NCBI GenBank assembly: GCA_902774285.1
Contig: CACYHO010000001.1
Location: 400,958-464,957 of the forward strand
Direction of reading: 5' to 3'
Length of the DNA stretch: 64,000 nucleotides
DNA from: an uncultured Pseudomonadota bacterium
GTDB taxonomy: Bacteria > Pseudomonadota > Alphaproteobacteria > Rs-D84
A program made the position numbers and the translations under genes. Positions 1 through 64,000 of the stretch are shown here, piece by piece (the stretch's first letter is position 1; each line of letters starts with the position of its first letter). The notes beneath the pieces were generated by a model. The model saw only the letters and a program-made list of their open reading frames with translations. It was not told where the DNA came from and made no database searches.

Positions 1-125
1 GTCCAATGACAATTTTATCCCGTCTTGTTTATGCCATCATCGGTTTGGCGGCATTGATTTGGTTGTTTGTTTGGATTTTTGGCGATAAACCAACATGCGA
101 ATATGAACATAGACGCCGCGATTAA
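1..125 (+). CDS. DUF378-like small membrane protein, 5' truncated by window edge
   Basis: Frame from position 3 reads PMTILSRLVYAIIGLAALIWLFVWIFGDKPTCEYEHRRRD*; the SRxVYxIIGLAA helix resembles DUF378. Confidence 0.55.
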   Translation, partial: PMTILSRLVYAIIGLAALIWLFVWIFGDKPTCEYEHRRRD

Positions 126-177
126 AGGCTTTTTTATCTTGTATCTTTAAAAAGGGTGCCAACAAGGCATTCTTTTT

Positions 178-205
178 TTGCAAAATATTTTTTTTGTGAT
201 ACAAT
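178..205 (+). promoter_or_regulatory. sigma70-type promoter
   Basis: TTGCAA-N16-TACAAT with extended TGn -10. Confidence 0.55.
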
Positions 206-345
206 GAACTTATGCGAAAGCAGAGAAGAGAGAGAATAATAATGGGATGGTGGCTTTCGCAACGAATCTTTCAATTTTTTGTTTGGGTCGTCCCATCATC
301 CCATTTTTTTATTTATTTTTAGTTTTTCTTGATTTATAATATATC

Positions 346-371
346 TTGAAGTCAATAATTATTGATTTCAA
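346..371. promoter_or_regulatory. 26-bp near-perfect palindrome upstream of metK, candidate operator
   Basis: TTGAA-g-TCAATAATTATTGA-t-TTCAA; 12 of 13 pairs complementary. Confidence 0.45.
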
Positions 372-424
372 TGTGGATTTAACCTGACTTGTCCTGCATT
401 AACGGACTAAAAAAGGAGTATTTT

Positions 425-1435
425 ATGAAAAAAACTGCAGAAGCGGTGTCTTTGGGGCACCCAGATAAAACAGCCGACTTTATTTCTTCGTACATTTTGG
501 ATAAAATTATCGCACAAGATGCGCATGCTAGATATGCTGTCGAAGTTATGATCAAAGATAATACAGTTGTCCTTGGCGGAGAAATATCAGCAAATGCAAA
601 TACCAAATACATGTATGTTTGGGCAAAGAAAGCTTTGAATGAAATAGGGTACAATGAAGTTTATTCAAAAATATGGGGTGATTGCGCCATAAACACGAAA
701 AAATTGAAGGTTATAAACCTTGTTGGAAAACAATCTGGTGATATATATCGTGGCATAAAACAAAACGGTTGGGGCGACCAGGGTGTTTTTGTTGGATATG
801 CTTGCCGTGGTGCGAATAACATAAATCCAGAATTGTATTATGCGCGCAAATTAAATGCCGAATTGTATAATCTGGCAAAATCTGATCCGAATATGAAATT
901 AGGGTTGGATATAAAAACCCAGGTGACAATTGATGATGACGGCGGTATAGAAACTGTTATAGTCGCGATTCCTATGTTAGAAGACATAGATTTACAAGAT
1001 TTTGTGTTAAAAACATTGGGAATTGATGTAAAAAACATCATTATAAATGGAACAGGACGCTATACATCGCATGGTTCAATTGCAGATTGTGGTATTACCG
1101 GGCGAAAATTGGCGTGTGATTTTTATTCAACTGCATCGCCAATTGGTGGTGGCAGTCCATGGACTAAAGATGCCAGCAAAGCAGATTTGACGCTGAATCT
1201 GTATGCGCGGCAATTGGCATTACAATATCTGGACGATAATGACGAATGTTTTGTATATTTGTCTTCGTGTATCGGGCGTGCAGATTTGCCGAGTGCAACA
1301 GTAAAAACGATCAAAAATGGTATTGTGCATATGAAAAACATATCAATTGACAAAAAACCAGACGAAATAATCAATATTTTGGGGTTAAATAAACCTGTTT
1401 TTGCACAACTTTGCAGACATTCTGTGGGGTTGTGA
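425..1435 (+). CDS. metK: S-adenosylmethionine synthetase (short, divergent)
   Basis: EAVSLGHPDK, GWGDQG, GITGRKL and GGGSPWTKD motifs; ATG at 425. Confidence 0.9.
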   Translation: MKKTAEAVSLGHPDKTADFISSYILDKIIAQDAHARYAVEVMIKDNTVVLGGEISANANTKYMYVWAKKALNEIGYNEVYSKIWGDCAINTKKLKVINLVGKQSGDIYRGIKQNGWGDQGVFVGYACRGANNINPELYYARKLNAELYNLAKSDPNMKLGLDIKTQVTIDDDGGIETVIVAIPMLEDIDLQDFVLKTLGIDVKNIIINGTGRYTSHGSIADCGITGRKLACDFYSTASPIGGGSPWTKDASKADLTLNLYARQLALQYLDDNDECFVYLSSCIGRADLPSATVKTIKNGIVHMKNISIDKKPDEIINILGLNKPVFAQLCRHSVGL

Positions 1436-1712
1436 AAATAAAATCGGCTCTTTTCAATACGATATATTATAAAAATCAATATCTTGATTCGAATCGGTAA
1501 AATTTTATCTATATTTTGATTTTTTATCGATTCCGAATCGTTTTTTTATGCTTTTTTTTTACTAAAATATATACAAAAGAGTGTTTTGTGTGTAAAAACA
1601 CACCGAATCGATAATAAAAAAACAGCCGCAAAGCCGCATCCGATGGGCAATACAAAAAATCAAGCGCAAAATGCAAAAAAAAAATTTTTTTTATAATGAG
1701 AATTTACACCAA

Positions 1713-1728
1713 ATACTGTATATTGTGT
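1713..1728. promoter_or_regulatory. NrdR box 1
   Basis: ATACTGTATATTGTGT matches the acaCwAtATaTwGtgt consensus, upstream of nrdD. Confidence 0.7.
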
Positions 1729-1745
1729 TAAAAGGATCACAACAA

Positions 1746-1761
1746 ACACTATATATAGTAT
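1746..1761. promoter_or_regulatory. NrdR box 2
   Basis: ACACTATATATAGTAT; tandem with box 1 (33 bp start to start). Confidence 0.8.
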
Positions 1762-1786
1762 TTTTTGTCAAATTAAGGGGTAAAAA

Positions 1787-3841
1787 ATGGCAGGGGATAA
1801 AAACGAAACAAAGATTCAGGTAGTATCAACGCTGACATGCGAATTAGAATCTATTAAAAAGCGTTCGGGGGAAACTGTTCCGTTTGATGCTAAAAAGATT
1901 TTTGAAGCAATCAAAAAGGCGGTTGCAGTTACTCATGAAATATCCGATGCTGATATTGTAAAAATAACCCAAGATGTTTTGAAAAGATTGGACAAGAAAT
2001 ATGCTGGTCAAATTCCATCTGTCGAAGATATACAAGAAATCGTTATTCAAACATTGATGGATTCGCGCGCGTATAAAACAGCTGAATCTTATATAGTATA
2101 TCGTCAAAAAAGAACAGAAATAAGAAATTCATTGGTTGATGCTGTTGAAATTATTGATGGATATGTAAGTGAAGCAGACTGGCGCGTCAAAGAAAATGCG
2201 AACATCGGTTATTCTATCGGTGGTTTGATTTTGCGTTCTTCTGAACGTATGACAGCTGAATATTGGTTGAATTTATATCCAAAAGATATTGCAGATGCAC
2301 ACAAGGCTGCCGCATTCCATATTCATGATTTGGGTTGGTTGACTGGATATTGTGCCGGTTGGTCACTTCGTGAATTGTTATACGAAGGATTCAATGGTGT
2401 CCCTGGCTATTTGCAATGTGCACCGGCTAAACATATGGCCACTGCGATTTCTCATATGGTGAATTTCTTGGGCACTTTGCAAAATGAATTTGCAGGCGCG
2501 CAAGCATTTTCATCTGTTGATACTTATCTTGCTCCATATGTTCGTATTGATAATTTGACATATGCAGATGTTAAAAACGCTATGCAAACATTGGTATTCA
2601 ATTGTTCTGTACCATGTCGTTGGGGAACACAAACACCATTTATTAACTTTACTTTCGATTGGACATGTCCAAAAGATTTGCGTGAACAACGTCCTTTTGT
2701 TGGTAAAAAGATGGTGGATTTCACATATGGTGATTTACAGGGTGAAATGGATATGATTAACAAGGCTTTCTTGGAAGTCATGACCGAAGGTGATGCCCAG
2801 GGTCGTCCATTTACTTTCCCAATTCCAACATATAACATCACAGACGATTTCCCATGGGAACATCCAAATGTAAAACCTTTGTTTGATTTGGCTGCTAAAT
2901 ACGGTATACCAAACTTCCAGAATTTCTTGAATTCTGATTTGAACCCAACAGATGTGCGTTCTATGTGCTGCAGATTGCGTTTGGACGTTCGTGAATTATT
3001 AAAACGCGGTGGCGGTTTGTTTGGATCTGCTGAAAAGACAGGTTCTATTGGGGTTGTTACTATCAATTTAGCGCGTCTTGGTTATACTCACAAGGGGGAC
3101 CGCGAAGGTTTGTTCCGTGAATTAAAAAGATTATTAGATTTGGCACGTGATTCTTTGGAAATTAAACGTAAAATTATTTCCAAGAATTTGGAACGTGGAC
3201 TTTATCCATTTACTAAACGTTATTTGGGTAATTGGAACCATCACTTTTCAACAATTGGCGTTAATGGCGCAAATGAAATGGTTATGAATTTCACAAATGG
3301 TTCAGATAATATCGCAACAGTTTTTGGTAAGAACTTGGTTTTGGAAGTGATGGATTTCATCAGAACTAACCTTGCTGATTATCAAGAAACAACAGGAAAC
3401 TTGTATAATTTGGAAGCAACCCCAGCAGAAGGTTGTGCATATCGTTTTGCGAAAACTGACAAAAAGAATTTCCCAGATATCATAACTGCTGGAACACCTG
3501 ACGCACCTTATTATACAAATTCAACACAATTACCTGTGTATTTCACAGACGATCCATTTGTTGCCTTGGAACACCAGGAAGAATTACAACGCAAATATAC
3601 AGGCGGAACAATGTTGCACCTTTATATGGGCGAACCAGTTTCATCTGGTGAAGCAGCTGAAAAAATCGTTCGGACAATATTTGAAAACTATAAAGTGCCA
3701 TATATGACTTTGACACCTACATTCTCGATCTGTCCAAAACACGGCTATTTACCAGGACGCCACGAATTCTGTCCAAAATGCGATGCAGAAATTGCGGCAA
3801 ACAATAACGATTGCCAATGCAAATGTGGTGACCACGAATAA
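1787..3841 (+). CDS. nrdD: Class III anaerobic ribonucleoside-triphosphate reductase, large part (ATP-cone plus catalytic core; lacks glycyl-radical C-terminus)
   Basis: N-terminal ATP cone (IKKRSGETVPFDAKKI), SMCCRL, EATPAEG, C-terminal CPKHG..CPKC. Confidence 0.95.
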   Translation: MAGDKNETKIQVVSTLTCELESIKKRSGETVPFDAKKIFEAIKKAVAVTHEISDADIVKITQDVLKRLDKKYAGQIPSVEDIQEIVIQTLMDSRAYKTAESYIVYRQKRTEIRNSLVDAVEIIDGYVSEADWRVKENANIGYSIGGLILRSSERMTAEYWLNLYPKDIADAHKAAAFHIHDLGWLTGYCAGWSLRELLYEGFNGVPGYLQCAPAKHMATAISHMVNFLGTLQNEFAGAQAFSSVDTYLAPYVRIDNLTYADVKNAMQTLVFNCSVPCRWGTQTPFINFTFDWTCPKDLREQRPFVGKKMVDFTYGDLQGEMDMINKAFLEVMTEGDAQGRPFTFPIPTYNITDDFPWEHPNVKPLFDLAAKYGIPNFQNFLNSDLNPTDVRSMCCRLRLDVRELLKRGGGLFGSAEKTGSIGVVTINLARLGYTHKGDREGLFRELKRLLDLARDSLEIKRKIISKNLERGLYPFTKRYLGNWNHHFSTIGVNGANEMVMNFTNGSDNIATVFGKNLVLEVMDFIRTNLADYQETTGNLYNLEATPAEGCAYRFAKTDKKNFPDIITAGTPDAPYYTNSTQLPVYFTDDPFVALEHQEELQRKYTGGTMLHLYMGEPVSSGEAAEKIVRTIFENYKVPYMTLTPTFSICPKHGYLPGRHEFCPKCDAEIAANNNDCQCKCGDHE

Positions 3842-3874
3842 AAAAATAAAAAATAAAAAGGAAAGGAGGAAATT

Positions 3875-4054
3875 ATGAACCCACAAACAAGAACACCATG
3901 CGAAACATTTTCACGCTCTATGGGATATATCAGACCAGTTAAGAACTTTAACATTGGTAAATATGCTGAATTCTGTGAAAGAAAAACATTTACAGAAGCA
4001 AATTCTTTAACAGCTGGTGCTCGTCATACTGAATTGATGAAAAAGGCAGCATAA
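3875..4054 (+). CDS. NrdD C-terminal glycyl-radical domain as a separate 59-aa protein
   Basis: Not in ORF track; MNPQTRTPCETFSRSMGYIRPVKNFNIGKYAEFCERKTF...; strong RBS AAGGAGGA; RxxGYxRP motif. Confidence 0.9.
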   Translation: MNPQTRTPCETFSRSMGYIRPVKNFNIGKYAEFCERKTFTEANSLTAGARHTELMKKAA

Positions 4055-4067
4055 GGGTTCATGATTT

Positions 4068-4772
4068 ATGAAAGAACTTCAAATCGGCGGCCTGGTTTCC
4101 TTTACGACTATTGATTATCCTGGGAAATTGGCCGCTGTATTATTTCTAAAAGGATGCCCATTACAATGCGAATATTGTTCTAATTCGCATTTGATTGCGG
4201 TGGAAGAGGGCGAATATGATCCAACCAAAGTATTTGATTGGTTGCGTGCGCGTGTTGGTAAATTGGAAGGTGTCGTTTTTTCCGGTGGCGAAGCATTGAT
4301 GCAGGCGGACACAACAATCGATTATATGAAACGGGTGAAAGAACTTGGTTTTTTAATCGGTTTACATACAAACGGTTTTTATCCAGATTTGTTAAAGAAA
4401 GTTGTTGATATTGTTGATTGGATCGGCCTTGATTTCAAAGCAACCAAAGAACATTACAAAGATTTAACAAAAATCGACATCGCATATGATCGTATGATTG
4501 AATCTTTGAAATATTGGGTGACAACTGGACGTGGATTGGAAGTGCGTACCACTTGCGATCCGCGTTTTGTTTCAAAAGAAGATTTGTTGGAAATCGCAAA
4601 AATATCTTCAGATATGAGTGTTAAACATTTTGCAGTGCAAAAATATACACCATATCACGAATGTGAATGTCACCAAACAACACCTGCGGAAAGAGAGCAG
4701 TTTTTCAACGATGATGAATTAAAGAAAAAAATAGAATCATTGTTTGAAAGTGTAATCTGGCGGAACAGTTAA
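4068..4772 (+). CDS. nrdG: Anaerobic RNR activating radical-SAM enzyme
   Basis: GCPLQCEYCSN CxxxCxxC, FSGGEA; follows nrdD. Confidence 0.92.
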   Translation: MKELQIGGLVSFTTIDYPGKLAAVLFLKGCPLQCEYCSNSHLIAVEEGEYDPTKVFDWLRARVGKLEGVVFSGGEALMQADTTIDYMKRVKELGFLIGLHTNGFYPDLLKKVVDIVDWIGLDFKATKEHYKDLTKIDIAYDRMIESLKYWVTTGRGLEVRTTCDPRFVSKEDLLEIAKISSDMSVKHFAVQKYTPYHECECHQTTPAEREQFFNDDELKKKIESLFESVIWRNS

Positions 4773-4796
4773 AAAACCACCCGAACGGGTGGTTTT
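4771..4796. terminator. Bidirectional intrinsic terminator
   Basis: AAAAAACCACCC-GAAC-GGGTGGTTTT between convergent genes. Confidence 0.8.
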
Positions 4797-4797
4797 C

Positions 4798-5172
4798 TTA
4801 TGATCTTATTCTTTCCATTAGTCTTGCGAAAAACGATTGTTTAATTTTTGGTGTATAGCCCAGATGTCTTTTTGAATCGCATAAATTAAATAAAGATTTT
4901 ACTTTGTCATATTCTGCATCTCCATAACGAACGTATTCATATATACCAAAGCCTTGCACTACATAATAATTATCTCCGTGGTATTGAAGATGGCGTTTTA
5001 TAGTGACTATCTCTTTGCCGGTTTGTTTAATAACAGCCCGTTCTTGTTCACCCATATGACCCCATTTTTCAAATTTCAGGTTATCATTGCTTTCGACTAT
5101 ACGCAAACACATACGAATTGCTTCGGAAACGGTCTTTGCTTCTTGTTGTTTTTCTTTTTTAAAAATAGACAT
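4798..5172 (-). CDS. Hypothetical protein (124 aa) with amphipathic basic C-terminus
   Basis: Likely start MSIFKKEK at 5172 (the longer ORF runs through a non-coding relic); ends KQSFFARLMERIRS. Confidence 0.6.
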   Translation of the reverse strand: MSIFKKEKQQEAKTVSEAIRMCLRIVESNDNLKFEKWGHMGEQERAVIKQTGKEIVTIKRHLQYHGDNYYVVQGFGIYEYVRYGDAEYDKVKSLFNLCDSKRHLGYTPKIKQSFFARLMERIRS

Positions 5173-5283
5173 ATTAAACCTTTTTTTGTGATGCCAGTAT
5201 AGCATTGTCTCTGTTAAAGTCAAATGTATGCTCAATTTTCTTAATCTCGCACACTCTGGTGTGTTAGATAACGAAAATTGGCA

Positions 5284-5369
5284 GGCCCTGATCGGAATGT
5301 AATTCCCACAACATAAATGTTGCGGGCCCCTTTCACTCCGCTTCGCTACGTTACGAACCGATCGGTTCG
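5284..5369 (-). repeat. Duplicated tRNA-Leu 3' end interrupted by a 55-nt insert in the T-loop (att-like relic)
   Basis: ggccctgatcggaat (5284-5298) + 55 nt + cgaaccgat (5354-5362) equals the contiguous tRNA sequence at 5441-5464. Confidence 0.75.
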
Positions 5370-5436
5370 ATTTAGAATCAATATTCACGATAAATAAAAA
5401 AATACACACCGCTTAGGGTGTGTATTTCTTTATTTC

Positions 5437-5522
5437 TGGTGGCCCTGATCGGAATCGAACCGATACTCTTATTCAGAACTTGATTTTGAGTCAAGCGCGT
5501 CTACCAGTTCCGCCACAGGGCC
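5437..5522 (-). tRNA. tRNA-Leu(CAA)
   Basis: GGCCCTG/CAGGGCC acceptor stem, cttga-CTCAAAA-tcaag anticodon arm, long variable arm, encoded CCA. Confidence 0.95.
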
Positions 5523-5540
5523 AAAACCATTTACAACCAA

Positions 5541-5915
5541 TTATTTTGCGGTTGCTTTTTTGGCTTCTACCTTTTTAACAAGGCGTGCACTGCGTGTTGG
5601 CTTGTGAACAGGCTTTTTAGCAGGTGCAGCAGCTTTGCCGTTTTTCTTTTCAATGGCTTTTTTAATAGCAGCCATTTCAGGTGTCAAACGGGATACAGGT
5701 TTAGCCATTACATAGGCATCCAATCCACCGTGTTTTGTTAATGTGCGCAATCCAGCAGTAGAAATACGAAGGCTGAAATCGCGTCCCAAAATATCACTGT
5801 GGAACGATAATTTTTGTAAATTTGGCAAGAATGTACGTTTTGTATGACGCATAGAATGCGATACATTCATTCCAACCATTGTCTTTTTTCCAGTTACTTT
5901 ACATACACGTGGCAT
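5541..5915 (-). CDS. rpmB: 50S ribosomal protein L28 with Lys/Ala-rich C-terminal extension
   Basis: MPRVCKVTGKKTMVGMNVSHSMRHTKRTFLPNLQ. Confidence 0.95.
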   Translation of the reverse strand: MPRVCKVTGKKTMVGMNVSHSMRHTKRTFLPNLQKLSFHSDILGRDFSLRISTAGLRTLTKHGGLDAYVMAKPVSRLTPEMAAIKKAIEKKNGKAAAPAKKPVHKPTRSARLVKKVEAKKATAK

Positions 5916-6024
5916 ATTTAAATCCTTTAATTACTGGGCAATAATTTATACTATAATTTGTGAAAAGTCAAGTAATGTTTTCATTTTTATATATCTTTTT
6001 TATATTGGGTTTATTGTCCGATGG

Positions 6025-6052
6025 CTTGAATTTTCAAAATATGCGACTATAT
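6025..6052 (+). promoter_or_regulatory. RpoH (sigma32)-like promoter of clpB
   Basis: CTTGAA-N16-CTATAT upstream of a heat-shock chaperone gene. Confidence 0.55.
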
Positions 6053-6084
6053 AAGCATTGACAAGAAAAACAAGAGGTAATTCT

Positions 6085-8142
6085 ATGAATCCAGATGAAG
6101 TTCAAGAAACACCACAACAGGCGATTGAAAAATACACCACCGATTTTACTAAATTGGCGGCAGAGGGCAAATTGGACCCAGTTATCGGACGTGAAGAAGA
6201 AGTTCGCAGAACTATTCAGGTTTTGTCGCGTCGAACAAAAAATAACCCCGTGTTAATCGGAAATCCGGGTGTCGGTAAAACCGCAATTGTCGAAGGTTTG
6301 GCACAACGTATCGTTTCCGGCGATATGCCTGAAAATTTATTGAATAAAAAATTATTATCATTGGATATGGGGGCGCTGATGGCGGGGGCTATGTTCCGTG
6401 GCCAATTCGAAGGACGCCTTAAAGCGATCCTTAAAGCAGTAAAAGAAGCCAATGGTGAAATTATTTTATTCATTGATGAATTGCATACTATGGTTGGTGC
6501 CGGCAAAGGCGAAGGCAGTATGGACGCTGGTAATTTATTGAAACCTATGTTGGCACGTGGTGAATTGCATTGTGTGGGGGCGACCACACTCGATGAATAC
6601 CGTCAGTATATTGAAAAAGATCCTGCGCTTGCGCGTCGTTTTCAACCGGTATATGTAGACGAACCAACCGTTGATGATACTATTTCAATTTTGCGTGGAT
6701 TAAAAGATAAATACGAAGGACATCATGGTGTGCGTATTTCTGATTCTGCGCTGGTTGCGGCGGTAAAATTATCCAACCGTTATATCACAGACAGATTTTT
6801 GCCGGATAAAGCGATTGATTTGATTGATGAAGCGGCTGCGCGTGTTCGTATAGAAATTGCATCTAAGCCTGAAAAACTTGATGAATTGGACAGACATTTA
6901 ATGCAATTGAAAATCGAACAACAGGCATTGAAAAAAGAAAAAGACGAAGAATCTAAAAAACGTTTGAAAGATTTGGATGCTTTGATTGAAAAAATGCAGA
7001 AAGAATCTGACGAAATGACTGCTAAATGGGTTGATGAACAAAAGAAGATGAAAGGTTTGTCTGATTCTATGGCTGCACTTGATGCCGCGCGTGCAGAGGT
7101 TGCAATCGCGATGCGTAATGGTGATTATGAAAAGGCTTCCGCATTGCAATATGGCAAGATTCCGCAACTCGAAGAAGAAATTAAGAAACAAAACACTGAA
7201 TCAAAAGAATATAAAACTGTATTACCAGAACATATTGCAGCCGTTGTTTCAAAGTGGACTGGCGTGCCGGCAGATAGATTAAGTGTCGAAGAACAATCTA
7301 AATTATTAAATATCGAAGATGAATTGCGTAAACGTGTTGTTGGGCAAGATCATGCGTTGTCTGTTGTTGCGCGTGCTATACGTCGTTCACGTGCTGGACT
7401 TTCTGATCCGCGCAGACCATCGGGTTCGTTTATGTTTTTGGGACCAACCGGTGTTGGTAAAACAGAGGTTGCAAAAGCATTGGCAGAATATCTGTTTAAT
7501 GATGATACTGCGATGACAAGAATTGATATGAGTGAATATATGGAACCACATTCTGTCGCGCGTTTAATCGGTGCGCCTCCGGGATATGTGGGGTATGAAC
7601 AGGGTGGTGAATTGACAGAATCTGTCCGTCGTCGTCCATATCAGGTATTGTTATTTGATGAAATTGAAAAGGCTAACCCAGATGTGTTCAATGTATTCTT
7701 GCAAATACTTGATGATGGAAGACTTACAGACGGGCAGGGACGAATAGTTAACTTTACAAATACCATTATAATCATGACAAGTAATTTGCCAAGTATGGAT
7801 GCGGTAAAGAAACAATTCAGACCTGAATTTATCAACCGTATTGATGAAATTGTGTTCTTTAATGCGCTGGGCAAAGATGTTATGGGCGATATAGTAAAGA
7901 TTCAATTAAAGATTCTTGAAAAGCGCCTTGGTGAACGTCAAATGTCTTTGCGTGTGACAGATAAAGCAATACAATGGTTGGCGGATAACGGATATGATGC
8001 TGTATTTGGTGCACGTCCATTAAAACGTCTTATAACCACAGCGGTAGAAGATAAAATTGCAGATTTGATTTTATCTGGCGCCGTTGGTGAAGGATCAACA
8101 GTCAATGTTGATGTCCATGGCAAAGAATTATTGATACAATAA
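6085..8142 (+). CDS. clpB: ClpB AAA+ disaggregase lacking the N-terminal Clp domain
   Basis: [10 protein letters not shown], two Walker A motifs ([16 protein letters not shown]), coiled-coil M domain; RBS GAGGT before ATG 6085. Confidence 0.92.
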
Positions 8143-8169
8143 AAACGCCCGTTTGGGCGTTTTTTTATT
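8141..8169. terminator. Intrinsic terminator, identical to 9047-9075
   Basis: AAAAACGCCC-GTTT-GGGCGTTTTTTTATT. Confidence 0.8.
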
Positions 8170-8221
8170 GCGTATTTTTGTGTTTTTTGTTAGATTTCAA
8201 ATAACAAGAAAGGAAGAAAAA

Positions 8222-9046
8222 ATGAATATGATTACATTAGATGCTTTGGTGGCAAAGCTGGGACAAATTGTCGCTGAATTTGGGACAAAATTATTGGCGG
8301 CAATTGCAATATGGGTTATCGGTTTTTGGGTTGTAAAAAAGGTTATTGCTTCCATTGGTTTTGCAATGAAAGCGCACAAAGTAGAACCATCGCTGGCAAC
8401 ATTTTCATTGTCTTTTTTAAGTATCACGATGAAAGTTTTTGTATTCATCATTATTTTGACAACGATGGGTGTTCAAATGACATCTATTGTGGCTGTTTTG
8501 GGTGCTGCTTCATTGGCAATTGGTATGGCGTTATCTGGAATGTTGCAAAATGTAGCCGGGGGCATAGTTATATTATTGTTTAAACCATTTCGTGTTGGTG
8601 ATGCAATTGAAACAGCCACTGGTAATATTGGTATCGTAAAAAGAATAATGATATTCACAACGCAAATAAATACTTTTGATAACCAGGTTTTATTCTTGCC
8701 AAATGGTGCATTGGCAAATGGTGTTATAACTAATTTAACCATGGGTGAAAAACGCAGAACAGATTTGACGGTTGCAATATCATATGGTGATGATGTTGAA
8801 AAGGCACGTGAATTGGCTTTGAAAATATTAAAGAAAGATAAACGTGTTTTAAAAGATCCAACACCTGTTGTGTTTTTGTCTTCGTTGGATGACAGTTCTG
8901 TCACAATAAATGTTCGCTATTGGACAACGTTTGATGATTTGTTATCAACAAAAGCAGATGTTTTGGAAACAATATATAAAGAATTTCCAAAGAACAAATT
9001 GAATTTTCCATTTCCACAAATGGATGTGCATGTTAAAAAGAAATAA
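8222..9046 (+). CDS. mscS: Small-conductance mechanosensitive channel
   Basis: Three TM helices, LGAASLAIGMALSG, KPFRVGD, NFPFPQMDVH. Confidence 0.9.
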   Translation: MNMITLDALVAKLGQIVAEFGTKLLAAIAIWVIGFWVVKKVIASIGFAMKAHKVEPSLATFSLSFLSITMKVFVFIIILTTMGVQMTSIVAVLGAASLAIGMALSGMLQNVAGGIVILLFKPFRVGDAIETATGNIGIVKRIMIFTTQINTFDNQVLFLPNGALANGVITNLTMGEKRRTDLTVAISYGDDVEKARELALKILKKDKRVLKDPTPVVFLSSLDDSSVTINVRYWTTFDDLLSTKADVLETIYKEFPKNKLNFPFPQMDVHVKKK

Positions 9047-9075
9047 AAAAACGCCCGTTTGGGCGTTTTTTTATT
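9047..9075. terminator. Intrinsic terminator, identical to 8141-8169
   Basis: Same 29-nt sequence. Confidence 0.8.
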
Positions 9076-9643
9076 TTTGTTTTACAAATCTTTGTTTTAT
9101 ACGTTGCAAGAAATTTGTTTTTTGTATTTCTTTGATTTTTTTGCTTCGTATCATACTCAATACTTTTTCACAAAAATCATCTAAGTTTATGAAATACGTA
9201 TGTATTAATCTGATATCAAATTTTGTTTCGGCCCAAGCAATAAGTTCTGAACGATCAAAATCTGTAAAATGTAAATCGATAAACAAATTATCACTTGGTC
9301 GTGCGTTCATTATGTTATATTTATCCAATAAATATTCATTGACATATTTGAATACATCTTCTTTTGTTTCTGTGATCATAGGTGATTCTTGATTTGTTTG
9401 TTTATGTAACAGATAACAAAATTCACCAAGAGAATAAGCTTTTAGTAAACGCGATGTATCTTTAATGGAAATATTACATTTTTCTTCAAAAGCTATAACA
9501 AGTTCTAAGAGATCCAAACTGTCAAATTTAAAGTCATGTTTCAAAGAAACCCCTGTGTTGATTTCTTTTGGATCGATACCATCATATTTTTCCATAATGA
9601 TGGATTTAACAATATTAAAAATATCCTGTTTTGTGTATTGCAT
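9071..9643 (-). CDS. Tandem two-domain acyl-carrier-like protein
   Basis: Start MQYTKQD at 9643; domain 1 FDSLDLLELVIAFEE (Ser present); domain 2 FTDFDRSEL (Ser lost). Confidence 0.75.
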   Translation of the reverse strand: MQYTKQDIFNIVKSIIMEKYDGIDPKEINTGVSLKHDFKFDSLDLLELVIAFEEKCNISIKDTSRLLKAYSLGEFCYLLHKQTNQESPMITETKEDVFKYVNEYLLDKYNIMNARPSDNLFIDLHFTDFDRSELIAWAETKFDIRLIHTYFINLDDFCEKVLSMIRSKKIKEIQKTNFLQRIKQRFVKQK

Positions 9644-9654
9644 AATTTCCTGCC

Positions 9655-9981
9655 TTATTTTTGATGTTGAAAAAAATGTTTTATTTTTTGAGCCAGTGAA
9701 ACAGGTTGTTTTTTCGTGTTTATAAGTAAACAAATATAACCGCAGAATTCATCAAAAGTTTTGTCGATATATTTTGTAACTTCTTCATCTGGGATATTTA
9801 TTCCATAATGTTTTTCCAATTTCATAACAGTTTCAATTTCGTCCAAAGAATCCATATACATACCATAATAAATTTCCCTGATGGAAGAATTAAGATTCAC
9901 ATATTTTGGTATGTCTGTGCCGGTTATATCGTGTGCGATATTCAAAATTGTTTTTAAAATGTCTTGTTTTGTGTATGACAT
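9655..9981 (-). CDS. Acyl-carrier-like protein
   Basis: MDSLDEIETVMKLEKHYGINIPDEE. Confidence 0.8.
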   Translation of the reverse strand: MSYTKQDILKTILNIAHDITGTDIPKYVNLNSSIREIYYGMYMDSLDEIETVMKLEKHYGINIPDEEVTKYIDKTFDEFCGYICLLINTKKQPVSLAQKIKHFFQHQK

Positions 9982-9992
9982 GATTCGTAACC

Positions 9993-10622
9993 TTATTTTT
10001 GTTTTTGTAATAATGTCTTGTTTGTTTGTGCTTTTGTATTTAAATAATTGCAGAATTTATCACATATGACATCTAAGTTTGTTGTTAAAATGCGGCTGAA
10101 ATTATCAAAATCTTGTGATTCTATAACGATATTATAATGTTCTTCCATTTTTGTTATAAATTCTACTGCATCAACAGAATCAAAATTTAGATCGGAAACA
10201 AAATATGCTTTATCTGCAATTTGATTTGGTTTTAATCCTTGTGTTCTGGCAATAATAGTTTTTGCTGTGGACACAACATCTTGTTTTGTGTATTTCATGT
10301 GTGCGTTCCTATTTTGTTTTTGTATTGTATTCAATGTCGTTGTTGATTTGCGTGTTTTACCGATACTTGTTATAAAAGCATCGTAAACATCGTTCAAAGT
10401 ATCTATGTTGCCTGTATCTGCCCATTCCATGTTCACATTGTATTTTTCTTCCAATGCAACAAGCAATTCTGCTATGTCCAAAGATGTAAAATCCAAAGTT
10501 TCACGCAAAGATGCATTTGGTGATAATTTATCAGCATCAGGAATACCAATGAATGTATCATTTTTAATGATATCTTTTGCTACTGCTATGATTTCTTCTT
10601 TTGAAAAGTGTTTTATGCTCAT
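9993..10622 (-). CDS. Tandem two-domain acyl-carrier-like protein
   Basis: FTSLDIAELLVALEEKY and FDSVDAVEFITKMEEHY. Confidence 0.8.
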   Translation of the reverse strand: MSIKHFSKEEIIAVAKDIIKNDTFIGIPDADKLSPNASLRETLDFTSLDIAELLVALEEKYNVNMEWADTGNIDTLNDVYDAFITSIGKTRKSTTTLNTIQKQNRNAHMKYTKQDVVSTAKTIIARTQGLKPNQIADKAYFVSDLNFDSVDAVEFITKMEEHYNIVIESQDFDNFSRILTTNLDVICDKFCNYLNTKAQTNKTLLQKQK

Positions 10623-10636
10623 TTTTTTATCCTGTG

Positions 10637-11761
10637 TTATCTTATCTGACCCAACAAATTTGAAATCACGATTTGACCAAAATTTTCACGTTGTTCTTCT
10701 GACATTTTTGACATGTCTATATCTTGTTGTAAATGCAATATATCCTTTACAGATTTTTTTGGCATTTTTTCAACCATTTGTGAATATGCAGGTTGTAAAT
10801 ATTCTGGGCATTGTGCAAAATCAACGATGTTACCTTTTACCTGGGCAAATATTGGGATATAAGGTTTATTACCAGAATTATCCATAACAATACCGATGTC
10901 TACATCTGACAATATTTGTGGCAGATTTTTTAAGCTTCTGTCATATCGCATTAAAATTTTGTCTTTTGGAACATCGTGACCACCGTTTGCAACGCGTTTT
11001 TGGACACGTGCTACACTTAATTCAGGACGCAAAACATATGGATGAAAACTGCAAACATTATATCCGTATAATTGTCTTGCTTCTTTAACCAATGTTAAAA
11101 TTCTGTGTGCGCCACCTGTTGTTTCCAATATAAAACTTTTGCCGGATTCCAATGAAGATTTAATTTTTTTTGCCACCACTTTTTCAGCATCAATTTGCAA
11201 ATTCCACGAAAGGTTATCAATTTGTTTTTGCAAAGGTTGTATTCTGATCGCCTGTTGTACTTCCAATGTGAAAAACAATTTATTATATAATTTGTACCAA
11301 TTATTTTTACCTTGTTTTGCATTTATACGGGCGTGTATATTGCCACCACCAACGCGCCACATTAAGTCTTTGAAAGATGTCAAACCTTCCAAGATTGGTT
11401 CTTGGTCGGGTGTGATATGAATAGCCATTGAATATTGTTCTTTCCAATATTCTTTGTTTTCTTCATTGCGTTTTTCCATGCGTTCAGTCACTGGACCGCT
11501 GACATTTTCCATGGTTTTGCCGAATTTTTTCAATAATCTTTTGCGAATGTCTTCGGTTCCTTGTTTGATTTCAGATTGTAGATCTTGTACAAATTTTTGA
11601 TTTTCAGGCAAAGCCATCAGTCGTGCAAATTCAATGTCAGAGTTTGCAAAAATCGCACTTTGGAAAAACGGATTTTGTTCCAAAATTCTGTCGTGAAAAG
11701 TGGTTTTGCCGGCACCATTAGGTCCGGAAATAATGATTAACCACGGTTTGTTATTTGCCAT
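10637..11761 (-). CDS. Zeta-toxin-like P-loop kinase with about 150-aa helical insertion
   Basis: SGPNGAGKTT, NSD, FILETT, RVQKRVANGGHDVP. Confidence 0.75.
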   Translation of the reverse strand: MANNKPWLIIISGPNGAGKTTFHDRILEQNPFFQSAIFANSDIEFARLMALPENQKFVQDLQSEIKQGTEDIRKRLLKKFGKTMENVSGPVTERMEKRNEENKEYWKEQYSMAIHITPDQEPILEGLTSFKDLMWRVGGGNIHARINAKQGKNNWYKLYNKLFFTLEVQQAIRIQPLQKQIDNLSWNLQIDAEKVVAKKIKSSLESGKSFILETTGGAHRILTLVKEARQLYGYNVCSFHPYVLRPELSVARVQKRVANGGHDVPKDKILMRYDRSLKNLPQILSDVDIGIVMDNSGNKPYIPIFAQVKGNIVDFAQCPEYLQPAYSQMVEKMPKKSVKDILHLQQDIDMSKMSEEQRENFGQIVISNLLGQIR

Positions 11762-11793
11762 TTTTTTGCCTGTTATTTATTATTTATGTGTTT

Positions 11794-11821
11794 ATTATAG
11801 ACATTTATTTTGATTTGTCAA
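11794..11821 (-). promoter_or_regulatory. sigma70 promoter of kinase-ACP operon
   Basis: TTGACA-N16-TATAAT on the minus strand. Confidence 0.7.
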
Positions 11822-11921
11822 CTTTTAATATAAAATAATTTATGGTTTTTATTTTTAATTTGACTTTCAGTAAATAAATGTATAAAATGTGTGGGCTTTC
11901 AAAAGAAAGTCGCAAAGTTCT

Positions 11922-11993
11922 GGGGTTGTAGCTCAGTTGGTAGAGGTAAGTTGCTTTACAGTGCAGCGGGTCTGTCAAAAGGGAACAATCCTT
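11922..11993 (+). pseudogene. Degenerate tRNA-like copy upstream of tRNA-Ala
   Basis: 34-bp perfect direct repeat 11912-11945 = 11998-12031; GGGGTTG/CAATCCT acceptor stem, intact D arm, gttgc-TTTACAGT-gcagc arm, no TTCGA loop, no CCA. Confidence 0.65.
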
Positions 11994-12007
11994 AAATGCA
12001 AAGTTCT

Positions 12008-12083
12008 GGGGTTGTAGCTCAGTTGGTAGAGCACCTGCTTTGCAAGCAGGGGGTCGTCAGTTCGAGCCTGATCAGCTCCACCA
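12008..12083 (+). tRNA. tRNA-Ala(TGC)
   Basis: 76-nt cloverleaf, G3:U70, cctgc-TTTGCAA-gcagg, CCA. Confidence 0.97.
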
Positions 12084-12159
12084 GAATAAATGGAAGGGGA
12101 ATTTAATTCCCCTTTTTCAAAAAAACAGATACAAATTCGCCAAAGGGGGTGAATACATA

Positions 12160-12366
12160 ATGGTTAAAGTTTTGGTCCGTGATAACAACGTTGAACAAGC
12201 ATTGCGTGTTGCAAAACGTAAATCTCAAAAAGAAGGCCTTTATCGCGAAATGAAAGAACGTCAACGTTACGAAAAACCAACTACTAAACGTAAACGTTTG
12301 AAAGAAGAAGCGGTTCGTAACGAAAAGAAACGTCAATCAAAACAACGTATGGTCTTTGGATTCTAA
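12160..12366 (+). CDS. rpsU: 30S ribosomal protein S21
   Basis: [21 protein letters not shown]...[10 protein letters not shown]; RBS GGGGGTG. Confidence 0.95.
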
Positions 12367-12466
12367 TTGCAAAGATTTTGATAAAAACCGTCCAATTGGG
12401 CGGTTTTTTTCTTGTTTTATTTTTTGAAATGTTTTATTCTTTGCGTGATAAAAACGGAAAGAAAAT

Positions 12467-14704
12467 ATGAGAAAAGTCGAAAATACAGTTGAAAATATAT
12501 CTGGACAACAATTATCAGACGCATTGTCTGAACGTTATTTGTCTTACGCGGTAAGTACCATTGTGGCACGTGCTTTGCCTGATGTAAGGGATGGTTTAAA
12601 GCCTGTGCATCGCCGTATTTTGTATTCTATGTTGCGTCAAAAATTATCCCCGTCTGCTGCTTTTCGTAAGTGTGCAACTGTTGTTGGTGATGTGTTGGGT
12701 CATTATCACCCACACGGAGATTCTTCGGTTTATGATGCTATGGTGCGCCTTGCGCAAGACTTTTCTGTTCGTTATCCATTAATTGATGGCCAGGGTAACT
12801 TTGGTAATATTGACGGTGATCTCCAGGCTGCATATCGTTACACAGAATCAAAAATGACCCAGGCCGCAATGCTGATTATGGAAGGTATTGATGAAGACAG
12901 TGTCGATATGATGCCAAATTTTGATGGAACAACGGTTGAACCAACTGTTATGCCGGGGGCATTTCCTAATTTATTGGCAAATGGTGGTATGGGAATTGCT
13001 GTGGGTATGGCAACAAATATCCCAACACATAATGTATCTGAAATTATGGATGCTTTGAATTTGGTTGTTGATAAACCAGATTCTACAACAGCACAAATTA
13101 TGAAGAAATTGATTGGACCTGATTTCCCAACCGGTGGTGTTTTAATTGATGATTTTGCAACTATTTGCAAGAATTATGATACAGGTCGTGGTGCATTCCG
13201 TATTCGTGCAAAATGGGAAATTGAAAAACTGGATCGTGGGGCAGAGCAGGTTGTTATCACAGAAATTCCATACGGCATAATTAAATCTAAATTGGTCGAA
13301 CAAATTGCTGATTTGATTGATTCTAAAAAATTGCCTTTGGTCGAAGATATTGTTGATGAATCTACAACTGATGTGCGTATTGTTATCACACCGAAAAGCC
13401 GTAATATTCCAATTGATAAAATGATGGCGCATTTATTTGCAACAACAGACCTTGAATACAAATTCAATATGAATTTTAATGTTGTTGATTCCAAAGGTGC
13501 ACCACGTGTAATGCCTATTGGTGATGTGTTGCGTGAATTCATTGCGCACCAGAAAAATGTATTATTACGTCGCACACATTGGCGTTTGAATAATATTGAA
13601 CGCAGATTGGAAATCTTGGGCGGTTTATTGGTCGTATATTTGAATTTGGATCGTGTGATTGAAATTATCCGCAACGAAGATGATCCAAAGGCTGTCTTGA
13701 TGGACGAATTCAAACTGACTGAAATTCAGGTTGAATCTATATTAAATACACGTTTGCGTTCACTTCGTAAATTGGAAGAAATGGAAATCAAACGCGAAGA
13801 TAAAGAATTGCGTGCTGAAAAAGAAAAATTACAGGCATTATTGAATGATGAAGAAATTCAAAATGCACAATTACACGCTTGGTTTGATGATATTAAAAAA
13901 CAATACGCAAAAAATACTGCATTAGGTCGTCGTCGCACACAATGGGAAGCAGTTGGTGAAGAAATCGTTGTTAATGCAGATGATTTTATCGAAAAAGAAC
14001 CAATTACTGTCGTGTTATCTACAATGGGTTGGATACGTGCAGCCAAAGGTCACCTGGATTTGAATAATATCGATATGAAATTCAAAGAAGGTGACGAATT
14101 GCAATTCGCATTCCATGCACAAACAACAGATAAAATCAATTTGTTTGCAAGTGGTGGAAAAATGTTCACGTTGTCTGGCAATGATTTGCCATCCGCACGT
14201 GGCTTTGGTGAATCAGTGCGTATGATGGCGGACATCAGTGCCGAAGAAACAATTGTAAAAGCATTTGTTTTGGATACAAACGCGAAATATTTGGTTGTTG
14301 GCAGACATGGAACAGGATTTATAGTTGCCGGGGAAAATTGTGTTGCACAAACAAAATCTGGTAAACAGATTATGAATGTTGACGATAAAAATCCGGCGGT
14401 ATTATGTGTGCGTGCAGATGGCGATATGGTCGCATTATCTGGCTCTAATGATAAATTGTTAATATTTGAAGCAAATCAAATTCCAGAAATGTCAAGGGGC
14501 AAGGGGGTAATCTTGCAGAAATATAATGCAGAACGCACCTATACAATTGACGCTATGTTCTTCAATATGGCGGATGGATTTGGTTGGACAACTGGTCGTG
14601 GAACAACCAAATTGGATGATATTAAACCATGGTTGGCCAAACGTGCATCCCAGGGACATACGATACCTGTTGGTTTCCCACGCAGTGGTAAATTTGGAAA
14701 ATAG
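12467..14704 (+). CDS. parC: DNA topoisomerase IV subunit A
   Basis: RALPDVRDGLKPVHRRIL, HPHGD, AAYRYTES; 745 aa, alphaproteobacterial ParC pattern. Confidence 0.9.
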   Translation: MRKVENTVENISGQQLSDALSERYLSYAVSTIVARALPDVRDGLKPVHRRILYSMLRQKLSPSAAFRKCATVVGDVLGHYHPHGDSSVYDAMVRLAQDFSVRYPLIDGQGNFGNIDGDLQAAYRYTESKMTQAAMLIMEGIDEDSVDMMPNFDGTTVEPTVMPGAFPNLLANGGMGIAVGMATNIPTHNVSEIMDALNLVVDKPDSTTAQIMKKLIGPDFPTGGVLIDDFATICKNYDTGRGAFRIRAKWEIEKLDRGAEQVVITEIPYGIIKSKLVEQIADLIDSKKLPLVEDIVDESTTDVRIVITPKSRNIPIDKMMAHLFATTDLEYKFNMNFNVVDSKGAPRVMPIGDVLREFIAHQKNVLLRRTHWRLNNIERRLEILGGLLVVYLNLDRVIEIIRNEDDPKAVLMDEFKLTEIQVESILNTRLRSLRKLEEMEIKREDKELRAEKEKLQALLNDEEIQNAQLHAWFDDIKKQYAKNTALGRRRTQWEAVGEEIVVNADDFIEKEPITVVLSTMGWIRAAKGHLDLNNIDMKFKEGDELQFAFHAQTTDKINLFASGGKMFTLSGNDLPSARGFGESVRMMADISAEETIVKAFVLDTNAKYLVVGRHGTGFIVAGENCVAQTKSGKQIMNVDDKNPAVLCVRADGDMVALSGSNDKLLIFEANQIPEMSRGKGVILQKYNAERTYTIDAMFFNMADGFGWTTGRGTTKLDDIKPWLAKRASQGHTIPVGFPRSGKFGK

Positions 14705-14713
14705 GGGAAATTT

Positions 14714-15913
14714 TTGTTAAAAACGTATTTGCCTGATAATATTGTATTACCAAAAATATCGAAGCAACATCATGATTTAACTGTTGATGATGTGGTAGAA
14801 ATTCCAAACGGAACAATTATTCTAGATTATAATTTTAACAAAAGAGGCGTTTATGATGCCTGTGGACAGCTTTGTCCTGAAAGTGTTTTATTGCGTTGGT
14901 GTGAAAAACCTGTGCCAGCTATCAAGCGTAATATGCCTAGATGTGATTTTATAAATGAAGAAGTTATATACATTGGTACTGCTCATATGTTTTTGCATTT
15001 CGGACATTTTTTAATAGAAGGAATCAGTCGTATTTGGCCTTTGTTATACAAATGTTATAAAAACAAGAAAGTCGTTATTGCATTAGGTGGTAAACGTAAT
15101 ATACCTTTGTTTGTTCGTAAAACACTGAATGCTATCGGGGTAAAAGACCAAGACATAATAGTCATTCATAAAAATACAAGATTTGCTTCCGTCTTGGTTC
15201 CAAAACAATCTACAAACATAGGTGTAAATATACTACCTATAACAAGCAAAGTTTTTGATAAAATATCGAATGTATTAGGAAATGCGAAAATAAAAACGTA
15301 TGACAAGATATATTTATCAAGATCTGCAATGAAAGATGGACGAACATTTGGTGAAAAAAATATAGAAAAAATATTTACAAAAAATGGTTATAAAGTTATA
15401 TATCCAGAAACTTTACAATATGAACACCAGATTACTTTGGCAAAGAATTGCAAGGTTTTGGCGGGTACTGCTGGCAGTGCTTTACATTTAGCTTTATTTA
15501 TGAAACCAAAAAATCGTGTTGTGCAGATTAAAAGAAATTCTATGAATTCAGATAATGTTGATGTTCAACAAATGGTTTGTGATTTACGGGGGCTTGATAT
15601 GGATCTTGTTGCGGGTTCAATAGAAACTTTTCCTACATCGCATTATACAAAGTATCCTCAAATTTTGGGTGTGACACCACAAATGATAAAATTTTTTGAT
15701 GATAATGGTTTTGTTTATTCTGCTGACGATATAAATCCAGATGAAATTGCCCAGCAAGAATACGAACACCAACTGAAAAAGTATAAAACTCATGTGGCGT
15801 ATGCAAAGATATTAAACCCTTTTATAAGAATTATTTCTTTGTTTGGTATAACAAAAAAGGGCAGGGGCAAAACAGGTGACTTTTTGCGCCAGATTTTTAA
15901 CGCAGAATATTAA
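14714..15913 (+). CDS. Glycosyltransferase family 61 (DUF563)-like protein
   Basis: HFGHFLIE, KIYLSR, PETLQYEHQITL, GTAGSALH. Confidence 0.75.
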   Translation: MLKTYLPDNIVLPKISKQHHDLTVDDVVEIPNGTIILDYNFNKRGVYDACGQLCPESVLLRWCEKPVPAIKRNMPRCDFINEEVIYIGTAHMFLHFGHFLIEGISRIWPLLYKCYKNKKVVIALGGKRNIPLFVRKTLNAIGVKDQDIIVIHKNTRFASVLVPKQSTNIGVNILPITSKVFDKISNVLGNAKIKTYDKIYLSRSAMKDGRTFGEKNIEKIFTKNGYKVIYPETLQYEHQITLAKNCKVLAGTAGSALHLALFMKPKNRVVQIKRNSMNSDNVDVQQMVCDLRGLDMDLVAGSIETFPTSHYTKYPQILGVTPQMIKFFDDNGFVYSADDINPDEIAQQEYEHQLKKYKTHVAYAKILNPFIRIISLFGITKKGRGKTGDFLRQIFNAEY

Positions 15914-15968
15914 AAACAAAAAAACCCCGCGATTGCGGGGTTTGTTAAAACTTGACATAACAAAAATC

Positions 15969-16148
15969 TTAGTGGGACATTTTTGCTTCTGTAAATACTA
16001 CGTGTTTGCGTAATTTTGGATCGTATTTACGGAATTTCATTTTACCCTGAGTGTTTTCAGATTTTGTATTTTTAGTAGTTGTGTAATAGAAACCGGTTTC
16101 TTTGTTTTCCAGTTTTACAACTTCTTTGCTGCCTTTTTTAGATGCCAT
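15969..16148 (-). CDS. rpmG: 50S ribosomal protein L33
   Basis: Not in ORF track; MASKKGSKEVVKLENKETGFYYTTTKN...KFRKYDPKLRKHVVFTEAKMSH*. Confidence 0.95.
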   Translation of the reverse strand: MASKKGSKEVVKLENKETGFYYTTTKNTKSENTQGKMKFRKYDPKLRKHVVFTEAKMSH

Positions 16149-16224
16149 TTTTAATAACCTTTTTTAATTACTTCGCGTATTCTATGTCATATTTTACGCA
16201 AAATCAAGTTTTTTTTATCTTTTT

Positions 16225-16309
16225 TGGTGCGGGTAAAGAGACTTGAACTCTTACGGGTTGCCCCACTGGAACCTAAATCCAGCGCGTCTACCAGTTCCGC
16301 CATACCCGC
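16225..16309 (-). tRNA. tRNA-Leu(TAG)
   Basis: GCGGGTA/TACCCGC, ctgga-TTTAGGT-tccag, long variable arm, CCA. Confidence 0.95.
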
Positions 16310-16315
16310 ATTGAT

Positions 16316-16438
16316 TTAATATACTGGATAATTACGTGGATAATCAGGGTCGTGTCGCAATGGTGATTTCACACCGCATCCGCCCAGCATTAACGCACAT
16401 AATAAACATATACAAATTGCCAATATAATCTTTTTCAT
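16316..16438 (-). CDS. Small lipoprotein, LptM/YifL-like
   Basis: MKKIILAICICLLCALMLGG-CGVKSPL: lipobox plus CGxKxPL motif. Confidence 0.65.
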   Translation of the reverse strand: MKKIILAICICLLCALMLGGCGVKSPLRHDPDYPRNYPVY

Positions 16439-16521
16439 GATGTTTATTATAAGGGACTTTGCAAAGATTGTCAATTTATCTGATATTAAAAACCCCGACA
16501 TGTGCCGGGGTCTTTTTATTT

Positions 16522-17016
16522 TTATCGTGTGTATTCTTTTAATACGCTTACGATTGTGCGATTAAGTTCGGGTGTAACATTAAACGCGACAGTCTTTTCA
16601 AATGATATCCATGGATTTTTTGGGTGTTTAAGGCATGGATAAATATACATTTTTTCGCCATTGTTTAATTTAATTTCATAAACAATGCGGTTTGCTGGGT
16701 TCGCAGCAACTTCGTTTGGTGCCTTGGTTAATTCTCTAAGTTGTGGCAAGAAATCTTTGGTTGGTAATTGAATTGTGTCACAAATACCAGTCAAAGCGGC
16801 AGATGCTGATTCAACAGCCACAGGAATTTTTTCGCACAAAGAAAACAATTCATAATTTACAAATGCGCATTTTGGGTTTACCAATACGTGCTTTTTTACA
16901 TTTGGTTGTGCGTGCGCCACCGGGGCAGCCACAGCAGGTGCCAAAGCAGTATCTGGCACAACGTGTTCGGTTTGTGGTTGTTTAAAACCTTTGATAGCTT
17001 TTTCAAAAAAGTTCAT
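16522..17016 (-). CDS. Hypothetical protein
   Basis: Start MNFFEKAIKG at 17016 with AAAGG RBS; own upstream TTGACA. Confidence 0.6.
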   Translation of the reverse strand: MNFFEKAIKGFKQPQTEHVVPDTALAPAVAAPVAHAQPNVKKHVLVNPKCAFVNYELFSLCEKIPVAVESASAALTGICDTIQLPTKDFLPQLRELTKAPNEVAANPANRIVYEIKLNNGEKMYIYPCLKHPKNPWISFEKTVAFNVTPELNRTIVSVLKEYTR

Positions 17017-17151
17017 TTTTTTACCTTTTGTTTTGTTGTTGCTGATAATATAATACAAAAATAAAAATTGTCAACATGTTTTTAACAAAATATATTTATG
17101 AAAAAAATACTTGATTTTTGTGCCAAGGTATTATAGTATATGCGTTGCTCT

Positions 17152-17229
17152 GGGGTGTTAGCTCAGCTGGTTTAGAGCGTCTGCCTGTCACGCAGAAGGT
17201 CGAGGGTTCGAGCCCCTTACATCCCGCCA
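17152..17229 (+). tRNA. tRNA-Asp(GTC)
   Basis: GGGGTGT/ACATCCC, tctgc-CTGTCAC-gcaga, CCA. Confidence 0.95.
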
Positions 17230-17270
17230 GAGATTTTACCGCCGACAAAACGGCGGTTTTAAGAGTCACT

Positions 17271-17345
17271 GGCCCCATCGTCTAATGGTTAGGACACCGC
17301 CCTTTCAAGGCGAGAATCCCGGTTCAAATCCGAGTGGGGCTGCCA
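17271..17345 (+). tRNA. tRNA-Glu(TTC)
   Basis: GGCCCCA/TGGGGCT, CTTTCAA anticodon loop, CCA. Confidence 0.93.
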
Positions 17346-17384
17346 AGATTGATAAAACCGCATTTTTGCGGTTTTTTTGTTAGA

Positions 17385-17453
17385 TTTCCAATACTTTCAC
17401 AAGTTCGTAAGTTGGGCGGTAAAATCTATACCTATTTTACACATTTACGAACT
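17385..17453 (+). repeat. 69-bp palindromic element, copy A
   Basis: 52/69 ungapped identity to 18403-18471; AGTTCGTAA...TTACGAACT inverted repeat. Confidence 0.7.
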
Positions 17454-17563
17454 TTTAAAAAGAAAAGGTTAGAAATCTAACCTTTTTTTGTATGTATTGT
17501 TTTGTGCTTGAATTTTTCTGGTTTTTATTTCAATATTTTGTTTGTTGAAAAAGGGGATATTTA

Positions 17564-18274
17564 ATGAAAATCATAGATAATATCAATGTGTTTGGTGATT
17601 CTTTGTCAAAAGGAATTGTTTTAGATGATGACTCTAAAAAATATAAAATATCAGATAACAATGCCGTAGATGTGTTTAGTCGTAATATGCCTGTTTCTGT
17701 AAAAAATTATTCCAGATTTGGTTGTACAACAGATAAAGCTGTAAAAATAGCAGATGGTGTATTTAATAACGGATTAGAAAACGATTTGTTTTTGGTTGAA
17801 TTTGGTGGAAACGATTGCGATTTTAATTGGGATATTGTTGCAGAAAATCCGACCAACAAAGATATTAAACCAAGTGTTTCATTAGAACAGTTTAAGGTAA
17901 ATACTCAAACTATCATTGATAAATTACGCAAATTAGGAAAACGTATTGCTATAATGTCTTTGCCACCAATTGATGCAAATAAATATTTTAAATGGATTTC
18001 CAAGGGTGATAAGCAACGTGCCGCAAATATTTTGCAATTCTTGGGGGATGTGAATTTTATATACAGACATCAAGAATTATATGCAGTTGCATTTAAACAA
18101 ATTGCCATAGATAACAATATTCCTGTGGTGCCTGTTCGTGAAACCTTATTAGACATTCATAAATTAAGTGATTACATTTGTGAAGATGGAATACATCTAA
18201 ATGAACAAGGGCAAGCGGTTGTAGAGAGTGTTTTTGAAAATACATATTTACAATATCACCCTGAAACAAAGTAA
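17564..18274 (+). CDS. SGNH/GDSL hydrolase
   Basis: FGDSLS, EFGGND, DGIH motifs. Confidence 0.9.
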   Translation: MKIIDNINVFGDSLSKGIVLDDDSKKYKISDNNAVDVFSRNMPVSVKNYSRFGCTTDKAVKIADGVFNNGLENDLFLVEFGGNDCDFNWDIVAENPTNKDIKPSVSLEQFKVNTQTIIDKLRKLGKRIAIMSLPPIDANKYFKWISKGDKQRAANILQFLGDVNFIYRHQELYAVAFKQIAIDNNIPVVPVRETLLDIHKLSDYICEDGIHLNEQGQAVVESVFENTYLQYHPETK

Positions 18275-18292
18275 TGTGTATTCAAAAACACC

Positions 18293-18351
18293 TTAATTTC
18301 TTTCCCGAATAACAACAAATCACGCATAAACTCAGTTCGTGAATTGCACAG
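18293..18351. repeat. 59-bp dispersed element, copy C1
   Basis: 53/59 identity to 19851-19909. Confidence 0.75.
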
Positions 18352-18402
18352 ATGGCCCTGCCAAAATAAAAAGACCGCCGTTTGGGTGTTTTTTTGATTG
18401 GT

Positions 18403-18471
18403 TTTTCAACACTTTCACGAGTTCGAAAGTTAGGTGTTGAAAACACCCACCATTTTACCAATTTACGAACT
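18403..18471 (+). repeat. 69-bp palindromic element, copy B
   Basis: TTTTCAACAC/GTGTTGAAAA 10-bp stem; homologous to copy A. Confidence 0.7.
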
Positions 18472-18479
18472 GTTTATTG

Positions 18480-19022
18480 TTATTTACTGGTATTTACCCA
18501 TACACGGTGTTCTTTATGTCCGTCAACAACACTATCTTCTATCTGTTTGCCACCGTACATATTCATCAAGCCTATTATTGCACGATATGAAGCAGAATTC
18601 TTTTCATCGCAAGTCATAAGGACACGATCCAAACCAAGTTTATGGGCTTCTTCTAAACACAATTTTATACCAATGAAACTTGAATAGTTGCTACGATATT
18701 TTGGCGATATATTAGCTGCAATATGTCCACCAATTTGTTCTAGATGTGGTGTCAAAGCATGACGAATAGAAAAAGAACCAACAAAATTATCATCATCCAG
18801 CAACCAAAATCTAGTTTCTGGAACCCAGCCTTCTGGTAAATTTTTTGCGTTTTCATAATCCGATAATTGTTTTAAATATTCATCGGCTTTGTTTTCGTCT
18901 ATAGCTTTTATCAATGGGTCAATACCACCACGTCCAAAATGATTAGTGTCGAACTTGTAATCGTTAATAATTTGCAAGAATGAATTCAGATATTCTTTTG
19001 AAGGTTTTACCAATTTCAGCAT
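18480..19022 (-). CDS. GNAT N-acetyltransferase (COG3981-like)
   Basis: GWVPETRFWL, GSFSIRHAL, GGHIAANISPKYR, VLMTCDEKNSAS. Confidence 0.85.
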   Translation of the reverse strand: MLKLVKPSKEYLNSFLQIINDYKFDTNHFGRGGIDPLIKAIDENKADEYLKQLSDYENAKNLPEGWVPETRFWLLDDDNFVGSFSIRHALTPHLEQIGGHIAANISPKYRSNYSSFIGIKLCLEEAHKLGLDRVLMTCDEKNSASYRAIIGLMNMYGGKQIEDSVVDGHKEHRVWVNTSK

Positions 19023-19030
19023 TTGTATAC

Positions 19031-19795
19031 CTACCTTTTTTCAATCTTTCGTTTTCCGCGGAATTGCCCAATATCAAATCCACCGCCAGATTTTATAACA
19101 TATTTGTATAATTTATCTATGGCAGACATTTTTTCTTTTGATTTGGCATTAAAGCATCCCTGCAATAAATTTATAAATTTCTTATCTGGCAAATTATCCG
19201 CATGATATTTTTTCGCATATTTTGGATCTAACAACATTTTTTGTATCTTGGACATTGGGTATTTGGGCAAACAATTGAAATCACAGTATGCTGTAATCAA
19301 TCGGCCAACCAAAGCCCAATATACTAAATCTATTGGGTATCCGTCTTGTTTTAACGAAATCATATCATCGTAATTGCACCACAGACCATATTTTGTGAAA
19401 TCATTTGCGTATTTAGAAAACGGTTTTATCTTCTTTTTCAAATCACGAACAGATTGCTGGCAAAGTTTTTTCATTACACCACGTTTATCGTGCAATATAA
19501 CCCCATATGCAAACATATTCTGGTCAATCAAACTGTGTCTTTCTATACCAGATTGCATATATTCTTGGATTTTATATACTGGATTTATTGTGTATTCCAT
19601 CAAAAAACCATCAACATAGCAGTTTGATTTTTCCTGCCAGCCCATATCGTTTTTACCAATAATAACAACATCTATATCGGAAAATTTATTTTGATTGCCG
19701 GCGGCATACGAACCACACAACAAAGCACCTTCGAACCAAGGTTCATTTATGTATTGTTGCAAGAATTTATCAAGTGCTTTTTCCCATTTTTGCAT
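19031..19795 (-). CDS. Nucleotidyltransferase domain protein
   Basis: LCGSYAAG...SDIDV pol-beta-type motif. Confidence 0.8.
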   Translation of the reverse strand: MQKWEKALDKFLQQYINEPWFEGALLCGSYAAGNQNKFSDIDVVIIGKNDMGWQEKSNCYVDGFLMEYTINPVYKIQEYMQSGIERHSLIDQNMFAYGVILHDKRGVMKKLCQQSVRDLKKKIKPFSKYANDFTKYGLWCNYDDMISLKQDGYPIDLVYWALVGRLITAYCDFNCLPKYPMSKIQKMLLDPKYAKKYHADNLPDKKFINLLQGCFNAKSKEKMSAIDKLYKYVIKSGGGFDIGQFRGKRKIEKR

Positions 19796-19822
19796 TTTTA
19801 ATCCTTTCATTATTCAGAAATC

Positions 19823-19909
19823 ATTATATCACAAAATCTGCAAAAATGTTTTAATATCTTTCCCGAACAACAACAATTCATGAATAAAATCAGTTCGTGA
19901 ATTGCACAG
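19823..19909. repeat. Promoter-bearing repeat module (C2 plus TGnTATAAT on the minus strand)
   Basis: 19823-19873 is 47/51 identical to 21568-21618; 19851-19909 matches C1. Confidence 0.75.
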
Positions 19910-19925
19910 TATGTCATGCCATAAA

Positions 19926-21560
19926 TCACATTTCATGTTGTGGTTTTGATGGTTTAGTTTTGTCTTTCTGGGCCAGTGCAGTGACGACTTTTGTGCCATC
20001 TTGTAATCTTTTAATTTTTTGTTCTGATTTATATTGTTTGAACCATTCACGTAATTCTTCTTCAGTACGAAATATTTTGCCACCTGTAAAATAACGTGTT
20101 GCTTTTGGAAGACCGTCTAATGATTCTAATGTTTCAGAACTAAAACGGAATTCCCCACCAATCTCTGTTTCACCACAATTTAACGACTTTAATTGAAAGG
20201 ACACAGTAACAAAATCCCCAACTATTTTTCGAGGTGCCCCTTCCAAGGTGGTTAAAGGAACTCCCCAACCACAATAAAAAGATTTACCAACGTATATAGG
20301 TCCACCTTTTAAAGATGTTAAGTTATTAGCATCGTGCAACATAACATCACCTTGTACAAAATACGGTGCCCCTTCTAAAGATGTTACATCTACTTTATAC
20401 AGCCTAAAATCTCCAACAACTCTTGTTTGAGATATATTTGGTAAATGTTGTATAGGTTCGTTTTCAAAGCATATCGTTGGTATTGTCGTATCTTTCGGGA
20501 TATTTGAAATATTTTGTATCATACCATCGTTATCAACTATATAAAACTGCCCGTTGCGGTAAAATACAATACCTTTATCAAAAGATCCGAAACTTTTATT
20601 TTCTTCAAACCTTTTTTGGCTCATAAGGGATAGTTTTTTTTGACGAACTAGATAGTTTGGTGGTAACCCCAATTGGTCAACATTTGGTAATGTTGGTATA
20701 TAATTTTGATATATATTACTTACCATGCCAGATTTTCCCAGCGTCCACGGTATTCCTCTCTTATCGATAGGTATATAATTTGGCCACCCATCCCAAAATT
20801 TGGTTTTACACCAATTAAAATGATTATCTATTAGTTTTATAAACAGCGAATCATCTGTTCCATAGTTATTTGTGCCTATGATTGGCGAAACGCCTAAATC
20901 TGTTGCCCTGTACATTTCTGCTGCGTAATCATCAAAAAAAGATATTTCTATGTTATTTATAACTATGTTAGAAGAGTATTTGCCTAATTCACCATAGACA
21001 CTTTCATGTAGCCCCCAAAAAAGTCCAGCAGAAGAATCAACATTTCTGATTCTTATAACAAAATTTTTATAAAAATTCAAACCACGTAAAAGTTCAAGAT
21101 TTTCTGTTAAAAAGATTTTTTCTGTGTCGTAACAAAACGGTTCTTTGTTATCTTCCCACATAAAAAGATATCTTAAAAATATATTTACTTTTATACAGAA
21201 ATTAAACAACGCGATCACGTCAGCTTGCATTAAATGGACGTGTGGTTTGTTAACATTGGCAATGATTCTGCTAATCTGTCTTTCCAATTCTAGAGAGCAT
21301 CTGTCATTACAATCTTTGTGGACACCCACCATAAATTCTGATTCAATTCTGGAAAATACTTTTTGTTCATCAATGGCTTTTTTAACAGCAAATCTTGGAA
21401 ATATATGTTCGAAATTTACTGTGCCATTTTTTACATCTTCTTCTGTATATGATTTGCCGCAAAAAGGACATGTGCCGTATACACCCTTGAATATGCCGAC
21501 TTTGTATCCTTTTGGGTTGCCTTTTTCGTCATAATATAATTTTGGTTTAACACTTTTCAT
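19926..21560 (-). CDS. HNH-like nuclease domain protein with C-terminal SLEGAP-type short repeats
   Basis: CPFCGK...NFEHIFPR...HKDCN; repeats TSLEGAP, TSLKGGP, TTLEGAP, SLNCGE, SLDGLP; ATG 21560. Confidence 0.6.
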   Translation of the reverse strand: MKSVKPKLYYDEKGNPKGYKVGIFKGVYGTCPFCGKSYTEEDVKNGTVNFEHIFPRFAVKKAIDEQKVFSRIESEFMVGVHKDCNDRCSLELERQISRIIANVNKPHVHLMQADVIALFNFCIKVNIFLRYLFMWEDNKEPFCYDTEKIFLTENLELLRGLNFYKNFVIRIRNVDSSAGLFWGLHESVYGELGKYSSNIVINNIEISFFDDYAAEMYRATDLGVSPIIGTNNYGTDDSLFIKLIDNHFNWCKTKFWDGWPNYIPIDKRGIPWTLGKSGMVSNIYQNYIPTLPNVDQLGLPPNYLVRQKKLSLMSQKRFEENKSFGSFDKGIVFYRNGQFYIVDNDGMIQNISNIPKDTTIPTICFENEPIQHLPNISQTRVVGDFRLYKVDVTSLEGAPYFVQGDVMLHDANNLTSLKGGPIYVGKSFYCGWGVPLTTLEGAPRKIVGDFVTVSFQLKSLNCGETEIGGEFRFSSETLESLDGLPKATRYFTGGKIFRTEEELREWFKQYKSEQKIKRLQDGTKVVTALAQKDKTKPSKPQHEM

Positions 21561-21567
21561 GATAGAA

Positions 21568-21618
21568 ATTATATCACAAAATCTGCAAAAATTCTTTAAT
21601 ATCTTTCCCAAATAACAA
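21568..21618. repeat. Promoter-bearing repeat module, third copy
   Basis: Same module directly upstream of the HNH gene. Confidence 0.75.
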
Positions 21619-21672
21619 ATCGTGCATATAAGATATTTTATGGTATAATAAATAAAAAAGGATAGGGGCAAG

Positions 21673-21993
21673 ATGGCTTTTTATAAACTTGAAATATTTA
21701 TACCAAAATCTCATTTTCGCAAATTGCAAATTGCTTTGCAGAATGTTGATGCGGGACATATCGGCAACTATGATTCTTGTTTGTCATACAGTGATGTTAT
21801 CGGTGTTTGGCGACCAATAAATAATGCAAAACCTTTTAATGGCGAATTGAATAAAATATGTGAAGCCCCAGAAGTAAAAGTAGAAGTTACAATATTGTCT
21901 GACAATTTGGAAAAAACTTTGTCTGCAATCAAAGAAATACATCCATACGAAGTTCCGGTTATAAATATTATTCCGTTGTTAAATACTTTTTGA
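21673..21993 (+). CDS. YqfO/NIF3 middle-domain (GlnB-like fold) protein
   Basis: KLEIFIP, AGHIGNYDSC, EVKVEV, IKEIHPYEVP. Confidence 0.8.
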   Translation: MAFYKLEIFIPKSHFRKLQIALQNVDAGHIGNYDSCLSYSDVIGVWRPINNAKPFNGELNKICEAPEVKVEVTILSDNLEKTLSAIKEIHPYEVPVINIIPLLNTF

Positions 21994-22008
21994 TGTTTTT
22001 GGTATATG

Positions 22009-22037
22009 TTGATTTTTTAGTGATTTTATGATATAAT
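22009..22037 (+). promoter_or_regulatory. Promoter of MuF-GH108 gene
   Basis: TTGATT-N17-TATAAT with TGn. Confidence 0.75.
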
Positions 22038-22050
22038 AGTTCACATATTC

Positions 22051-22076
22051 AGACGGCATTTTGCCGTCTTTTTTTT
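22051..22076 (+). terminator. Terminator-like hairpin inside the 5' leader
   Basis: AGACGGC-ATTTT-GCCGTCT followed by a T run, before ATG 22097. Confidence 0.7.
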
Positions 22077-22096
22077 ATTTAACAAAAGGATATTTT

Positions 22097-23263
22097 ATGC
22101 AAACACCAAAGTTTTTACGCAATCTGTTGCAATCAAATGATTACTGGAATAAAAATTCCACAGAATTTGCAAAAGCAAATGAATATCTGGAAACTTTGTT
22201 TCCAGGACAATTACAGCAAGATGCAACAGGTCAATATATTGAACCAAAATACGATATGACATATGAACAGTTTGTAAACGCGCAAAAGAAATTAGATGAA
22301 GCTATTCAAGATGCAATACAGGATGCCGAAGCGGAAGCAGAAGAAAAAGGGATGTCGGTCGATTATTCACAATTTGTGGAAGTCGAAGAAGAAATAGATG
22401 TTCGTATTTTAATGCCTTGGGGCGATATAGAAAATGAAAAATTGATTGTTTATACATTGAACATCCCAGATGACGATGAAGAACCAGAAAAAACAAAAAA
22501 GATTTGGATCTGGCACAGCGAAGATGACGAACGTATTTGCGATGATTGTGCATCACATGATGGTGAAGTATTCGAAGATAAAGGCGATATTCCAGATATC
22601 CCTGTGCATCCTAATTGTCGTTGCTGGGTTGAAGAAGTAAAGTTAGATAATAACGGCAAACCAATTTCTAGCAAAGTCTATAAAGGTCAAAAGCCAGAGA
22701 ATAAAACAGATAAAAATGAGACACAAGATATGAAAATGAGCGATGATACTAAAAAATTCGACCAAGCATATAATAATTTGAAAGAACGCGAAGGCGGATA
22801 TACAACCGGCAAAAATCAGAAAAAAGATGAACCAACTAACATGGGTATAAAACAAAGTACTTTGGATAAATATTCTGCGAAATACCCAGATAAAAATTTT
22901 CCGCAGGATGTAAAAGATTTAGAAGAATACCAAGCAAAAGAGATATATAAGAGCGAATACTGGGATAATACAAGAATACCGCAAATAGAAAATGATAGAA
23001 TACGTAACGCGGTATTTGATATGAACGTTATGGGTGGCGCAGGAAAAGTTGTACAAAAAGCGATAAACTCTTTTTCTGATACAAATTTAAAGGTTGATGG
23101 TGTTATAGGCAAAGAAACAATCAAAGCTATAAATGCAATTCCAGATACAAAGATTGAAGAATTTATGTCAACAATAAAGTCTGAGAGAATCAATTATTTG
23201 CAAAATACACAAAATTGGGAAACTGCGAAAAACGGATGGATAAAAAGGACTAATGCGTATTGA
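22097..23263 (+). CDS. Phage MuF (head morphogenesis) domain fused to glycoside hydrolase 108 lysozyme and PG-binding domain
   Basis: WIWH...CDDC..HDG...PVHPNCRC; EREGGY...TNMGI (GH108 EGGY); LKVDGVIGKET; GWIKR. Confidence 0.8.
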   Translation: MQTPKFLRNLLQSNDYWNKNSTEFAKANEYLETLFPGQLQQDATGQYIEPKYDMTYEQFVNAQKKLDEAIQDAIQDAEAEAEEKGMSVDYSQFVEVEEEIDVRILMPWGDIENEKLIVYTLNIPDDDEEPEKTKKIWIWHSEDDERICDDCASHDGEVFEDKGDIPDIPVHPNCRCWVEEVKLDNNGKPISSKVYKGQKPENKTDKNETQDMKMSDDTKKFDQAYNNLKEREGGYTTGKNQKKDEPTNMGIKQSTLDKYSAKYPDKNFPQDVKDLEEYQAKEIYKSEYWDNTRIPQIENDRIRNAVFDMNVMGGAGKVVQKAINSFSDTNLKVDGVIGKETIKAINAIPDTKIEEFMSTIKSERINYLQNTQNWETAKNGWIKRTNAY

Positions 23264-23692
23264 TTATTGCTTTGTCCAAAGACCTTCCACTGTCGCATTC
23301 ATACCACAAAAAGCATTATCTGAATCTGCGTTAATATAACGCAGATTCAATTCATTTTTAGATAATATTTGAAACCTTATACCGACAGGAATATTATATT
23401 CCGTATCTGTTTGATTATCGTATACATATTTTGTGGTTTTATATTCTGCAAAATTATTGTGTATTGTTAATTTTCCACTTACATCACATATATGTAAATC
23501 GTACCACGATTGAATAGTGAAACTGCAAGTTGAATCTGTACAATTAGAAATTATCATTTCGCCAGCCAAAGATGCGTCTGTATCATTTAATTGCCATTTC
23601 CCAGAAAAATACTCAGAATCAGATTGTTCACCAAGAGCATAAACTGGTAAAAGCAAAATACAAAAAAACAAACAGAAAACCAACTTTCTCAT
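23264..23692 (-). CDS. Secreted Cys-containing protein, candidate lysozyme inhibitor/immunity
   Basis: Signal peptide; stop codon abuts that of the MuF-GH108 gene. Confidence 0.55.
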   Translation of the reverse strand: MRKLVFCLFFCILLLPVYALGEQSDSEYFSGKWQLNDTDASLAGEMIISNCTDSTCSFTIQSWYDLHICDVSGKLTIHNNFAEYKTTKYVYDNQTDTEYNIPVGIRFQILSKNELNLRYINADSDNAFCGMNATVEGLWTKQ

Positions 23693-23770
23693 GGTATGTA
23701 TTTTATATCATGTCTTTATTTGATGTCAACACAATTGATTTCTGTTATTATATGATTTACAATAAAATAT

Positions 23771-24160
23771 ATGAAAAAAATTATCGTGTTTTTTGCGTTC
23801 TTAGTCGGCTGTAGTTCTGCTAACAGTCAATCATGTGATTTATGTGGCAACTGGTCTTTTGACCGATTTGAATATGCCGGACACATAACCACAGACTGTG
23901 AAGGTATAGCACAACAAATTTTTAAGGATACGAACATCACAATCTCAGATAACTATTTTGCAAAAACATATATAACAGATAACAGTGCAAATACGTTCAA
24001 CAATGTGAATATTATTTACGGGGAATTTGATTCAGGTAAAAACGCCCAGGTAATTTTTATTACATCTGGGGATAAGCTGATTGAAAAATTATATAAATCA
24101 ACAAAAAATACAGTCTATTTATCTTTGGATGGTTGTGATTTTTATTTTAAAAGGGATTAA
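23771..24160 (+). CDS. Lipoprotein, hypothetical
   Basis: MKKIIVFFAFLVG-C lipobox. Confidence 0.65.
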   Translation: MKKIIVFFAFLVGCSSANSQSCDLCGNWSFDRFEYAGHITTDCEGIAQQIFKDTNITISDNYFAKTYITDNSANTFNNVNIIYGEFDSGKNAQVIFITSGDKLIEKLYKSTKNTVYLSLDGCDFYFKRD

Positions 24161-24230
24161 CTATTTAAATGCCTGGATGATTGTTTTGAATCCTTGTTTC
24201 TAAAGTTGTCATATTGAGGTTGCCAGAAGA

Positions 24231-24779
24231 TTATCTTTTTGGTTTATAAACCGTGTGTCCACCGGCTACATAATCTTTTAAAACTTTTTCACCGGCTTCT
24301 GTTTCTATTTGACCGTAAACTGTTATACCACGTTTTTTAAATTCTTTAAACCAGTCAGGTTTAAAACCTTCATCAAAGCCTGTTATTTTGGTAACACGTT
24401 CAGAAGGAACACCGTAATAAACCGCTTTGATACCAGACCACATAATTCCACCCAAACACATCATACAAGGTTCAGATGTCACATATATGCTTAAATTGTA
24501 TGGTGACAAATCATAAGTCCCTAGTTTCTTTTCTGCCAGTTTTATCGCGTTCATTTCGGCGTGATTATGGCTGCAAGATTTGTTTACAACACTGTTTGCT
24601 GTTTTTGCAATCAAATTGCCTTTGGAATCATAAATAGCGGCCAGAAATGGACCATGGCCTTTGGCGATATATTTTTTTAATTCTTGTTGTAAATCCAATA
24701 TGATTTTACTGGCCTTGATAAGTTTTGCATTATCGATTTTTTCGTTAGCAATTACAGCTGTTTTTGTTTTTTCTGACAT
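24231..24779 (-). CDS. Nucleoside/guanine deaminase (CDA family)
   Basis: GPFLAAI, HAEMNAI, EPCMMC. Confidence 0.88.
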   Translation of the reverse strand: MSEKTKTAVIANEKIDNAKLIKASKIILDLQQELKKYIAKGHGPFLAAIYDSKGNLIAKTANSVVNKSCSHNHAEMNAIKLAEKKLGTYDLSPYNLSIYVTSEPCMMCLGGIMWSGIKAVYYGVPSERVTKITGFDEGFKPDWFKEFKKRGITVYGQIETEAGEKVLKDYVAGGHTVYKPKR

Positions 24780-24889
24780 ATATTTTCCTTTTGTAAGATT
24801 ATGGCATAAATTGTGTTAAATTGCAAAGAATCAAAAACATTAGTTTATAGCATACCAGAAATAAAAACCACCCAAACGGGTGGTTTTTA

Positions 24890-25390
24890 TTATTTTAATA
24901 AATATCTGACATCGCAAATTTTTCGATACTTTTTGTTGGATATAGATTCTATTTTATTGTTTTTAATTTCTGATACTTCCACATTTGCTTTTGTTGGTTT
25001 CATATAATCTTTGCCGGGTTTTCTGTATGCGCTTGTTATTGCGAACGGTTGCATTTGAAATTTATAAGCACGCAAGACACAGTCTGCGCCTTCTTGTGTT
25101 GTTAAACGTGTAAGCTTTGTACCGTTGTTTAGGTATATATCATAGAAAGTATAAGCGTGTGCTGTGCCAGTCACGAACCGACCACGTTTTATAGTATCTT
25201 TTTTGCCATCGTTGTTTATGTCTATGAAAAAAGTGTCCATTCTTTTGATTCCGTAATTATCAGGTAAATCAAATTCTTCGGTTTTGTCTGGTACTGGTAG
25301 ACCATCAGAAAAATCTGCAGTATATTCAAGTTGCCTTGAACATGCCGCACATAACAATAAAACAAAACATCTATTCAACACTTTCAGCAT
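24890..25390 (-). CDS. Lipoprotein, candidate immunity protein of upstream hydrolase
   Basis: Start MLKVLNRCFVLLLCAA-C at 25390 overlapping the upstream stop; paralog of 30280-30876. Confidence 0.65.
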   Translation of the reverse strand: MLKVLNRCFVLLLCAACSRQLEYTADFSDGLPVPDKTEEFDLPDNYGIKRMDTFFIDINNDGKKDTIKRGRFVTGTAHAYTFYDIYLNNGTKLTRLTTQEGADCVLRAYKFQMQPFAITSAYRKPGKDYMKPTKANVEVSEIKNNKIESISNKKYRKICDVRYLLK

Positions 25391-25976
25391 GACATCTGCA
25401 TCCGTATTCTTCCCCCGGATGTGGAGAATCATACCATGTTCTGATTTCGCCGTCCAGTATTTCGTGTTCTGGTCTAACTTTATCATCACCAACGGTTACC
25501 CAAACATATTTTTCATGTTTAGAGACTAAACGTTTTTTACCTGTTATGTTTCCTTCGTGTCTGGCCATTGCTTTTGCTAACATAAGCAGATTATCTTTAG
25601 AAAGATTATTCATTGGTGTTGAACGTGGAAAACCTGTTTGTTTTTCTATAGATTTTAAATAATTGTCGACATTGTTTTCATTTGATGGTGCATACCTGTT
25701 TATTGCGCCTTCAATAGTTAAGTTTTGATATGCATTTGTTGATAACAAACCTGCCATAGCATTAAAACCAGTAGTTGTGTCAGGAAATATGGCGAATCTG
25801 CCGTCTGAACCAATAGCGCCATTATTGCGTGCAAATTTTCCATATTCTAAATTACCAGGGTTGTTATTGCGCCATGCTCTGCTACCACCACTGGCTTCAT
25901 AGATATTACCGTCGTTTCCAACGAACATTCTGTTGGTCCCGATTCCTGGAAATGCTGATATATAAGTTGGCTCCAT
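25371..25976 (-). CDS. Lysozyme-like (RNNNPGN) domain fused to C-terminal MuF domain
   Basis: GGSRAWRNNNPGNL...GRFAIF...RYAPSNENN; YVWVTVGDDKVRPEH..LDG...HPGEEYGCRC. Confidence 0.78.
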   Translation of the reverse strand: MEPTYISAFPGIGTNRMFVGNDGNIYEASGGSRAWRNNNPGNLEYGKFARNNGAIGSDGRFAIFPDTTTGFNAMAGLLSTNAYQNLTIEGAINRYAPSNENNVDNYLKSIEKQTGFPRSTPMNNLSKDNLLMLAKAMARHEGNITGKKRLVSKHEKYVWVTVGDDKVRPEHEILDGEIRTWYDSPHPGEEYGCRCHAESVE

Positions 25977-26002
25977 TTATAACTCCTTTAGATTTTTTAT
26001 AT

Positions 26003-26070
26003 AAAAAAAAGACGGCAAAACGCCGTCTGAACATGGTAAATATTATACCATAAAAGCATAAAAAAATCAA
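26003..26070 (-). promoter_or_regulatory. Promoter plus leader terminator, homologous to 22009-22076
   Basis: TTGATT-N17-TATAAT (TGn), then AGACGGC-GTTTT-GCCGTCT and T8. Confidence 0.75.
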
Positions 26071-26081
26071 TCTAAATACGC

Positions 26082-27323
26082 TTATTTACAAATAGCAGTG
26101 TAAGGCGATATTGATTTTTGTTTATCTATTTCGCCATCGCCACAATCCATACAATTAAACATCCTGTTTTGGCTGTGATTGCGATCCAAGAATATAGTTG
26201 CGTTTTCCAGTTGTCTTATACCATCAATGCGTGATTTAGCAGAAAAACCAAAATACAATCCGCGGTTAATACCACTGCATTCAGATATGTCGCCATTATA
26301 ACATTTTGGATCATTTAATTTGCTTATATCTGGGATACAATATGTTTCACATGTTTCTTCATCAATAACAGCCGTTTCGCAATCTGTACAAGATATAGAA
26401 CGAACGCGTAATGTTGCGCCAACACCACCACGCGGCGCAGGTGGTAATGCAATATTATCACATTTTTTCACGTTTCTTGTTGAATTTGGGTCATCAACAC
26501 ATTCCCATGTAAGCGTTGAATAATTAAGACGTGCAACCATATTGTTTGGACAAGTTTGATCTGAAAATGGGTCAACGCATTCCCATATGTCGTCGACCAT
26601 AACTGCCGTTTGATTGTTAGAACATAATGGTTTGCGTGTTTCGTCTTCTATACATTCCATTAAATCTGGATCCCAAATAGTATCACCAGTACAAGATATT
26701 TTATAATTGTATTCGATGCATTGCCAACGCCCAAATCTGAAAGTTTTCATTGTGCCACTTGGGCAAACAATATCAGAACCATCAACCAATGGATAATCGA
26801 TAGTTTGTTCAGGAATTGTGTACTGCATAAGATACATCAACTGTCCATCTTTTAAATTAGCCGCATCTATAATTTTTTGCGGTATCGTACGTCGAGATAC
26901 AGAACCAGCCGCCATCAAATCTGGGTTAATGAATACACCAAAAGTCCCTGCGTCTGGATAATATTTTTCTAATATTTCCAGCATGCTGTTATATTCTGCC
27001 TCTGGTAATACAAAACTTGTTGTGATGATAAAATTGAAATCTGGTGCTTTGGAGGTTTCCGAATCGCAAGAAACAATATTGTACTTATCATTCATACATA
27101 TATATTGGCTGACGATTTCATACCTTTCTGCACATGGGTCAGTGAATTTTTCGCCGTACATAGAAGCATTTTGTGCAGCCACAACACATTCTGCAATTGA
27201 ACGCAAATCAGCTCTTTTTATCGCATATTCTGTTTCGTGCTGGATTATACGCTGGGAAGGGGAAGATATGACATAATACCCCGCCATAATTATCACGGAT
27301 AAAAGAATTAAAAAAATATTCAA
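26082..27323 (-). CDS. Membrane-anchored Cys-rich protein, pilin/adhesin-like
   Basis: TTG start with GGGGG RBS; N-terminal hydrophobic helix then helix; many Cys repeats (CPSG, CTG, WxC). Confidence 0.5.
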   Translation of the reverse strand: MNIFLILLSVIIMAGYYVISSPSQRIIQHETEYAIKRADLRSIAECVVAAQNASMYGEKFTDPCAERYEIVSQYICMNDKYNIVSCDSETSKAPDFNFIITTSFVLPEAEYNSMLEILEKYYPDAGTFGVFINPDLMAAGSVSRRTIPQKIIDAANLKDGQLMYLMQYTIPEQTIDYPLVDGSDIVCPSGTMKTFRFGRWQCIEYNYKISCTGDTIWDPDLMECIEDETRKPLCSNNQTAVMVDDIWECVDPFSDQTCPNNMVARLNYSTLTWECVDDPNSTRNVKKCDNIALPPAPRGGVGATLRVRSISCTDCETAVIDEETCETYCIPDISKLNDPKCYNGDISECSGINRGLYFGFSAKSRIDGIRQLENATIFLDRNHSQNRMFNCMDCGDGEIDKQKSISPYTAICK

Positions 27324-27388
27324 GATTCCCCCTTGCGATTTATTAAAACTGTAGCTAATATTAATGTAAAGTTCAACAGGAAAAAGAC

Positions 27389-27847
27389 ATGAAAAAATTG
27401 ATTTTACTTTTAATGGTGGCAGCGTGCAGTTTTAAACCCGTATTTTCTGGTGATAATACAGATGTTTATGTTGCACCGATAAGCGGTATTAATGGTATTG
27501 AATTACGTAATTCATTGAATGCCCAATTTGGTGGTATTCATGAACAGAACGCAAAATATACTTTAACTGTTAATTTAAGTGAACCTGTGACGCAATACAA
27601 AGCATTTGAACGTGCGGGTGATGCTGTGTGGCAAGAAGTCAAATTAAATGCATATTATGTATTAAAACAAGGCGATAAAGAAATTGCATCTGCTTCTGAA
27701 TCCGCTGCAGAAAGTTACACTTTCGTTCGTTACTTGGTTGCATCAAATGCTTCATATAATAACGCGGTTATGAACACTATTCACCAATTATCAGAAAAAA
27801 TCAGTATGCGTGTTATAACTGAAATTCAAAAGCAAGAAAATCAATAA
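27389..27847 (+). CDS. lptE: LPS assembly lipoprotein LptE-like
   Basis: Lipobox VAA-CSFKPVF; directly upstream of holA as in alphaproteobacteria. Confidence 0.75.
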   Translation: MKKLILLLMVAACSFKPVFSGDNTDVYVAPISGINGIELRNSLNAQFGGIHEQNAKYTLTVNLSEPVTQYKAFERAGDAVWQEVKLNAYYVLKQGDKEIASASESAAESYTFVRYLVASNASYNNAVMNTIHQLSEKISMRVITEIQKQENQ

Positions 27848-28836
27848 TGAAGTGGAAAGATGCAGATTTTAATTCTGGAATTGCAAATATCAATGCTGTG
27901 TTGATATATGGCCCGGATGCAGGTCTGGTTGATGAATTGTGTGATAAAGCCATCGAAAAACTGGAAATAGAAAAAGATAATTTGTTGGTTTTAGATGCGA
28001 ATGAATTACGCGATAAACAAGATGCTGTGTTCGCAGAAAGTTGCAGTCCATCAATGTTTGGCGGTCGCAAGGCTGTTATAATTTCTGGTGCGGGCGACAG
28101 CGACAGCAAAATAATATCTGATTTGGTTACATCGTCATCGCTTTGCGCAACGGTTATCGTGACGGCCGGCGATTTGCGTCCTGCATCACTTCGTAAATTG
28201 TTTGAAGAAGGTTCAAATATTGCGGCAATCGCATGTTATTCAGATGATACTAAAACGTTGGAAGCTTTGATTCACAAAGAACTTTCTGCTGCTTCTGGAA
28301 TACGTCAGGTCACACCAGATGCTATGTCTTATATGTTATCTCATATGGGTGGTGATCGTGGTATCACACGCAGTTTCTTGCAAAAAATCGCAATATATGT
28401 TTCTGATAAACATGTTGTTGATTTGGAAGATGTCGAAAAATGTTTACCAGATACTTCCGCGACAAGTGCGGATGATTATATGTATTCCTTAACAGCGGGT
28501 CATATCAATCAAACTATGATTGCGCTGGATCGTTTGCTTTATGGTGGTGCAGATGCGAATATGTTGATACGTATGCTGTACAATCATTTTACGCGTTTAT
28601 TAGATGCTGTTGTTAATGGACAATTACCAAGACAATTGTTTTGGAAGGTTGCTGATAAATTTAATATGGCTATGAAGATATGGCCAGAAAATGAAATTGT
28701 AAATGTCTTGGCTAAATTAAACGATTTAGAAAAAATGTGCAGAACCAGTGGTATGCAACCAGAAATTTTAATACGCGATTTTTCGTTAAAACTTTCTGTG
28801 CGCGCCGCTAAATTGGCTTTAAAAAGAAGGAAATAA
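27847..28836 (+). CDS. holA: DNA polymerase III delta subunit
   Basis: LIYGPDAGL, SMFGGRK, GDLRPASLRKLFE, ACYSD. Confidence 0.88.
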   Translation: MKWKDADFNSGIANINAVLIYGPDAGLVDELCDKAIEKLEIEKDNLLVLDANELRDKQDAVFAESCSPSMFGGRKAVIISGAGDSDSKIISDLVTSSSLCATVIVTAGDLRPASLRKLFEEGSNIAAIACYSDDTKTLEALIHKELSAASGIRQVTPDAMSYMLSHMGGDRGITRSFLQKIAIYVSDKHVVDLEDVEKCLPDTSATSADDYMYSLTAGHINQTMIALDRLLYGGADANMLIRMLYNHFTRLLDAVVNGQLPRQLFWKVADKFNMAMKIWPENEIVNVLAKLNDLEKMCRTSGMQPEILIRDFSLKLSVRAAKLALKRRK

Positions 28837-28838
28837 AA

Positions 28839-29609
28839 ATGTTATCGTCTGTGTATGCACCAAAAGATTTTAAAAGATTACGCGCATCTGGTGATTTGGT
28901 GGCGCGTTGTTTTGATTTTATTACTCCACACATTGTTGCTGGAATTTCTACTGGTGAAATAGACAGATTGGTTGCACAATTTTTGAAAGAAAACGGTGCC
29001 CGTTCATCTGATTTGGGATATATGGGATACCCAAAAAGTATTTGTACATCAATTAATGATGTTGTTTGTCATGGTATTCCAAATGATAATGTTATATTGA
29101 AAGATGGCGATATTATAAATGTTGATTTGACTGCTGAATATCATGGTTTTCATGGTGATGCTTCGCGTATGTTTATGATTGGTAATGTGTCAAACAAAGC
29201 GCGTGAATTGGTTCAAACTTGCCAAGATGCTTTGAATGCTGCTATTTCTATTTGTGCACCAGGCGTTCCTCTTTCTGAAATTGGTAAAACAATAGAAAGT
29301 GTTGTTAAACCACATGGTTTTTCAATTGTGCGTGATTATTGTGGACATGGAATTGGCAAAGTAATGCATGATAATCCAAATATTTTGCATTTTTATGACA
29401 AAGCATATGATAAATTAATCATGCAACCTGGTTTTGTGTTTACTATTGAACCAATGATAAACACTGGTACTTACAGATGTACAACAGATGAAAAAGATGG
29501 GTGGACTGTCCGGACAGAAGACGGTGGTTTATCTGCACAATGGGAACACACATTGGGTATAACAGAAGATGGTGTGATTATATTCACAGAAAAAATGACA
29601 CATGATTAA
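28839..29609 (+). CDS. map: Methionine aminopeptidase type I
   Basis: CTSINDVVCHGIP, HGDASR, GHGIG, TIEPMIN, SAQWEHT. Confidence 0.95.
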   Translation: MLSSVYAPKDFKRLRASGDLVARCFDFITPHIVAGISTGEIDRLVAQFLKENGARSSDLGYMGYPKSICTSINDVVCHGIPNDNVILKDGDIINVDLTAEYHGFHGDASRMFMIGNVSNKARELVQTCQDALNAAISICAPGVPLSEIGKTIESVVKPHGFSIVRDYCGHGIGKVMHDNPNILHFYDKAYDKLIMQPGFVFTIEPMINTGTYRCTTDEKDGWTVRTEDGGLSAQWEHTLGITEDGVIIFTEKMTHD

Positions 29610-30288
29610 ACAAGAAGATTTGCAATCTTTACAGTCTGGTCACAGAGCGCGCTTGCGTAAAAAGTTTCTTGATGGTCAATTAACGGAATATGAAATTTTA
29701 GAATTGTTATTAACCTATGCAATTCCACGTCGTGATGTGAGAACTTTATCAAGACAACTTTATAAGAAATATGGAAGTTTACATCATTTATTGGCTGCAC
29801 CAATAGAATCTTTGATGGAAAACGAAGGTATCAAAGAAAACACGGCTACTTTTTTCAAAGTTATACATAAATTAATGGAATTAGAATATAAAACCGTATT
29901 AGATACGGCACCAATATTTCATAATTTCGAAAAATTAGAAAATTATTGCAAAATATTATTATCAGGTAAAGCAATTGAAGAATTTCATGTGCTTTATTTA
30001 GATTCGCAATATAAATTAATCAAAGATGAATTACACAGCAGTGGAACAATTGATTGGGCGGCAGTATATATTCGCGAAATTGTTAAGAAAGCATTAGATT
30101 TAAATGCGAGCAGTATAGTTATGTTGCATAATCACCCAAGTTCTTATACTTCTTTTTCATCGCAAGATATTGCCATCACGCAAGAATTAGAAAATGCGTT
30201 AGAAAAGCTGGGAATAGGCTTATATGACCATTTATTAGTTTCTGGTGATGTAATTTATTCTGCACGTAATATGCATTTATTAAAATAA
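29602..30288 (+). CDS. radC: RadC-family JAB domain protein
   Basis: GHRARLR, ELLLTYAIPRRD, HNHPS, DH. Confidence 0.9.
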   Translation: MIKQEDLQSLQSGHRARLRKKFLDGQLTEYEILELLLTYAIPRRDVRTLSRQLYKKYGSLHHLLAAPIESLMENEGIKENTATFFKVIHKLMELEYKTVLDTAPIFHNFEKLENYCKILLSGKAIEEFHVLYLDSQYKLIKDELHSSGTIDWAAVYIREIVKKALDLNASSIVMLHNHPSSYTSFSSQDIAITQELENALEKLGIGLYDHLLVSGDVIYSARNMHLLK

Positions 30289-30876
30289 TTCTTTGATATC
30301 ACAAACACTGCGTAATGATTGTGTACCGTCAGATTTTAATTTGTTCCCAGAAATTTTGAATACTTGTTTGCGTGCCACCGTTGGTGTATCCCATGTTTCT
30401 GCCAATTCACGATATATCAAAATCACTTTGAAAGTTGGTTTAAAAACGAATTGTATTTGTTGTAAATCGCATACATCACCATTGGTTGTTCTAAAATTAT
30501 TTGGGGTTATATCAACAAATTTACCATCAATATTTAATTCTATTTTATATTGGTAATACGAATGAGCATTTCCTGTTTCAACAAATGTTTTTGTTATTCT
30601 GTCGTTTATTTTGTCGCGGTTAATATCAATATAGAAAATACTTTTTTCTGATATGCCAGTGCCATATTTATCTAATTGGTATTTCGTTACAGAATCAGGA
30701 TCTTTTAATCCATCAGAAAATGTGTTTTTTTGATACACGAATTCATCGCTGAATACAGGAGTGCTTGATTCAGCACCAGAATCCATTTTATTGTGTGTTT
30801 TATTATAAAGAAAGAAAACCAAAACACATAAAACAGCGATTGCTATAATTAATATCAAATTTCTATGTTTATTCAT
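30280..30876 (-). CDS. Membrane-anchored exported protein, candidate immunity; paralog of 24890-25390
   Basis: Shared FSDGL..PD, IDIN.D...D, TG.AH.Y..Y.I.LN, C.L, CD...L. Confidence 0.65.
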   Translation of the reverse strand: MNKHRNLILIIAIAVLCVLVFFLYNKTHNKMDSGAESSTPVFSDEFVYQKNTFSDGLKDPDSVTKYQLDKYGTGISEKSIFYIDINRDKINDRITKTFVETGNAHSYYQYKIELNIDGKFVDITPNNFRTTNGDVCDLQQIQFVFKPTFKVILIYRELAETWDTPTVARKQVFKISGNKLKSDGTQSLRSVCDIKELF

Positions 30877-30886
30877 ATTTTATACC

Positions 30887-31852
30887 TTACATTTTTTGTT
30901 CCGTTCCAACACCCCATCCTTCGACTGTTTGAATAGCACGTGCAATTTTAAACAAATCGTTATCACTTAAATTACTGATTTTGGCATCAGCAGCAAGGCC
31001 AGTCATATTTGATACGCGTCTTGAATAATTTTCAGGATTATTTCCATCACTAAAAGGCGCCCATTTATGAATCGCGTCTTTGACAGATAAATGATTATAA
31101 CTGTTGCTGCGTAATAATTTGGTTATCGCACGTAAACCAGTTTCTTCGTCTGGGAAAACAGCCCATTTGTCTGTTTCGCCAATGGCACCGTTTTCATAAG
31201 CGAATTTAGATTTTCTTATGTTTCCAGGGTTATTGTTGCGCCATGCAGCAGTTCCGCCGATTCTTTTGATCTTGGTACCGTCGTTTGTTATATACACTGT
31301 CGTCTTGTTTTCGTATTCAACCCTGGCAATATCAGAAACATGAAAACCAGAAGAAGTCGATTGTTGATTCAGACTTTCTATTAACATATTGTCAGTGTTA
31401 TCTGTGAAAACTGGTCCTGAATCAATCATATTAAAATTTTCATAAAGTAAATTTTCATCAGATTTACCAAGTTTCTTATTACGTATTTCTAATAATTCAT
31501 CAACGGCTGCACGTGATATCTGTTTGACTTCACATTGTTGTGCAAATAAATCTTTGCCGTATATGATAGTAACGATAGGTTTTACTGCGCCAAGTATGCA
31601 CAATATTAACAGCAATGTTTTTGCGTTATTAAAAACAGTGTTTATTTTTATTCCATTTTTAATGTATAAAACGCCCCAACCAAAAATTATAACAGCGGTC
31701 AGAATTAAAATAACCATCCATGCATATTCAAGCAAAGTATCGAATGCCGGAAAAATACATGAAGGATCTTGGAAATAAATAAAATCAGATTCTACACGGA
31801 CTTTTTCAAGTCCAGAATTGATAAGTAAATTAAGAATGGTTGTTTCGTCCAT
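30887..31852 (-). CDS. Two-TM protein with C-terminal lysozyme-like RNNNPGN domain
   Basis: GGTAAWRNNNPGNI...KWAVF...KWAPFSDGNNPENY; homologous to the N-terminal domain of 25371-25976. Confidence 0.75.
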   Translation of the reverse strand: MDETTILNLLINSGLEKVRVESDFIYFQDPSCIFPAFDTLLEYAWMVILILTAVIIFGWGVLYIKNGIKINTVFNNAKTLLLILCILGAVKPIVTIIYGKDLFAQQCEVKQISRAAVDELLEIRNKKLGKSDENLLYENFNMIDSGPVFTDNTDNMLIESLNQQSTSSGFHVSDIARVEYENKTTVYITNDGTKIKRIGGTAAWRNNNPGNIRKSKFAYENGAIGETDKWAVFPDEETGLRAITKLLRSNSYNHLSVKDAIHKWAPFSDGNNPENYSRRVSNMTGLAADAKISNLSDNDLFKIARAIQTVEGWGVGTEQKM

Positions 31853-31854
31853 TT

Positions 31855-32781
31855 TTATTTTTTAGATACTGCACTTGTAAAGAATCCAGGAACAGAAAAA
31901 TCTTCATCGTTTGCAGCAATTCCGGCCCATCCAAACAAATCGCCCAGACCTTGATCTTTGTGTTTAGATTGTTTGAATGGCAAAATGTTGCGTAATTTTC
32001 CGATTTTGCTGCGTGTGGAAGATTTATTTTCTGTTGCGATTTTATCTTGTGTTTCTGCGAATTCTGTTGCCAATTGTTCCAATGTTGCATCCACAGAAAG
32101 ATCTTCTGGTTCTTCTATCGGTTCTTCGATTGGTGCATGTTGAACATTGTCTTCAACAATATCTTCTTGCAAAGGTGTCATTGCAGATAATAATTTTTCC
32201 AAATCTGCTTCATCGTCTTCTTCTGGTTCGTCGACGACATCTTCAATCGGTTCTTCTGCAACAGCTTCTGGTTCAGATTTTTCGTCAGATATTTCAGAAA
32301 TTATTTCGACTTCTTCAGATACTGTTTCTTCTGGTTCGTCATCTTTTGTAGAAAGAACGGATAAGATCGGAACAATTTTTTCTTCTGTTACTTCTTCTGT
32401 TGTTTCAGCATTTTCTTCTTGTTCTGCAGCTTGTTCTTCTTCTGTTTCAACAATTTGTTCAACCACAGGTTCTTTGCGTGGACGACCACGTTTCTTTGGT
32501 TTTTCAACAATGGGTTCTTCGATTATTTCTTGTGGGATTTCTTCAATAACTTCGTTAACAGGGGTTGGAATTGTTTCTTCGGATATTATTTCTGTAACGG
32601 TTTCAATTGTTTCTGGCTTTGATTCGTTCATTAATCCGGCATCATCTTCGTCCACAGGAACACCAAACAATACGGTTGATTTATCAAGATTTAATGCAGC
32701 GCGAACTTCTTCAAAAGCGGCACGAATATCGTTCATATCAAAAATTTCGTTGCCAGAAATATAGATAATTTTGGTTTTCAT
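31855..32781 (-). CDS. Highly acidic, largely disordered hypothetical protein
   Basis: Start MKTKIIYISG at 32781; E/P-rich middle region. Confidence 0.7.
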   Translation of the reverse strand: MKTKIIYISGNEIFDMNDIRAAFEEVRAALNLDKSTVLFGVPVDEDDAGLMNESKPETIETVTEIISEETIPTPVNEVIEEIPQEIIEEPIVEKPKKRGRPRKEPVVEQIVETEEEQAAEQEENAETTEEVTEEKIVPILSVLSTKDDEPEETVSEEVEIISEISDEKSEPEAVAEEPIEDVVDEPEEDDEADLEKLLSAMTPLQEDIVEDNVQHAPIEEPIEEPEDLSVDATLEQLATEFAETQDKIATENKSSTRSKIGKLRNILPFKQSKHKDQGLGDLFGWAGIAANDEDFSVPGFFTSAVSKK

Positions 32782-32863
32782 AAAACAATTCCCCCATTTG
32801 ATAAGGTATATTATATCACATTTTAAGGTTGAACGCATATAAAAAATGTCTTAAAATGCAAAT

Positions 32864-33076
32864 ATGGCAAACATCAAAGATCAAATTTTTCAAGAATTGG
32901 ATTCATTGGAAGCAATGACGATGAATTTGCGTGCTGACGCTAATGATGCCAGCAAACAAACAGACCTGGAGGTAGCCATTTTGACAAAACAGGTCAAAAC
33001 ATTGCGCGAAAAAAACGAAAATGCAAAACAATTGATTGATAAATCTGTATCTATATTGGAAAAATTGAAAAAATGA
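32864..33076 (+). CDS. Small coiled-coil protein upstream of zapA
   Basis: Heptad pattern; conserved position before zapA in alphaproteobacteria. Confidence 0.6.
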   Translation: MANIKDQIFQELDSLEAMTMNLRADANDASKQTDLEVAILTKQVKTLREKNENAKQLIDKSVSILEKLKK

Positions 33077-33351
33077 GCATAGTGTCGATACCTATTGTTA
33101 ACCGCAATTACCCAATGGGCTGTGAAGATGGCCAGGAAGGGCGCCTGATTGAATTGGGACGTATTGTCGATGCGCGTGCGCGTCAAATTTTGGATAAAAT
33201 CGGTCCATTACAGGAAAACGCGTTGTTGGCCACATTGTGCATAGTATTGGTTGATGAAATACAAAACAAAAATCAAACACCAACCGTAAGCGATGAAGAT
33301 TTGCGTGAAATATTGGCACGAATTCGTGAAATCAAACACAAAATTGCTTAA
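33073..33351 (+). CDS. zapA: Cell division protein ZapA
   Basis: RNYPMGCEDGQEGRLIELGRIVDARA...LLATLCIVLVDE. Confidence 0.85.
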   Translation: MSIVSIPIVNRNYPMGCEDGQEGRLIELGRIVDARARQILDKIGPLQENALLATLCIVLVDEIQNKNQTPTVSDEDLREILARIREIKHKIA

Positions 33352-33357
33352 ATTGTC

Positions 33358-33948
33358 TTAATTATTCCGTAAATATTTATATAAAGTACTTTTGTTAACA
33401 TGCATAATGCGTGCGATTTCATTTTTGCTGATACCTTTGTCAACAAGGCGGTTTATGCGTTTTTTATTTTTGCTTAATTTTAAAGTTTTTGATTTTGCAC
33501 CGATTGGACGCCCCAGTTTTTTCCCAGATGCTTTTAATCGTGCTAAACTTTCTCGAACACGTTCTTGTAATAAAGATTTTGATAATTCTGCAGACAAACC
33601 AAAGGCAAAAGCCAATACTTTTGATTGTATATCAGACCCCAGTCGAAAGTTTTCTTTCAATGTCCAAACTTGACAGTCTTTTTCAAGGCACGTTTGCAAA
33701 ATTCCCATGACTTCCAATAAACTGCGTCCCAATCTGGAAATTTCAGTTGTTATTAAAATATCACCAGATTTCAGTTTGTTTAATAAAAGACCAAGTTTTC
33801 GGTCTTGTAATTTTTTACTGCTGGAAATTTTTTCTTCGACCCAAGCATCAATTTGTAAATTATTTTGTTTTGCGAAATTTTCAATGACAAAGTGTTGATT
33901 TTCTTCGTGTTGATGTGCAGTAGAAACACGACAATATCCATAAATCAT
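33358..33948 (-). CDS. Serine recombinase, Hin/Pin-like DNA invertase
   Basis: YGYCRVST (catalytic Ser), EISRLGRS, GKKLGRP, C-terminal HTH. Confidence 0.92.
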   Translation of the reverse strand: MIYGYCRVSTAHQHEENQHFVIENFAKQNNLQIDAWVEEKISSSKKLQDRKLGLLLNKLKSGDILITTEISRLGRSLLEVMGILQTCLEKDCQVWTLKENFRLGSDIQSKVLAFAFGLSAELSKSLLQERVRESLARLKASGKKLGRPIGAKSKTLKLSKNKKRINRLVDKGISKNEIARIMHVNKSTLYKYLRNN

Positions 33949-34045
33949 AAAATCTCCTTTTTCTTTTTTTTACAATAAAAAAACAGGCACAATGCCTGTC
34001 GATTATGTCAATGATATAATTTGTTTTTTTCATATTTCAAGTGGT

Positions 34046-34071
34046 TCAATTTAAACCAAGGTTTTTTAACC
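34046..34071 (+). promoter_or_regulatory. hix-like recombination site (left)
   Basis: TCAATTTAAACC-AA-GGTTTTTTAACC versus hixL TTCTTGAAAACC-AA-GGTTTTTGATAA. Confidence 0.75.
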
Positions 34072-34155
34072 GCCCTCCAAAACACACAGTTACAAAACGT
34101 TAAAATCATTGCTTTTCAGCCAAAAATTATATTTTTTATTCTTTACAAAAAATGG

Positions 34156-34184
34156 TTGACTTTTAACCTTGGTTTTTGTACCAT
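34156..34184 (+). promoter_or_regulatory. Adhesin promoter straddling the right crossover site
   Basis: TTGACT-N17-TACCAT; the crossover dinucleotide 34169-34170 lies in the spacer. Confidence 0.7.
34157..34182 (-). promoter_or_regulatory. hix-like recombination site (right, inverted)
   Basis: Minus strand GGTACAAAAACC-AA-GGTTAAAAGTCA. Confidence 0.75.
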
Positions 34185-34250
34185 CTGATTACGTAATCCC
34201 AAAGATTACAGTTTTTAATATTAAAAATAACTAAAAAAAGGGAAAACAAA

Positions 34251-35831
34251 ATGAAAAAACATTTGATTTTGACTTCTTTGGCTGCAATTGTAGCAACTAC
34301 TGGTGCTGCTAGTGCGGTTACAATTGAAGAAGTTGTGGCTAATGCAAAAATGGATGCAGCAGTAATGCCAGAAACATCTGCTGAACCACAATATAGTTCT
34401 TATAGCTATGATTCTAATGGAGATGGTACAGCTGACGCTTACTTGACAAATGGAAGCGGAACAGATGTAATCGATACAAATTTAGAAGCTTTTACTTATC
34501 AAAACCGTAAAGGCAACTGGGCAGATTTGACCTTGGATACAGCAACAGGAACAGCCCAGGCCGATCAAGCAATAGACGCTGCTGATTATTACTATTACAG
34601 TGCTGTCGCTGATACAACATATCATGGTGACGATGAACACATTAATAAATCTTTGTATAAATACAATGTAACAGATAACAACGGTACAGTATCTGAAACA
34701 AATTTGGCTGATACAACAGCAATATCCAAAGGTTCTTATACATATGGCGTTAGTGCAGAATTTACACAAAGAACAACACCACAAACTATTGAACATGAAC
34801 CAGTATTTTCTGACTATGTAGGATTGGATGCTACATTGGCAGGTAAAACATTGGCTGATTATATGTTGGCAGATGGTTCTGGTATTGACAGCACAAAAAT
34901 TGCTGGTTTAGATTCTGCTGCTCAAACAAGTATACAAAATGCCTTTGCTGCATACACAACTGATCACAATGCATATGAAACAGCAAAAGGTTATTATGAT
35001 GCTTCTGTTGTTGAATTTAATACAATTTCAGGTAAAGCAGATGCTGATGAAGCTGTTGTTGCAGGTATGAACAGTGTATTTGTAGCAGATAGTGCAGATT
35101 ATACAGCAAAATCAGGTGCTTTGACTGCTGCACAAACATCTTTATCAGAAGCACAAGGTGCTTATACAACAGCTACAGCAAATTATAATACTGCTGTTGC
35201 TAATGCTAATGATTATAATGCTTCTTTGAGTAAAGTTATCAAAGATGCTGATCAAGTCACATTAGGTTCTGCAAAACAATATACTGACGGTGCTGTGGCT
35301 GGTAAAGCAGATGCAGAAGCTGTTGACACAGCTTTGTCTTTGAAAGCAAACACAGCAGATGTTAATAGTGCTTTGGATGGTAAAGCAGATAAAGCAACAA
35401 CTTTGGCTGGTTATGGTATCACAGATGCTTATACAATTGGCGAAGTTGATAATTTGGTCAATGGCGCAAAAGATTATACAGATGGTATTGCAAATGGTTT
35501 GCGTAATGAATTTGCTGCGGCTGACGCTTTGACATTGCGCAGTGCAAATTCTTACACAGATGCAAAAGTTAACTCTTTGGAAAAGAATATGTCTGGTGGT
35601 GTAGCAGCCGCTACTGCATTGTCCGCAGTTTCTGTGGGTAATGTTGATCGTGGTGAAGTTTCTGTTGGTGGTGGTTATGGCTATTACAACGGACAATCTG
35701 CGATGGCATTTGGTGCAGCAATGGGATTGTCAGACAGATGGTCTGTTAATGCCGGTGCAGGTATCGCAAGCGGAGATTCTACTCAATTCTCTATCCGCGC
35801 TGGAACAAATTATAAATTTAAATTGTTCTAA
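34251..35831 (+). CDS. Trimeric autotransporter adhesin (YadA-like anchor)
   Basis: Signal peptide, Ala-rich coiled stalk, ANSYTD neck, GVAAATAL...GGGYGYYNGQSAMAFG...NYKFKLF. Confidence 0.9.
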   Translation: MKKHLILTSLAAIVATTGAASAVTIEEVVANAKMDAAVMPETSAEPQYSSYSYDSNGDGTADAYLTNGSGTDVIDTNLEAFTYQNRKGNWADLTLDTATGTAQADQAIDAADYYYYSAVADTTYHGDDEHINKSLYKYNVTDNNGTVSETNLADTTAISKGSYTYGVSAEFTQRTTPQTIEHEPVFSDYVGLDATLAGKTLADYMLADGSGIDSTKIAGLDSAAQTSIQNAFAAYTTDHNAYETAKGYYDASVVEFNTISGKADADEAVVAGMNSVFVADSADYTAKSGALTAAQTSLSEAQGAYTTATANYNTAVANANDYNASLSKVIKDADQVTLGSAKQYTDGAVAGKADAEAVDTALSLKANTADVNSALDGKADKATTLAGYGITDAYTIGEVDNLVNGAKDYTDGIANGLRNEFAAADALTLRSANSYTDAKVNSLEKNMSGGVAAATALSAVSVGNVDRGEVSVGGGYGYYNGQSAMAFGAAMGLSDRWSVNAGAGIASGDSTQFSIRAGTNYKFKLF

Positions 35832-35885
35832 TAATATTTTGCTTTCGGTTAAACAAAAAACACCGCGTTTGCGGTGTTTTTTTTA

Positions 35886-36884
35886 TTACAATGTTTTTCC
35901 AATTGCGACGGCGGTGTCACACATACGGTTTGAAAAGCCCCATTCGTTATCATACCATGCGGTCACGTGTATTAAATGGTCATCTATAACACGTGTTTGT
36001 GATGCATCAAAAATGGAACTGTGTTTATCGTGTGTGAAATCTATCGATACCAAAGGTTTGTCGTTGTATCCCAATATTTCCGATACAGATGCCAACATTG
36101 CTTTGTTCACAGATTCTGCGGTTGCGCGTTTGTTGACATTTAATGTTAATTCCACAACAGAAACATCTGGGGTTGGAACACGAATCGCAATACCGTCCAT
36201 TTTACCCGCCAATTTAGGTAATACTAAACCGATTGCTTTTGCCGCGCCGGTGCTGGTTGGAATCATTGATAAATTTGCAGCGCGCGCACGACGGAAATCT
36301 TTGTGGTTTTTATCCAATAACATTTGGTCGCCAGTATAGGCATGAACAGTTGTCATCCAACCATTTATAATTCCAAATTTTTTATCCAATACATTTAATA
36401 CTGGGGCTAAACAATTCGTTGTGCACGAAGCATTAGATATAATCAAATCTTTTTTTGTTAATTTATTATCGTTAACACCAAAAACTATTGTTTTATCTGC
36501 GCCCGCAGATGGTGCAGATACCAATACACGTTTTGCACCGTTTTCCAAATGAATGCGTGCTTTGTCCGCCGCAGTAAAAAGGCCTGTGCATTCCATAACG
36601 ACATCTATTTTCATTTTTTTCCATGGCAATTTACTTGGATCACGTTCAGACAAACATTTAATCTTTTGATTGCCAACAATTATATATTCGCCATCTAATT
36701 TAACACCCATTGGCAATTTGCCGTGAACAGAATCATATTCTAATAAATAAGCATTTTCTGCCGCCGGTGCCAAATCATTTACCGCGACAAATTCTATATC
36801 TTTGCGTCCTGATTCCAATGCAGCACGCAGAACCAGACGACCAATTCGTCCAAAGCCATTTATTGCAACACGAATTTTTTTCAT
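35886..36884 (-). CDS. gap: Glyceraldehyde-3-phosphate dehydrogenase type I
   Basis: INGFGRIGR, SNASCTTNCL, WYDNEWGF. Confidence 0.96.
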   Translation of the reverse strand: MKKIRVAINGFGRIGRLVLRAALESGRKDIEFVAVNDLAPAAENAYLLEYDSVHGKLPMGVKLDGEYIIVGNQKIKCLSERDPSKLPWKKMKIDVVMECTGLFTAADKARIHLENGAKRVLVSAPSAGADKTIVFGVNDNKLTKKDLIISNASCTTNCLAPVLNVLDKKFGIINGWMTTVHAYTGDQMLLDKNHKDFRRARAANLSMIPTSTGAAKAIGLVLPKLAGKMDGIAIRVPTPDVSVVELTLNVNKRATAESVNKAMLASVSEILGYNDKPLVSIDFTHDKHSSIFDASQTRVIDDHLIHVTAWYDNEWGFSNRMCDTAVAIGKTL

Positions 36885-36999
36885 ATCTTTTTCCTTTCGT
36901 TATATCTGTATTTATTCTATCACAAAATGCGCATAAATATATACAGATTTTTTCGGATAGTTTTCTTGCAAATGGGGTGGGGCGTTTTATAATAGCAAT

Positions 37000-37902
37000 A
37001 TGAAATATGATTCAATTATTATCGCAGGTCCAACCGCATCGGGAAAATCTGATTTTGCACATAAATTGGCAAGGGCCATTAATGGTGCAATTATAAACGC
37101 AGATAGTGTTCAGATTTATCGTGGTATTGAAAATATCTCTGCATCACCGTTCGCGGGTATGTCGGGCGGTTTTGATGAAATAGAAGGCGTGCCGTATAAA
37201 CTGTTTTCGATTTTACCTTTGAATGAACATATAAGTGTGGCCGATTATTTAACATTGGCAAAAAAAGCATATGATGAAGTTATTGCGATGGGCAAAACAC
37301 CAATCTTTGTTGGTGGAACAGGATATTATATAAATGTTTTAATAAATGGTATTTCAAATATTCCAGAAGTCAGCGCTGAAAACAGAAATCGTGCGCGTGA
37401 AATGGTTGAAAAAGATATTGTTGGTGCGAAAAATTTATTGCCGTCTGATTTTTCTGCAAACGATCCACAACGTGTGGCGCGTGCGCTGGAAGTGTTTTTT
37501 GAAACTGGAACACATTTAACAGATTGGCAAAAAATTCCACGTGTTGGCGCGCTGGTTCCAAATGCCATGCGTATTTTAATTATGCCAGAACGTGAAGTTT
37601 TATTGAAACGCATTGCGGCACGTATTCCAGAAATGATTCGTGGTGGTGCGATGGAGGAAGCAAAATATATAATCGAAAATAATCTTGATCCAGAACGTGC
37701 AATTGGGGCAGTGCAAATATGTGATATGTTGCGCGGAAAAATTTCACAAGATGAAGCAATTCAAAACTGGACAACAAAAACAAATCAATATGCTAAACGT
37801 CAGCGGACGTGGTTTAACGGTCAATATAATGCAGACATCGAAATAAAAAACGTTCCAAATGCAGATGATTTGGAACGTGTGATTAGTGTTTTAAATAATT
37901 AA
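37000..37902 (+). CDS. miaA: tRNA dimethylallyltransferase
   Basis: GPTASGKS, NADSVQIY, VGGTGYY, YAKRQRTWF. Confidence 0.95.
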   Translation: MKYDSIIIAGPTASGKSDFAHKLARAINGAIINADSVQIYRGIENISASPFAGMSGGFDEIEGVPYKLFSILPLNEHISVADYLTLAKKAYDEVIAMGKTPIFVGGTGYYINVLINGISNIPEVSAENRNRAREMVEKDIVGAKNLLPSDFSANDPQRVARALEVFFETGTHLTDWQKIPRVGALVPNAMRILIMPEREVLLKRIAARIPEMIRGGAMEEAKYIIENNLDPERAIGAVQICDMLRGKISQDEAIQNWTTKTNQYAKRQRTWFNGQYNADIEIKNVPNADDLERVISVLNN

Positions 37903-38561
37903 CGACAATCTTTACCAAGAGAAATTGTAACATTAATGTCAATGTTATGCTTTATAATTTTGTGTATTTGCGCCATTTTTTTTACTGCTTTTGCTTCTTC
38001 TTCTGGTGTTAAAAATGGTTTTTTTACTTTTTTCGATTTTTGTAGTTCTTCTTGTTGAATAACGGTATTACTTATGCGCGGACGTTTTCTTTTTGATTCT
38101 TGTTCGCGTCTTTTCTTTTGTTGTAAACCAAATGCACGTTCGTTTTCTTTTGTGTAACGTCTGGTTTCCAATTGAACGTGTGGATTTTTATTGAACAAAA
38201 TTTCTTTTAAATATTTTGTGCAAGTATTGCGATCCCAACCTTTCTTTGCAACATATACAGACAAATATTCACTGATCAAACTTGTCAAGTTTTTAAGGAA
38301 TACAGGGCTTTGGTAAATGCGACCTGTGGATGGATATGCATGAATAAATGTTTTTGTTTTATCAATTAAAAATTCTTCGCATTCTGGTTTGTATGCATAG
38401 TAAGTGCGCCAATCTTGTGGTAAATTATAAGTGGTTTCGTAACTGCCACCAAATGCCAGAATAAATTCTTCTGCGATAAATGTTTTATAGGCTTTAAACA
38501 TTTTCTGTGCCGCAGCAACTTGTTCTGCGTGCATTTGTTTAAGTTTTTCAGATTGTGCCAT
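37899..38561 (-). CDS. Hypothetical protein with basic C-terminal half
   Basis: 220-aa ORF with its own TTGACA-N16-TACAAT promoter upstream. Confidence 0.65.
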   Translation of the reverse strand: MAQSEKLKQMHAEQVAAAQKMFKAYKTFIAEEFILAFGGSYETTYNLPQDWRTYYAYKPECEEFLIDKTKTFIHAYPSTGRIYQSPVFLKNLTSLISEYLSVYVAKKGWDRNTCTKYLKEILFNKNPHVQLETRRYTKENERAFGLQQKKRREQESKRKRPRISNTVIQQEELQKSKKVKKPFLTPEEEAKAVKKMAQIHKIIKHNIDINVTISLGKDCR

Positions 38562-38666
38562 TTAAAATCCTTTGGTTTTATCGATAATATTGTAATACAA
38601 AAACACAAATTGTCAACTTTTAATTTGTCTGTTGAAAAAAATAAAAAAAATGGCTAATTTAAGGAT

Positions 38667-40862
38667 ATGTTTAAGTCTGGCGATATTGTAAAGGTTTTGA
38701 TACCCAATGTTATAAATCGGGGGTATGATTATCGCCTTATGGAACCTGCTGATGTTGGGGATTTTGTGCGTGTATCGGTAATGAATCGCCAATATATTGG
38801 TGTGATTATTGGTTCTGGCGATAGTGGTCTGGATGAATCAAAAATCAAATCTGTTACAGAAATATGTAATATCGGCAAAATGTCAAAATCTGATATAGAT
38901 TGGGTGTTCAAAATGTCTGAATGGACATTGATGGCGCCTGGTGCTGTGTTGCGATTAATTTTGAATGTTCCGGATGCATTTGATTCGATAAAAACAGAAC
39001 AATTATATACTTTTAATTTTGATTCAAATGCTAAAATGACGCAACAGCGACAAAGTGTTTCTGATGCTTTTGAATCGAATGATAATGAAGCAATGTCTGT
39101 TAATGATATTGTTAATATTGCGCATGTAAGCAATTCTGTTGTAAAAACAATGATAAAAAAGGGGACGCTGGTTCCATCAGATGCACGTGAAATCAAAGAC
39201 ACCAGATTTTTATATAACTATTTTGATACTGGCTCTGTTAAATTAAATGATGAACAACAAGTTGCAGCAGGTACAATCGCAACAGCATTAACAAAAAATG
39301 AATTTTCTGTGCATTTGTTAGACGGTATAACAGGGTCTGGGAAAACACAGGTTTATTTTGATGCTGTATTGCGCGCATATAATGCGGGAAAATCTGTTCT
39401 GTTGATGATGCCAGAAATTGCGTTAACTGCGCAGTTTATAGATCGGTTTAAAAAACGTTTTGGTGCACCACCTGTTGTATGGCACAGTAATTTAACATCT
39501 GCGCGTCGTCGTGATATTTGGCGTGATGTGGCGCGTGGTGATATTCGTATAGTTGTTGGGACACGCAGTGCATTGTTTTTACCATGGCAAAATTTGGGAT
39601 TGATTGTTGTAGACGAAGAACATGACACTTCATATAAGCAAGAAGATATGGGTAATTATCATGCGCGCGATATGGCTATTTTGCGTGCGAAAATTTCTGG
39701 TTTCCCAATTGTTTTGGCGTCTGCCACACCATCCGTCGAAACATTGCATAATGTTGCGCTGGGAAAATATAACAGATTACGTTTAACATCGCGCTTTGGT
39801 GGCGCACAATTACCAACCATTGAAACTATAGATATGCGTTGCGCGCACCCTGAATCTTACAAGATGGGCGAAGAAGAAAAGTCTGGAAATCTTTCGCCAC
39901 AATTGTGTGAAGTTATAAAAGACACTTTGGACAAACATCAACAAGTGATGTTGTTTATAAATCGTCGTGGCTTTGCACCAATCGTGCAATGTAAAAAATG
40001 CGGTTGGGTTGCCGGCTGTCCTGATTGTTCAACGTCTTATAACTATCATAAACATATAAATAAATTAGTGTGCCATATGTGCGGTCGTACGGAAAGTGTG
40101 CCGACTGTTTGTCCACAATGTGGTAATAATGTTTCTATGCGAGGTGCAGGCCTTGAAAGGATAGAAGAAGAAGTTATAAATAAATTCCCAAATGCACGCA
40201 CAGCTTTAGTTTCTAGTGATACAATTATGTCACGTGAAGCATTGGAAAGATTGGTTCACAAAATGGAAAACGGCGAAATCGATATAATTATTGGAACGCA
40301 AATTTTGGCCAAAGGTCATCATTTTCCAAACCTGACACTGGTTGGTGTGGTTGATGCAGATATGGGATTGTTTGGAACAGATTTTCGTGCTGGGGAACAT
40401 ACTTTTCAACAATTATTCCAAGTCGCTGGTCGTGCAGGTCGCGGTGAGTTTCCAGGGCGTGTGTTATTACAAACTTATCAACCAGAACATCCGGTGATTC
40501 GTGCAATATGCGCTGGTGATAGGGATGAATTTATGGCATCTGATATGGAATCAAGACGCGCAGCACAAATGCCACCGTTTGGTCAATTAATAGCTGTTAT
40601 AGTGGAAGCGGATAAAGAAACAACACTTAAAAAATATTGTGATGAATTATCGCGTAATACGCCGACATTGAACGGCGGAAAAATAATGGGACCCATTGCG
40701 GCGCAAATATATCAAATAAGAAACTGGTATCGTATGCGTTTCTTGGTGTCTGGTAATGCGCGTGCAAATTTACAACCAATAGTTCGTACCTGGCTGGACA
40801 AGGTGAAACAGCCAGCAAATGTGCGAATTAAAATTGATGTGAACCCACAAAACTTTATGTGA
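38667..40862 (+). CDS. priA: Primosomal protein N'
   Basis: GITGSGKT, DEEH, CxxC zinc motifs, QVAGRAGR. Confidence 0.96.
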   Translation: MFKSGDIVKVLIPNVINRGYDYRLMEPADVGDFVRVSVMNRQYIGVIIGSGDSGLDESKIKSVTEICNIGKMSKSDIDWVFKMSEWTLMAPGAVLRLILNVPDAFDSIKTEQLYTFNFDSNAKMTQQRQSVSDAFESNDNEAMSVNDIVNIAHVSNSVVKTMIKKGTLVPSDAREIKDTRFLYNYFDTGSVKLNDEQQVAAGTIATALTKNEFSVHLLDGITGSGKTQVYFDAVLRAYNAGKSVLLMMPEIALTAQFIDRFKKRFGAPPVVWHSNLTSARRRDIWRDVARGDIRIVVGTRSALFLPWQNLGLIVVDEEHDTSYKQEDMGNYHARDMAILRAKISGFPIVLASATPSVETLHNVALGKYNRLRLTSRFGGAQLPTIETIDMRCAHPESYKMGEEEKSGNLSPQLCEVIKDTLDKHQQVMLFINRRGFAPIVQCKKCGWVAGCPDCSTSYNYHKHINKLVCHMCGRTESVPTVCPQCGNNVSMRGAGLERIEEEVINKFPNARTALVSSDTIMSREALERLVHKMENGEIDIIIGTQILAKGHHFPNLTLVGVVDADMGLFGTDFRAGEHTFQQLFQVAGRAGRGEFPGRVLLQTYQPEHPVIRAICAGDRDEFMASDMESRRAAQMPPFGQLIAVIVEADKETTLKKYCDELSRNTPTLNGGKIMGPIAAQIYQIRNWYRMRFLVSGNARANLQPIVRTWLDKVKQPANVRIKIDVNPQNFM

Positions 40863-41858
40863 TTAAACAACTTCCGTTACGGCACGCAAAGTCCCATCGC
40901 GAGATAATTGAACGACACGAATCTTCTTTTTCATTTCAGCAATTAAATCTGTGCGATCATATGCTGGTTGTGTGTGTAAAATTCTGTCTGCAAATGCAGC
41001 ATATGCTGCTTCTGCGCTTTCTGCGTGAATTGTGGTATAAAAATGATCGTGGCCGGTTCCTAACATTTCCCAAAGAACAGCAGCATTATCTGTAGATATT
41101 TCGCCACCAATAATTACATCGGGGGTCATACGAACGACTAAATCAAGCAATCGTGCATAATTGAAATCGTTCGTTTGTTCTGTACGTGATAATACAAAAT
41201 GAACACGATTTTTTTGCGGAACGCGAATTTCGCGCGCATCTTCAACGGTTATAACACGACTGTTTTGATCAATCAGTGTTAACATATGATTTAAAAACGT
41301 CGTTTTACCAGTAGATGTTGCACCTGATATCAATATAGGACTGCCGTCATTAATCGCAGACATCAATCTTTCATATGGGTCATCAGGTCTTACATTTTTA
41401 CGTGGTTTAACTTTTAATAATTTTTCACCGCGTTTAAGATGATAATTTTCAAAACTTGTTTCATTGACTCCGCCACCACGAATGTTTAAAGCAACGCCAC
41501 CAGTAACATCGCGTTCGTCATATTGCACATTTGGACCAGCAATAGCAGAAAAACGATGATTCCCAGGCAATGTCGCATATACCACAGGCATACCATGAAT
41601 CGGATCAAAAGGGCGTTCGTATATATTTGCAACCGTGTGAATTAAATCTATTAAATATTGTTTTGATAAAACTTCTGCATTATAAGAAACCCATGGAACG
41701 CGTCCACCATTAAGGCGCATCCACACTTCACCGGCGTGATTTATCGCGATTTCTTCAACAAAAGAAGGGCGATAAAATTCTTCCAATGGTTTCAATAAAG
41801 ATTCAAGAACTACATTACTCATATTTTTTATTTTATCATAAATCGTGGCTTGAATCAA
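40863..41858 (-). CDS. virB11: VirB11-family type IV secretion ATPase
   Basis: EEIAINHAGEVW, SGATSTGKTT, TVEDAREI, RMTPDVIIGGE, TTIHAES; start may be 41822. Confidence 0.8.
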   Translation of the reverse strand: MIQATIYDKIKNMSNVVLESLLKPLEEFYRPSFVEEIAINHAGEVWMRLNGGRVPWVSYNAEVLSKQYLIDLIHTVANIYERPFDPIHGMPVVYATLPGNHRFSAIAGPNVQYDERDVTGGVALNIRGGGVNETSFENYHLKRGEKLLKVKPRKNVRPDDPYERLMSAINDGSPILISGATSTGKTTFLNHMLTLIDQNSRVITVEDAREIRVPQKNRVHFVLSRTEQTNDFNYARLLDLVVRMTPDVIIGGEISTDNAAVLWEMLGTGHDHFYTTIHAESAEAAYAAFADRILHTQPAYDRTDLIAEMKKKIRVVQLSRDGTLRAVTEVV

Positions 41859-41904
41859 AACTGTTTATTTGGTAAAATAAAAAAAAGTAAAAAGAGAGAA
41901 AGAA

Positions 41905-42441
41905 ATGAAAAAATCTATTTTATTTACTATGGGTTTGGCTTTGATTGTCGGCGCTTGTTCGAATAACGGCCATTATTACGATAACGACGAAGAACGTTAT
42001 GATGAACGCAGCAGCGAATACATAACGGATGAAAATGAATTTGCAAACATCGATTCGTATCAACCACGTACAATGAAGGAACGTGAAGAAGTTGCATCTC
42101 GTTGGAATACTTCACGTAAAGAAACAAGATGGCAAGAATACAAAGGAACAATGGTACGTATTGAAATTTTGTTGGGTGACAGCAGTACACGTGAAATGCG
42201 TCTTCGTTTGATGCAAAATGCGGATGGGGCAGATGTTGATGCTGATGCCAGAACTGTTTTGGCACGCGTTGCTGATTTTGAAATGAAGAAAGTTTGTGGA
42301 CGTAATGCAGAAAGCATAGTTGTTGTTTATGACAAACCATCTTTTGAAGTTATGCGTCCAACGTCTTTCTTTGATTATCGCATTGAAGCCGAAGGTGAAT
42401 CAATGCGCGAATATGGATTCAGATGTGTTTACAACAAATAA
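41905..42441 (+). CDS. Lipoprotein, hypothetical
   Basis: LIVGA-C lipobox. Confidence 0.7.
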
Positions 42442-42452
42442 AGGAAAATATT

Positions 42453-42767
42453 ATGAAAAAAGTCATAGGAGCATTAGCTATGTGTGCAGCACTTTGTGCA
42501 TGTGAAAAAACAGCGAAGAACGGTGATACTGTTATAATTGATTTTGCTGGATTCTTGGGTGAAGAACAATTCCAAGGTGGAACAGCATTTGATTATCCTT
42601 TGAAATTAGGTAGTCACACTTTTATCCCAGGGTTTGAAGAACAACTGGTTGGTGCAAAAGTGGGTGAAGCACGTGATGTCAACGTTAGTTTCCCAGAAGA
42701 TTATTTTGCGCCTAACTTGGCTGGAAAGCCTGTTGTGTTCAAAGTCACAGTAAAAGATATCAAATAA
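42453..42767 (+). CDS. FKBP-type PPIase lipoprotein (trigger-factor-like FKBP domain)
   Basis: Start MKKVIG; LCA-C lipobox; IDFAG...[16 protein letters not shown]. Confidence 0.85.
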
Positions 42768-42795
42768 AAAAAGACCGCCATTTCGGCGGTTTTTT

Positions 42796-43611
42796 TTATA
42801 TTGCTTTGATAAATATCTTTGCCTTGTTTGCGGCGGCAATAACGGCCGGCTTGTCAATCACGAAACAAGTTTTTGCGTTTACGATTATTCCATGTAATTT
42901 TGCGGCAGCAACAGCCTTTACTGTATCAACACCAATGGCAGGAATATCGATTCGTAAATCTTGACCCGGTTTTGTCATTTTTGCAAATACACCACTACTT
43001 CTTTTTTTGTTTTTGCGCATTTCAACAACGCGTTCTAACATACGCGCAGTGCCTTCGGCTGCTTCAACTGCGAAAACTTGTTTGTCAACAACGACGGAAG
43101 CCCCAATATCTTCGGTGCCAATAGTATGAGATACTTGAATCGCACGTTCTATATCGTGCAAATCAGATTTCGCAGGCTTTACTTTTGTTTGAATGCCTGG
43201 TTTTTCAAATGTTAATTCTGGTGCCAAATCTTGCGCGGCAACAATTTCGTAACCACGTTTTTCCAATGCTTTGTTAAATGCGACAGCCATAGAATCATAC
43301 CCCCGTTGATGTTTTAATACGCTTAATAAAACGCCAATAGACCAAAAGTCTGGTCGAATGTCTGATAAATTTATGTGTCCCAGTGCGCCAACGAATACCA
43401 ATTTGTGTATGTTGCGTTTTTTGCATTCGCGTGCCGCACGTCCACCATTCCCCAGGCGTATAACTAAATCAGGTTTAAGTGCAGGATCATAAAAATTTTT
43501 CAGACCGACAACATATACTTCCCATCCATTTTTACGCAACGCATCGCGTGTTTGAAATGGTAATGATAATGCGCCGGCGAAAAGAGCTACTTTTTTATCT
43601 TGTTTTTTCAT
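42796..43611 (-). CDS. lpxI: UDP-2,3-diacylglucosamine diphosphatase LpxI
   Basis: ALFAGALSLP, DIGASVVV, AVEAAEGT, KPGQDLRIDIPAIG. Confidence 0.85.
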   Translation of the reverse strand: MKKQDKKVALFAGALSLPFQTRDALRKNGWEVYVVGLKNFYDPALKPDLVIRLGNGGRAARECKKRNIHKLVFVGALGHINLSDIRPDFWSIGVLLSVLKHQRGYDSMAVAFNKALEKRGYEIVAAQDLAPELTFEKPGIQTKVKPAKSDLHDIERAIQVSHTIGTEDIGASVVVDKQVFAVEAAEGTARMLERVVEMRKNKKRSSGVFAKMTKPGQDLRIDIPAIGVDTVKAVAAAKLHGIIVNAKTCFVIDKPAVIAAANKAKIFIKAI

Positions 43612-43675
43612 AACATTATTATTTTAGTTTCAAAACACACTGGAATCAAGACAGAAATTATATTATGATTCAGAC

Positions 43676-44611
43676 ATGGAAACAAAAAAGTGTCCTTTCT
43701 TTGGCATATGTGGCGGATGCAAATATGATTTTGCAGACAGTGGGTATAAAACACAAAAACTGTCTGTTTTGCCAAAAATTCAATTTACAGATGATGCAAT
43801 ATGGGGAACACCGGGATGTCGTCGTCGGGCAGATTTTGCGTTTGTTGACGGACATTTTGGCTTCTTTAAATCACAATCAAAAGACATGGTAGATATTAAT
43901 AATTGTCCAAATGTAGTTCCAGAAATAAATGCGATATTGAAAAATATAGCAAATTTACCATGGCGTGGCACTGGTTCAGTATTAATTACAAAATGTGAAA
44001 ACGGTATAGATGTTTGTGTTAATTCTGATGTCCCGTATTTTAGTGCTGATTTTCGAAAAGCGGTTGAAAAATTACCACCACAGATAATACGTTTCACATG
44101 GAATGATTCTGTTGTTCGTAAATATATTGATCCAGAAATAAAGTTTAATGACAAGATTATAAAATATCCATCCAATGCGTTTTTGCAACCAACAACCGAA
44201 ACAGAACAAATCTTGCGTGATTTGGTTGTAAAATATACAGATGGTGAAAAACGCGTTGTAGATCTGTTTTGCGGATTGGGTAATTTTACTTTCGCAACAA
44301 ACGCGACAGGTTTTGATATTGTTGGAAATGGCATAAAACGTGATTTGTTTAAAAAACCGTTAACAGTGGCAAATCTTAAACAATATGATGTTGTTATAAT
44401 GGATCCCCCACGTGCGGGTGCTGAAAAACAAAGCAAAGAAATAGCAAAATCAAACATAAAACGAATCATATATGTTTCTTGTAATCCAAATACTTTTGTG
44501 CGTGATTCAAAAATTTTAGAAAGTGGTGGTTATAAAATGACTGTCGCGATACCAGTTGATCAATTTGTAGGATCGGCACATTGGGAAATATTTTCTGTAT
44601 TTGAAAAATGA
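43676..44611 (+). CDS. RNA (uracil-5)-methyltransferase, TrmA/RlmD family, compact
   Basis: CPFFGICGGC, FLQP, DLFCGLG, MDPPRAG, YVSCNP, HWE. Confidence 0.85.
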   Translation: METKKCPFFGICGGCKYDFADSGYKTQKLSVLPKIQFTDDAIWGTPGCRRRADFAFVDGHFGFFKSQSKDMVDINNCPNVVPEINAILKNIANLPWRGTGSVLITKCENGIDVCVNSDVPYFSADFRKAVEKLPPQIIRFTWNDSVVRKYIDPEIKFNDKIIKYPSNAFLQPTTETEQILRDLVVKYTDGEKRVVDLFCGLGNFTFATNATGFDIVGNGIKRDLFKKPLTVANLKQYDVVIMDPPRAGAEKQSKEIAKSNIKRIIYVSCNPNTFVRDSKILESGGYKMTVAIPVDQFVGSAHWEIFSVFEK

Positions 44612-46109
44612 AACATGCTATACTTTGCATAAGAAAGGTTCGAGAATGTATAAAATCCGTAGAAATTTGCACGATCTGGTGTTTTATGTCGGGATTTTTT
44701 CTGCCTTTAATCTTATGTTTTTCACAAATGTTTTTGCAGAAATATATGTTTCAAAACGATCAATGAAAAATTGCTTTGATGTGTACGGTTCGGATGATTT
44801 TTTATTTACAAGATGTTGTTTAGATGCGGCAACGGATAAACTTGTTAAAGAACAGGTGAAATGCACACCTGGGCAATATGTGCCACAAGATTCTACGACG
44901 TGCGCGGTTTGTGATGCGGAACCTTTTAAAAATCGTTATTTTTGTCCTGGCGGAACTTTTGAAGTACCAAAAAGTATAATCCAAGGTGCAATAGCGTGCA
45001 ATGATGGTATGGTCACCAACAAGACACGTGATGGGTGCGTAAAAGAATCAGCAGGAAATGGAAATAAGAAGGGTGACAATAGTAACGACAGAAGAGAACA
45101 ATCACTTAAGGAAGAAAATAAAATAGAAAACATTATTAAAGAACAAGTTAATCAAAATACATCAAAAGAAGAAAAGAAGATTATAAATTCACCACAAGTT
45201 ATATATCCTGCAGATGTTTTATATGGATACAAAAAAGGGAATAACAGGGGTGACAATAGTAACGACAGAAGAGAACAATCACTTAAGGAAGAAAATAAAA
45301 TAGAAAACATTATTACAGAACAAGTTGGTCAAAATACATCGACAGAAGAAAACAAAATTATAAATTTGACACAAATTATATATAACACAGATGTTTTAGA
45401 TTACAGAAATGTTGATATATCAAAAATGTCTGAACAAGAAGCATGCGAATATTGGGCTTTAATGAATAACGGTGAAAAGAGTGGTGCGTATTGGCATGAA
45501 GAAACCCAGATTTGCGTTCCTGTGGGCGGAAATTTATGGGTGGCACATTGGAACAAAACACAAAAAAAGTTTGAATGTCTTAACATATTTGATGCCGCTG
45601 AAAAGTGGCATGATGCCCAATGGCGAGAAGAACAAAAAAGCTGGTTAGAATCCTATAGAAAACATATTTATGATGATAAAGGAAATTTGAAGCCAGCAGT
45701 TATAGGGCTTCAATGGGATAGAAACTTTGGAAAGTGTACAAGTGAAATAGAAAGACAATGCCTTGCGAAAGGTGACACATATGATTGGTTTGGAACATGT
45801 TATAGACATGAAAATAACAAAAAAACATGTATAGATATTATTGGTGGTAAATGGAAAGATGAAAATGGTCAAGAAAGTTGTGAATGCAATATTGGTCAGT
45901 ATGATATGTTGTCGTGGACACCACAAAAATGTCAGTATAAGATTTTATTAAAACAAGAAAATTCCAGTACAAATTATATAGATCAACAAAATACAGGGCC
46001 AAATAAGTATTCTGACACAATACCACTGGAATATTGCTTTGAAAAATACAAAGACGGTTTTTTGAATAATCAGTTATCAGAACCAAAATCGAAACTTAAT
46101 TGTAAATAA
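44601..46109 (+). CDS. Exported Cys-rich protein with an internal 59-aa tandem duplication
   Basis: Hydrophobic N-terminal segment; CTPGQY, CPGG; start codon uncertain (44601 or later). Confidence 0.65.
   Translation: MKNETCYTLHKKGSRMYKIRRNLHDLVFYVGIFSAFNLMFFTNVFAEIYVSKRSMKNCFDVYGSDDFLFTRCCLDAATDKLVKEQVKCTPGQYVPQDSTTCAVCDAEPFKNRYFCPGGTFEVPKSIIQGAIACNDGMVTNKTRDGCVKESAGNGNKKGDNSNDRREQSLKEENKIENIIKEQVNQNTSKEEKKIINSPQVIYPADVLYGYKKGNNRGDNSNDRREQSLKEENKIENIITEQVGQNTSTEENKIINLTQIIYNTDVLDYRNVDISKMSEQEACEYWALMNNGEKSGAYWHEETQICVPVGGNLWVAHWNKTQKKFECLNIFDAAEKWHDAQWREEQKSWLESYRKHIYDDKGNLKPAVIGLQWDRNFGKCTSEIERQCLAKGDTYDWFGTCYRHENNKKTCIDIIGGKWKDENGQESCECNIGQYDMLSWTPQKCQYKILLKQENSSTNYIDQQNTGPNKYSDTIPLEYCFEKYKDGFLNNQLSEPKSKLNCK
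45060..45413 (+). repeat. Two tandem 177-bp in-frame repeats
   Basis: gggtgacaatagtaacgacagaagagaacaatcacttaaggaag... at 45071 and 45248. Confidence 0.9.
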
Positions 46110-46284
46110 AAAAAACCACCCGTTTGGGTGGTTTTTTCCGGATGCCCTGAAAGGAAGGAAAGGAGAAAAAGAAATGGGCATCCTAAACTTTTGTTTGGGC
46201 CCAAAGTCCAGAGGAGAGAGAATGTAGGAGGGAGTCTGAAAACTCTGGGCCCGCTATGGTAAAAAGATTATTCATCCTTTTACG
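46108..46284 (-). ncRNA. Candidate sRNA with two pyrimidine-rich anti-SD loops
   Basis: TTGACA-N17-TACATT promoter (46291-46319, minus), hairpins 46197-46252 and 46140-46183, terminator 46108-46137. Confidence 0.6.
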
Positions 46285-46455
46285 AATCGAAATGTAATAC
46301 ACAAAATGCGATTTGTCAAGTATTTTGTCAAAAAATTTTTTTAGTATATTTTTTTAGCCCTTTTTTATAGGAAAACAAACTGACTGAATTTATTCTGTGT
46401 ATCAATTATTATTAGATTGTTTGATTGGAAAAACACGAAGGATAGGAGAAATATC

Positions 46456-46698
46456 ATGACACACGAAGATGTATGGCGTGCAATAGAAAAATTTGCCACG
46501 GAACATCATATGTCTTGTTCTGGGCTGGCAAAATGCAGCGGTTTGGATCCAACAACCTTTAATAAAAGCAAACGTTGGTCAAAAGAAGGGCAACCAAGAT
46601 GGCCTTCGACCAACAGTATTTCCAAGATATTGGCATCAACAGGCGCTTCTTTGGAAGATTTTACTAAATTTATCCCGTCCAATGAACATACAATGTAA
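46456..46698 (+). CDS. Alphaproteobacterial XRE-type HTH regulator without S24 domain
   Basis: MTHEDVWRAIEK...SGLAK.SGLDPTTFNKSKR...RWPSTNSISKIL; RBS AGGAG. Confidence 0.85.
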   Translation: MTHEDVWRAIEKFATEHHMSCSGLAKCSGLDPTTFNKSKRWSKEGQPRWPSTNSISKILASTGASLEDFTKFIPSNEHTM

Positions 46699-46743
46699 GA
46701 ATAAACTGTTGCACAATATTTCTTAATTCGGTATTGTGTATAT

Positions 46744-47163
46744 ATGTTGGAAAATATAAAGATTTATGCGTCGGATAAATACTGGAATCATATCTTAGCC
46801 GATTTGGGTGCAAATCTTGTCGAAACACCAGATGTTGCAGATGTGATATTTGATGATATTTCAATAAATTCGCCCATTTCGGTTGAGTGTTTGCAAAATT
46901 TGATTCTGGCCCAATTCAATAACAATGACATTATTGCTGATATTTTTGGGCATGATGAGGTGTTGCCTGCGTTACAACGTAAAATATTGGTTGCGTTATA
47001 TAAAAAACCAAATATGCAAATGAATGAATTAAAATTGGCCGTTGGTTTATCGCCAGATATAACAACACACAGTGTTGAAAATGCAATATATCAATTACGC
47101 AAAACTTTTGGACACGATTTTATTCTTAATGAAAATGGGGGGTATAAAATTGGACGCATATAA
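46744..47163 (+). CDS. OmpR-type winged-helix domain protein
   Basis: THSVENAIYQLRKTFG..ILNENGGYKI. Confidence 0.65.
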   Translation: MLENIKIYASDKYWNHILADLGANLVETPDVADVIFDDISINSPISVECLQNLILAQFNNNDIIADIFGHDEVLPALQRKILVALYKKPNMQMNELKLAVGLSPDITTHSVENAIYQLRKTFGHDFILNENGGYKIGRI

Positions 47164-47815
47164 ATTGCTATCTTTTGATAAAATACCTTCGACCCAAGAT
47201 TACGCACATGATTTAATCGCAGACGGAAAAGCATCTAATAAAACAGTCATAGTTGCTCAGGCGCAAAGTGCAGGCCGTGGCCGATACAAAAGAACATGGG
47301 TTTCTCATCATGGAAATCTTTACGCATCATTTATTTATAAAGTATATGAACGTGATCCAAAGTTATCTTATGCAGTTGCTGTGGCGATCGCAGAAACTTT
47401 GATTTCTTTTGGTTTGAATCCGCAAATTAAATGGCCAAACGATGTTTTAATAGATGGTAAAAAGATAAGTGGTGTATTAATTGAATATGCGCGCAACTTC
47501 GTAATTGTCGGAATTGGTATAAATATCAAAACTTGTCCGACCGTGAAAGAATATAAAACAACCAAAGTAAATGATTATGCAGATGTGTCTGTTGAAGATG
47601 TATTGGGTGTGTTGATGAAAAAATTAGACAAGTGGCGCAATGCTGATTTTGCGATTGTTCGTGAAAGATGGACCGAAATGGCAATATGCATAAATCAAAT
47701 GATTCGTTATCAAGGCAAAGATGCAGAATTAATAGGTCTTAACGAAGATGGTGCGCTGGTGTTGCGTTTCGATTCGCGCTATGTTTTAACATATGGTGAT
47801 GAAATCAGCATTTAA
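47150..47815 (+). CDS. birA: Biotin--[acetyl-CoA-carboxylase] ligase
   Basis: TTG start; QSAGRGRYKRTW, KWPNDVLIDGKKISGVL. Confidence 0.93.
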   Translation: MDAYKLLSFDKIPSTQDYAHDLIADGKASNKTVIVAQAQSAGRGRYKRTWVSHHGNLYASFIYKVYERDPKLSYAVAVAIAETLISFGLNPQIKWPNDVLIDGKKISGVLIEYARNFVIVGIGINIKTCPTVKEYKTTKVNDYADVSVEDVLGVLMKKLDKWRNADFAIVRERWTEMAICINQMIRYQGKDAELIGLNEDGALVLRFDSRYVLTYGDEISI

Positions 47816-47817
47816 TA

Positions 47818-48576
47818 TTATTCCGCATTGCCACACGTTGTATCATCACACACATAATAATCAGTATTGTTATATTTGATTTTTAAATGTTGGACAGAAT
47901 CTTTGTTCATCACCGTTTCGATTGTTGTCATATTTGCATAAAATATATCATTCCCAACACGTATGTTTAACGAAGGTGTCGTTTGTTTGGTTTGTTTTAA
48001 ATAAATATTATCATTTCCAACGTGTAATATATGCGGATAACAAACCGCAGAACCGGTTGGGGCAAATGTGTTATTGGCGCATTGTTCAATACCCTGTGGT
48101 GTTATTTCATTAAAAGTCAAATTTCCACCTGGACAATAATGGTCGTTCAAACATTTCCTGCATTCATCAATATTTGCCGGTAAATAATATCCCGGATTAC
48201 AATTATGAATATTTGGGGTAAAAGTTGCCGTAATATTTGAAACGTTATTATATGCTCTCAAAAAATTTTCTTTACAACCGTTTCTTATATTTTCTGTGAC
48301 TTGTATCTTGAATTTATTTCCTTGGTCATATTCTTCATTAAAGGTAAAGTTTCCCCCATTACAATCATAAACATCGGGACACACCACACAACCATCATTA
48401 TTTGCCGGAACATAATATCCGGAATTACATTGGTATTGGTTCGGGGTAAATGTAGCAAATAAATACGTATCAGTATTCAAACCAGACGAACAACCATTTG
48501 GAATGTTTGACATAATCAAATCGTCCGCAAATGCGGGTATTGGTATTATTAAAAATAATAACCATTTGTGTTTCAT
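47818..48576 (-). CDS. Secreted Cys-rich repeat protein
   Basis: Signal peptide; CNSGYY..C..CP..C.GG repeated twice; C-terminal LHVG..TTPSL..RVG domain. Confidence 0.7.
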   Translation of the reverse strand: MKHKWLLFLIIPIPAFADDLIMSNIPNGCSSGLNTDTYLFATFTPNQYQCNSGYYVPANNDGCVVCPDVYDCNGGNFTFNEEYDQGNKFKIQVTENIRNGCKENFLRAYNNVSNITATFTPNIHNCNPGYYLPANIDECRKCLNDHYCPGGNLTFNEITPQGIEQCANNTFAPTGSAVCYPHILHVGNDNIYLKQTKQTTPSLNIRVGNDIFYANMTTIETVMNKDSVQHLKIKYNNTDYYVCDDTTCGNAE

Positions 48577-49355
48577 TATTCAGTAATTACAGGTCCGGCA
48601 ATAAATTGACCAGTACCGGCGTTGTAATAAAATTTAGCTTCAACTCTATCAAATAGACAAGGAACTCCATTCGTATCAAGAACAGGGATAAAATCACGAA
48701 CAAGAGTATTATTTTCATATATTTTTGTGTAATATATTCGTGCTTTTGCTTTTTGTGTGTAATTACCGTTTCCATAATTATCTGCAAACAATGCGAAAGA
48801 ATTGAGGGTATAATATGGTATATTGTTTTTAGAATAAGATACCCCATTAATTGTTTTTGTGAACACACCGTCTGTTTGGGACATTTCTAATACGTACGTA
48901 TTGCTTGTATTGACTGCGGTACAAAAAGAATTTTGAGTTGTATTTTGTGCATGCCAAATACATGTTTCTGTGTTTTTTAATGTAGCGATAAAAGTCCATG
49001 GTCTACCAGCACTTGCTTCTGTTTCGGCACCAGACAAACAAGAGTTTTCATAGGATGTCGGTTGAAATTTGATAATGACTTTTGAATTTGGGTGAGAAAA
49101 AACCACTCCTGTGTCTATAGCTTGTGTTCCTGTGGATTCTAAATATTCAACTGGTATATAATTTGATATTTTCCATCCTGTAAAGGTATATCCATATCTT
49201 GTCGGGGGTGTGGACGGTAAAATTAAATCACTGTTAATTTCACATGTTGAATCTTGGTATGTTGTTCCGTCATAATTTAACCAGTGCAGGTTTATTGTAT
49301 CGGCAAATGCAAAACCGATAAACATTAATGATAATAATACAACAAACCGTTTCAT
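48576..49355 (-). CDS. Secreted protein with InlB B-repeat-like segment and lectin/LamG-like domain
   Basis: Start MKRFVVLL at 49355; TPPTRYGYTFTGW; EYLESTGTQAIDTG...LVRDFIPV...FYYNAGTGQF. Confidence 0.7.
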   Translation of the reverse strand: MKRFVVLLSLMFIGFAFADTINLHWLNYDGTTYQDSTCEINSDLILPSTPPTRYGYTFTGWKISNYIPVEYLESTGTQAIDTGVVFSHPNSKVIIKFQPTSYENSCLSGAETEASAGRPWTFIATLKNTETCIWHAQNTTQNSFCTAVNTSNTYVLEMSQTDGVFTKTINGVSYSKNNIPYYTLNSFALFADNYGNGNYTQKAKARIYYTKIYENNTLVRDFIPVLDTNGVPCLFDRVEAKFYYNAGTGQFIAGPVITE

Positions 49356-49380
49356 TTGATTTTTCCCCCAACACAAACCA

Positions 49381-49555
49381 AAAAGAACCGCCAGAGAAAA
49401 ATCAAAGGCGGTTGGAGGCTAGAAGCAATTCAGTACGAAATTGCGCGCTTATTCAATATATTCGCGACCCTCCAACCACGGGTTGGAGGCATTTTACGTC
49501 TGCTTTCGACGCGTACTCAATGGGCTTCTAGTCCCATCAGCAAAACTCTTGCTGA
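49381..49555 (-). promoter_or_regulatory. Structured leader with attenuator (1:2, 2:3, 3:4) architecture
   Basis: CCTCCAACC/GGTTGGAGG hairpin, second CCTCCAACC forming the 5' arm of terminator AACCGCC/GGCGGTT plus U tract. Confidence 0.6.
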
Positions 49556-49622
49556 CAATGTGATTTTGGCACATTTATATAGAAAAATAAAGTAATAAAT
49601 TTAAAAGTGCCGTAATATGCCC

Positions 49623-49700
49623 TTGACTTTTATGTCAATTTGTGATATTATATAACACATCAAGAATAGAAATTTTGCCCGCAATATTGCGGCTTTTTTT
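49623..49700 (+). promoter_or_regulatory. Promoter of phage-like cluster followed by a leader terminator
   Basis: TTGACT-N17-TATTAT (TGn); CCGCA-ATAT-TGCGG plus T7 at 49677-49700. Confidence 0.65.
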
Positions 49701-49763
49701 ATTCAATATTTTTGCCTGCACTTTTTGTGCGGGCTTTTTTTAACAAAAAAACAGGTCTTGAAC

Positions 49764-50174
49764 ATGCAGTTAAATTTAATAACAAATAACGATGATACAC
49801 AAATCGTATCATATAAATTGGCACGTATAATATTTGCAGAAACAGATGCTTTGTCTTTGCAAATAGTGGAAGCAATGGCTTCGATGATTAACAATATTCA
49901 TATTAAATATGATAAATCATTTGAATCTATTGCAAAAGATAATGATTTATTTGAATGTTTAAATTCAAAATCATCACGTAATAAAAATTTAAATGTTGCT
50001 GCAAATGACAGAAAATTCCAAATGTGTTTGCGTGTTGTTCAAACAATGATGCGTGGTAATTTACAAGATACTGTATTCGGTGCAACAAAATTTCATCATG
50101 CAAATATTATTCCACAATGGGCAATGTCACGTGGATATATATCGGAATGTGAAGATATTTTGTTTTATTTGTAA
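49764..50174 (+). CDS. SleB/Hydrolase_2-like cell wall hydrolase (endolysin-like)
   Basis: LARIIFAE, FECLN, GATKFHH...PQWA...ILFY. Confidence 0.75.
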   Translation: MQLNLITNNDDTQIVSYKLARIIFAETDALSLQIVEAMASMINNIHIKYDKSFESIAKDNDLFECLNSKSSRNKNLNVAANDRKFQMCLRVVQTMMRGNLQDTVFGATKFHHANIIPQWAMSRGYISECEDILFYL

Positions 50175-50188
50175 ATAAAGGATAAACG

Positions 50189-50407
50189 ATGAATAAAATA
50201 ATAAAAGGTGGATATTTACAAGACAAAAAAACTTATGTTGTATCAAGTGTCGGAATAATATCTGCCGTTGGTGCTTATTTAATCGGCGATGAAGATATTT
50301 TTACAATGATGCAAACAATATTTACATTAGGCGGTATTTATTTTCTTAAACAAGAATCTTCAACCAAAGGAAAAAACAATGGAAAACGTTCCAGAAAAAT
50401 TTCTTGA
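50189..50407 (+). CDS. Holin-like small membrane protein
   Basis: KKTY then two hydrophobic segments and a basic tail; follows the hydrolase. Confidence 0.55.
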   Translation: MNKIIKGGYLQDKKTYVVSSVGIISAVGAYLIGDEDIFTMMQTIFTLGGIYFLKQESSTKGKNNGKRSRKIS

Positions 50408-51035
50408 TGACAAAGGTGAATTAAACACATCGGCGTTAGTAAAATCATATTGTGAATTAGAAAAAAAGATGAGCAATATGATTTCTGTTCCAAATGATGA
50501 CAGTGATGAAAATGTAAAACAAAAATTTAATCATGCAATTGGTGTTCCAGAAAATGCTTCTGAATATCCAACGAACGATTTGTTCGATGACGAATCGGTT
50601 CGTAATAAATTTCATGAAATTGGTTTAACAAAAAAACAAGTTGAACAAATTTATTCTATCGCTGAAGAATTTTTACAACCAACATTAAAAAATTTATTTG
50701 AATTACAAAATCAAACAAATGCGATTAATGAATTAAAAAATTTTTTTGGTGGAACAGAAAAAATGAATGATGCATTGCGTGAAATAAAAGCATTCGGTGA
50801 AAAATATTTACCAGCATCTGCGTTTGAAGAGCTGTGTGCTACACCCCAGGGAATACAAGGCGTGTACAAAATGATGCAATCTTTTGAACCGACAGTTTTA
50901 ACAGATAAAAATGTATCAGAAAATTTAACTGATGATATGTTGCGTAACATGATGCGTGATCCAAAATATTGGCGTGATCAAGATCCAGAATATGTTCGTA
51001 AAATTGAAAATGGTTTTAAGAAATTATATTCATAA
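50379..51035 (+). CDS. Capsid scaffolding/assembly protein (podovirus-type)
   Basis: VPEKF...LVKSY.ELEKK...GVPE; C-terminal MRDPKYWRDQDPEYVRKIENGFKKLY. Confidence 0.78.
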   Translation: MENVPEKFLDDKGELNTSALVKSYCELEKKMSNMISVPNDDSDENVKQKFNHAIGVPENASEYPTNDLFDDESVRNKFHEIGLTKKQVEQIYSIAEEFLQPTLKNLFELQNQTNAINELKNFFGGTEKMNDALREIKAFGEKYLPASAFEELCATPQGIQGVYKMMQSFEPTVLTDKNVSENLTDDMLRNMMRDPKYWRDQDPEYVRKIENGFKKLYS

Positions 51036-51132
51036 ATAATTTTTATTCTTTACTATTTGTTTTGATTCATATAAAATATGATTAAGAACAAAATAAATTT
51101 TGTTCTATCCAAAACATAATAAGGAGAGAATC

Positions 51133-51426
51133 ATGTTCTTTAGTTCAAAGAAAAAATGTGCATGTGCAAAAGCTGCTGCTAAACCAGCTGCAAAAAAAGC
51201 ACCTGCAAAAAAAGTTGCTGCTAAAAAACCAGCTGCAAAAAAACCAGTTGCTAAAAAACCTGTAGCAAAAAAACCAGTTGCAAAAAAAGTAGTTGCAAAA
51301 AAAGCTCCTGCTAAAAAACCAGCTGCAAAAAAAGTAGTTGCTAAAAAAGCTCCTGCTAAAAAACCAGCTGCAAAAAAAGCACCTGCTAAAAAACCAGCTG
51401 CAAAAAAAGTAGTTAAGAAAAAATAA
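51133..51426 (+). CDS. Histone H1-like Lys/Ala/Pro-rich DNA-binding protein
   Basis: Repeats of [15 protein letters not shown]; RBS AAGGAG. Confidence 0.8.
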
Positions 51427-51669
51427 GAATTTGCGCAAATATTTTGCGTGATTTTTTATATGTCATCCCCAAAGCGTTTGTTTTGGGGATTTTTTTGATA
51501 AATTTTTCAGTTAGATATTATATGTCTAACTGAATTTTTTATTGGATAATCCATTTTTGGACCCTTTTTTGTGTTTTGTATTTATGGCGCGATATTTTTC
51601 GCACAACCATTAATCAAAATTTTTCAAATGCGCGTAAGCGTTTTTTAATTTAAACAAAAAGGATTTCTT

Positions 51670-52491
51670 ATGTCTATGTCTGTAGATCAAGTGTTTATAA
51701 AACAATTTGAAGCAGATGTTCATTTGGCTTATCAGCAAATGGGCACAAAATTACGCTCTACAATTCGTAGTAAATCTGGGGTTGTGGGGACTTCTACTAC
51801 TTTCCAAAAAGTTGGCAAAGGTATTGCCAGCACAAAATCACGTCATGGGATTGTTCCTGTGATGAATTTGAATCACACACCTGTTGAATGCACATTGCAA
51901 GATTATTATGCAGGCGATTGGGTTGATGCATTGGATGAATTGAAAACTAATGTTGATGAACGTCGTGTAGTCGCTTCTGCTGGTGCTTATGCTTTGGGTC
52001 GCAAAACAGATGAATTAATCATCAATGCTATGAATTCTGCAACACAATATGTTGGTGATTATTCAACAGGTTTAACAAAAGCTATGATCATGGCTGCTTT
52101 GGAAAAATTGAACGCAAACGATGTTCCAGATGATGGTCGCAGATTTGCTGTTGTTGGTGTTCACCAATGGAACGAATTGTTGAAATTAGACGAATTCGTT
52201 TCTTCTGATTATGTTGGCGGTTCTACACCTTTGGTAGATGGTTGCGAATCACGTAAATGGTTGGGTGTTAATTGGATTTTATGCAATGCATTGCCATTAA
52301 GCAGCGACGATCGTGATTGCTTTATGTATCACGCATCCAGTATCGGTCATGCTTGTGGTCAAGAAGTTAAAACAGATATCACATGGCATGGTGAACGTGC
52401 CGCTCACTTTATCAGCAACAGCATGTCTCAAGGCGCTGTTTTGATTGATAACGATGGTATCGTTCGTTTGAAATGTGATGATGACGCATAA
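51670..52491 (+). CDS. Major capsid protein (BPP-1-like podoviral family)
   Basis: SVDQVFIKQFEADVHLAYQQMGTKLR, DWVDALDELK, ALGRKTDELII, WLGVNW. Confidence 0.88.
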   Translation: MSMSVDQVFIKQFEADVHLAYQQMGTKLRSTIRSKSGVVGTSTTFQKVGKGIASTKSRHGIVPVMNLNHTPVECTLQDYYAGDWVDALDELKTNVDERRVVASAGAYALGRKTDELIINAMNSATQYVGDYSTGLTKAMIMAALEKLNANDVPDDGRRFAVVGVHQWNELLKLDEFVSSDYVGGSTPLVDGCESRKWLGVNWILCNALPLSSDDRDCFMYHASSIGHACGQEVKTDITWHGERAAHFISNSMSQGAVLIDNDGIVRLKCDDDA

Positions 52492-52516
52492 TAACTTGTA
52501 ACCAAAAGGAAAAAAG

Positions 52517-52747
52517 ATGGCTTTTCAAAATAAAAACTTGTCCGTGATTGCATACGCAAACGGTTTTACTTTGTGGCATTATAAAGAAAACGCAACATTG
52601 GCAACAATAACTGCATCTGGATATTTTTCCAGTTTGAAAAATCTTATGAACACAGGCGATATCATTTTAATCAATGGTTCAAATGGTTCTTCGATTAAAG
52701 TTATTACAGTTGCAGAAGGTGTTGTAACTGTTGGTGCGTTATCATAA
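52517..52747 (+). CDS. Small capsid-associated (decoration-like) protein
   Basis: LWHY...ATITASGYF...GDIILI; position directly after the capsid gene. Confidence 0.6.
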   Translation: MAFQNKNLSVIAYANGFTLWHYKENATLATITASGYFSSLKNLMNTGDIILINGSNGSSIKVITVAEGVVTVGALS

Positions 52748-52810
52748 TAATTTCTTCGTTGAATAGTGTTGGGGGATATTTATCCCCCATTTTTTATTTA
52801 ATAAATAGGT

Positions 52811-53335
52811 GTGAATATGTTTACAAAAATAGATTTATGTTCAATGGCATTATTAAAATTGGGCGAAAAACCAATTCAATCGTGGCGTGAAGACAGTGCC
52901 AGTGCACAATTGGCCAGAACGTTGTTTGATCCAACGGTTGATACTTTGTTATCAATGTTTCCATGGCGTTTTGCCACAAAAACTTTAGTTTTAAATAAAA
53001 CACAAGATGGCGATTTTGTAATTCCAAGTGAAGTATTAAGAATTTTAAAATGTAATGGTCAAATTATAGGCAACAGAATCAAAGCCGCAGAAAATACAAT
53101 AACAATATTGGCTGTTGTTAAAACAGAACCAGAAATGTTCCCTGGGTATTTTGCAACATTGGTCGCCACGAAATTGGCAATGGAATTCTGTATTCCGCTT
53201 ATTGGCGATGCAAATGTATTTAAAATGATGACCGCATTATACGAATCAGAATATCAATCTGCAAAATTCATAGACAGTACAACATCAAAACAATCAAATA
53301 TTGGAAGTTTTTCTTTGATAGATTCCAGATTTTAA
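52811..53335 (+). CDS. Tail adaptor / tubular protein A-like
   Basis: IDLCSMALLKLGE..I...LL..PWRFA...LA.E. Confidence 0.75.
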   Translation: MNMFTKIDLCSMALLKLGEKPIQSWREDSASAQLARTLFDPTVDTLLSMFPWRFATKTLVLNKTQDGDFVIPSEVLRILKCNGQIIGNRIKAAENTITILAVVKTEPEMFPGYFATLVATKLAMEFCIPLIGDANVFKMMTALYESEYQSAKFIDSTTSKQSNIGSFSLIDSRF

Positions 53336-53353
53336 ATAACAAGGAGTTTTTAT

Positions 53354-55066
53354 ATGGGGAATTTTCTTAAAACACAAAATTCTTTTTCAAACGGAGAAGT
53401 TGCGCCTGAATTTTATGCGTTAAATAATGTTCATGGACTTTCTGTGCTTGAAAATATGGATGTTTTGCAATCTGGTGGATTAAAACGTAGACCCGGGTTG
53501 AAACAAATAGCACAAATACCACAAGATGCTATATTGGTGCCTTTTAAAATAAGCGAAACAGAAAAATATTTGTTGGTGATGTATGGCCAAACCATAGATG
53601 TATATGAAAATGATATAAAAATAACAACGATTACAACTTCATGGACCGATATCAATCTAAAGCAAATGCAATATGCACAAAGATTTAATACTATATTTTT
53701 TGTATTTAATAATCTTAAACCACAGATGCTTACAAAAGATGCCGATGGTTTTCATATAAAACAATTCAGTTTTTATGTTAACCAAAATATGAGTATAAAT
53801 ATTCCATTTATGCGTTTTGATGATATGGATGGGGTGTCGATTACTATTTCAAACAGTGATATTGATAATAATCATGCAGTTTTTACTACTAATAAAGATT
53901 TATGGTCGGCAGATTGGGTTGGTGAACGTTTGTTGGTTAATGACATTCAATGGATTGTACAATCTGTTCAAAGTGCCCGTTCTGTAACAGTTTATACAAA
54001 CAGCGGTTTTTCATTTCCTGGGACGCCGCTGTATGATTGGTATGTTGCAGCATTCAGTGCTAAACGCGGTTGGCCAATGTCTGTGTCTTTTCATCAGAAC
54101 AGACTTGTTTTTGGTGGAACAAAGTCGGCACCGAATAACTTATGGATGTCAAAAGTTGGCGATTATACTAATTTTGATACAGGTACTGGGTTAGATGATG
54201 ATGCAATTTTCTTGACTTTATTATCTTCACAACATCACCAAATATCTACGATAGTCAGCAGTGATAATTTACAAATATTAACTTCTGTTGGTGAATGGGC
54301 AATTTCAAATGCACCGTTAACGCCATCAAATGTTAATGTTAAACAACACACGTCTGTGGGCAGTACAACAAGTACATATTTGCCACCACAACAGATAGAA
54401 GGTGCAACTGTTTTTATATCTCAATCAGGCAAAGATGTACGAGAATTAGATTTAGATGATTTAAGCCAACATTATAATGCAAACGATTTGTGTTTGTTTT
54501 CTAAACACTTGATGAACAATCCATCAAGTATAGCTTTCAATCAATCAACACATCAATTGTTTGTTGTGATGGAAGACGGCTATATGGCTGTTTTGAATAA
54601 ACATCCAAACACAGAAATTAATGCGTGGGGAAAATATATAACAGATGGACACTTTAAATATGTGTCTGTGTTTGATAATAACACATACGTTGTTGTTAAA
54701 CGCCAAGATAAATTTTATTTAGAAAAATTTGATTCAGATTGCCTGGCAGATTGTCAAACATACAATTTTACATACAGAATATCTGCTTTCCCGATGATTG
54801 TTAATAATCATAACCCAAAGAAAATTCGGGCACGTAAAGTATCTGTGCGTGTAATAGATACAAAAACATTATTCATCAATAGTTACCGTGTTGAAATTCC
54901 AAATTATGTTTATGAAACAGGTAGTTCTGGATATAACGGTGATTTAACCATTAATTTATTAGGTGGTCAAATTAACACGATAGAACCTTTGTGGACGTTG
55001 TCCAGCAGTGAACAATTAAATGCAACGATATTATCTGTCACTGTGGATGGATGGTATTCAATTTAA
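53354..55066 (+). CDS. Tail nozzle / tubular protein B-like
   Basis: QNSFSNGEVAP, GGLKRRPG, GWP.SVSFHQNRLVFGG, LWMSKVGDY.NF. Confidence 0.85.
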   Translation: MGNFLKTQNSFSNGEVAPEFYALNNVHGLSVLENMDVLQSGGLKRRPGLKQIAQIPQDAILVPFKISETEKYLLVMYGQTIDVYENDIKITTITTSWTDINLKQMQYAQRFNTIFFVFNNLKPQMLTKDADGFHIKQFSFYVNQNMSINIPFMRFDDMDGVSITISNSDIDNNHAVFTTNKDLWSADWVGERLLVNDIQWIVQSVQSARSVTVYTNSGFSFPGTPLYDWYVAAFSAKRGWPMSVSFHQNRLVFGGTKSAPNNLWMSKVGDYTNFDTGTGLDDDAIFLTLLSSQHHQISTIVSSDNLQILTSVGEWAISNAPLTPSNVNVKQHTSVGSTTSTYLPPQQIEGATVFISQSGKDVRELDLDDLSQHYNANDLCLFSKHLMNNPSSIAFNQSTHQLFVVMEDGYMAVLNKHPNTEINAWGKYITDGHFKYVSVFDNNTYVVVKRQDKFYLEKFDSDCLADCQTYNFTYRISAFPMIVNNHNPKKIRARKVSVRVIDTKTLFINSYRVEIPNYVYETGSSGYNGDLTINLLGGQINTIEPLWTLSSSEQLNATILSVTVDGWYSI

Positions 55067-55081
55067 CAAGGAGATTAAAAT

Positions 55082-55429
55082 ATGGGACAATTAGTATCAG
55101 ATGTAACAAAAGTTTTAGATTATAAAGAATCTAAAAAATCAGCAGAAAATCAAAGACAACAAATACTTGCGCAAATGGCGGCAGACGAAGCTACAAAAAC
55201 AAATTTGATAAAAAAAGCATTGTCTGCGCAACGCGCAAAATATGGTGCGTCGGGTAATACTGGTTCTGGTTTGTCAGAAAGTGCAGTGTTAAAACGTTTG
55301 CGCGAAGAAACTGCAAAACCGTACGACGAAAAATATCAAGAAAATATAGAAAAAATTAAAAAGTTAAAAGTAAAAAAACCAAACATACTTAAAACATGGT
55401 TGTCTAACATAGATAAAATAGCAGGATAG
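55082..55429 (+). CDS. Internal virion protein-like
   Basis: QRAKYGASG..GSG..AVL motif typical of small podoviral core proteins; synteny. Confidence 0.55.
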   Translation: MGQLVSDVTKVLDYKESKKSAENQRQQILAQMAADEATKTNLIKKALSAQRAKYGASGNTGSGLSESAVLKRLREETAKPYDEKYQENIEKIKKLKVKKPNILKTWLSNIDKIAG

Positions 55430-55438
55430 GGGGCGTAA

Positions 55439-55975
55439 ATGTATAAAATCTCTTATGTTGGGGACGGAGAAACAACAGAATTCACGTTTTCTTTTCCGTT
55501 CTTTCAAGAATCTGATATCAAGGTAAGCATTGATAATGAAATATTAAATAATACCCAATATGATGTTAATCCAAATGATGATTTTACCGGTGGTATAGTT
55601 GTGTTCGCAAATGCCCCGACAAGTAATCAAAACATAGATATATTTCGTCAGGTAGATTTATCACGTGTGATTGATTATCAACCAACATCAAAAATAGATC
55701 CAGAAGATTTAAATTCTGACTTTAATTTTTTATTGGCTGCATTGCAGGATATAAGAACAATAGATATCGATTTAGCACAATGGTCAAATGTTCATGATAA
55801 TCTTTTGAATAAAATAGATTATGTCATAGACACCATAGAAGATAAAATGTCAGGCGGCGCGATATTGGGTTTATATTATAATCTGGTATCTGTATTGGAA
55901 GATTTAATAAATGATTATGGTTCTGTTGATGAAGATGCAGACGATGAAAACAATGACGATTACGGAAGCATTTAG
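55439..55975 (+). CDS. Tail-fibre N-terminal adaptor domain only (T7 gp17 N-like)
   Basis: YVGDGETTEFTFSFPFF...IKV...R; EDLNSDF; no distal fibre domain. Confidence 0.7.
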   Translation: MYKISYVGDGETTEFTFSFPFFQESDIKVSIDNEILNNTQYDVNPNDDFTGGIVVFANAPTSNQNIDIFRQVDLSRVIDYQPTSKIDPEDLNSDFNFLLAALQDIRTIDIDLAQWSNVHDNLLNKIDYVIDTIEDKMSGGAILGLYYNLVSVLEDLINDYGSVDEDADDENNDDYGSI

Positions 55976-56552
55976 TTTTTTAGACGCTTGGAATAAAATT
56001 TTAGGCTTTAAAACACCAGAGCATCATAAACAGATAATAAGTTTTCTGGTTGATGTGTTTAACAATGAACCGCGTCGCGGTCTGTTAAACGCTTTCCGAC
56101 ATTCTGGTAAATCGACAGTTGTGGGTGTTTTTGCAGCTTGTGTTTTATATCATAAGCCAGAAAGCAGAATTTTGATATTATCTGCAGAATCAGGGTTGGC
56201 ATCACGTATGGTTGCCCATATAAAAAATATACTTGAAAATCATCCGTGGTGTGAAGGTGTTGTACCAGAAGTAAAAAAAGAATGGGGTTCGCATAAAATA
56301 ACAATTAACAGACCTGTTGGAATTCGCGAACCTTCTGTTATTTGTCAGGGTATTTCTGGAAATATAACTGGTATGCGTGCAGATTTGATAATATGTGATG
56401 ACGTCGAAGTTCCGAATACGTGTAATACGGCACAAAAAAGGGTGAACCTGCGTGAAAGATTGCGCGAACTTGATTTTATACTATCGCCAAAGGGAACAAT
56501 GATTTTCATTGGAACCCCACATACACAAGACACAATATATAAAGTCGAATAA
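55953..56552 (+). CDS. Large terminase, N-terminal ATPase half
   Basis: AFRHSGKST (Walker A), ITGMRADLIICDDVE (Walker B), IGTPHT, then stop; start 55944 or 55953. Confidence 0.85.
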   Translation: MTITEAFSFLDAWNKILGFKTPEHHKQIISFLVDVFNNEPRRGLLNAFRHSGKSTVVGVFAACVLYHKPESRILILSAESGLASRMVAHIKNILENHPWCEGVVPEVKKEWGSHKITINRPVGIREPSVICQGISGNITGMRADLIICDDVEVPNTCNTAQKRVNLRERLRELDFILSPKGTMIFIGTPHTQDTIYKVE

Positions 56553-56553
56553 T

Positions 56554-57195
56554 TTATGAAAGAGATGACATAAATGTGCGAAGCTTTGCAAGCATTTCAT
56601 TACCCGCATCACCAAACATAGGAAGATATGTTTCGAACTCTGGCATGTCTGCTTGAATTTGTGCGCGGTTACGTTCGGATAATGTTTCTGATAATAATTC
56701 TTTGGCACTGTCCCAAATGCGATAAGCTTTATCTGTTTGTGCAACAACTTTCCATTTAGAAATCATGTCTTTGTCATGTGCGATTGCAGATTTAATATCT
56801 TCAACCCAATCATTACCAAATTTCTGAATGAATGTTAATTGTCTGATAGTATTCAAACCATCAATTGTTGGCTGGAATTCTTCCAGTGCATGTTTCAATT
56901 GATTGATTTCATCTTCGGTCAACGAAATATTTGCTTTTCGGTCAGACATCAAACCACCATATGGCAACAAATCTTTGTCTATAGTATCCATAGGTGTTTT
57001 ACCACTGCGCAGATTATTTATATGTGTAACGAGTTTTTTGCCTGTTGGCATAGATTCTAATTCGGCTATAACCTGGTCATCATTAGATTCTGTGATAAAA
57101 ACTTTGTTAACAGCAGCCCATCCGCCATCAATAACGTGAGCTTGACGATAAAGGTTCAATAAACGCTGTGCGATTGTATGTGCTTGTTGTTGCAT
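56554..57195 (-). CDS. Hypothetical protein
   Basis: 213-aa ORF, RBS GGGGAG; co-oriented with the HTH gene and dnaB. Confidence 0.7.
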   Translation of the reverse strand: MQQQAHTIAQRLLNLYRQAHVIDGGWAAVNKVFITESNDDQVIAELESMPTGKKLVTHINNLRSGKTPMDTIDKDLLPYGGLMSDRKANISLTEDEINQLKHALEEFQPTIDGLNTIRQLTFIQKFGNDWVEDIKSAIAHDKDMISKWKVVAQTDKAYRIWDSAKELLSETLSERNRAQIQADMPEFETYLPMFGDAGNEMLAKLRTFMSSLS

Positions 57196-57223
57196 TTTAT
57201 CTCTCCCCAGGTTATAAAGTGCT

Positions 57224-58231
57224 TTATTGCATAACTATCATGACAACTTTATGGAATGTTTTTCCTGTTATCTTTTCTTCAGGATTTGATACATGACCAA
57301 AAGTTTTGCCATGGCTATCTTGACGTACAACCACAATTTGTGCATCAACGATATCATCAGATGATAATTTTGTAAAATCTTCGTTTATGCATACAGCCAA
57401 ATCACCAACCTTTGGTTTTGTTGTAGCGTCTACGAAAACATAAGAAGATTCTGGTATGAAACCACCCAGTCTTTTTGAATTAGGAATAACAGCATATATT
57501 CCATTGCGGCCTTCTAATGTAGTAGGTGCAACAATCATTGTTTCGTCAGATTTCTTCAATTTGATGTTTTTGCCGGCAGGCTTACCGAAAACAGGAACCA
57601 ATTTTTTGCGTGCATTATCATACAATTGTGCACCGTAAAGACCACCATGAATATCCAAACCTGATATTGGGTTGACAGGTTCCAAAACAGATTTAACGCG
57701 TTCTTTGACTTTGTTAATTTGTTTTGTTAATTCACCAGCCTTATACAGTTTTGCGATTTCATCAAACAATTCAGATGCACTGTATCCAAAAGCATGAGCC
57801 AAAGTATCGATTTCGTTTTCATAAACTTCGCGTTGACCAACTTCGATTTTATGATAAACAGACAATGTCATTTTTGCATCTTTGGCGGCCTGAGCAATAG
57901 TTTTTTCTTTGCGTTGACGGATTTTGCGAAGTCCGGAACCGAATATTTTCAATCCGCTGTCTTCGTTGTCATTTAAACGGCGCTTGATTTCATTTTGCCA
58001 ATTTTGCGCGACAGAATCAGATTCGTGAATAAATATATCTGACAATTTGCAGCCCAATATTGTGCATACATTTAACAACTGTTTTTGATTAAGACGACGA
58101 ACGCCTTTTTCAATCTTTGATACAGCAGAAAGTGATAAATTAGCACGACGTGCCAATTCTGTCATTTTCATACCTTTGCTTGCACGAATATTGCGAATAT
58201 TATTTGGAAAAATGATTTCTTCTTGTGCCAT
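57224..58231 (-). CDS. Repressor-like protein with two XRE HTH domains and an S24-like C-terminal domain
   Basis: NNIRNIR...LARRANLSLSAVSKIEKG; LRKIR...AKMTLSVYHKIEVG; VPVFG...YVFVD..KPKVGD; RBS AAGGAG; TTGCCA-N17-TAATAT promoter. Confidence 0.75.
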   Translation of the reverse strand: MAQEEIIFPNNIRNIRASKGMKMTELARRANLSLSAVSKIEKGVRRLNQKQLLNVCTILGCKLSDIFIHESDSVAQNWQNEIKRRLNDNEDSGLKIFGSGLRKIRQRKEKTIAQAAKDAKMTLSVYHKIEVGQREVYENEIDTLAHAFGYSASELFDEIAKLYKAGELTKQINKVKERVKSVLEPVNPISGLDIHGGLYGAQLYDNARKKLVPVFGKPAGKNIKLKKSDETMIVAPTTLEGRNGIYAVIPNSKRLGGFIPESSYVFVDATTKPKVGDLAVCINEDFTKLSSDDIVDAQIVVVRQDSHGKTFGHVSNPEEKITGKTFHKVVMIVMQ

Positions 58232-58297
58232 GACCGGACTCCTTGATATCATGTTGACAAAATATTAGTCAATTTTTAAGGGCTTGGCAAGTAAAAA

Positions 58298-59845
58298 TTA
58301 AATCATATCATCAGGAATATCGTTAATGTCAGCAACTGTTTGGACATTTGTATCTGATACGGTCGCATACTGTTGATCATTATTGGCATCTGCGAAAGGT
58401 TGAACACCGTATTGATTAAGGTTATCAAACAAGTAATATTCACCAGTGAAGCTCAGGTGAACTGTTTCTGGTTTACCGTGACGGTTCTTTGCTATGATGA
58501 TGTCTGCTTTGTTGCGAACACTGTCTAAACGTTTTTGCCAATTCTGCATAGAGGTTTCTGATGCGGTGCCAGATAATTTTTTATCAGGGGAACGACCTTC
58601 AAGATAGTATTCTTCACGATATGTGAACATAACAATATCGGCATCTTGTTCGATAGATCCGGATTCACGCAAATCTGACAACACAGGTCTTTTATCATCA
58701 CGTTGTTCGACGCTTCGTGATAATTGGGACAGTGCGATAACAGGTACATCTAATTCTTTGGCCAATATCTTTAATCCACGGGTGATTTCTGATAATTCTT
58801 GCACGCGGTTATCATTGTGTTTACCACCAGGAGAAGTCATCAACTGTAAATAGTCGATAACAATCAAAGCCAAACCGCCGAATTGACGTGCGATACGACG
58901 TGCACGTGTTTTTATCGCGGCCACAGACATATTTGCAGTATCGTCAATAACAACAGGTACTTTCGAAAGGGCATCGCTGTATTGCGACATCTTTGTAAAA
59001 TCTTCATCTGTTAAATTACCATCACGCATGTGTGATGCAGGTATTTTTGATTGTGAAGATAATACACGTGCCGCCAATTGAGAATATGACATTTCAAGAC
59101 TGAAGAAAGCAACTGCGCCTTTGTATTGATTGTTTGCGCGGCCGTTTAAAATAGCATTTGCAGCATTGAAAGCGATATTCATTGCCAATGTTGTTTTACC
59201 CATACCTGGACGTCCAGCAATAATAATCAAATCAGAATGGTGCAGGCCGCTGATTGATTTATCTAAATCGTCTAACCCTGTGGTAAGACCAGACAATTTA
59301 CCATCGGCTTTGTATGCAACAGCTGCTTCTTGTAAAGCGCTTTGTAATGCATCTGCCAAAGATACTATATTGCGTTCGCTTTGACCCGTAGAAGCCAAAT
59401 TAAACAGTTTCTGTTCGGCAGATTCTATTTGATTATTTACGGTTTTATCCAAATCTTCGGTGTATGCATCATCGATAATGCTTTGACCCAATTGAATCAA
59501 ATCACGACGGCGCGCATTATCAAAAACAATACGTCCATAATGTTCAACATTGACAACAGTAGATCCCGCTGATGCTAATTTGGATAAATATTCAACACCG
59601 CCGACACTTTCCAATGTGCCTTGTTGTTCAAGGTATGTTTTTGCAGTGATTATATCAAAAGGGACCCCGACAGCAAACTGACGCATAGCCAAACGATAAA
59701 TTTCTTGGTGTGCTGGATGCGAAAAATGTTCTGGTAACAAAAAGTCTGATACAGATTCCAATGCGCGGTTGTTCATCAATACCGCGGCCAGCACAGCCTG
59801 TTCGGCTTCTAAATTAGTAGGTAAAGTTTTCGGAGTAAAGTCCAT
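58298..59845 (-). CDS. dnaB: Replicative DNA helicase
   Basis: EAEQAVL, AGRPGMGKT, IDYLQL, LSQLSR, DLRESGSIEQDAD; start 59845 or 59851. Confidence 0.96.
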   Translation of the reverse strand: MDFTPKTLPTNLEAEQAVLAAVLMNNRALESVSDFLLPEHFSHPAHQEIYRLAMRQFAVGVPFDIITAKTYLEQQGTLESVGGVEYLSKLASAGSTVVNVEHYGRIVFDNARRRDLIQLGQSIIDDAYTEDLDKTVNNQIESAEQKLFNLASTGQSERNIVSLADALQSALQEAAVAYKADGKLSGLTTGLDDLDKSISGLHHSDLIIIAGRPGMGKTTLAMNIAFNAANAILNGRANNQYKGAVAFFSLEMSYSQLAARVLSSQSKIPASHMRDGNLTDEDFTKMSQYSDALSKVPVVIDDTANMSVAAIKTRARRIARQFGGLALIVIDYLQLMTSPGGKHNDNRVQELSEITRGLKILAKELDVPVIALSQLSRSVEQRDDKRPVLSDLRESGSIEQDADIVMFTYREEYYLEGRSPDKKLSGTASETSMQNWQKRLDSVRNKADIIIAKNRHGKPETVHLSFTGEYYLFDNLNQYGVQPFADANNDQQYATVSDTNVQTVADINDIPDDMI

Positions 59846-60692
59846 GTCCATTAGATTAAACGAAAATTTTCAGAATTCAATACCTTTTTTACGTGGGTAT
59901 AAACAATTAAAAATACCTATCTTGGACAGTGCTGGAAATCCGGCCTGGCCAGAGATGTTCCCAATAGAAAAAGTACATGAATTAGAAGACATTGTGGGGC
60001 CGCGACATTTTTCTGCACAAATGATGCTGGAATATGTCGCACAAGAGCGCATTCATTTGGATCCGGGGGCATTGCATTTTTATGCAAGCGATTTTGATGT
60101 TTATAATAATCGAATCGGTGATAATAACATTACAGGTGTTGCTTTTTATTGGGATCCTTCAACTGGACAAAGAAATTGTGATGGCAGTGTTTGTGCACTG
60201 ATATATCGTGATGATAAAAACAGAAATGTTTTTGTTCATGATGTTTTGTATATGGAAGTCAGCGATGACGATATGCATCCGTTAAGTAATCAATGTGATT
60301 GCGTTCTGGATTTTATGCAAAAACACCATTTAACAAGAATCGGTATAGAAATAAATGGTATTGGAAATGCGTTACCCGAAATTATGCGTAATATCGCACA
60401 AAATCGTAATGTTCAAATAAACATTGCCCAAATTTCAAATCATACAAAAAAAGAAACACGAATTGTGAATGCTTTGGAACCACTGTTGTCCACAGGTCAT
60501 CTTTATATGCACGAAAAGATAAAACAAACAATGTTGTTATCAGAAATGTTGGCTTGGACGCCCGCGGGTTCCAAAGAACACGATGATGGACTGGACGCTG
60601 TTGCAGGCGCGATATCTATGATGCCTTTGCCGGTAAGAGTATACGGAAAATCATCACAACAAATTCAAGCAAATACAGAATTTAAAGTATAA
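59844..60692 (+). CDS. Large terminase, C-terminal nuclease half
   Basis: PFLRGY..L.IPILD..G.PAWPE.F linker; YWDPS, IEING, KKETRI, HDDGLDA (RNase H fold). Confidence 0.85.
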   Translation: MSIRLNENFQNSIPFLRGYKQLKIPILDSAGNPAWPEMFPIEKVHELEDIVGPRHFSAQMMLEYVAQERIHLDPGALHFYASDFDVYNNRIGDNNITGVAFYWDPSTGQRNCDGSVCALIYRDDKNRNVFVHDVLYMEVSDDDMHPLSNQCDCVLDFMQKHHLTRIGIEINGIGNALPEIMRNIAQNRNVQINIAQISNHTKKETRIVNALEPLLSTGHLYMHEKIKQTMLLSEMLAWTPAGSKEHDDGLDAVAGAISMMPLPVRVYGKSSQQIQANTEFKV

Positions 60693-60713
60693 CCAAACAA
60701 AAGGAATATCAAA

Positions 60714-61937
60714 ATGCAAAAAAATCTTATGCAATTATATAAACGCGCGTTAGACGAAAGAGAAATATGGTTGCCTCGTTGGAAGAACGCGATGCGTTAT
60801 ACAATACCAACAGACGATACAGAATCTGCTACTTTGTTTGATGCAACTGCTGCAGATGCAGTGGATAATTTAGCTGCATCAATGTATTCGTTATTAACAC
60901 CACCAGAATCTTTGTGGATAAACCTGGTTCGTGAAAGCGATTTGTCGCCTGATGCAGAAATTGCAACAGCGATGTTACGTGCTCATTTAAACGATTCTAA
61001 TTTTTATACAACTGTGCATCAATGTTATATTGATTTAGTTGTATTGGGAACTGCGTGTTTGTTCATGGCAGAAAATCCAATCGGTGCAGATTCCGCATTT
61101 TCTTTCACTGCGATACCAATGAAAGATATTGCTATATTGCCAGGTATGGTTTTTCACACTACATCATTGCCAGTATCTGATTTGATGGAAAAATATCCAG
61201 ACTTTGTTTTTCCAGCAAATATGCGTGATACTATAAAAACAAATCCTCAAACACCGATAAGATTGGTTCAGTCTTTAATCGGTAAAGATTTTACAGCGTG
61301 GGTTGATGTTGGCGGAGATATTGAAAATAACATTGTTGCACGTGGAACATTTGAAACCAATCCATATATCATATTCCGTTGGTCTTTGGTAAGTGGTGAA
61401 TTATACGGCCGTGGTCCAGTGTTGCGTGCGCTGCCCGATATTAAAACAGCAAACAAAGTTGTTGAATTAGTGTTGAAAAATGCAACTATCGCCGTAAGCG
61501 GTATATGGCAGGCTGATGATGATGGTGTTATCAATTTATCCAACATAAATTTGACGCCAGGTGCGATTATTCCAAAGGCTGTGGGCAGTTCTGGTTTAAC
61601 CCCGTTGCAAAGTGGTTCTGATTTTGATGTGTCTCAAATTGTTTTGCGTGATTTGCGCGATCGTATTCGTCACACATTGTTGGCAGACAGACTTGGGTTG
61701 CTTTCTGATAAAGAAATGACGGCAACTGAAATATTGGCGCGGAACAGTGATATGGTGCGCATACTTGGTGCAACATATGGTCGTTTACTACATGAATTTA
61801 TCAGGCCGTTATGTGAACGCGGATTGCAAATATTATCGCGTCGTGGATTGATAGATAAAATATCTTTGCACAGTGATGCAGAATTAAAATATATTGCACC
61901 CATTGCGCAAATGGCACGTGAAGAAATGTCTATATAA
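60714..61937 (+). CDS. Portal / head-tail connector protein (podoviral type, compact)
   Basis: FDATA..A.DNLA, DLVVLGTA, RW...GE.YGRGP..ALPDIKT.N, MTATEI. Confidence 0.9.
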   Translation: MQKNLMQLYKRALDEREIWLPRWKNAMRYTIPTDDTESATLFDATAADAVDNLAASMYSLLTPPESLWINLVRESDLSPDAEIATAMLRAHLNDSNFYTTVHQCYIDLVVLGTACLFMAENPIGADSAFSFTAIPMKDIAILPGMVFHTTSLPVSDLMEKYPDFVFPANMRDTIKTNPQTPIRLVQSLIGKDFTAWVDVGGDIENNIVARGTFETNPYIIFRWSLVSGELYGRGPVLRALPDIKTANKVVELVLKNATIAVSGIWQADDDGVINLSNINLTPGAIIPKAVGSSGLTPLQSGSDFDVSQIVLRDLRDRIRHTLLADRLGLLSDKEMTATEILARNSDMVRILGATYGRLLHEFIRPLCERGLQILSRRGLIDKISLHSDAELKYIAPIAQMAREEMSI

Positions 61938-61949
61938 AAGGTTAATACA

Positions 61950-62150
61950 ATGAACGATATTGAAAAACACTATGCACGCATTTTTAATACACCTTCTGGC
62001 AAACAAGTTTTAAAGCATTTGCGAAATATAACGATAGAACGCAATGTTGGACAAAACATATCAGATAATGATTTGCGTTGGTGGGCAGGTCAAATTGCAT
62101 TGGTTCATCAAATAGAGAACATTGTAAAAAGAGGTAATAATCCAACATAA
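61950..62150 (+). CDS. Small conserved phage protein following the portal (Bbp19-like)
   Basis: YARIFNTPSGKQVLKHL...GQ..LV..I. Confidence 0.7.
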   Translation: MNDIEKHYARIFNTPSGKQVLKHLRNITIERNVGQNISDNDLRWWAGQIALVHQIENIVKRGNNPT

Positions 62151-62181
62151 TATAGATTGTGGTAAATTATTAATAAACATT

Positions 62182-62442
62182 ATGACAAAACAGCAAAATA
62201 TATTTACATTTTTGGATGCGTTGCGAGACAGTTGGTTTTTGATAGTTTTTATTGCTGGCTTAATTTATTGGGTTGCGCGTCAAGATTCATCTTTGGCAGA
62301 AATAGAACGACAAGATCAACGTATAACATCTTTGGAAAACAGAACAACAATACTGGAATCTGGTATTGGTCAATTACAATTAAAAATTGACGGCATAAAA
62401 GAAGATGTGACTTTGATTAAAAGTGCAGTTATAAAAAATTAA
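62182..62442 (+). CDS. Single-TM coiled-coil protein
   Basis: WFLIVFIAGLIYWV then heptads. Confidence 0.55.
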   Translation: MTKQQNIFTFLDALRDSWFLIVFIAGLIYWVARQDSSLAEIERQDQRITSLENRTTILESGIGQLQLKIDGIKEDVTLIKSAVIKN

Positions 62443-62792
62443 ATGGCGTTTTTTGCCCAATATATTTTATGACCACAAACAACTATTACATCAAAACGCG
62501 CATCCCCCATCCAATGTTTGTTTATTAAGTAAGTTTCTGCGGCACGGCGCAAACGTGCAGATTGGTTTGATGTTATGGCTTCCCATGCCGCAGAAATATT
62601 TTTTCGTGCCTTAACTTCTACAAAAACAATAGTATTTTTATGTTGTGCAATAATATCAATTTCTGCGCGATTTGTATTTTTTCCAGTTATATATCTGCTT
62701 TTTAAAATACGGTACCCATGAAATCGCAAATACATACGTGCCAGAAATTCAGAATATAATCCAGTTGTATAAGATGTTTTATTAAAAAGCAT
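62439..62792 (-). CDS. yraN: YraN family (PD-D/ExK) protein
   Basis: GLYSE..A..YL, EIDIIA, VFVEVKAR, RFDVI. Confidence 0.9.
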   Translation of the reverse strand: MLFNKTSYTTGLYSEFLARMYLRFHGYRILKSRYITGKNTNRAEIDIIAQHKNTIVFVEVKARKNISAAWEAITSNQSARLRRAAETYLINKHWMGDARFDVIVVCGHKIYWAKNAI

Positions 62793-63558
62793 ATGGTTTT
62801 GCCTGGAAGTTTTCACGAGCTTTTTGAATGTTTTCAGAAGAATCTATCGCATTTAAACCGTTATCAACAAGAATCAATTGACCGTATAATGCCTGCATCA
62901 TTGGATCGTAAGCAAGTTCTGATGAAATCCATTTATCTTCGCCTGAATTTGGTGTGCCGTATTTATCAATAACACCTTGCCAGAAAGCCAACATTTTCTT
63001 TTCTCGTTGATTTTCGAATTTTTCACTTTCTCCTTCCATGGTGTCAACATCATTGTTATATACAACTTTCCATACAACATTATCTGTCGCGTTACTTGTA
63101 AAATAAATATCAACAGTTTCGCCTGTAAATGTGCGCTCAAGATGTATTTCAGACACATATAACAAACCACGACTTTGTGCCAATGAATTTATACATTTTT
63201 CCAATTGGTCTGGAACAAAAACATTATTCTGACGACATTCATAATCAAGATTATATTTCCATTCTTTGTTAATTGTGTAAATAACACTGTTTTTTTGACG
63301 TGGTGCGTAAAGACCGTTTCCATCTAAAAATAAATTGCTTACTTGATCATAATTCATTCCCAACATTACACCGGCAATATCAAACTGTTTTACATCAAGA
63401 GCGCCAGCACCAGGATTGAAAGATACTTGTTCTACATTCATATCACTGTCGATATCATCAACAATTGCAAACGCACCAAATGATAAATCATCGGCAAAAG
63501 ATATATCTGATGCAAACATTAATCCAAACAAAGATAATAAATATAATATTTTTTTCAT
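62782..63558 (-). CDS. Secreted hypothetical protein
   Basis: Signal peptide; FDIAGVMLGM motif. Confidence 0.65.
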   Translation of the reverse strand: MKKILYLLSLFGLMFASDISFADDLSFGAFAIVDDIDSDMNVEQVSFNPGAGALDVKQFDIAGVMLGMNYDQVSNLFLDGNGLYAPRQKNSVIYTINKEWKYNLDYECRQNNVFVPDQLEKCINSLAQSRGLLYVSEIHLERTFTGETVDIYFTSNATDNVVWKVVYNNDVDTMEGESEKFENQREKKMLAFWQGVIDKYGTPNSGEDKWISSELAYDPMMQALYGQLILVDNGLNAIDSSENIQKARENFQAKPYAF

Positions 63559-63559
63559 T

Positions 63560-64000
63560 TTATATTTCCTTGTTTCCTATATTAGTAACCCAGAAATCGA
63601 ATAATTCTACTGGATTTTTTCCTTGTTGTAAATGTTGTTGAATATCAATATCGTCACGTACGCCACGTTTAAAAAAAGCTTCTATGTAAAGTGTACCTTG
63701 ATCTATTTCTGGTGTGCTGCCCATTTTATTTGGTTCTGTCCATGTTTTAGTATAATAGCGAACAGCATAATATAACTGTGTATAGTTCCCATCGTTATAA
63801 TTATATTCAACAGGTTTATTCAAAGTTGTTATACCATCATCTGGAACATAAACCATACGGAACATATTTCTTGAAGACATTTGTTCGATATTTTTTGCTT
63901 CACCATTTAACCATTGTTTATAGGCTTTTGTTGTTGATAACCCGTATAATACAGAATTTTGAACATTTGTTTCGCCTGGAATAACTTTGAAATATTCAGA
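63560..64000 (-). CDS. Hypothetical protein, 5' truncated by window edge
   Basis: The frame of the 63560-63880 ORF stays open to position 64000. Confidence 0.6.
   Translation of the reverse strand, partial: SEYFKVIPGETNVQNSVLYGLSTTKAYKQWLNGEAKNIEQMSSRNMFRMVYVPDDGITTLNKPVEYNYNDGNYTQLYYAVRYYTKTWTEPNKMGSTPEIDQGTLYIEAFFKRGVRDDIDIQQHLQQGKNPVELFDFWVTNIGNKEI

Follow-up and report, generated by a model that had tools for sequence, protein, structure and literature searches.

The 64,000-nt window analysed here (the whole stretch of DNA) carries at positions 49623-62442 a stripped-down set of T7-type short-tailed-phage head, tail, packaging and lysis genes, raising the question as to whether this region is a prophage or belongs to its host. 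The host is Candidatus Enterousia, a tiny-genome gut bacterium of the order Rs-D84, in which genomes span 0.7-1.1 Mb; the source assembly is 77% complete. Judged from its sequence, the region is most likely a host-owned maker of virus-like particles, of the gene transfer agent (GTA) kind, rather than a prophage. We think it probable, with some room for doubt, that it is a host-domesticated 'viriform' derived from a T7/LME-1-like short-tailed phage, vertically inherited in Rs-D84 and part of a wider alphaproteobacterial family of clusters.

The plus-strand podoviral gene set reported in the preliminary description is borne out by Pfam, PHROG and fold matches. To be added to that description are the minus-strand run of three genes between the two terminase pieces and a histone-like gene. 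The first gene (49764-50174, +) encodes a SleB-like cell-wall hydrolase or endolysin (PF07486, E 1e-4, under the Pfam cut-off; phrog_938 endolysin, E 1e-7; dN/dS 0.30), and the second (50189-50407, +) a 72-aa holin-like membrane protein, recognised by inspection from two hydrophobic segments and a basic tail, with no Pfam or PHROG family match, a conserved position in the genus loci and a dN/dS of 0.18. A T7-type scaffolding protein follows (50379-51035, +; PF05396, E 3.6e-9; phrog_3742; dN/dS 0.23), and then a histone-H1/HC2-like protein (51133-51426, +; PF07382, E 9e-15) with AKKP(A/V) repeats, a 15-nt tandem repeat in the DNA; 68 of 70 genus loci have an ORF of 52-127 aa with more than 60% K+A+P in this interval between the scaffold and capsid genes. 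Three terminators (51431-51541, +) stand directly after it. The major capsid protein (51670-52491, +; PF19821, E 2e-72; phrog_3437; dN/dS 0.082) has as its best solved relative the LME-1 phage capsid protein (9eg4_A, E 6e-25), and the AF2 model (pLDDT 92) of the 76-aa capsid accessory (decoration or cement) protein (52517-52747, +; phrog_18004) resembles 9eg4_H, the eighth chain of that capsid entry (Foldseek E 2.6e-6, TM 0.80). Its gene is followed by another terminator (52770-52795, +).

The tail genes encode tail tubular protein A, a gp11-like adaptor (52811-53335, +; phrog_394, E 3e-32), and tail tubular protein B, a gp12-like nozzle (53354-55066, +; phrog_376, E 8e-86; PDB 8ck1_A 'Tail Nozzle', E 8e-28), each with a dN/dS of 0.195. 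After the nozzle gene, where T7 gp13/14-type small internal proteins sit, is a gene for a conserved 115-aa protein (55082-55429, +) that matches no Pfam or PHROG family; it is present in 76 genus loci (dN/dS 0.215), with weak homologues downstream of tubB in three further loci (L096, L118 and L122), and the earlier name 'core protein' is a tentative label for it. The fibre gene (55439-55975, +; PF03906, E 8e-5; phrog_1640) is a stub with only the T7 gp17-type tail-binding N-terminal domain and an acidic tail; about half the genus loci carry it (dN/dS 0.16) and the others do not. At the right end, the portal protein (60714-61937, +; PF12236, E 1e-80; dN/dS 0.065) matches the PDB portals of LME-1 and T7 and is 407 aa long, as against 470-595 aa in its relatives. 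A Bbp19-like small protein (61950-62150, +; PF25181, E 1e-6) comes next, with a portal-adjacent homologue in Pelagibacter phage Hodr as well as in class-level loci. The last gene (62182-62442, +) encodes an 86-aa protein that has a membrane segment at its N terminus, a coiled coil and no Pfam or PHROG family match; it is conserved in 64 genus loci (dN/dS 0.13) and is possibly a lysis protein of the spanin or holin type.

The large terminase is divided between two genes. TerL-N (55911-56552, +; phrog_38 positions 276-458 of 760, E 1e-43; dN/dS 0.092) holds the first part of the ATPase domain, and TerL-C (59844-60692, +; phrog_38 positions 468-704, E 2e-36; PF22530; dN/dS 0.19) the remainder of that domain, the linker and the RNase-H-like nuclease. 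In alignments with unsplit TerL proteins the former retains Walker A (SGKST), Walker B with the catalytic Glu (ADLIICDDVE) and motif III (IGTPHT), and the latter the nuclease motifs WDPS, IEINGIG and DDGLDAVAG with their acidic residues. Outside the order a single ORF of 490-616 aa encodes TerL; inside it there are two, and all six families have the cut at a fixed residue position in one shared loop, a common split that is newly described here. In every one of the 53 genomes with TerL-C it stands as an ORF of its own, about 265-330 aa long; it was not detected in family f6. Between the halves lies dnaB in this lineage, ftsZ and the portal gene in others, and nothing in others still; because a single split site is combined with inserts that differ across families, the split must be old, with both halves kept. 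We know of no precedent for a working terminase cut inside its ATPase domain.

Here the halves are separated by three minus-strand genes. The dnaB gene (58298-59851, -; PF03796, E 9e-102; PF00772; dN/dS 0.089) lies head-to-head with TerL-C: the TerL-C ATG and a dnaB start codon share one CATG, GGAG stands 8 nt 5' of the TerL-C ATG, and the geometry recurs in 72 of 74 loci. This is the chromosomal-type dnaB recognised earlier inside the cluster; it is the one DnaB_C match in the whole of the 77%-complete assembly, and the gene is single-copy in 59 of 61 relatives. The earlier view of a domesticated gene set interlocked with dnaB holds for Enterousia, but the interlock is specific to this genus or family: in sister families dnaB is 80-170 kb distant, and the cluster encloses ftsZ, an amidase gene or no gene at all. 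The second gene (57224-58252, -) encodes a 342-aa protein with two Cro/C1-type HTH domains (PF01381, E 5e-18, two stretches) and an uncharacterised C-terminal domain; its PDB matches are confined to the HTH domains, its dN/dS is 0.11, and it is a candidate regulator. The third, u213 (56554-57195, -), encodes an all-helical 213-aa protein (AF2 pLDDT 85) with no Pfam or PHROG match and no PDB fold match to its model. Its family, in 58 of 61 order genomes and mostly unlinked to the cluster, has just 77 representatives among 1.8 billion proteins, which marks it by sequence as a lineage-restricted host family and no phage part.

Upstream of the hydrolase gene is a sigma-70-type promoter (49623-49651, +; TTGACT-17-TATTAT with an extended -10 TG), whose -35 element and spacer are overlapped by a palindrome, TTGAC-N6-GTCAA; a promoter-like TTGACN-N15-19-TANNNT lies 5' of the hydrolase gene in all 69 genus loci. 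Two tandem intrinsic terminators (49679-49701 and 49714-49743, +) stand between promoter and gene, and both hairpins and their T-tracts are kept across the aligned genus loci, with stems that change on both sides. This promoter with its two covarying terminators is a new observation; TerL-C and the portal gene have no evident promoter. A possible regulator also lies outside the cluster at 46456-46698 (+), where hth80 encodes an 80-aa Cro/C1-type HTH protein (weak Pfam HTH_26 match) that shares 48-59% identity with the first 70-79 residues of a 209-aa Peptidase_S24 protein, whose gene adjoins the portal gene in nine class-level loci of other Alphaproteobacteria. It occurs in 64 genus loci, with 92-99% identity among those listed. 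On this similarity hth80 is what remains of the DNA-binding part of the element's S24-type (LexA/CI-like) repressor, a relic newly recognised here, and it is a candidate repressor of the cluster.

How such a cluster might work can be sketched from its genes. A strong, conserved promoter runs into two predicted terminators, so the operon would be off by default; derepression or antitermination, with hth80 and the double-HTH protein as candidate switch factors, would allow read-through into the lysis, scaffold, capsid, decoration and tail genes. Portal, scaffold and capsid would form a procapsid, probably T=7 by homology, and the separately translated TerL halves would join into one ATPase-nuclease motor, packing cellular DNA by the headful without a sequence-specific small terminase. 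Adaptor and nozzle would then seal the head, and hydrolase, holin and the 86-aa protein would lyse the producer cell. Because the cluster has none of the proteins with which true T7-like phages eject DNA across the envelope, the DNA would get only to the recipient periplasm, from which it may be taken up via ComEC and DprA, as for RcGTA. The sequences themselves show the gene content, the terminase split at a fixed residue with every catalytic motif retained, the synteny, the purifying selection, the co-divergence with hosts, the arrangement of promoter and terminators and the lack of integration, replication and ejection genes. Particle production, cargo and transfer are what we infer, with host DNA as the presumed cargo; protein, suggested earlier as an alternative, is unlikely because all the terminase ATPase and nuclease motifs are kept.

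The RcGTA type (Rhodobacter capsulatus; Caulobacter CcGTA; Rhodogtaviriformidae) is likewise a chromosomal, phage-derived head-tail-terminase-lysis set without integration or replication genes, vertically inherited over a whole bacterial class under purifying selection, with occasional loss and dispersal into separate loci. It too has no ejection machinery, and its hosts retain ComEC and DprA. CcGTA also has terminators within its operon, and its control involves anti-termination (PMC11150451); strongly reduced endosymbiont genomes, too, still carry homologues of RcGTA (PMC9254644). The Enterousia cluster differs as follows: the PF19821 capsid has no sequence relationship to the HK97-type PF05065, the tail is a short gp11/gp12 tube rather than a siphovirus tail, there is no small terminase and the terminase is in two genes, and the capsid is probably larger (T=7 by homology versus T=3 oblate). 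It counts against the GTA reading that, by homology to the T=7 capsids of phages with ~34-kb genomes, the head may, unlike those of classical GTAs, be big enough for the whole 12.8-kb cluster.

FpGTA of Faecalibacterium prausnitzii, a gut GTA-like element of probable podovirus-like morphology, is near-ubiquitous in its genus and occupies two loci (PMC12946183). By description it resembles the present cluster in its gut host, probable podovirus-like form, genus-wide presence and division over two loci, but its host is one of the Firmicutes, it has a TerS-like gene, an unsplit TerL and a baseplate, fibre and receptor-binding locus, and its particles and 8-9 kb packaged DNA are shown experimentally, whereas the Enterousia cluster is known from genes alone. 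BaGTA of Bartonella (Bartogtaviriformidae), as reported by Tamarit et al. (2018), is likewise a domesticated phage cluster in the Alphaproteobacteria and diverges together with its host; in this, again by description, it is similar. BaGTA is confined to one genus and uses a phage-derived run-off replication origin; the present cluster shows neither an origin of that kind nor replication genes.

An alternative is that particles are made and selected for a role other than transfer, such as PBSX-like killing or competition, timed lysis with release of DNA or nutrients among obligate symbionts, or partner-cell interaction. Selection on all structural and lysis genes fits this, as do the missing ejection proteins and a fibre stub that is dispensable and has no recognisable receptor-binding part; Rs-D84 bacteria are described as obligate symbionts or parasites without nucleotide and amino-acid synthesis (PMC12306168), and the authors of FpGTA leave the same alternative open for it (PMC12946183). 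However, portal and terminase ATPase/nuclease motifs are the most conserved parts, a sign that selection is for DNA packaging, the short tail of a podovirus is no contractile killing device, and ComEC and DprA are kept in 30 and 29, respectively, of 31 order genomes. We therefore regard a non-transfer role as unlikely, while noting that ComEC and DprA are also retained by many bacteria that have no GTA.

The genes are retained under strong selection, at one fixed site in the chromosome. About 80 Enterousia species-level loci have identical gene order in synteny with birA, dnaB and yraN, and dN/dS is 0.065-0.30 for every cluster gene, the same range as yraN, birA (0.20) and dnaB (0.089), these values being approximate with dS near saturation (median ~1.2). 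The capsid gene, nearly always in one copy, is present in 34 of 36 genus genomes, 10 of 12 order genera and 53 of 61 relatives. Most of the cluster is gone from two Enterousia species, a new finding, with an obvious deletion in G028; head, tail, packaging and lysis genes were lost together in G028 and G033. With TerL-C undetectable in f6 and the cluster lost in two species, its function must be dispensable. These losses, the terminase in two pieces, the truncated fibre and the missing early genes could suggest the remnant of a prophage, functionless and in decay, kept only by the essential genes (dnaB) lodged inside it. This is very improbable and already contradicted by the selection data and by frames that are intact across ~80 species; the capsid is better conserved across families than DnaB (65-75% versus 45-56% identity), sister families keep the cluster with no dnaB inside, and decay is conspicuous where it is real, as in G028, so that intactness elsewhere is no default state.

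Homologues of the capsid, portal and tube genes occur in real phages (Hodr and LME-1), and the region might be an active mobile element, either a temperate phage or a helper-dependent satellite (capsid-forming, PICI-like), with missing functions supplied in trans. However, the window contains no integrase gene, a search around the cluster gave no exact direct repeats (att pair), and no tRNA adjoins it; no small terminase, polymerase or replication genes or large ejection protein are recognised in the window, as reported earlier, and a search without positive control gave no match to a single-subunit RNA polymerase. The genome has three tyrosine-recombinase matches (C1:104 kb, contig C3 and C1:498.9 kb), the last of these 34 kb past the window end. 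The element is single-copy at a fixed site, host essential genes are interleaved differently from family to family, and the capsid tree tracks host taxonomy: the order forms one clade (support 93), f1 and f3 have supports of 99 and 98, and the six host-label changes are the minimum possible. An active element is thus scarcely credible, and the earlier proposal of vertical inheritance rather than a prophage is supported by synteny, selection, tree and missing genes alike. The lack of a small terminase and the stub fibre are a weak point of the GTA reading, bearing on packaging initiation and adsorption.

The closest true phage, Pelagibacter phage EXVC031P Hodr, has 44% capsid identity, and no phage record exceeds this except one unannotated 5-kb record, whereas chromosomal homologues reach 50-75%. 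Hodr shares homologous hydrolase, scaffold, capsid, 76-aa accessory protein, tube A, nozzle, fibre N-terminus, portal and Bbp19-like genes, but has a 34-kb genome with about 20 kb of other genes and, between nozzle and fibre, 783- and 1247-aa ORFs; all of these are missing from the window. Solved capsid, accessory protein, nozzle and portal structures of the Legionella phage LME-1 match those of the cluster, which differs from both phages in its split TerL and chromosomal fixation. Co-option of genes singly (capsid and scaffold as a compartment, hydrolase for cell-wall turnover) with the others hitch-hiking, as modules breaking apart in the order might suggest (portal and TerL-C away from the rest, tubB moved in f6), is hardly tenable given similar selection on every head, tail, packaging and lysis gene and their joint loss in G028 and G033.

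The element is wider than the Enterousia lineage. Unsplit homologous clusters are widespread in other Alphaproteobacteria, and we newly find them beside pyrD, a conserved site, in Azospirillum, Niveispirillum, Radicibacter and others. Also new is that the order, with no match to the RcGTA-type capsid PF05065 in 31 genomes, nonetheless retains ComEC and DprA.

The cluster spans 49623-62442 of an 855-kb assembly in four contigs (∼35% G+C, 77% complete), whose nearest public relatives, recovered from rumen, horse, sheep and chicken, bear the name Candidatus Enterousia or are listed as uncultured gut Alphaproteobacteria. A promoter on the plus strand marks its start, and is followed on the same strand by genes for a SleB-like hydrolase (ATG at 49764), a holin-like 72-aa protein predicted to have two membrane segments, a T7-type scaffold (PF05396), a histone-H1-like AKKP-repeat protein (15-nt tandem repeats, array 51128-51453), the capsid (PF19821, E 2e-72), a 76-aa protein, tail tubular proteins A (phrog_394) and B (the nozzle, phrog_376), a 115-aa protein, a 178-aa fibre stub (PF03906) limited to the tail-binding N-terminal part of a T7 gp17-type fibre, a large terminase in two ORFs (TerL-N and TerL-C; phrog_38, PF22530), the portal (PF12236, E 1e-80), a Bbp19-like protein, and an 86-aa protein with a membrane segment and a coiled coil. 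Between the terminase pieces lie three minus-strand genes, encoding DnaB, a 342-aa protein with two Cro/C1-type HTH domains, and a 213-aa protein (u213). The T7-type portal, scaffold, capsid, tubular proteins A and B, fibre and TerL were all detected in Pfam and PHROG profile searches, and the best solved relatives of the capsid, nozzle and portal are LME-1 and T7 structures. The 76-aa protein, initially labelled a decoration protein, retains that label: its AF2 model (pLDDT 92) matches 9eg4_H, which is the eighth chain, and not a capsid one, in the structure of the LME-1 phage capsid (E 2.6e-6, TM 0.80). The H1-like protein ranges from 52 to 127 aa among species, and could be either packaged with DNA or a general nucleoid protein.

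The preliminary description proposed that these genes are vertically inherited, and synteny, distribution, selection and phylogeny all agree with that proposal. Gene order is uniform in all of the ∼80 species-level loci fetched, running birA-hydrolase-holin-scaffold-H1-like-capsid-76aa-tubeA-nozzle-115aa-(fibre stub)-TerL-N, then u213-HTH-dnaB, then TerL-C-portal-Bbp19-86aa-yraN, so that the expected linkage with dnaB and yraN holds throughout this set. The capsid gene is present in 53 of 61 relatives and 10 of 12 genera, nearly always as a single copy. Pairwise dN/dS ratios (NG86), which are approximate given a median dS of ∼1.2, near saturation, are 0.082 for the capsid, 0.065 for the portal, 0.092 for TerL-N, 0.19 for TerL-C, 0.195 for the tube proteins, 0.23 for the scaffold and 0.30 for the hydrolase; those of the neighboring host genes are 0.089 (dnaB), 0.20 (birA) and 0.145 (yraN), so that capsid, portal and TerL (0.065-0.19) are under purifying selection of the kind seen in dnaB and birA. 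Between families the capsid is 65-75% identical, as against 45-56% for DnaB. In the capsid tree the order Rs-D84 forms one clade (support 93), within which the Enterousia family f1 (99) and its sister families f3 (98) and f2 (82) are recovered, and the host labels require six changes, the minimum possible. Losses have nonetheless occurred within the genus: in one genome (G028) a deletion has fused the capsid at residue 191 to TerL-N at residue 95 and the portal is also gone, and another (G033) has kept dnaB-HTH-u213 while the cluster genes are gone. Together with the lack of a detectable TerL-C in family f6, these losses indicate that the function is selected and yet not essential, as is also true of other gene transfer agents (GTAs).

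The genes that an autonomous phage would need were sought with profile and repeat searches, and the absences listed in the preliminary description were confirmed. Neither an integrase nor att repeats were found at the cluster borders, in the window or by flank repeat search; the short repeats recovered are imperfect (70-89%) and were rejected as att sites, and no tRNA was found adjoining the cluster. Profile searches found no phage polymerase, primase, recognizable small terminase, distal fibre or large internal proteins, and the sole helicase is a full-length, cellular-type DnaB. A single-subunit RNA polymerase (PF00940) has no match in the assembly, in a search run without a positive control on a genome that is 77% complete. 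Core or ejection proteins of the gp15/gp16 class were also not found, the 115-aa ORF standing alone between the nozzle and the fibre stub. The missing small terminase is compatible with random packaging of host DNA, but proves nothing. A weak tyrosine-recombinase match (G000:C1:498875-499468, E 2.8e-10, in a 450-aa frame) lies 34 kb past the window end and is by its position unrelated to the cluster.

Of the known elements with which the cluster might be equated, T7-like phages (Autographiviridae) have the structural and packaging gene set in common with it, but they also carry their own RNA polymerase, DNA polymerase, primase-helicase and gp15/gp16-class proteins, none of which was found here. 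Likewise, Pelagibacter phage Hodr has homologues of nine cluster proteins, but between its nozzle and fibre genes it has three ORFs, of 159, 783 and 1247 aa, where the window has the 115-aa ORF alone. A temperate prophage is expected to have an integrase, attL and attR, a patchy distribution and a variable site, whereas the cluster displays none of these. Phage-inducible chromosomal islands, including capsid-forming ones, are mobile, encode an integrase and a replication module and borrow helper tails, while the cluster has neither of these genes, has tail genes of its own, and occupies a fixed site.

The most unusual feature of the cluster is its divided terminase. Outside the order TerL is a single ORF of 490-616 aa. 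In the window, Walker A (SGKST), Walker B together with the catalytic Glu (ADLIICDDVE), and motif III (IGTPHT) are all in TerL-N, while TerL-C contains what remains of the ATPase domain, followed by the linker and by an RNase-H-like nuclease whose acidic residues are kept (WDPS, IEINGIG, DDGLDAVAG). The N piece ends two to five residues beyond motif III, and the C piece begins in the same variable loop, no more than 15 residues before the next conserved block. Alignment with unsplit TerL places the cut at an identical position in all six families of the order, and TerL-C is its own ORF of about 265-330 aa in every genome having it. What separates the halves differs by family: a gene-free 200-600 nt in f2, f4 and f5; ftsZ and the portal gene, co-directional, in f3 (terLN-ftsZ-portal-terLC; loci L120, L122, L125 and L126); and the opposite-strand dnaB block in f1. 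In one f5 locus (L117) an AmiC-type amidase gene and ftsZ also lie between TerL-C and the portal. These differences indicate that the split was one old event, and that both halves were kept through later rearrangements; nothing argues more strongly for a working two-polypeptide terminase than this retention. An order-wide, two-gene terminase cut within its ATPase domain amounts to fragment complementation tried out by nature on a viral packaging motor. Joining of the halves by a split intein or intron was rejected: the positions at which the N piece ends and the C piece starts leave no room for intein halves, no intron was found, the only Rfam matches in the window being tRNAs, and the genes lying between the halves have the opposite orientation. 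Three f6 genomes (G041, G045 and G048) have capsid, TerL-N and portal, with the nozzle gene moved, but TerL-C was not detected anywhere in them, reflecting either divergence of the nuclease half or a particle that has given up DNA cutting.

The cluster and dnaB are physically interlocked. The stop codons of TerL-N (56552) and u213 (56554) are convergent and 1 nt apart, and at the other end the TerL-C ATG (59844), with GGAG 8 nt upstream, shares one palindromic CATG with a dnaB ATG, a head-to-head geometry kept in 72 of 74 loci. As first described, dnaB sits inside the cluster, and this is real; the arrangement is, however, specific to the genus or family, as elsewhere in the order dnaB is 80-170 kb from the capsid gene with unrelated neighbors. 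This is also the only dnaB found, with one DnaB_C match in the assembly and a single copy in 59 of 61 relatives. The three minus-strand genes were considered as a co-moving block, which was rejected because in six other families the neighbors of dnaB include no HTH or u213 homologue. Identification of u213 as a Q-type antiterminator or phage regulator was similarly rejected, its AF2 model (pLDDT 85) having no PDB fold match; its family occurs in 58 of 61 genomes of the order as one to four tandem paralogues, mostly unlinked to the cluster, with 77 representatives among 1.8 billion proteins, and we treat it as a host gene of a lineage-restricted family. An S24 peptidase assignment for the C-terminal domain of the 342-aa protein found no Pfam or PDB sequence support and was also discarded.

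Capsid homologues extend well beyond Rs-D84, being found in 87 of 401 evenly drawn Alphaproteobacteria genomes, ∼65 of them at roughly 50-68% identity and mostly single-copy; none of the isolated phages (50,697 records) exceeds 44% capsid identity. Twenty class-level loci were fetched, and their order is portal-Bbp19-scaffold-capsid-76aa-tubeA-nozzle-...-fibre-TerL-hydrolase, with TerL unsplit. Among the carriers are many Azospirillum species, Niveispirillum, Constrictibacter, Geminicoccaceae and Radicibacter, the more distant names being taken from members of protein clusters (one Azospirillum cluster at 90% identity has 104 members). In 9-10 loci of different families pyrD adjoins the TerL/hydrolase end, and in nine the portal is preceded by a divergent gene for a 209-aa Peptidase_S24 repressor; no integrase was found in the two class-level flanks scanned. 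Loci L094-L107, from ten families, also encode between the S24 repressor gene and the portal a conserved 190-300-aa protein, with a shared C-terminal domain of ∼130 aa that lacks a Pfam match; no homologue was found in the window or the order-level loci. Such clusters are prone to being mis-called as prophages or 'viral contigs', and MT838907.1 looks like one: this unannotated 5-kb 'Bacteriophage sp.' entry, obtained from human faeces, reaches 63% capsid identity and is probably a piece of one carried on the chromosome of a human-gut relative.

All 69 loci compared have the cluster promoter, which in the window reads TTGACT-17-TATTAT, with an extended -10, at 49623-49651. Two intrinsic terminators (49679-49701 and 49714-49743) come after it, ahead of the hydrolase ATG. 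Both stems vary on both sides in the aligned loci and yet stay paired. Further co-directional terminators follow the H1-like gene (three) and the 76-aa gene (one), and a scan returned 24 terminator-like sites against 10.9 ± 3.1 in shuffled sequences. A promoter firing into two terminators implies that the default state is 'off' and that expression requires read-through. An 80-aa HTH protein (46456-46698), whose gene in most species lies two genes ahead of the cluster promoter and which is 92-99% conserved in the genus loci listed, has 48-59% identity to the DNA-binding N-terminus of the class-level S24 repressor, without its peptidase domain.

Very few GTA lineages have been described and, to our knowledge, both of those from the Alphaproteobacteria (RcGTA and BaGTA) are unrelated to this cluster. 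RcGTA (Rhodogtaviriformidae) has an HK97-type capsid and a siphovirus-type tail, in contrast to the PF19821 capsid and gp11/gp12-type tail here, and the RcGTA-type capsid (PF05065) was found in none of 31 genomes of the order, with a positive Caulobacter control. The cluster nonetheless resembles GTAs in being a chromosomal set of phage-derived particle genes without integration, excision or replication genes of its own, and in its vertical inheritance under purifying selection. It may depart from them in head size: a GTA head by definition holds less DNA than is needed to encode the particle, whereas the homologues of the capsid here, one deposited with seven capsid chains (9eg4) and one from a phage whose genome measures 34 kb, hint at a head whose capacity may exceed the 12.8-kb cluster. 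A podovirus-like GTA has been published for the Firmicutes (FpGTA of Faecalibacterium; PMC12946183), and RcGTA homologues in reduced endosymbionts provide a precedent for GTA retention in tiny genomes (PMC9254644). The one genomic description of Rs-D84/Enterousia found mentions neither phage, capsid nor gene transfer (PMC12306168), and a literature search returned no match for T7-like GTAs, an Azospirillum GTA of this type, or split terminases.

Without an ejectosome, delivered DNA would stop in the recipient periplasm. Of 31 genomes examined in the order, 30 have ComEC and 29 have DprA, and retention of these two proteins, with the missing ejectosome and RcGTA capsid, would fit, though not prove, a GTA-like cycle in which DNA is taken up by the competence machinery. 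A more far-reaching reading, which we regard as improbable in its entirety, is that a T7/LME-1-like podovirus gave rise in the Alphaproteobacteria to a second, ancient lineage of GTAs; that this lineage extends from cultured Azospirillum and Niveispirillum, with unsplit TerL beside pyrD, to Rs-D84; that the Rs-D84 packaging motor has been two-polypeptide since the origin of the order, with the late operon interlocked with dnaB in Enterousia; and that particle production and lysis are coupled to shut-off of replication and of a regulator. On this reading, transcription reading through to TerL-C and portal would have to cross dnaB, the 342-aa HTH protein gene and u213 in antisense. If there is a class-wide podovirus-derived family, phage domestication into host-owned particles would have occurred independently again in the same class, and survival of the cluster in genomes of less than 1 Mb shorn of most biosynthesis argues for a strong benefit. 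The unsplit homologues in cultivable Azospirillum and Niveispirillum make the function directly testable.

The region to the left of the cluster has some additional features. In most other species birA directly precedes the cluster promoter, and in the window, as in locus L016, two minus-strand genes for Cys-rich signal-peptide proteins (252 and 266 aa; 47818-49376) lie between them. Further upstream, a 169-nt tandem duplication (45056-45401), with copies 88% identical, is located inside a 502-aa ORF (44601-46109) that has no Pfam match.

Follow-up and report, generated by a model that had tools for sequence, protein, structure and literature searches.

The window, meaning the whole analysed stretch of 64,000 nucleotides, carries a podovirus-type gene cluster at positions 49725-62150. 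Its particle-related content consists only of capsid, scaffold, tail, fibre, portal and lysis genes, together with the two halves of a large terminase (TerL-N and TerL-C). The genes of the cluster, and those that lie between the terminase halves, are as follows.

49725-55975, + strand: remainder of the podovirus-type module, comprising the features down to the tail fibre
49725-50174, + strand: cell-wall hydrolase
50379-51035, + strand: homologue of the T7-type scaffold
51100-51426, + strand: Lys/Ala-rich protein
51670-52491, + strand: major capsid protein
52811-53335, + strand: tail tube A
53354-55066, + strand: tail tube B/nozzle
55082-55429, + strand: small protein at the position of a podovirus internal virion protein, no family match
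55439-55975, + strand: T7-type tail-fibre N-terminal domain
55911/55953-56552, + strand: TerL-N, intact ORF, ASCE ATPase core of a T7-type large terminase
56554-57195, - strand: hyp213, a 213-aa protein of no assigned function
57224-58252, - strand: 342-aa regulator with two Cro/C1-type HTH (HTH_3) domains and an unassigned C-terminal domain
58298-59851, - strand: dnaB, replicative helicase (DnaB_C, E 9e-102)
59844-60692, + strand: TerL-C, intact ORF of 282 aa (PF22530, PF17289)
59844-59851: 8-nt overlap of the TerL-C (+) and dnaB (-) start codons, divergent and back to back
60714-61937, + strand: portal protein (Head-tail_con, E 1e-80)
61950-62150, + strand: Bbp19-like small phage protein

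The features that the earlier note had read from this DNA are all present: the terminase halves are intact, three minus-strand genes separate them, and the motifs are kept. TerL-N overlaps the 3' end of the tail-fibre gene and has in-frame ATG codons at 55911, 55917, 55929, 55935, 55944 and 55953, giving proteins of 199-213 aa that end in ...GTPHTQDTIYKVE*. The stop codon of the convergent hyp213 gene (56554-56556) begins one base past the TerL-N stop. Across the order, the loci compared carry hyp213 and the double-HTH gene as a constant pair, which in family f3 lies downstream of the particle cluster, outside the terminase halves; the double-HTH protein is a candidate regulator of the cluster. 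TerL-C starts at ATG 59844, with GGAG 8 nt ahead, its N-terminus reads MSIRLNENFQNSIPFLRGYKQLKIPILDSAGNPAWPEMF, and the portal start follows 21 nt past its end. Since the TerL-C and dnaB start codons overlap by 8 nt and face apart, the ribosome-binding site and promoter of each gene must sit inside the coding sequence of the other; the 'GVKSM' reading of the overlap stretch is kept throughout the genus. No small terminase was recognised.

The ATPase motifs of a T7-type TerL and an RNase H-like nuclease with its acidic residues are both found, but on two ORFs, the first with its own stop and the second with its own start, rather than on one polypeptide. TerL-N contains a P-loop arginine and Walker A motif (FRHSGKS), a Walker B motif with catalytic glutamate (CDDVE) and motif III (GTPH), and its TGMRAD motif is a candidate trans-arginine. 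Walker A, the P-loop arginine, TGxRAD, Walker B and GTPH are kept in 93 of 93 N orthologues, and WDP[SA] and DD[GC]xD in all 84 C orthologues. The TerL-C nuclease carries WDPS, E-x-NGIG and HDDGLD, and the first ~40 residues of the chain are also conserved (FLxG[YF]..LKIP...WPE.F). TerL-N aligns with residues 34-211 of 8dgc_E (E 5e-23) and with 4bij_A. For TerL-C, a domain search returned PF22530 (E 9e-9) and PF17289, and the AlphaFold model matches TerL nuclease domains, with 8dgc_E the best (E 6e-13). Together, the two chains would be predicted to carry out ATP-driven packaging and DNA cleavage.

When the halves are concatenated and aligned to full-length homologues, they are colinear with T7 gp19 and with unsplit relatives of 451-514 aa, with no segment missing. 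In the unsplit relative P0133, residues 1-200 correspond to TerL-N and 202-496 to TerL-C; T7 gp19 aligns to TerL-N as far as residue 211, and the conserved part of TerL-C begins at T7 R217. Relaxed selection, named in the earlier note as evidence against a maintained split, is not seen: dN/dS is 0.03-0.11 for TerL-N and 0.13-0.19 for TerL-C, at dS 0.8-1.8.

The earlier note had placed the split exactly at the boundary between ATPase and nuclease, and in this respect it needs correction. The chain is cut ~10 residues past ATPase motif III, in a variable loop on the surface whose length differs by ~3-30 residues among unsplit relatives. In the literature, the ATPase domain of TerL is made up of ASCE and lid subdomains, with a short linker after it (PMC5727402). 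In the AlphaFold model of an unsplit relative (pLDDT 91.5), the break is followed by a strand (216-220) and two helices (237-255), and the nuclease fold begins only at about residue 274. The corresponding layout of TerL-C is a strand region following motif III at residues ~10-35, lid-type helices at 41-60 and the nuclease from ~78. Foldseek coverage of isolated-domain structures agrees: those of the ATPase domain (P74-26, 250-258 residues) cover 274-299 columns of the unsplit model, well beyond residue 200, those of the nuclease domain span just 190-230 of the 282 residues of TerL-C, and the domain boundary is thereby placed ~60-80 residues beyond the break. As modelled, the break therefore interrupts the ATPase domain, with the ASCE core on one side and the lid on the other, and does not part a whole motor from a whole nuclease. 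To judge from secondary structure and fold coverage, the strand just past the break is probably part of the ASCE sheet. When TerL-C is modelled alone (pLDDT 91), its residues 1-40 are without regular structure; the same segment is a strand in the model of the unsplit relative.

The order examined comprises Candidatus Enterousia and its relatives, gut bacteria with tiny genomes. A TerL-N ORF of ~200-250 aa is found in 277 of its 301 genomes and 27 of its 29 genera, and relatives do share the split: five of the six sampled families (f1-f5) have the two-ORF state, broken at an identical point. As internal stops are absent from 80 N and 71 C Enterousia copies and dN/dS lies within 0.03-0.19, the maintained gene fission that the earlier note proposed is borne out. 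Both halves co-occur in nearly all genomes examined. In family f6, TerL-N is present without a detectable TerL-C in one 99%-complete genome, which suggests that TerL-N may sometimes persist alone.

The gap of 3.3 kb seen here is 3.25-3.9 kb in the genus and 0.17-15.6 kb in relatives. Each of the 70 independent Enterousia assemblies long enough to cover the locus has the layout TerL-N (+), hyp213 (-), HTH (-), dnaB (-), TerL-C (+), portal (+). Families f2, f4 and f5 and one genus of f1 have the halves side by side on one strand, as separate ORFs 0.17-0.5 kb apart; these spacers are non-coding, with all three frames closed by stops, and a separate ribosome-binding site serves each half (for TerL-C, its own SD and ATG). 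Two further same-strand orders are found, TerL-N, dnaB, TerL-C in genus g15 and TerL-N, ftsZ, portal, TerL-C in family f3. The content of the spacer is unrelated between lineages. When all split TerLs are constrained to a single clade, the tree reaches a higher likelihood than without the constraint (p-AU 0.78); in the unconstrained tree, they do not form one clade. The unsplit relatives lie in similar domesticated clusters in the chromosomes of other Alphaproteobacteria, one of which has an identical capsid-tube-fibre-TerL order.

The dnaB gene is single-copy here, as it is in all five relatives checked, and is thus an essential gene of the host and not mobile cargo. The dnaB block was considered as the cause of the split and rejected, given the families in which the halves are adjacent or have ftsZ and a portal gene between them. 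Because the same split occurs in other families without the block, the fission predates the arrival of dnaB.

Taken together, the data are likely to reflect an ancient, fixed gene fission that produced an obligate two-chain terminase in a podovirus-derived, GTA-like particle system. Under this model, the terL gene of an old, chromosomally fixed particle gene set of T7/podovirus origin would have been cut into two cistrons at the variable loop, leaving TerL-N with the ASCE catalytic core and TerL-C with everything from the next strand through the lid helices and the linker to the RNase H-like nuclease. Each chain would be translated separately, and function would require non-covalent reassembly, with the ATPase domain completed across the chain break. 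The resulting two-chain packaging motor and nuclease would act with the adjacent portal and capsid proteins, and the particle would most likely be a kind of gene transfer agent. The fission would have occurred once, in or before the ancestor of the order and after domestication of the cluster. The slot between the halves would later have become a site of rearrangement, gaining the host's only dnaB in the Enterousia family, an inverted regulator pair as well in this genus, and ftsZ with the portal gene in f3. Points against the model are the small terminase that is missing from the genes recognised, the f6 genome with TerL-N alone, and the unconstrained tree.

The earlier note's proposal that motor and nuclease are regulated separately, for example to limit cutting of host DNA, is hypothetical; in the adjacent-type families the halves are co-oriented neighbours. 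However, with separate ribosome-binding sites, a non-coding spacer, and TerL-C and portal just downstream of dnaB or ftsZ in several lineages, differential expression of the halves is possible. A more specific and rather doubtful proposal is that the slot is no passive gap. Single-copy essential genes of the cell (the replication helicase gene dnaB in f1, the division gene ftsZ in f3) lie between the halves or directly upstream of the nuclease-and-portal half, and this layout might couple expression of TerL-C and portal to cell-cycle operons, the ATPase core being made with the structural genes, in which case activity of the enzyme would require the two programmes to run at once. The essential genes might instead anchor the particle genes against deletion in a shrinking genome.

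It is unlikely that the halves work independently, TerL-N as a packaging ATPase like phi29 gp16 or in some other role, and TerL-C as a stand-alone nuclease or a partner of the portal. The separate translation starts and the non-coding spacer would fit such a division, as would the differing transcriptional contexts (TerL-C follows ftsZ and portal in f3, and dnaB in g15), the f6 genome with TerL-N and no detectable TerL-C, and the unequal strength of selection (dN/dS ~0.05 for N versus ~0.15 for C). The phi29 gp16 protein is a complete packaging ATPase that works with pRNA and a protein-primed genome. It resembles TerL-N in being a packaging ATPase chain that has no nuclease domain, and the TerL fold matches include the Phi-28 gp11 motor. 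However, TerL-N is without a lid, and a matching nuclease-bearing chain is kept beside the portal gene. In TerLs of known structure, the ATP site is closed by the lid subdomain, which also makes contact with the P-loop arginine (PMC5727402). The conserved start of TerL-C, a strand only in the unsplit context, and the near-universal co-occurrence of the two halves also argue against independent function.

Decay offers a much less probable account, in which terL of a prophage remnant was broken by insertion and its pieces are pseudogene fragments. The host genome is small and reduced, the cluster has neither integrase nor replication genes nor a recognised small terminase, and host genes are interleaved with it. 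However, ORFs that are intact across the order, a full set of catalytic motifs, dN/dS far below 1 and a capsid protein 65-74% identical between families are not what decay would leave.

Excision of the block at the DNA level, which would restore terL in particle-producing cells in the manner of the skin element in sigK or a phage regulatory switch, is similarly improbable. The insert is discrete (3.25-3.9 kb in the genus), and lysing producer cells could tolerate the loss of dnaB. However, hyp213, the HTH protein and DnaB are the only proteins encoded in the block, with no recombinase among them, and direct or inverted repeats at its junctions do not exceed chance, so neither the enzyme nor the flanking att repeats of an excisable element are found at this block. 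TerL-N has its own stop and TerL-C its own SD and ATG; in other families, the split exists without an insert and with spacer stops in all frames, and in f3 a portal gene lies between the halves.

A very low probability likewise attaches to joining of the halves after transcription or translation, whether by a group I or II intron, trans-splicing, ribosomal bypass or a split intein. Phage terL genes interrupted by introns or inteins are known, and are repaired by RNA or protein splicing; the herpesvirus pUL15 gene has two exons with opposite-strand genes in the intron between them, spliced to one mRNA and one protein with the exon junction between Walker A and Walker B. The locus described here shares with these genes a reading frame that is interrupted in the genome, and with UL15 an interruption of several kb that contains antisense genes. 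However, it has no splicing signal and encodes two proteins, intron and intein features are not found, and the spacers differ in content from lineage to lineage. No Rfam intron family matches in the window or in five loci of the adjacent type, essential genes run antisense inside the gap, and the spacers are far too long for bypass. Most copies of TerL-N end 1-9 residues past a conserved IY, and TerL-C starts 5-25 poorly conserved residues ahead of FLxG; with termini so short, there is no room for intein halves. A split terminase has also been mentioned in Staphylococcus phages (PMC13729910). Finally, although the genome is metagenome-assembled and 77% complete, a contig that misjoins terL fragments to the dnaB region is excluded by synteny, rather than by reads, as 70 independent assemblies, drawn from many different studies and hosts, agree in order and orientation with one another and with the single-contig genome G075.

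The closest known enzyme is the T7-type terminase (T7 gp19 and the PhiV-1 TerL, PDB 8DGC), in which the motif order of both domains matches and whose podovirus-type neighbours (tail tube A/B, T7-type fibre, portal) recur here. In contrast to T7 gp19, the terminase consists of two polypeptides cut after motif III, is ~90 residues shorter overall, and is a permanent part of a bacterial chromosome, its halves separated by host genes.

The system also resembles GTAs (RcGTA/CcGTA/BaGTA of Alphaproteobacteria, and FpGTA), which combine phage-derived head, tail, packaging and lysis genes without replication or integration genes, are inherited vertically under purifying selection, and have genes scattered among host genes. 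Here, too, phage genes are fixed in the chromosome without replication or integration genes of their own, and the spread through the order, the low dN/dS and the capsid identity between families point to vertical inheritance under purifying selection. Particle genes lie among host genes throughout the order in arrangements that vary between families, and two further homologues are found 124 kb from the cluster. The podovirus-like FpGTA of Faecalibacterium demonstrates that short-tailed GTA-like particles exist (PMC12946183). However, the head-tail cluster is unrelated in sequence to that of RcGTA, a split TerL is described in none of the GTAs in the compared literature, and the particles here, which like those of a GTA would package random host DNA and be unable to carry their own full gene set, are putative.

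In tailed phages and herpesviruses, TerL has been regarded as universally a single chain with two domains (PMC13595956, PMC7824862). A natural two-chain TerL, kept by selection across an order, would provide a ready-made system for the open question of how ATP hydrolysis in the ASCE core passes via the lid to the nuclease domain. In such an enzyme, this signal would have to travel between two chains with no covalent link. In abundant uncultured Alphaproteobacteria of the gut and rumen, the split is also the mark of a podovirus-derived particle system, probably GTA-like, that had not been described before, and it illustrates how deeply such a system can be interleaved with essential host genes such as dnaB and ftsZ. 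Loci of this kind are mislabelled by gene callers and virus-detection tools, and many Enterousia chromosome fragments are listed as viral contigs in IMG/VR.

In the window, the large terminase (TerL) is encoded by two open reading frames. They reflect a real and ancient fission, maintained by selection, that cut the gene of a domesticated T7-type terminase inside the ATPase domain. The halves, here called TerL-N (ATPase core) and TerL-C (lid, linker and nuclease), flank three minus-strand genes, a layout first read from the sequence in an earlier note and reproduced by both the ORF table and the junction sequences.

Genes of the split terminase locus (window positions)
55911-56552, plus strand: TerL-N, an open frame with in-frame ATGs from 55911 to 55953 and the C-terminus ...GTPHTQDTIYKVE*
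56554-57195, minus strand: unknown 213-aa protein (hyp213; ORF table)
57224-58252, minus strand: 342-aa protein with two Cro/C1-type HTH domains (ORF table and Pfam)
58298-59851, minus strand: DnaB (ORF table and Pfam)
59844-60692, plus strand: TerL-C, with its ATG at 59844 and a GGAG 8 nt upstream

The stop codon of the convergent gene begins 1 base past the TerL-N stop, and at the other junction the divergent TerL-C and dnaB genes overlap by 8 nt at their start codons (dnaB: 59851-59849, minus strand). TerL-N has a weak Pfam match to Terminase_6N, and its alignment with the T7-type terminases 8dgc_E and 4bij_A spans their residues 34-211; TerL-C matches the T7 RNase H-like terminase domain and Terminase_6C. 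The halves lie within a podovirus-type module. Upstream, it includes a cell-wall hydrolase, a scaffold homologue, the major capsid protein, tail tube A and B proteins and a T7-type fibre N-terminal domain, and downstream of TerL-C are a portal gene, starting 21 nt past it, and a Bbp19-like gene. A scan of positions 55000-62600 for sigma-70 promoters and terminators gave 32 promoter-like sites against 30.9 expected.

Between the scaffold and capsid genes, a Lys/Ala-rich protein of 108 aa (51100-51426, plus strand) matches the HC2 histone H1-like family (PF07382, E 9e-15), which may be a low-complexity effect or may mark a DNA-condensing or scaffold-related particle component. The portal protein of the Enterousia genus (60714-61937, plus strand, in the window) has 407 aa, compared with 498-511 aa in two other families of the host order, f2 and f3 (e.g. 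locus L028, 8313-9848, and locus L032, 9897-11393), and 501 aa in L122, a cluster with an unsplit TerL; it is short by about 90-100 residues, the C-terminal end included.

The source genome is an 855-kb assembly of four contigs, 77% complete. Named genome records with the locus carry the label Candidatus Enterousia or "MAG: Alphaproteobacteria bacterium", and the sources of the named loci are the rumen and gut of ruminants, horse, chicken, mouse and termite. In the 24 genomes of the same genus searched first, both halves are always on one strand, and they are about 3.3-3.6 kb apart in all but one (G018), where they fall on different contigs. Among 80 named Enterousia loci, neither half contains a stop, the distance between them is 3250-3877 bp, and the order TerL-N, hyp213, HTH gene, dnaB, TerL-C, portal, with the middle three genes inverted, is found in all 70 that reach far enough. 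Whether relatives share the split, a check suggested by the earlier note, can be answered across the whole order: a TerL-N frame of about 200-250 aa is present in 277 of 301 genomes, in 27 of 29 genera, and the same two ORFs with the same break point recur in other families, TerL-N ending in GTPHTxDTIY plus 1-5 residues and TerL-C opening with 5-25 variable residues before PFLxG[YF]..LKIP. In a 99% complete genome of family f6 (G029), TerL-N is a 211-aa open frame (C64:35287-35859) and no TerL-C was detected anywhere, TerL-C being either lost or strongly diverged in that family. When IMG/VR was scanned for free phages with the split, the best 80 matches were Enterousia-type chromosome fragments and included no distinct phages. 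Dozens of these "viral contigs" (L125-L203), many of about 10-10.5 kb, are chromosome pieces carrying the cluster, with TerL-N sequences 67-91% identical to that of the window; virus-prediction pipelines score the domesticated cluster as virus.

The content of the gap between the halves, or slot, varies by lineage. In the adjacent-type families f2, f4 and f5, it is only a non-coding, AT-rich spacer of 174-379 nt with stops in each of the three frames; TerL-C carries a Shine-Dalgarno sequence and an ATG of its own. Within f1, the Enterousia family, the slot is empty in genus g17 (about 0.4-0.5 kb), contains just dnaB, co-oriented with the halves, in genus g15, is occupied by the inverted block of hyp213, the HTH gene and dnaB in Enterousia and several further genera, and holds that block plus extra DNA, reaching 4.3, 9.2 and 15.6 kb, in genera g23, g11 and g12, respectively. 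In f3, the order is TerL-N, a tRNA region, ftsZ, portal, TerL-C. Since the slot differs between lineages and may be nearly empty, the fission came first and the gap later became a rearrangement-prone slot; the dnaB block is not the cause of the split, which is ancient, and host essential genes were captured between the halves after it. The captured dnaB is the sole copy in the source genome and is single-copy in all five relatives checked, including one 100%-complete and one single-contig genome, and is therefore the host replicative helicase gene rather than phage or mobile cargo. The ftsZ gene in the f3 slot is likewise its genome's single copy. An f3 FtsZ query found one copy in each of eight other genomes (seven f3, one f5) and no match at E<=1e-10 in the source genome, which, at 77% completeness, may reflect a gap.

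Other genes also lie close to the halves. Type IV pilin-like genes with a prepilin-type N-terminus directly follow TerL-C, before the portal gene, in f5 and f2 (L027, 4300-4770, minus strand; L028, 7150-8076, plus strand; L030, 3248-3712, minus strand). The ftsZ and portal genes are same-strand neighbors in both f3 and f5 (L032, 8139-11393; L027, about 38-2512; G055:C20, 5690-10400), with a gap of 76 nt in genome G040, and in G055 ftsZ starts 58 nt past the TerL-N stop. Given this proximity, particle genes appear to form part of a cell-division operon.

With TerL-C as the query, an exhaustive HMMER search recovered two kinds of relatives: C-only proteins of about 270-300 aa, and full-length ones (about 450-515 aa) whose residue ~200 corresponds to TerL-C residue ~8. 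The joined halves are colinear with the full-length homologues, a comparison that the earlier note proposed: residues 1-200 of the unsplit relative P0133 match TerL-N and 202-496 match TerL-C, with nothing lost. The segment between GTPHxxxxIY and FLxGF ranges from about 3 to 30 residues in unsplit relatives, and the cut thus falls in a tolerant loop. The genes of the unsplit relatives are chromosomal too. The compact cluster of P0133, about 10.6 kb long, is flanked by PBP1/prfB/YhdP and mnmG on a 113-kb contig and has the order small ORFs, TerL, hydrolase, portal, Bbp19, scaffold, capsid, tube A, nozzle. P0178, an unsplit TerL of 464 aa, comes after capsid, tube A, tube B, one further gene and fibre and is followed by host genes, an arrangement permuted just as in the Enterousia order; the cluster had therefore been domesticated and permuted before the terminase was split. 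Maximum-likelihood analysis placed all 14 split TerLs (halves concatenated) together with 33 unsplit ones in a single clade supported at 98%. A quick unconstrained search scattered the split forms in three groups, and a tree constrained to one split clade had a log-likelihood 24.6 units higher (p-AU 0.78). A single fission is compatible with these data and would be the simplest reading.

The earlier note had placed the split exactly at the boundary between ATPase and nuclease, and this does not hold. In solved terminases, the ATPase domain comprises ASCE and lid subdomains, and a short linker connects it to the nuclease domain (PMC5727402). Pfam did not locate the boundary, since Terminase_6N matches only the first half of the ATPase domain in all relatives. 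In the AlphaFold model of unsplit P0133 (pLDDT 91.5), the motif III strand (178-187) is followed by a loop (188-215) that is the fission site, then a strand (216-220, the "LKIP" of TerL-C), helices at 237-255 and the nuclease from ~274. TerL-C modelled alone (pLDDT 91.4) lacks regular structure in residues 1-40, with two helices at 41-60 and an RNase H-like core from ~78. Isolated nuclease-domain structures cover just 190-230 columns of TerL-C, compared with 279 for the full PhiV-1 TerL, and isolated P74-26 ATPase-domain structures (250-258 residues) cover 274-299 columns of the unsplit model, well past residue 200. The cut is thus some 60-80 residues upstream of the boundary, so that TerL-N is predicted to comprise the ASCE core through motif III and TerL-C the next strand, lid, linker and nuclease. 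From ASCE topology, the strand after the break would complete the TerL-N sheet.

Two separately translated chains may then reassemble by completing the ATPase domain, with the TerL-C lid closing over the nucleotide site of TerL-N. The P-loop arginine, which couples to the lid in solved terminases (PMC5727402), would make between chains a contact that is usually made within one, and the heterodimer would form the usual ring on the portal. The fission probably arose from a stop and an internal start in the tolerant loop, fixed in small, drift-prone populations, and would have been irreversible once other genes entered the gap. Separate control of motor and nuclease, the purpose proposed initially, is a possible reading either as the original reason or as a later use. 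Against the former, the halves are co-oriented neighbors in the adjacent-type families, and the cut frees no complete ATPase. The latter is favored by the position of TerL-C and portal immediately after dnaB in g15 and after ftsZ in f3, by the interlocking of TerL-C with the dnaB start in the window, and by the translational linkage of TerL-N to the fibre gene. According to a review, the TerL nuclease domains of several phages show no activity when separated from the ATPase domain (PMC13595956), and an unpaired TerL-C would therefore be harmless.

Both predicted enzymatic centers are maintained. The Walker A lysine and P-loop arginine (FRxxGKS), the TGxRAD arginine, Walker B with the catalytic glutamate (DDxE) and GTPH are invariant in 93 TerL-N orthologues, as are the nuclease motifs WDP[SA] and DD[GC]xD in 84 TerL-C orthologues, and the motifs first noticed in the window are thus kept throughout. 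In comparisons of the five closest Enterousia species, Nei-Gojobori dN/dS values are 0.03-0.11 for TerL-N and 0.13-0.19 for TerL-C, at dS 0.8-1.8. Together with the intact frames and wide distribution, these values bear out the proposal of a maintained gene fission. That the two proteins have independent functions is unlikely, though an f6 genome, 99% complete, with TerL-N and no detectable TerL-C speaks for it. Excision of the block at the DNA level is very improbable: the block has no recombinase, a search for att-like repeats at both junctions found a single 9-mer, at chance level, and other lineages have the split without the insert. Splicing of the halves as RNA or protein is hardly credible, as an Rfam intron scan of the window and five adjacent-type loci returned only tRNAs, intein halves have no room, and antisense essential genes occupy the gap. 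Decay of a broken terL is contradicted by conservation and selection and is most unlikely, and misassembly can practically be dismissed with the same layout in 70 independent assemblies.

By sequence and fold, the protein is of the T7 TerL type, but the single polypeptide that is a defining feature of that type is absent, and it may best be described as a two-chain form of a known enzyme with a putative terminase function. The cluster, a candidate gene transfer agent (GTA), has the genomic hallmarks of one: no replication or integration genes, vertical inheritance, selection and dispersed genes. The GTA of Faecalibacterium, FpGTA (PMC12946183), was the sole podovirus-like GTA in the literature searched, which contained nothing about particle genes in Enterousia and no natural two-chain TerL, and mentioned split terminases in phages only incidentally. 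Added or tested afresh here are the adjacent-type ancestral state, the variable slot (same-strand dnaB; ftsZ and portal in f3), the chromosomal relatives with an unsplit TerL, in clusters of canonical and of permuted order, the AU test and the fold-based placement of the cut, and the finding is of clear interest for research on packaging motors and GTAs.

No small terminase was recognised, and none of the small ORFs close to the cluster matches any family. Two adjacent small ORFs of 132 and 128 aa, likewise matching no Pfam or PHROG family, lie outside the window, some 124 kb upstream of the cluster (C1:332713-333466 of the source genome, minus strand). They are homologous to the two genes upstream of the unsplit TerL in L122 and are candidate genes for a small terminase or for a regulator of a multi-locus particle system.
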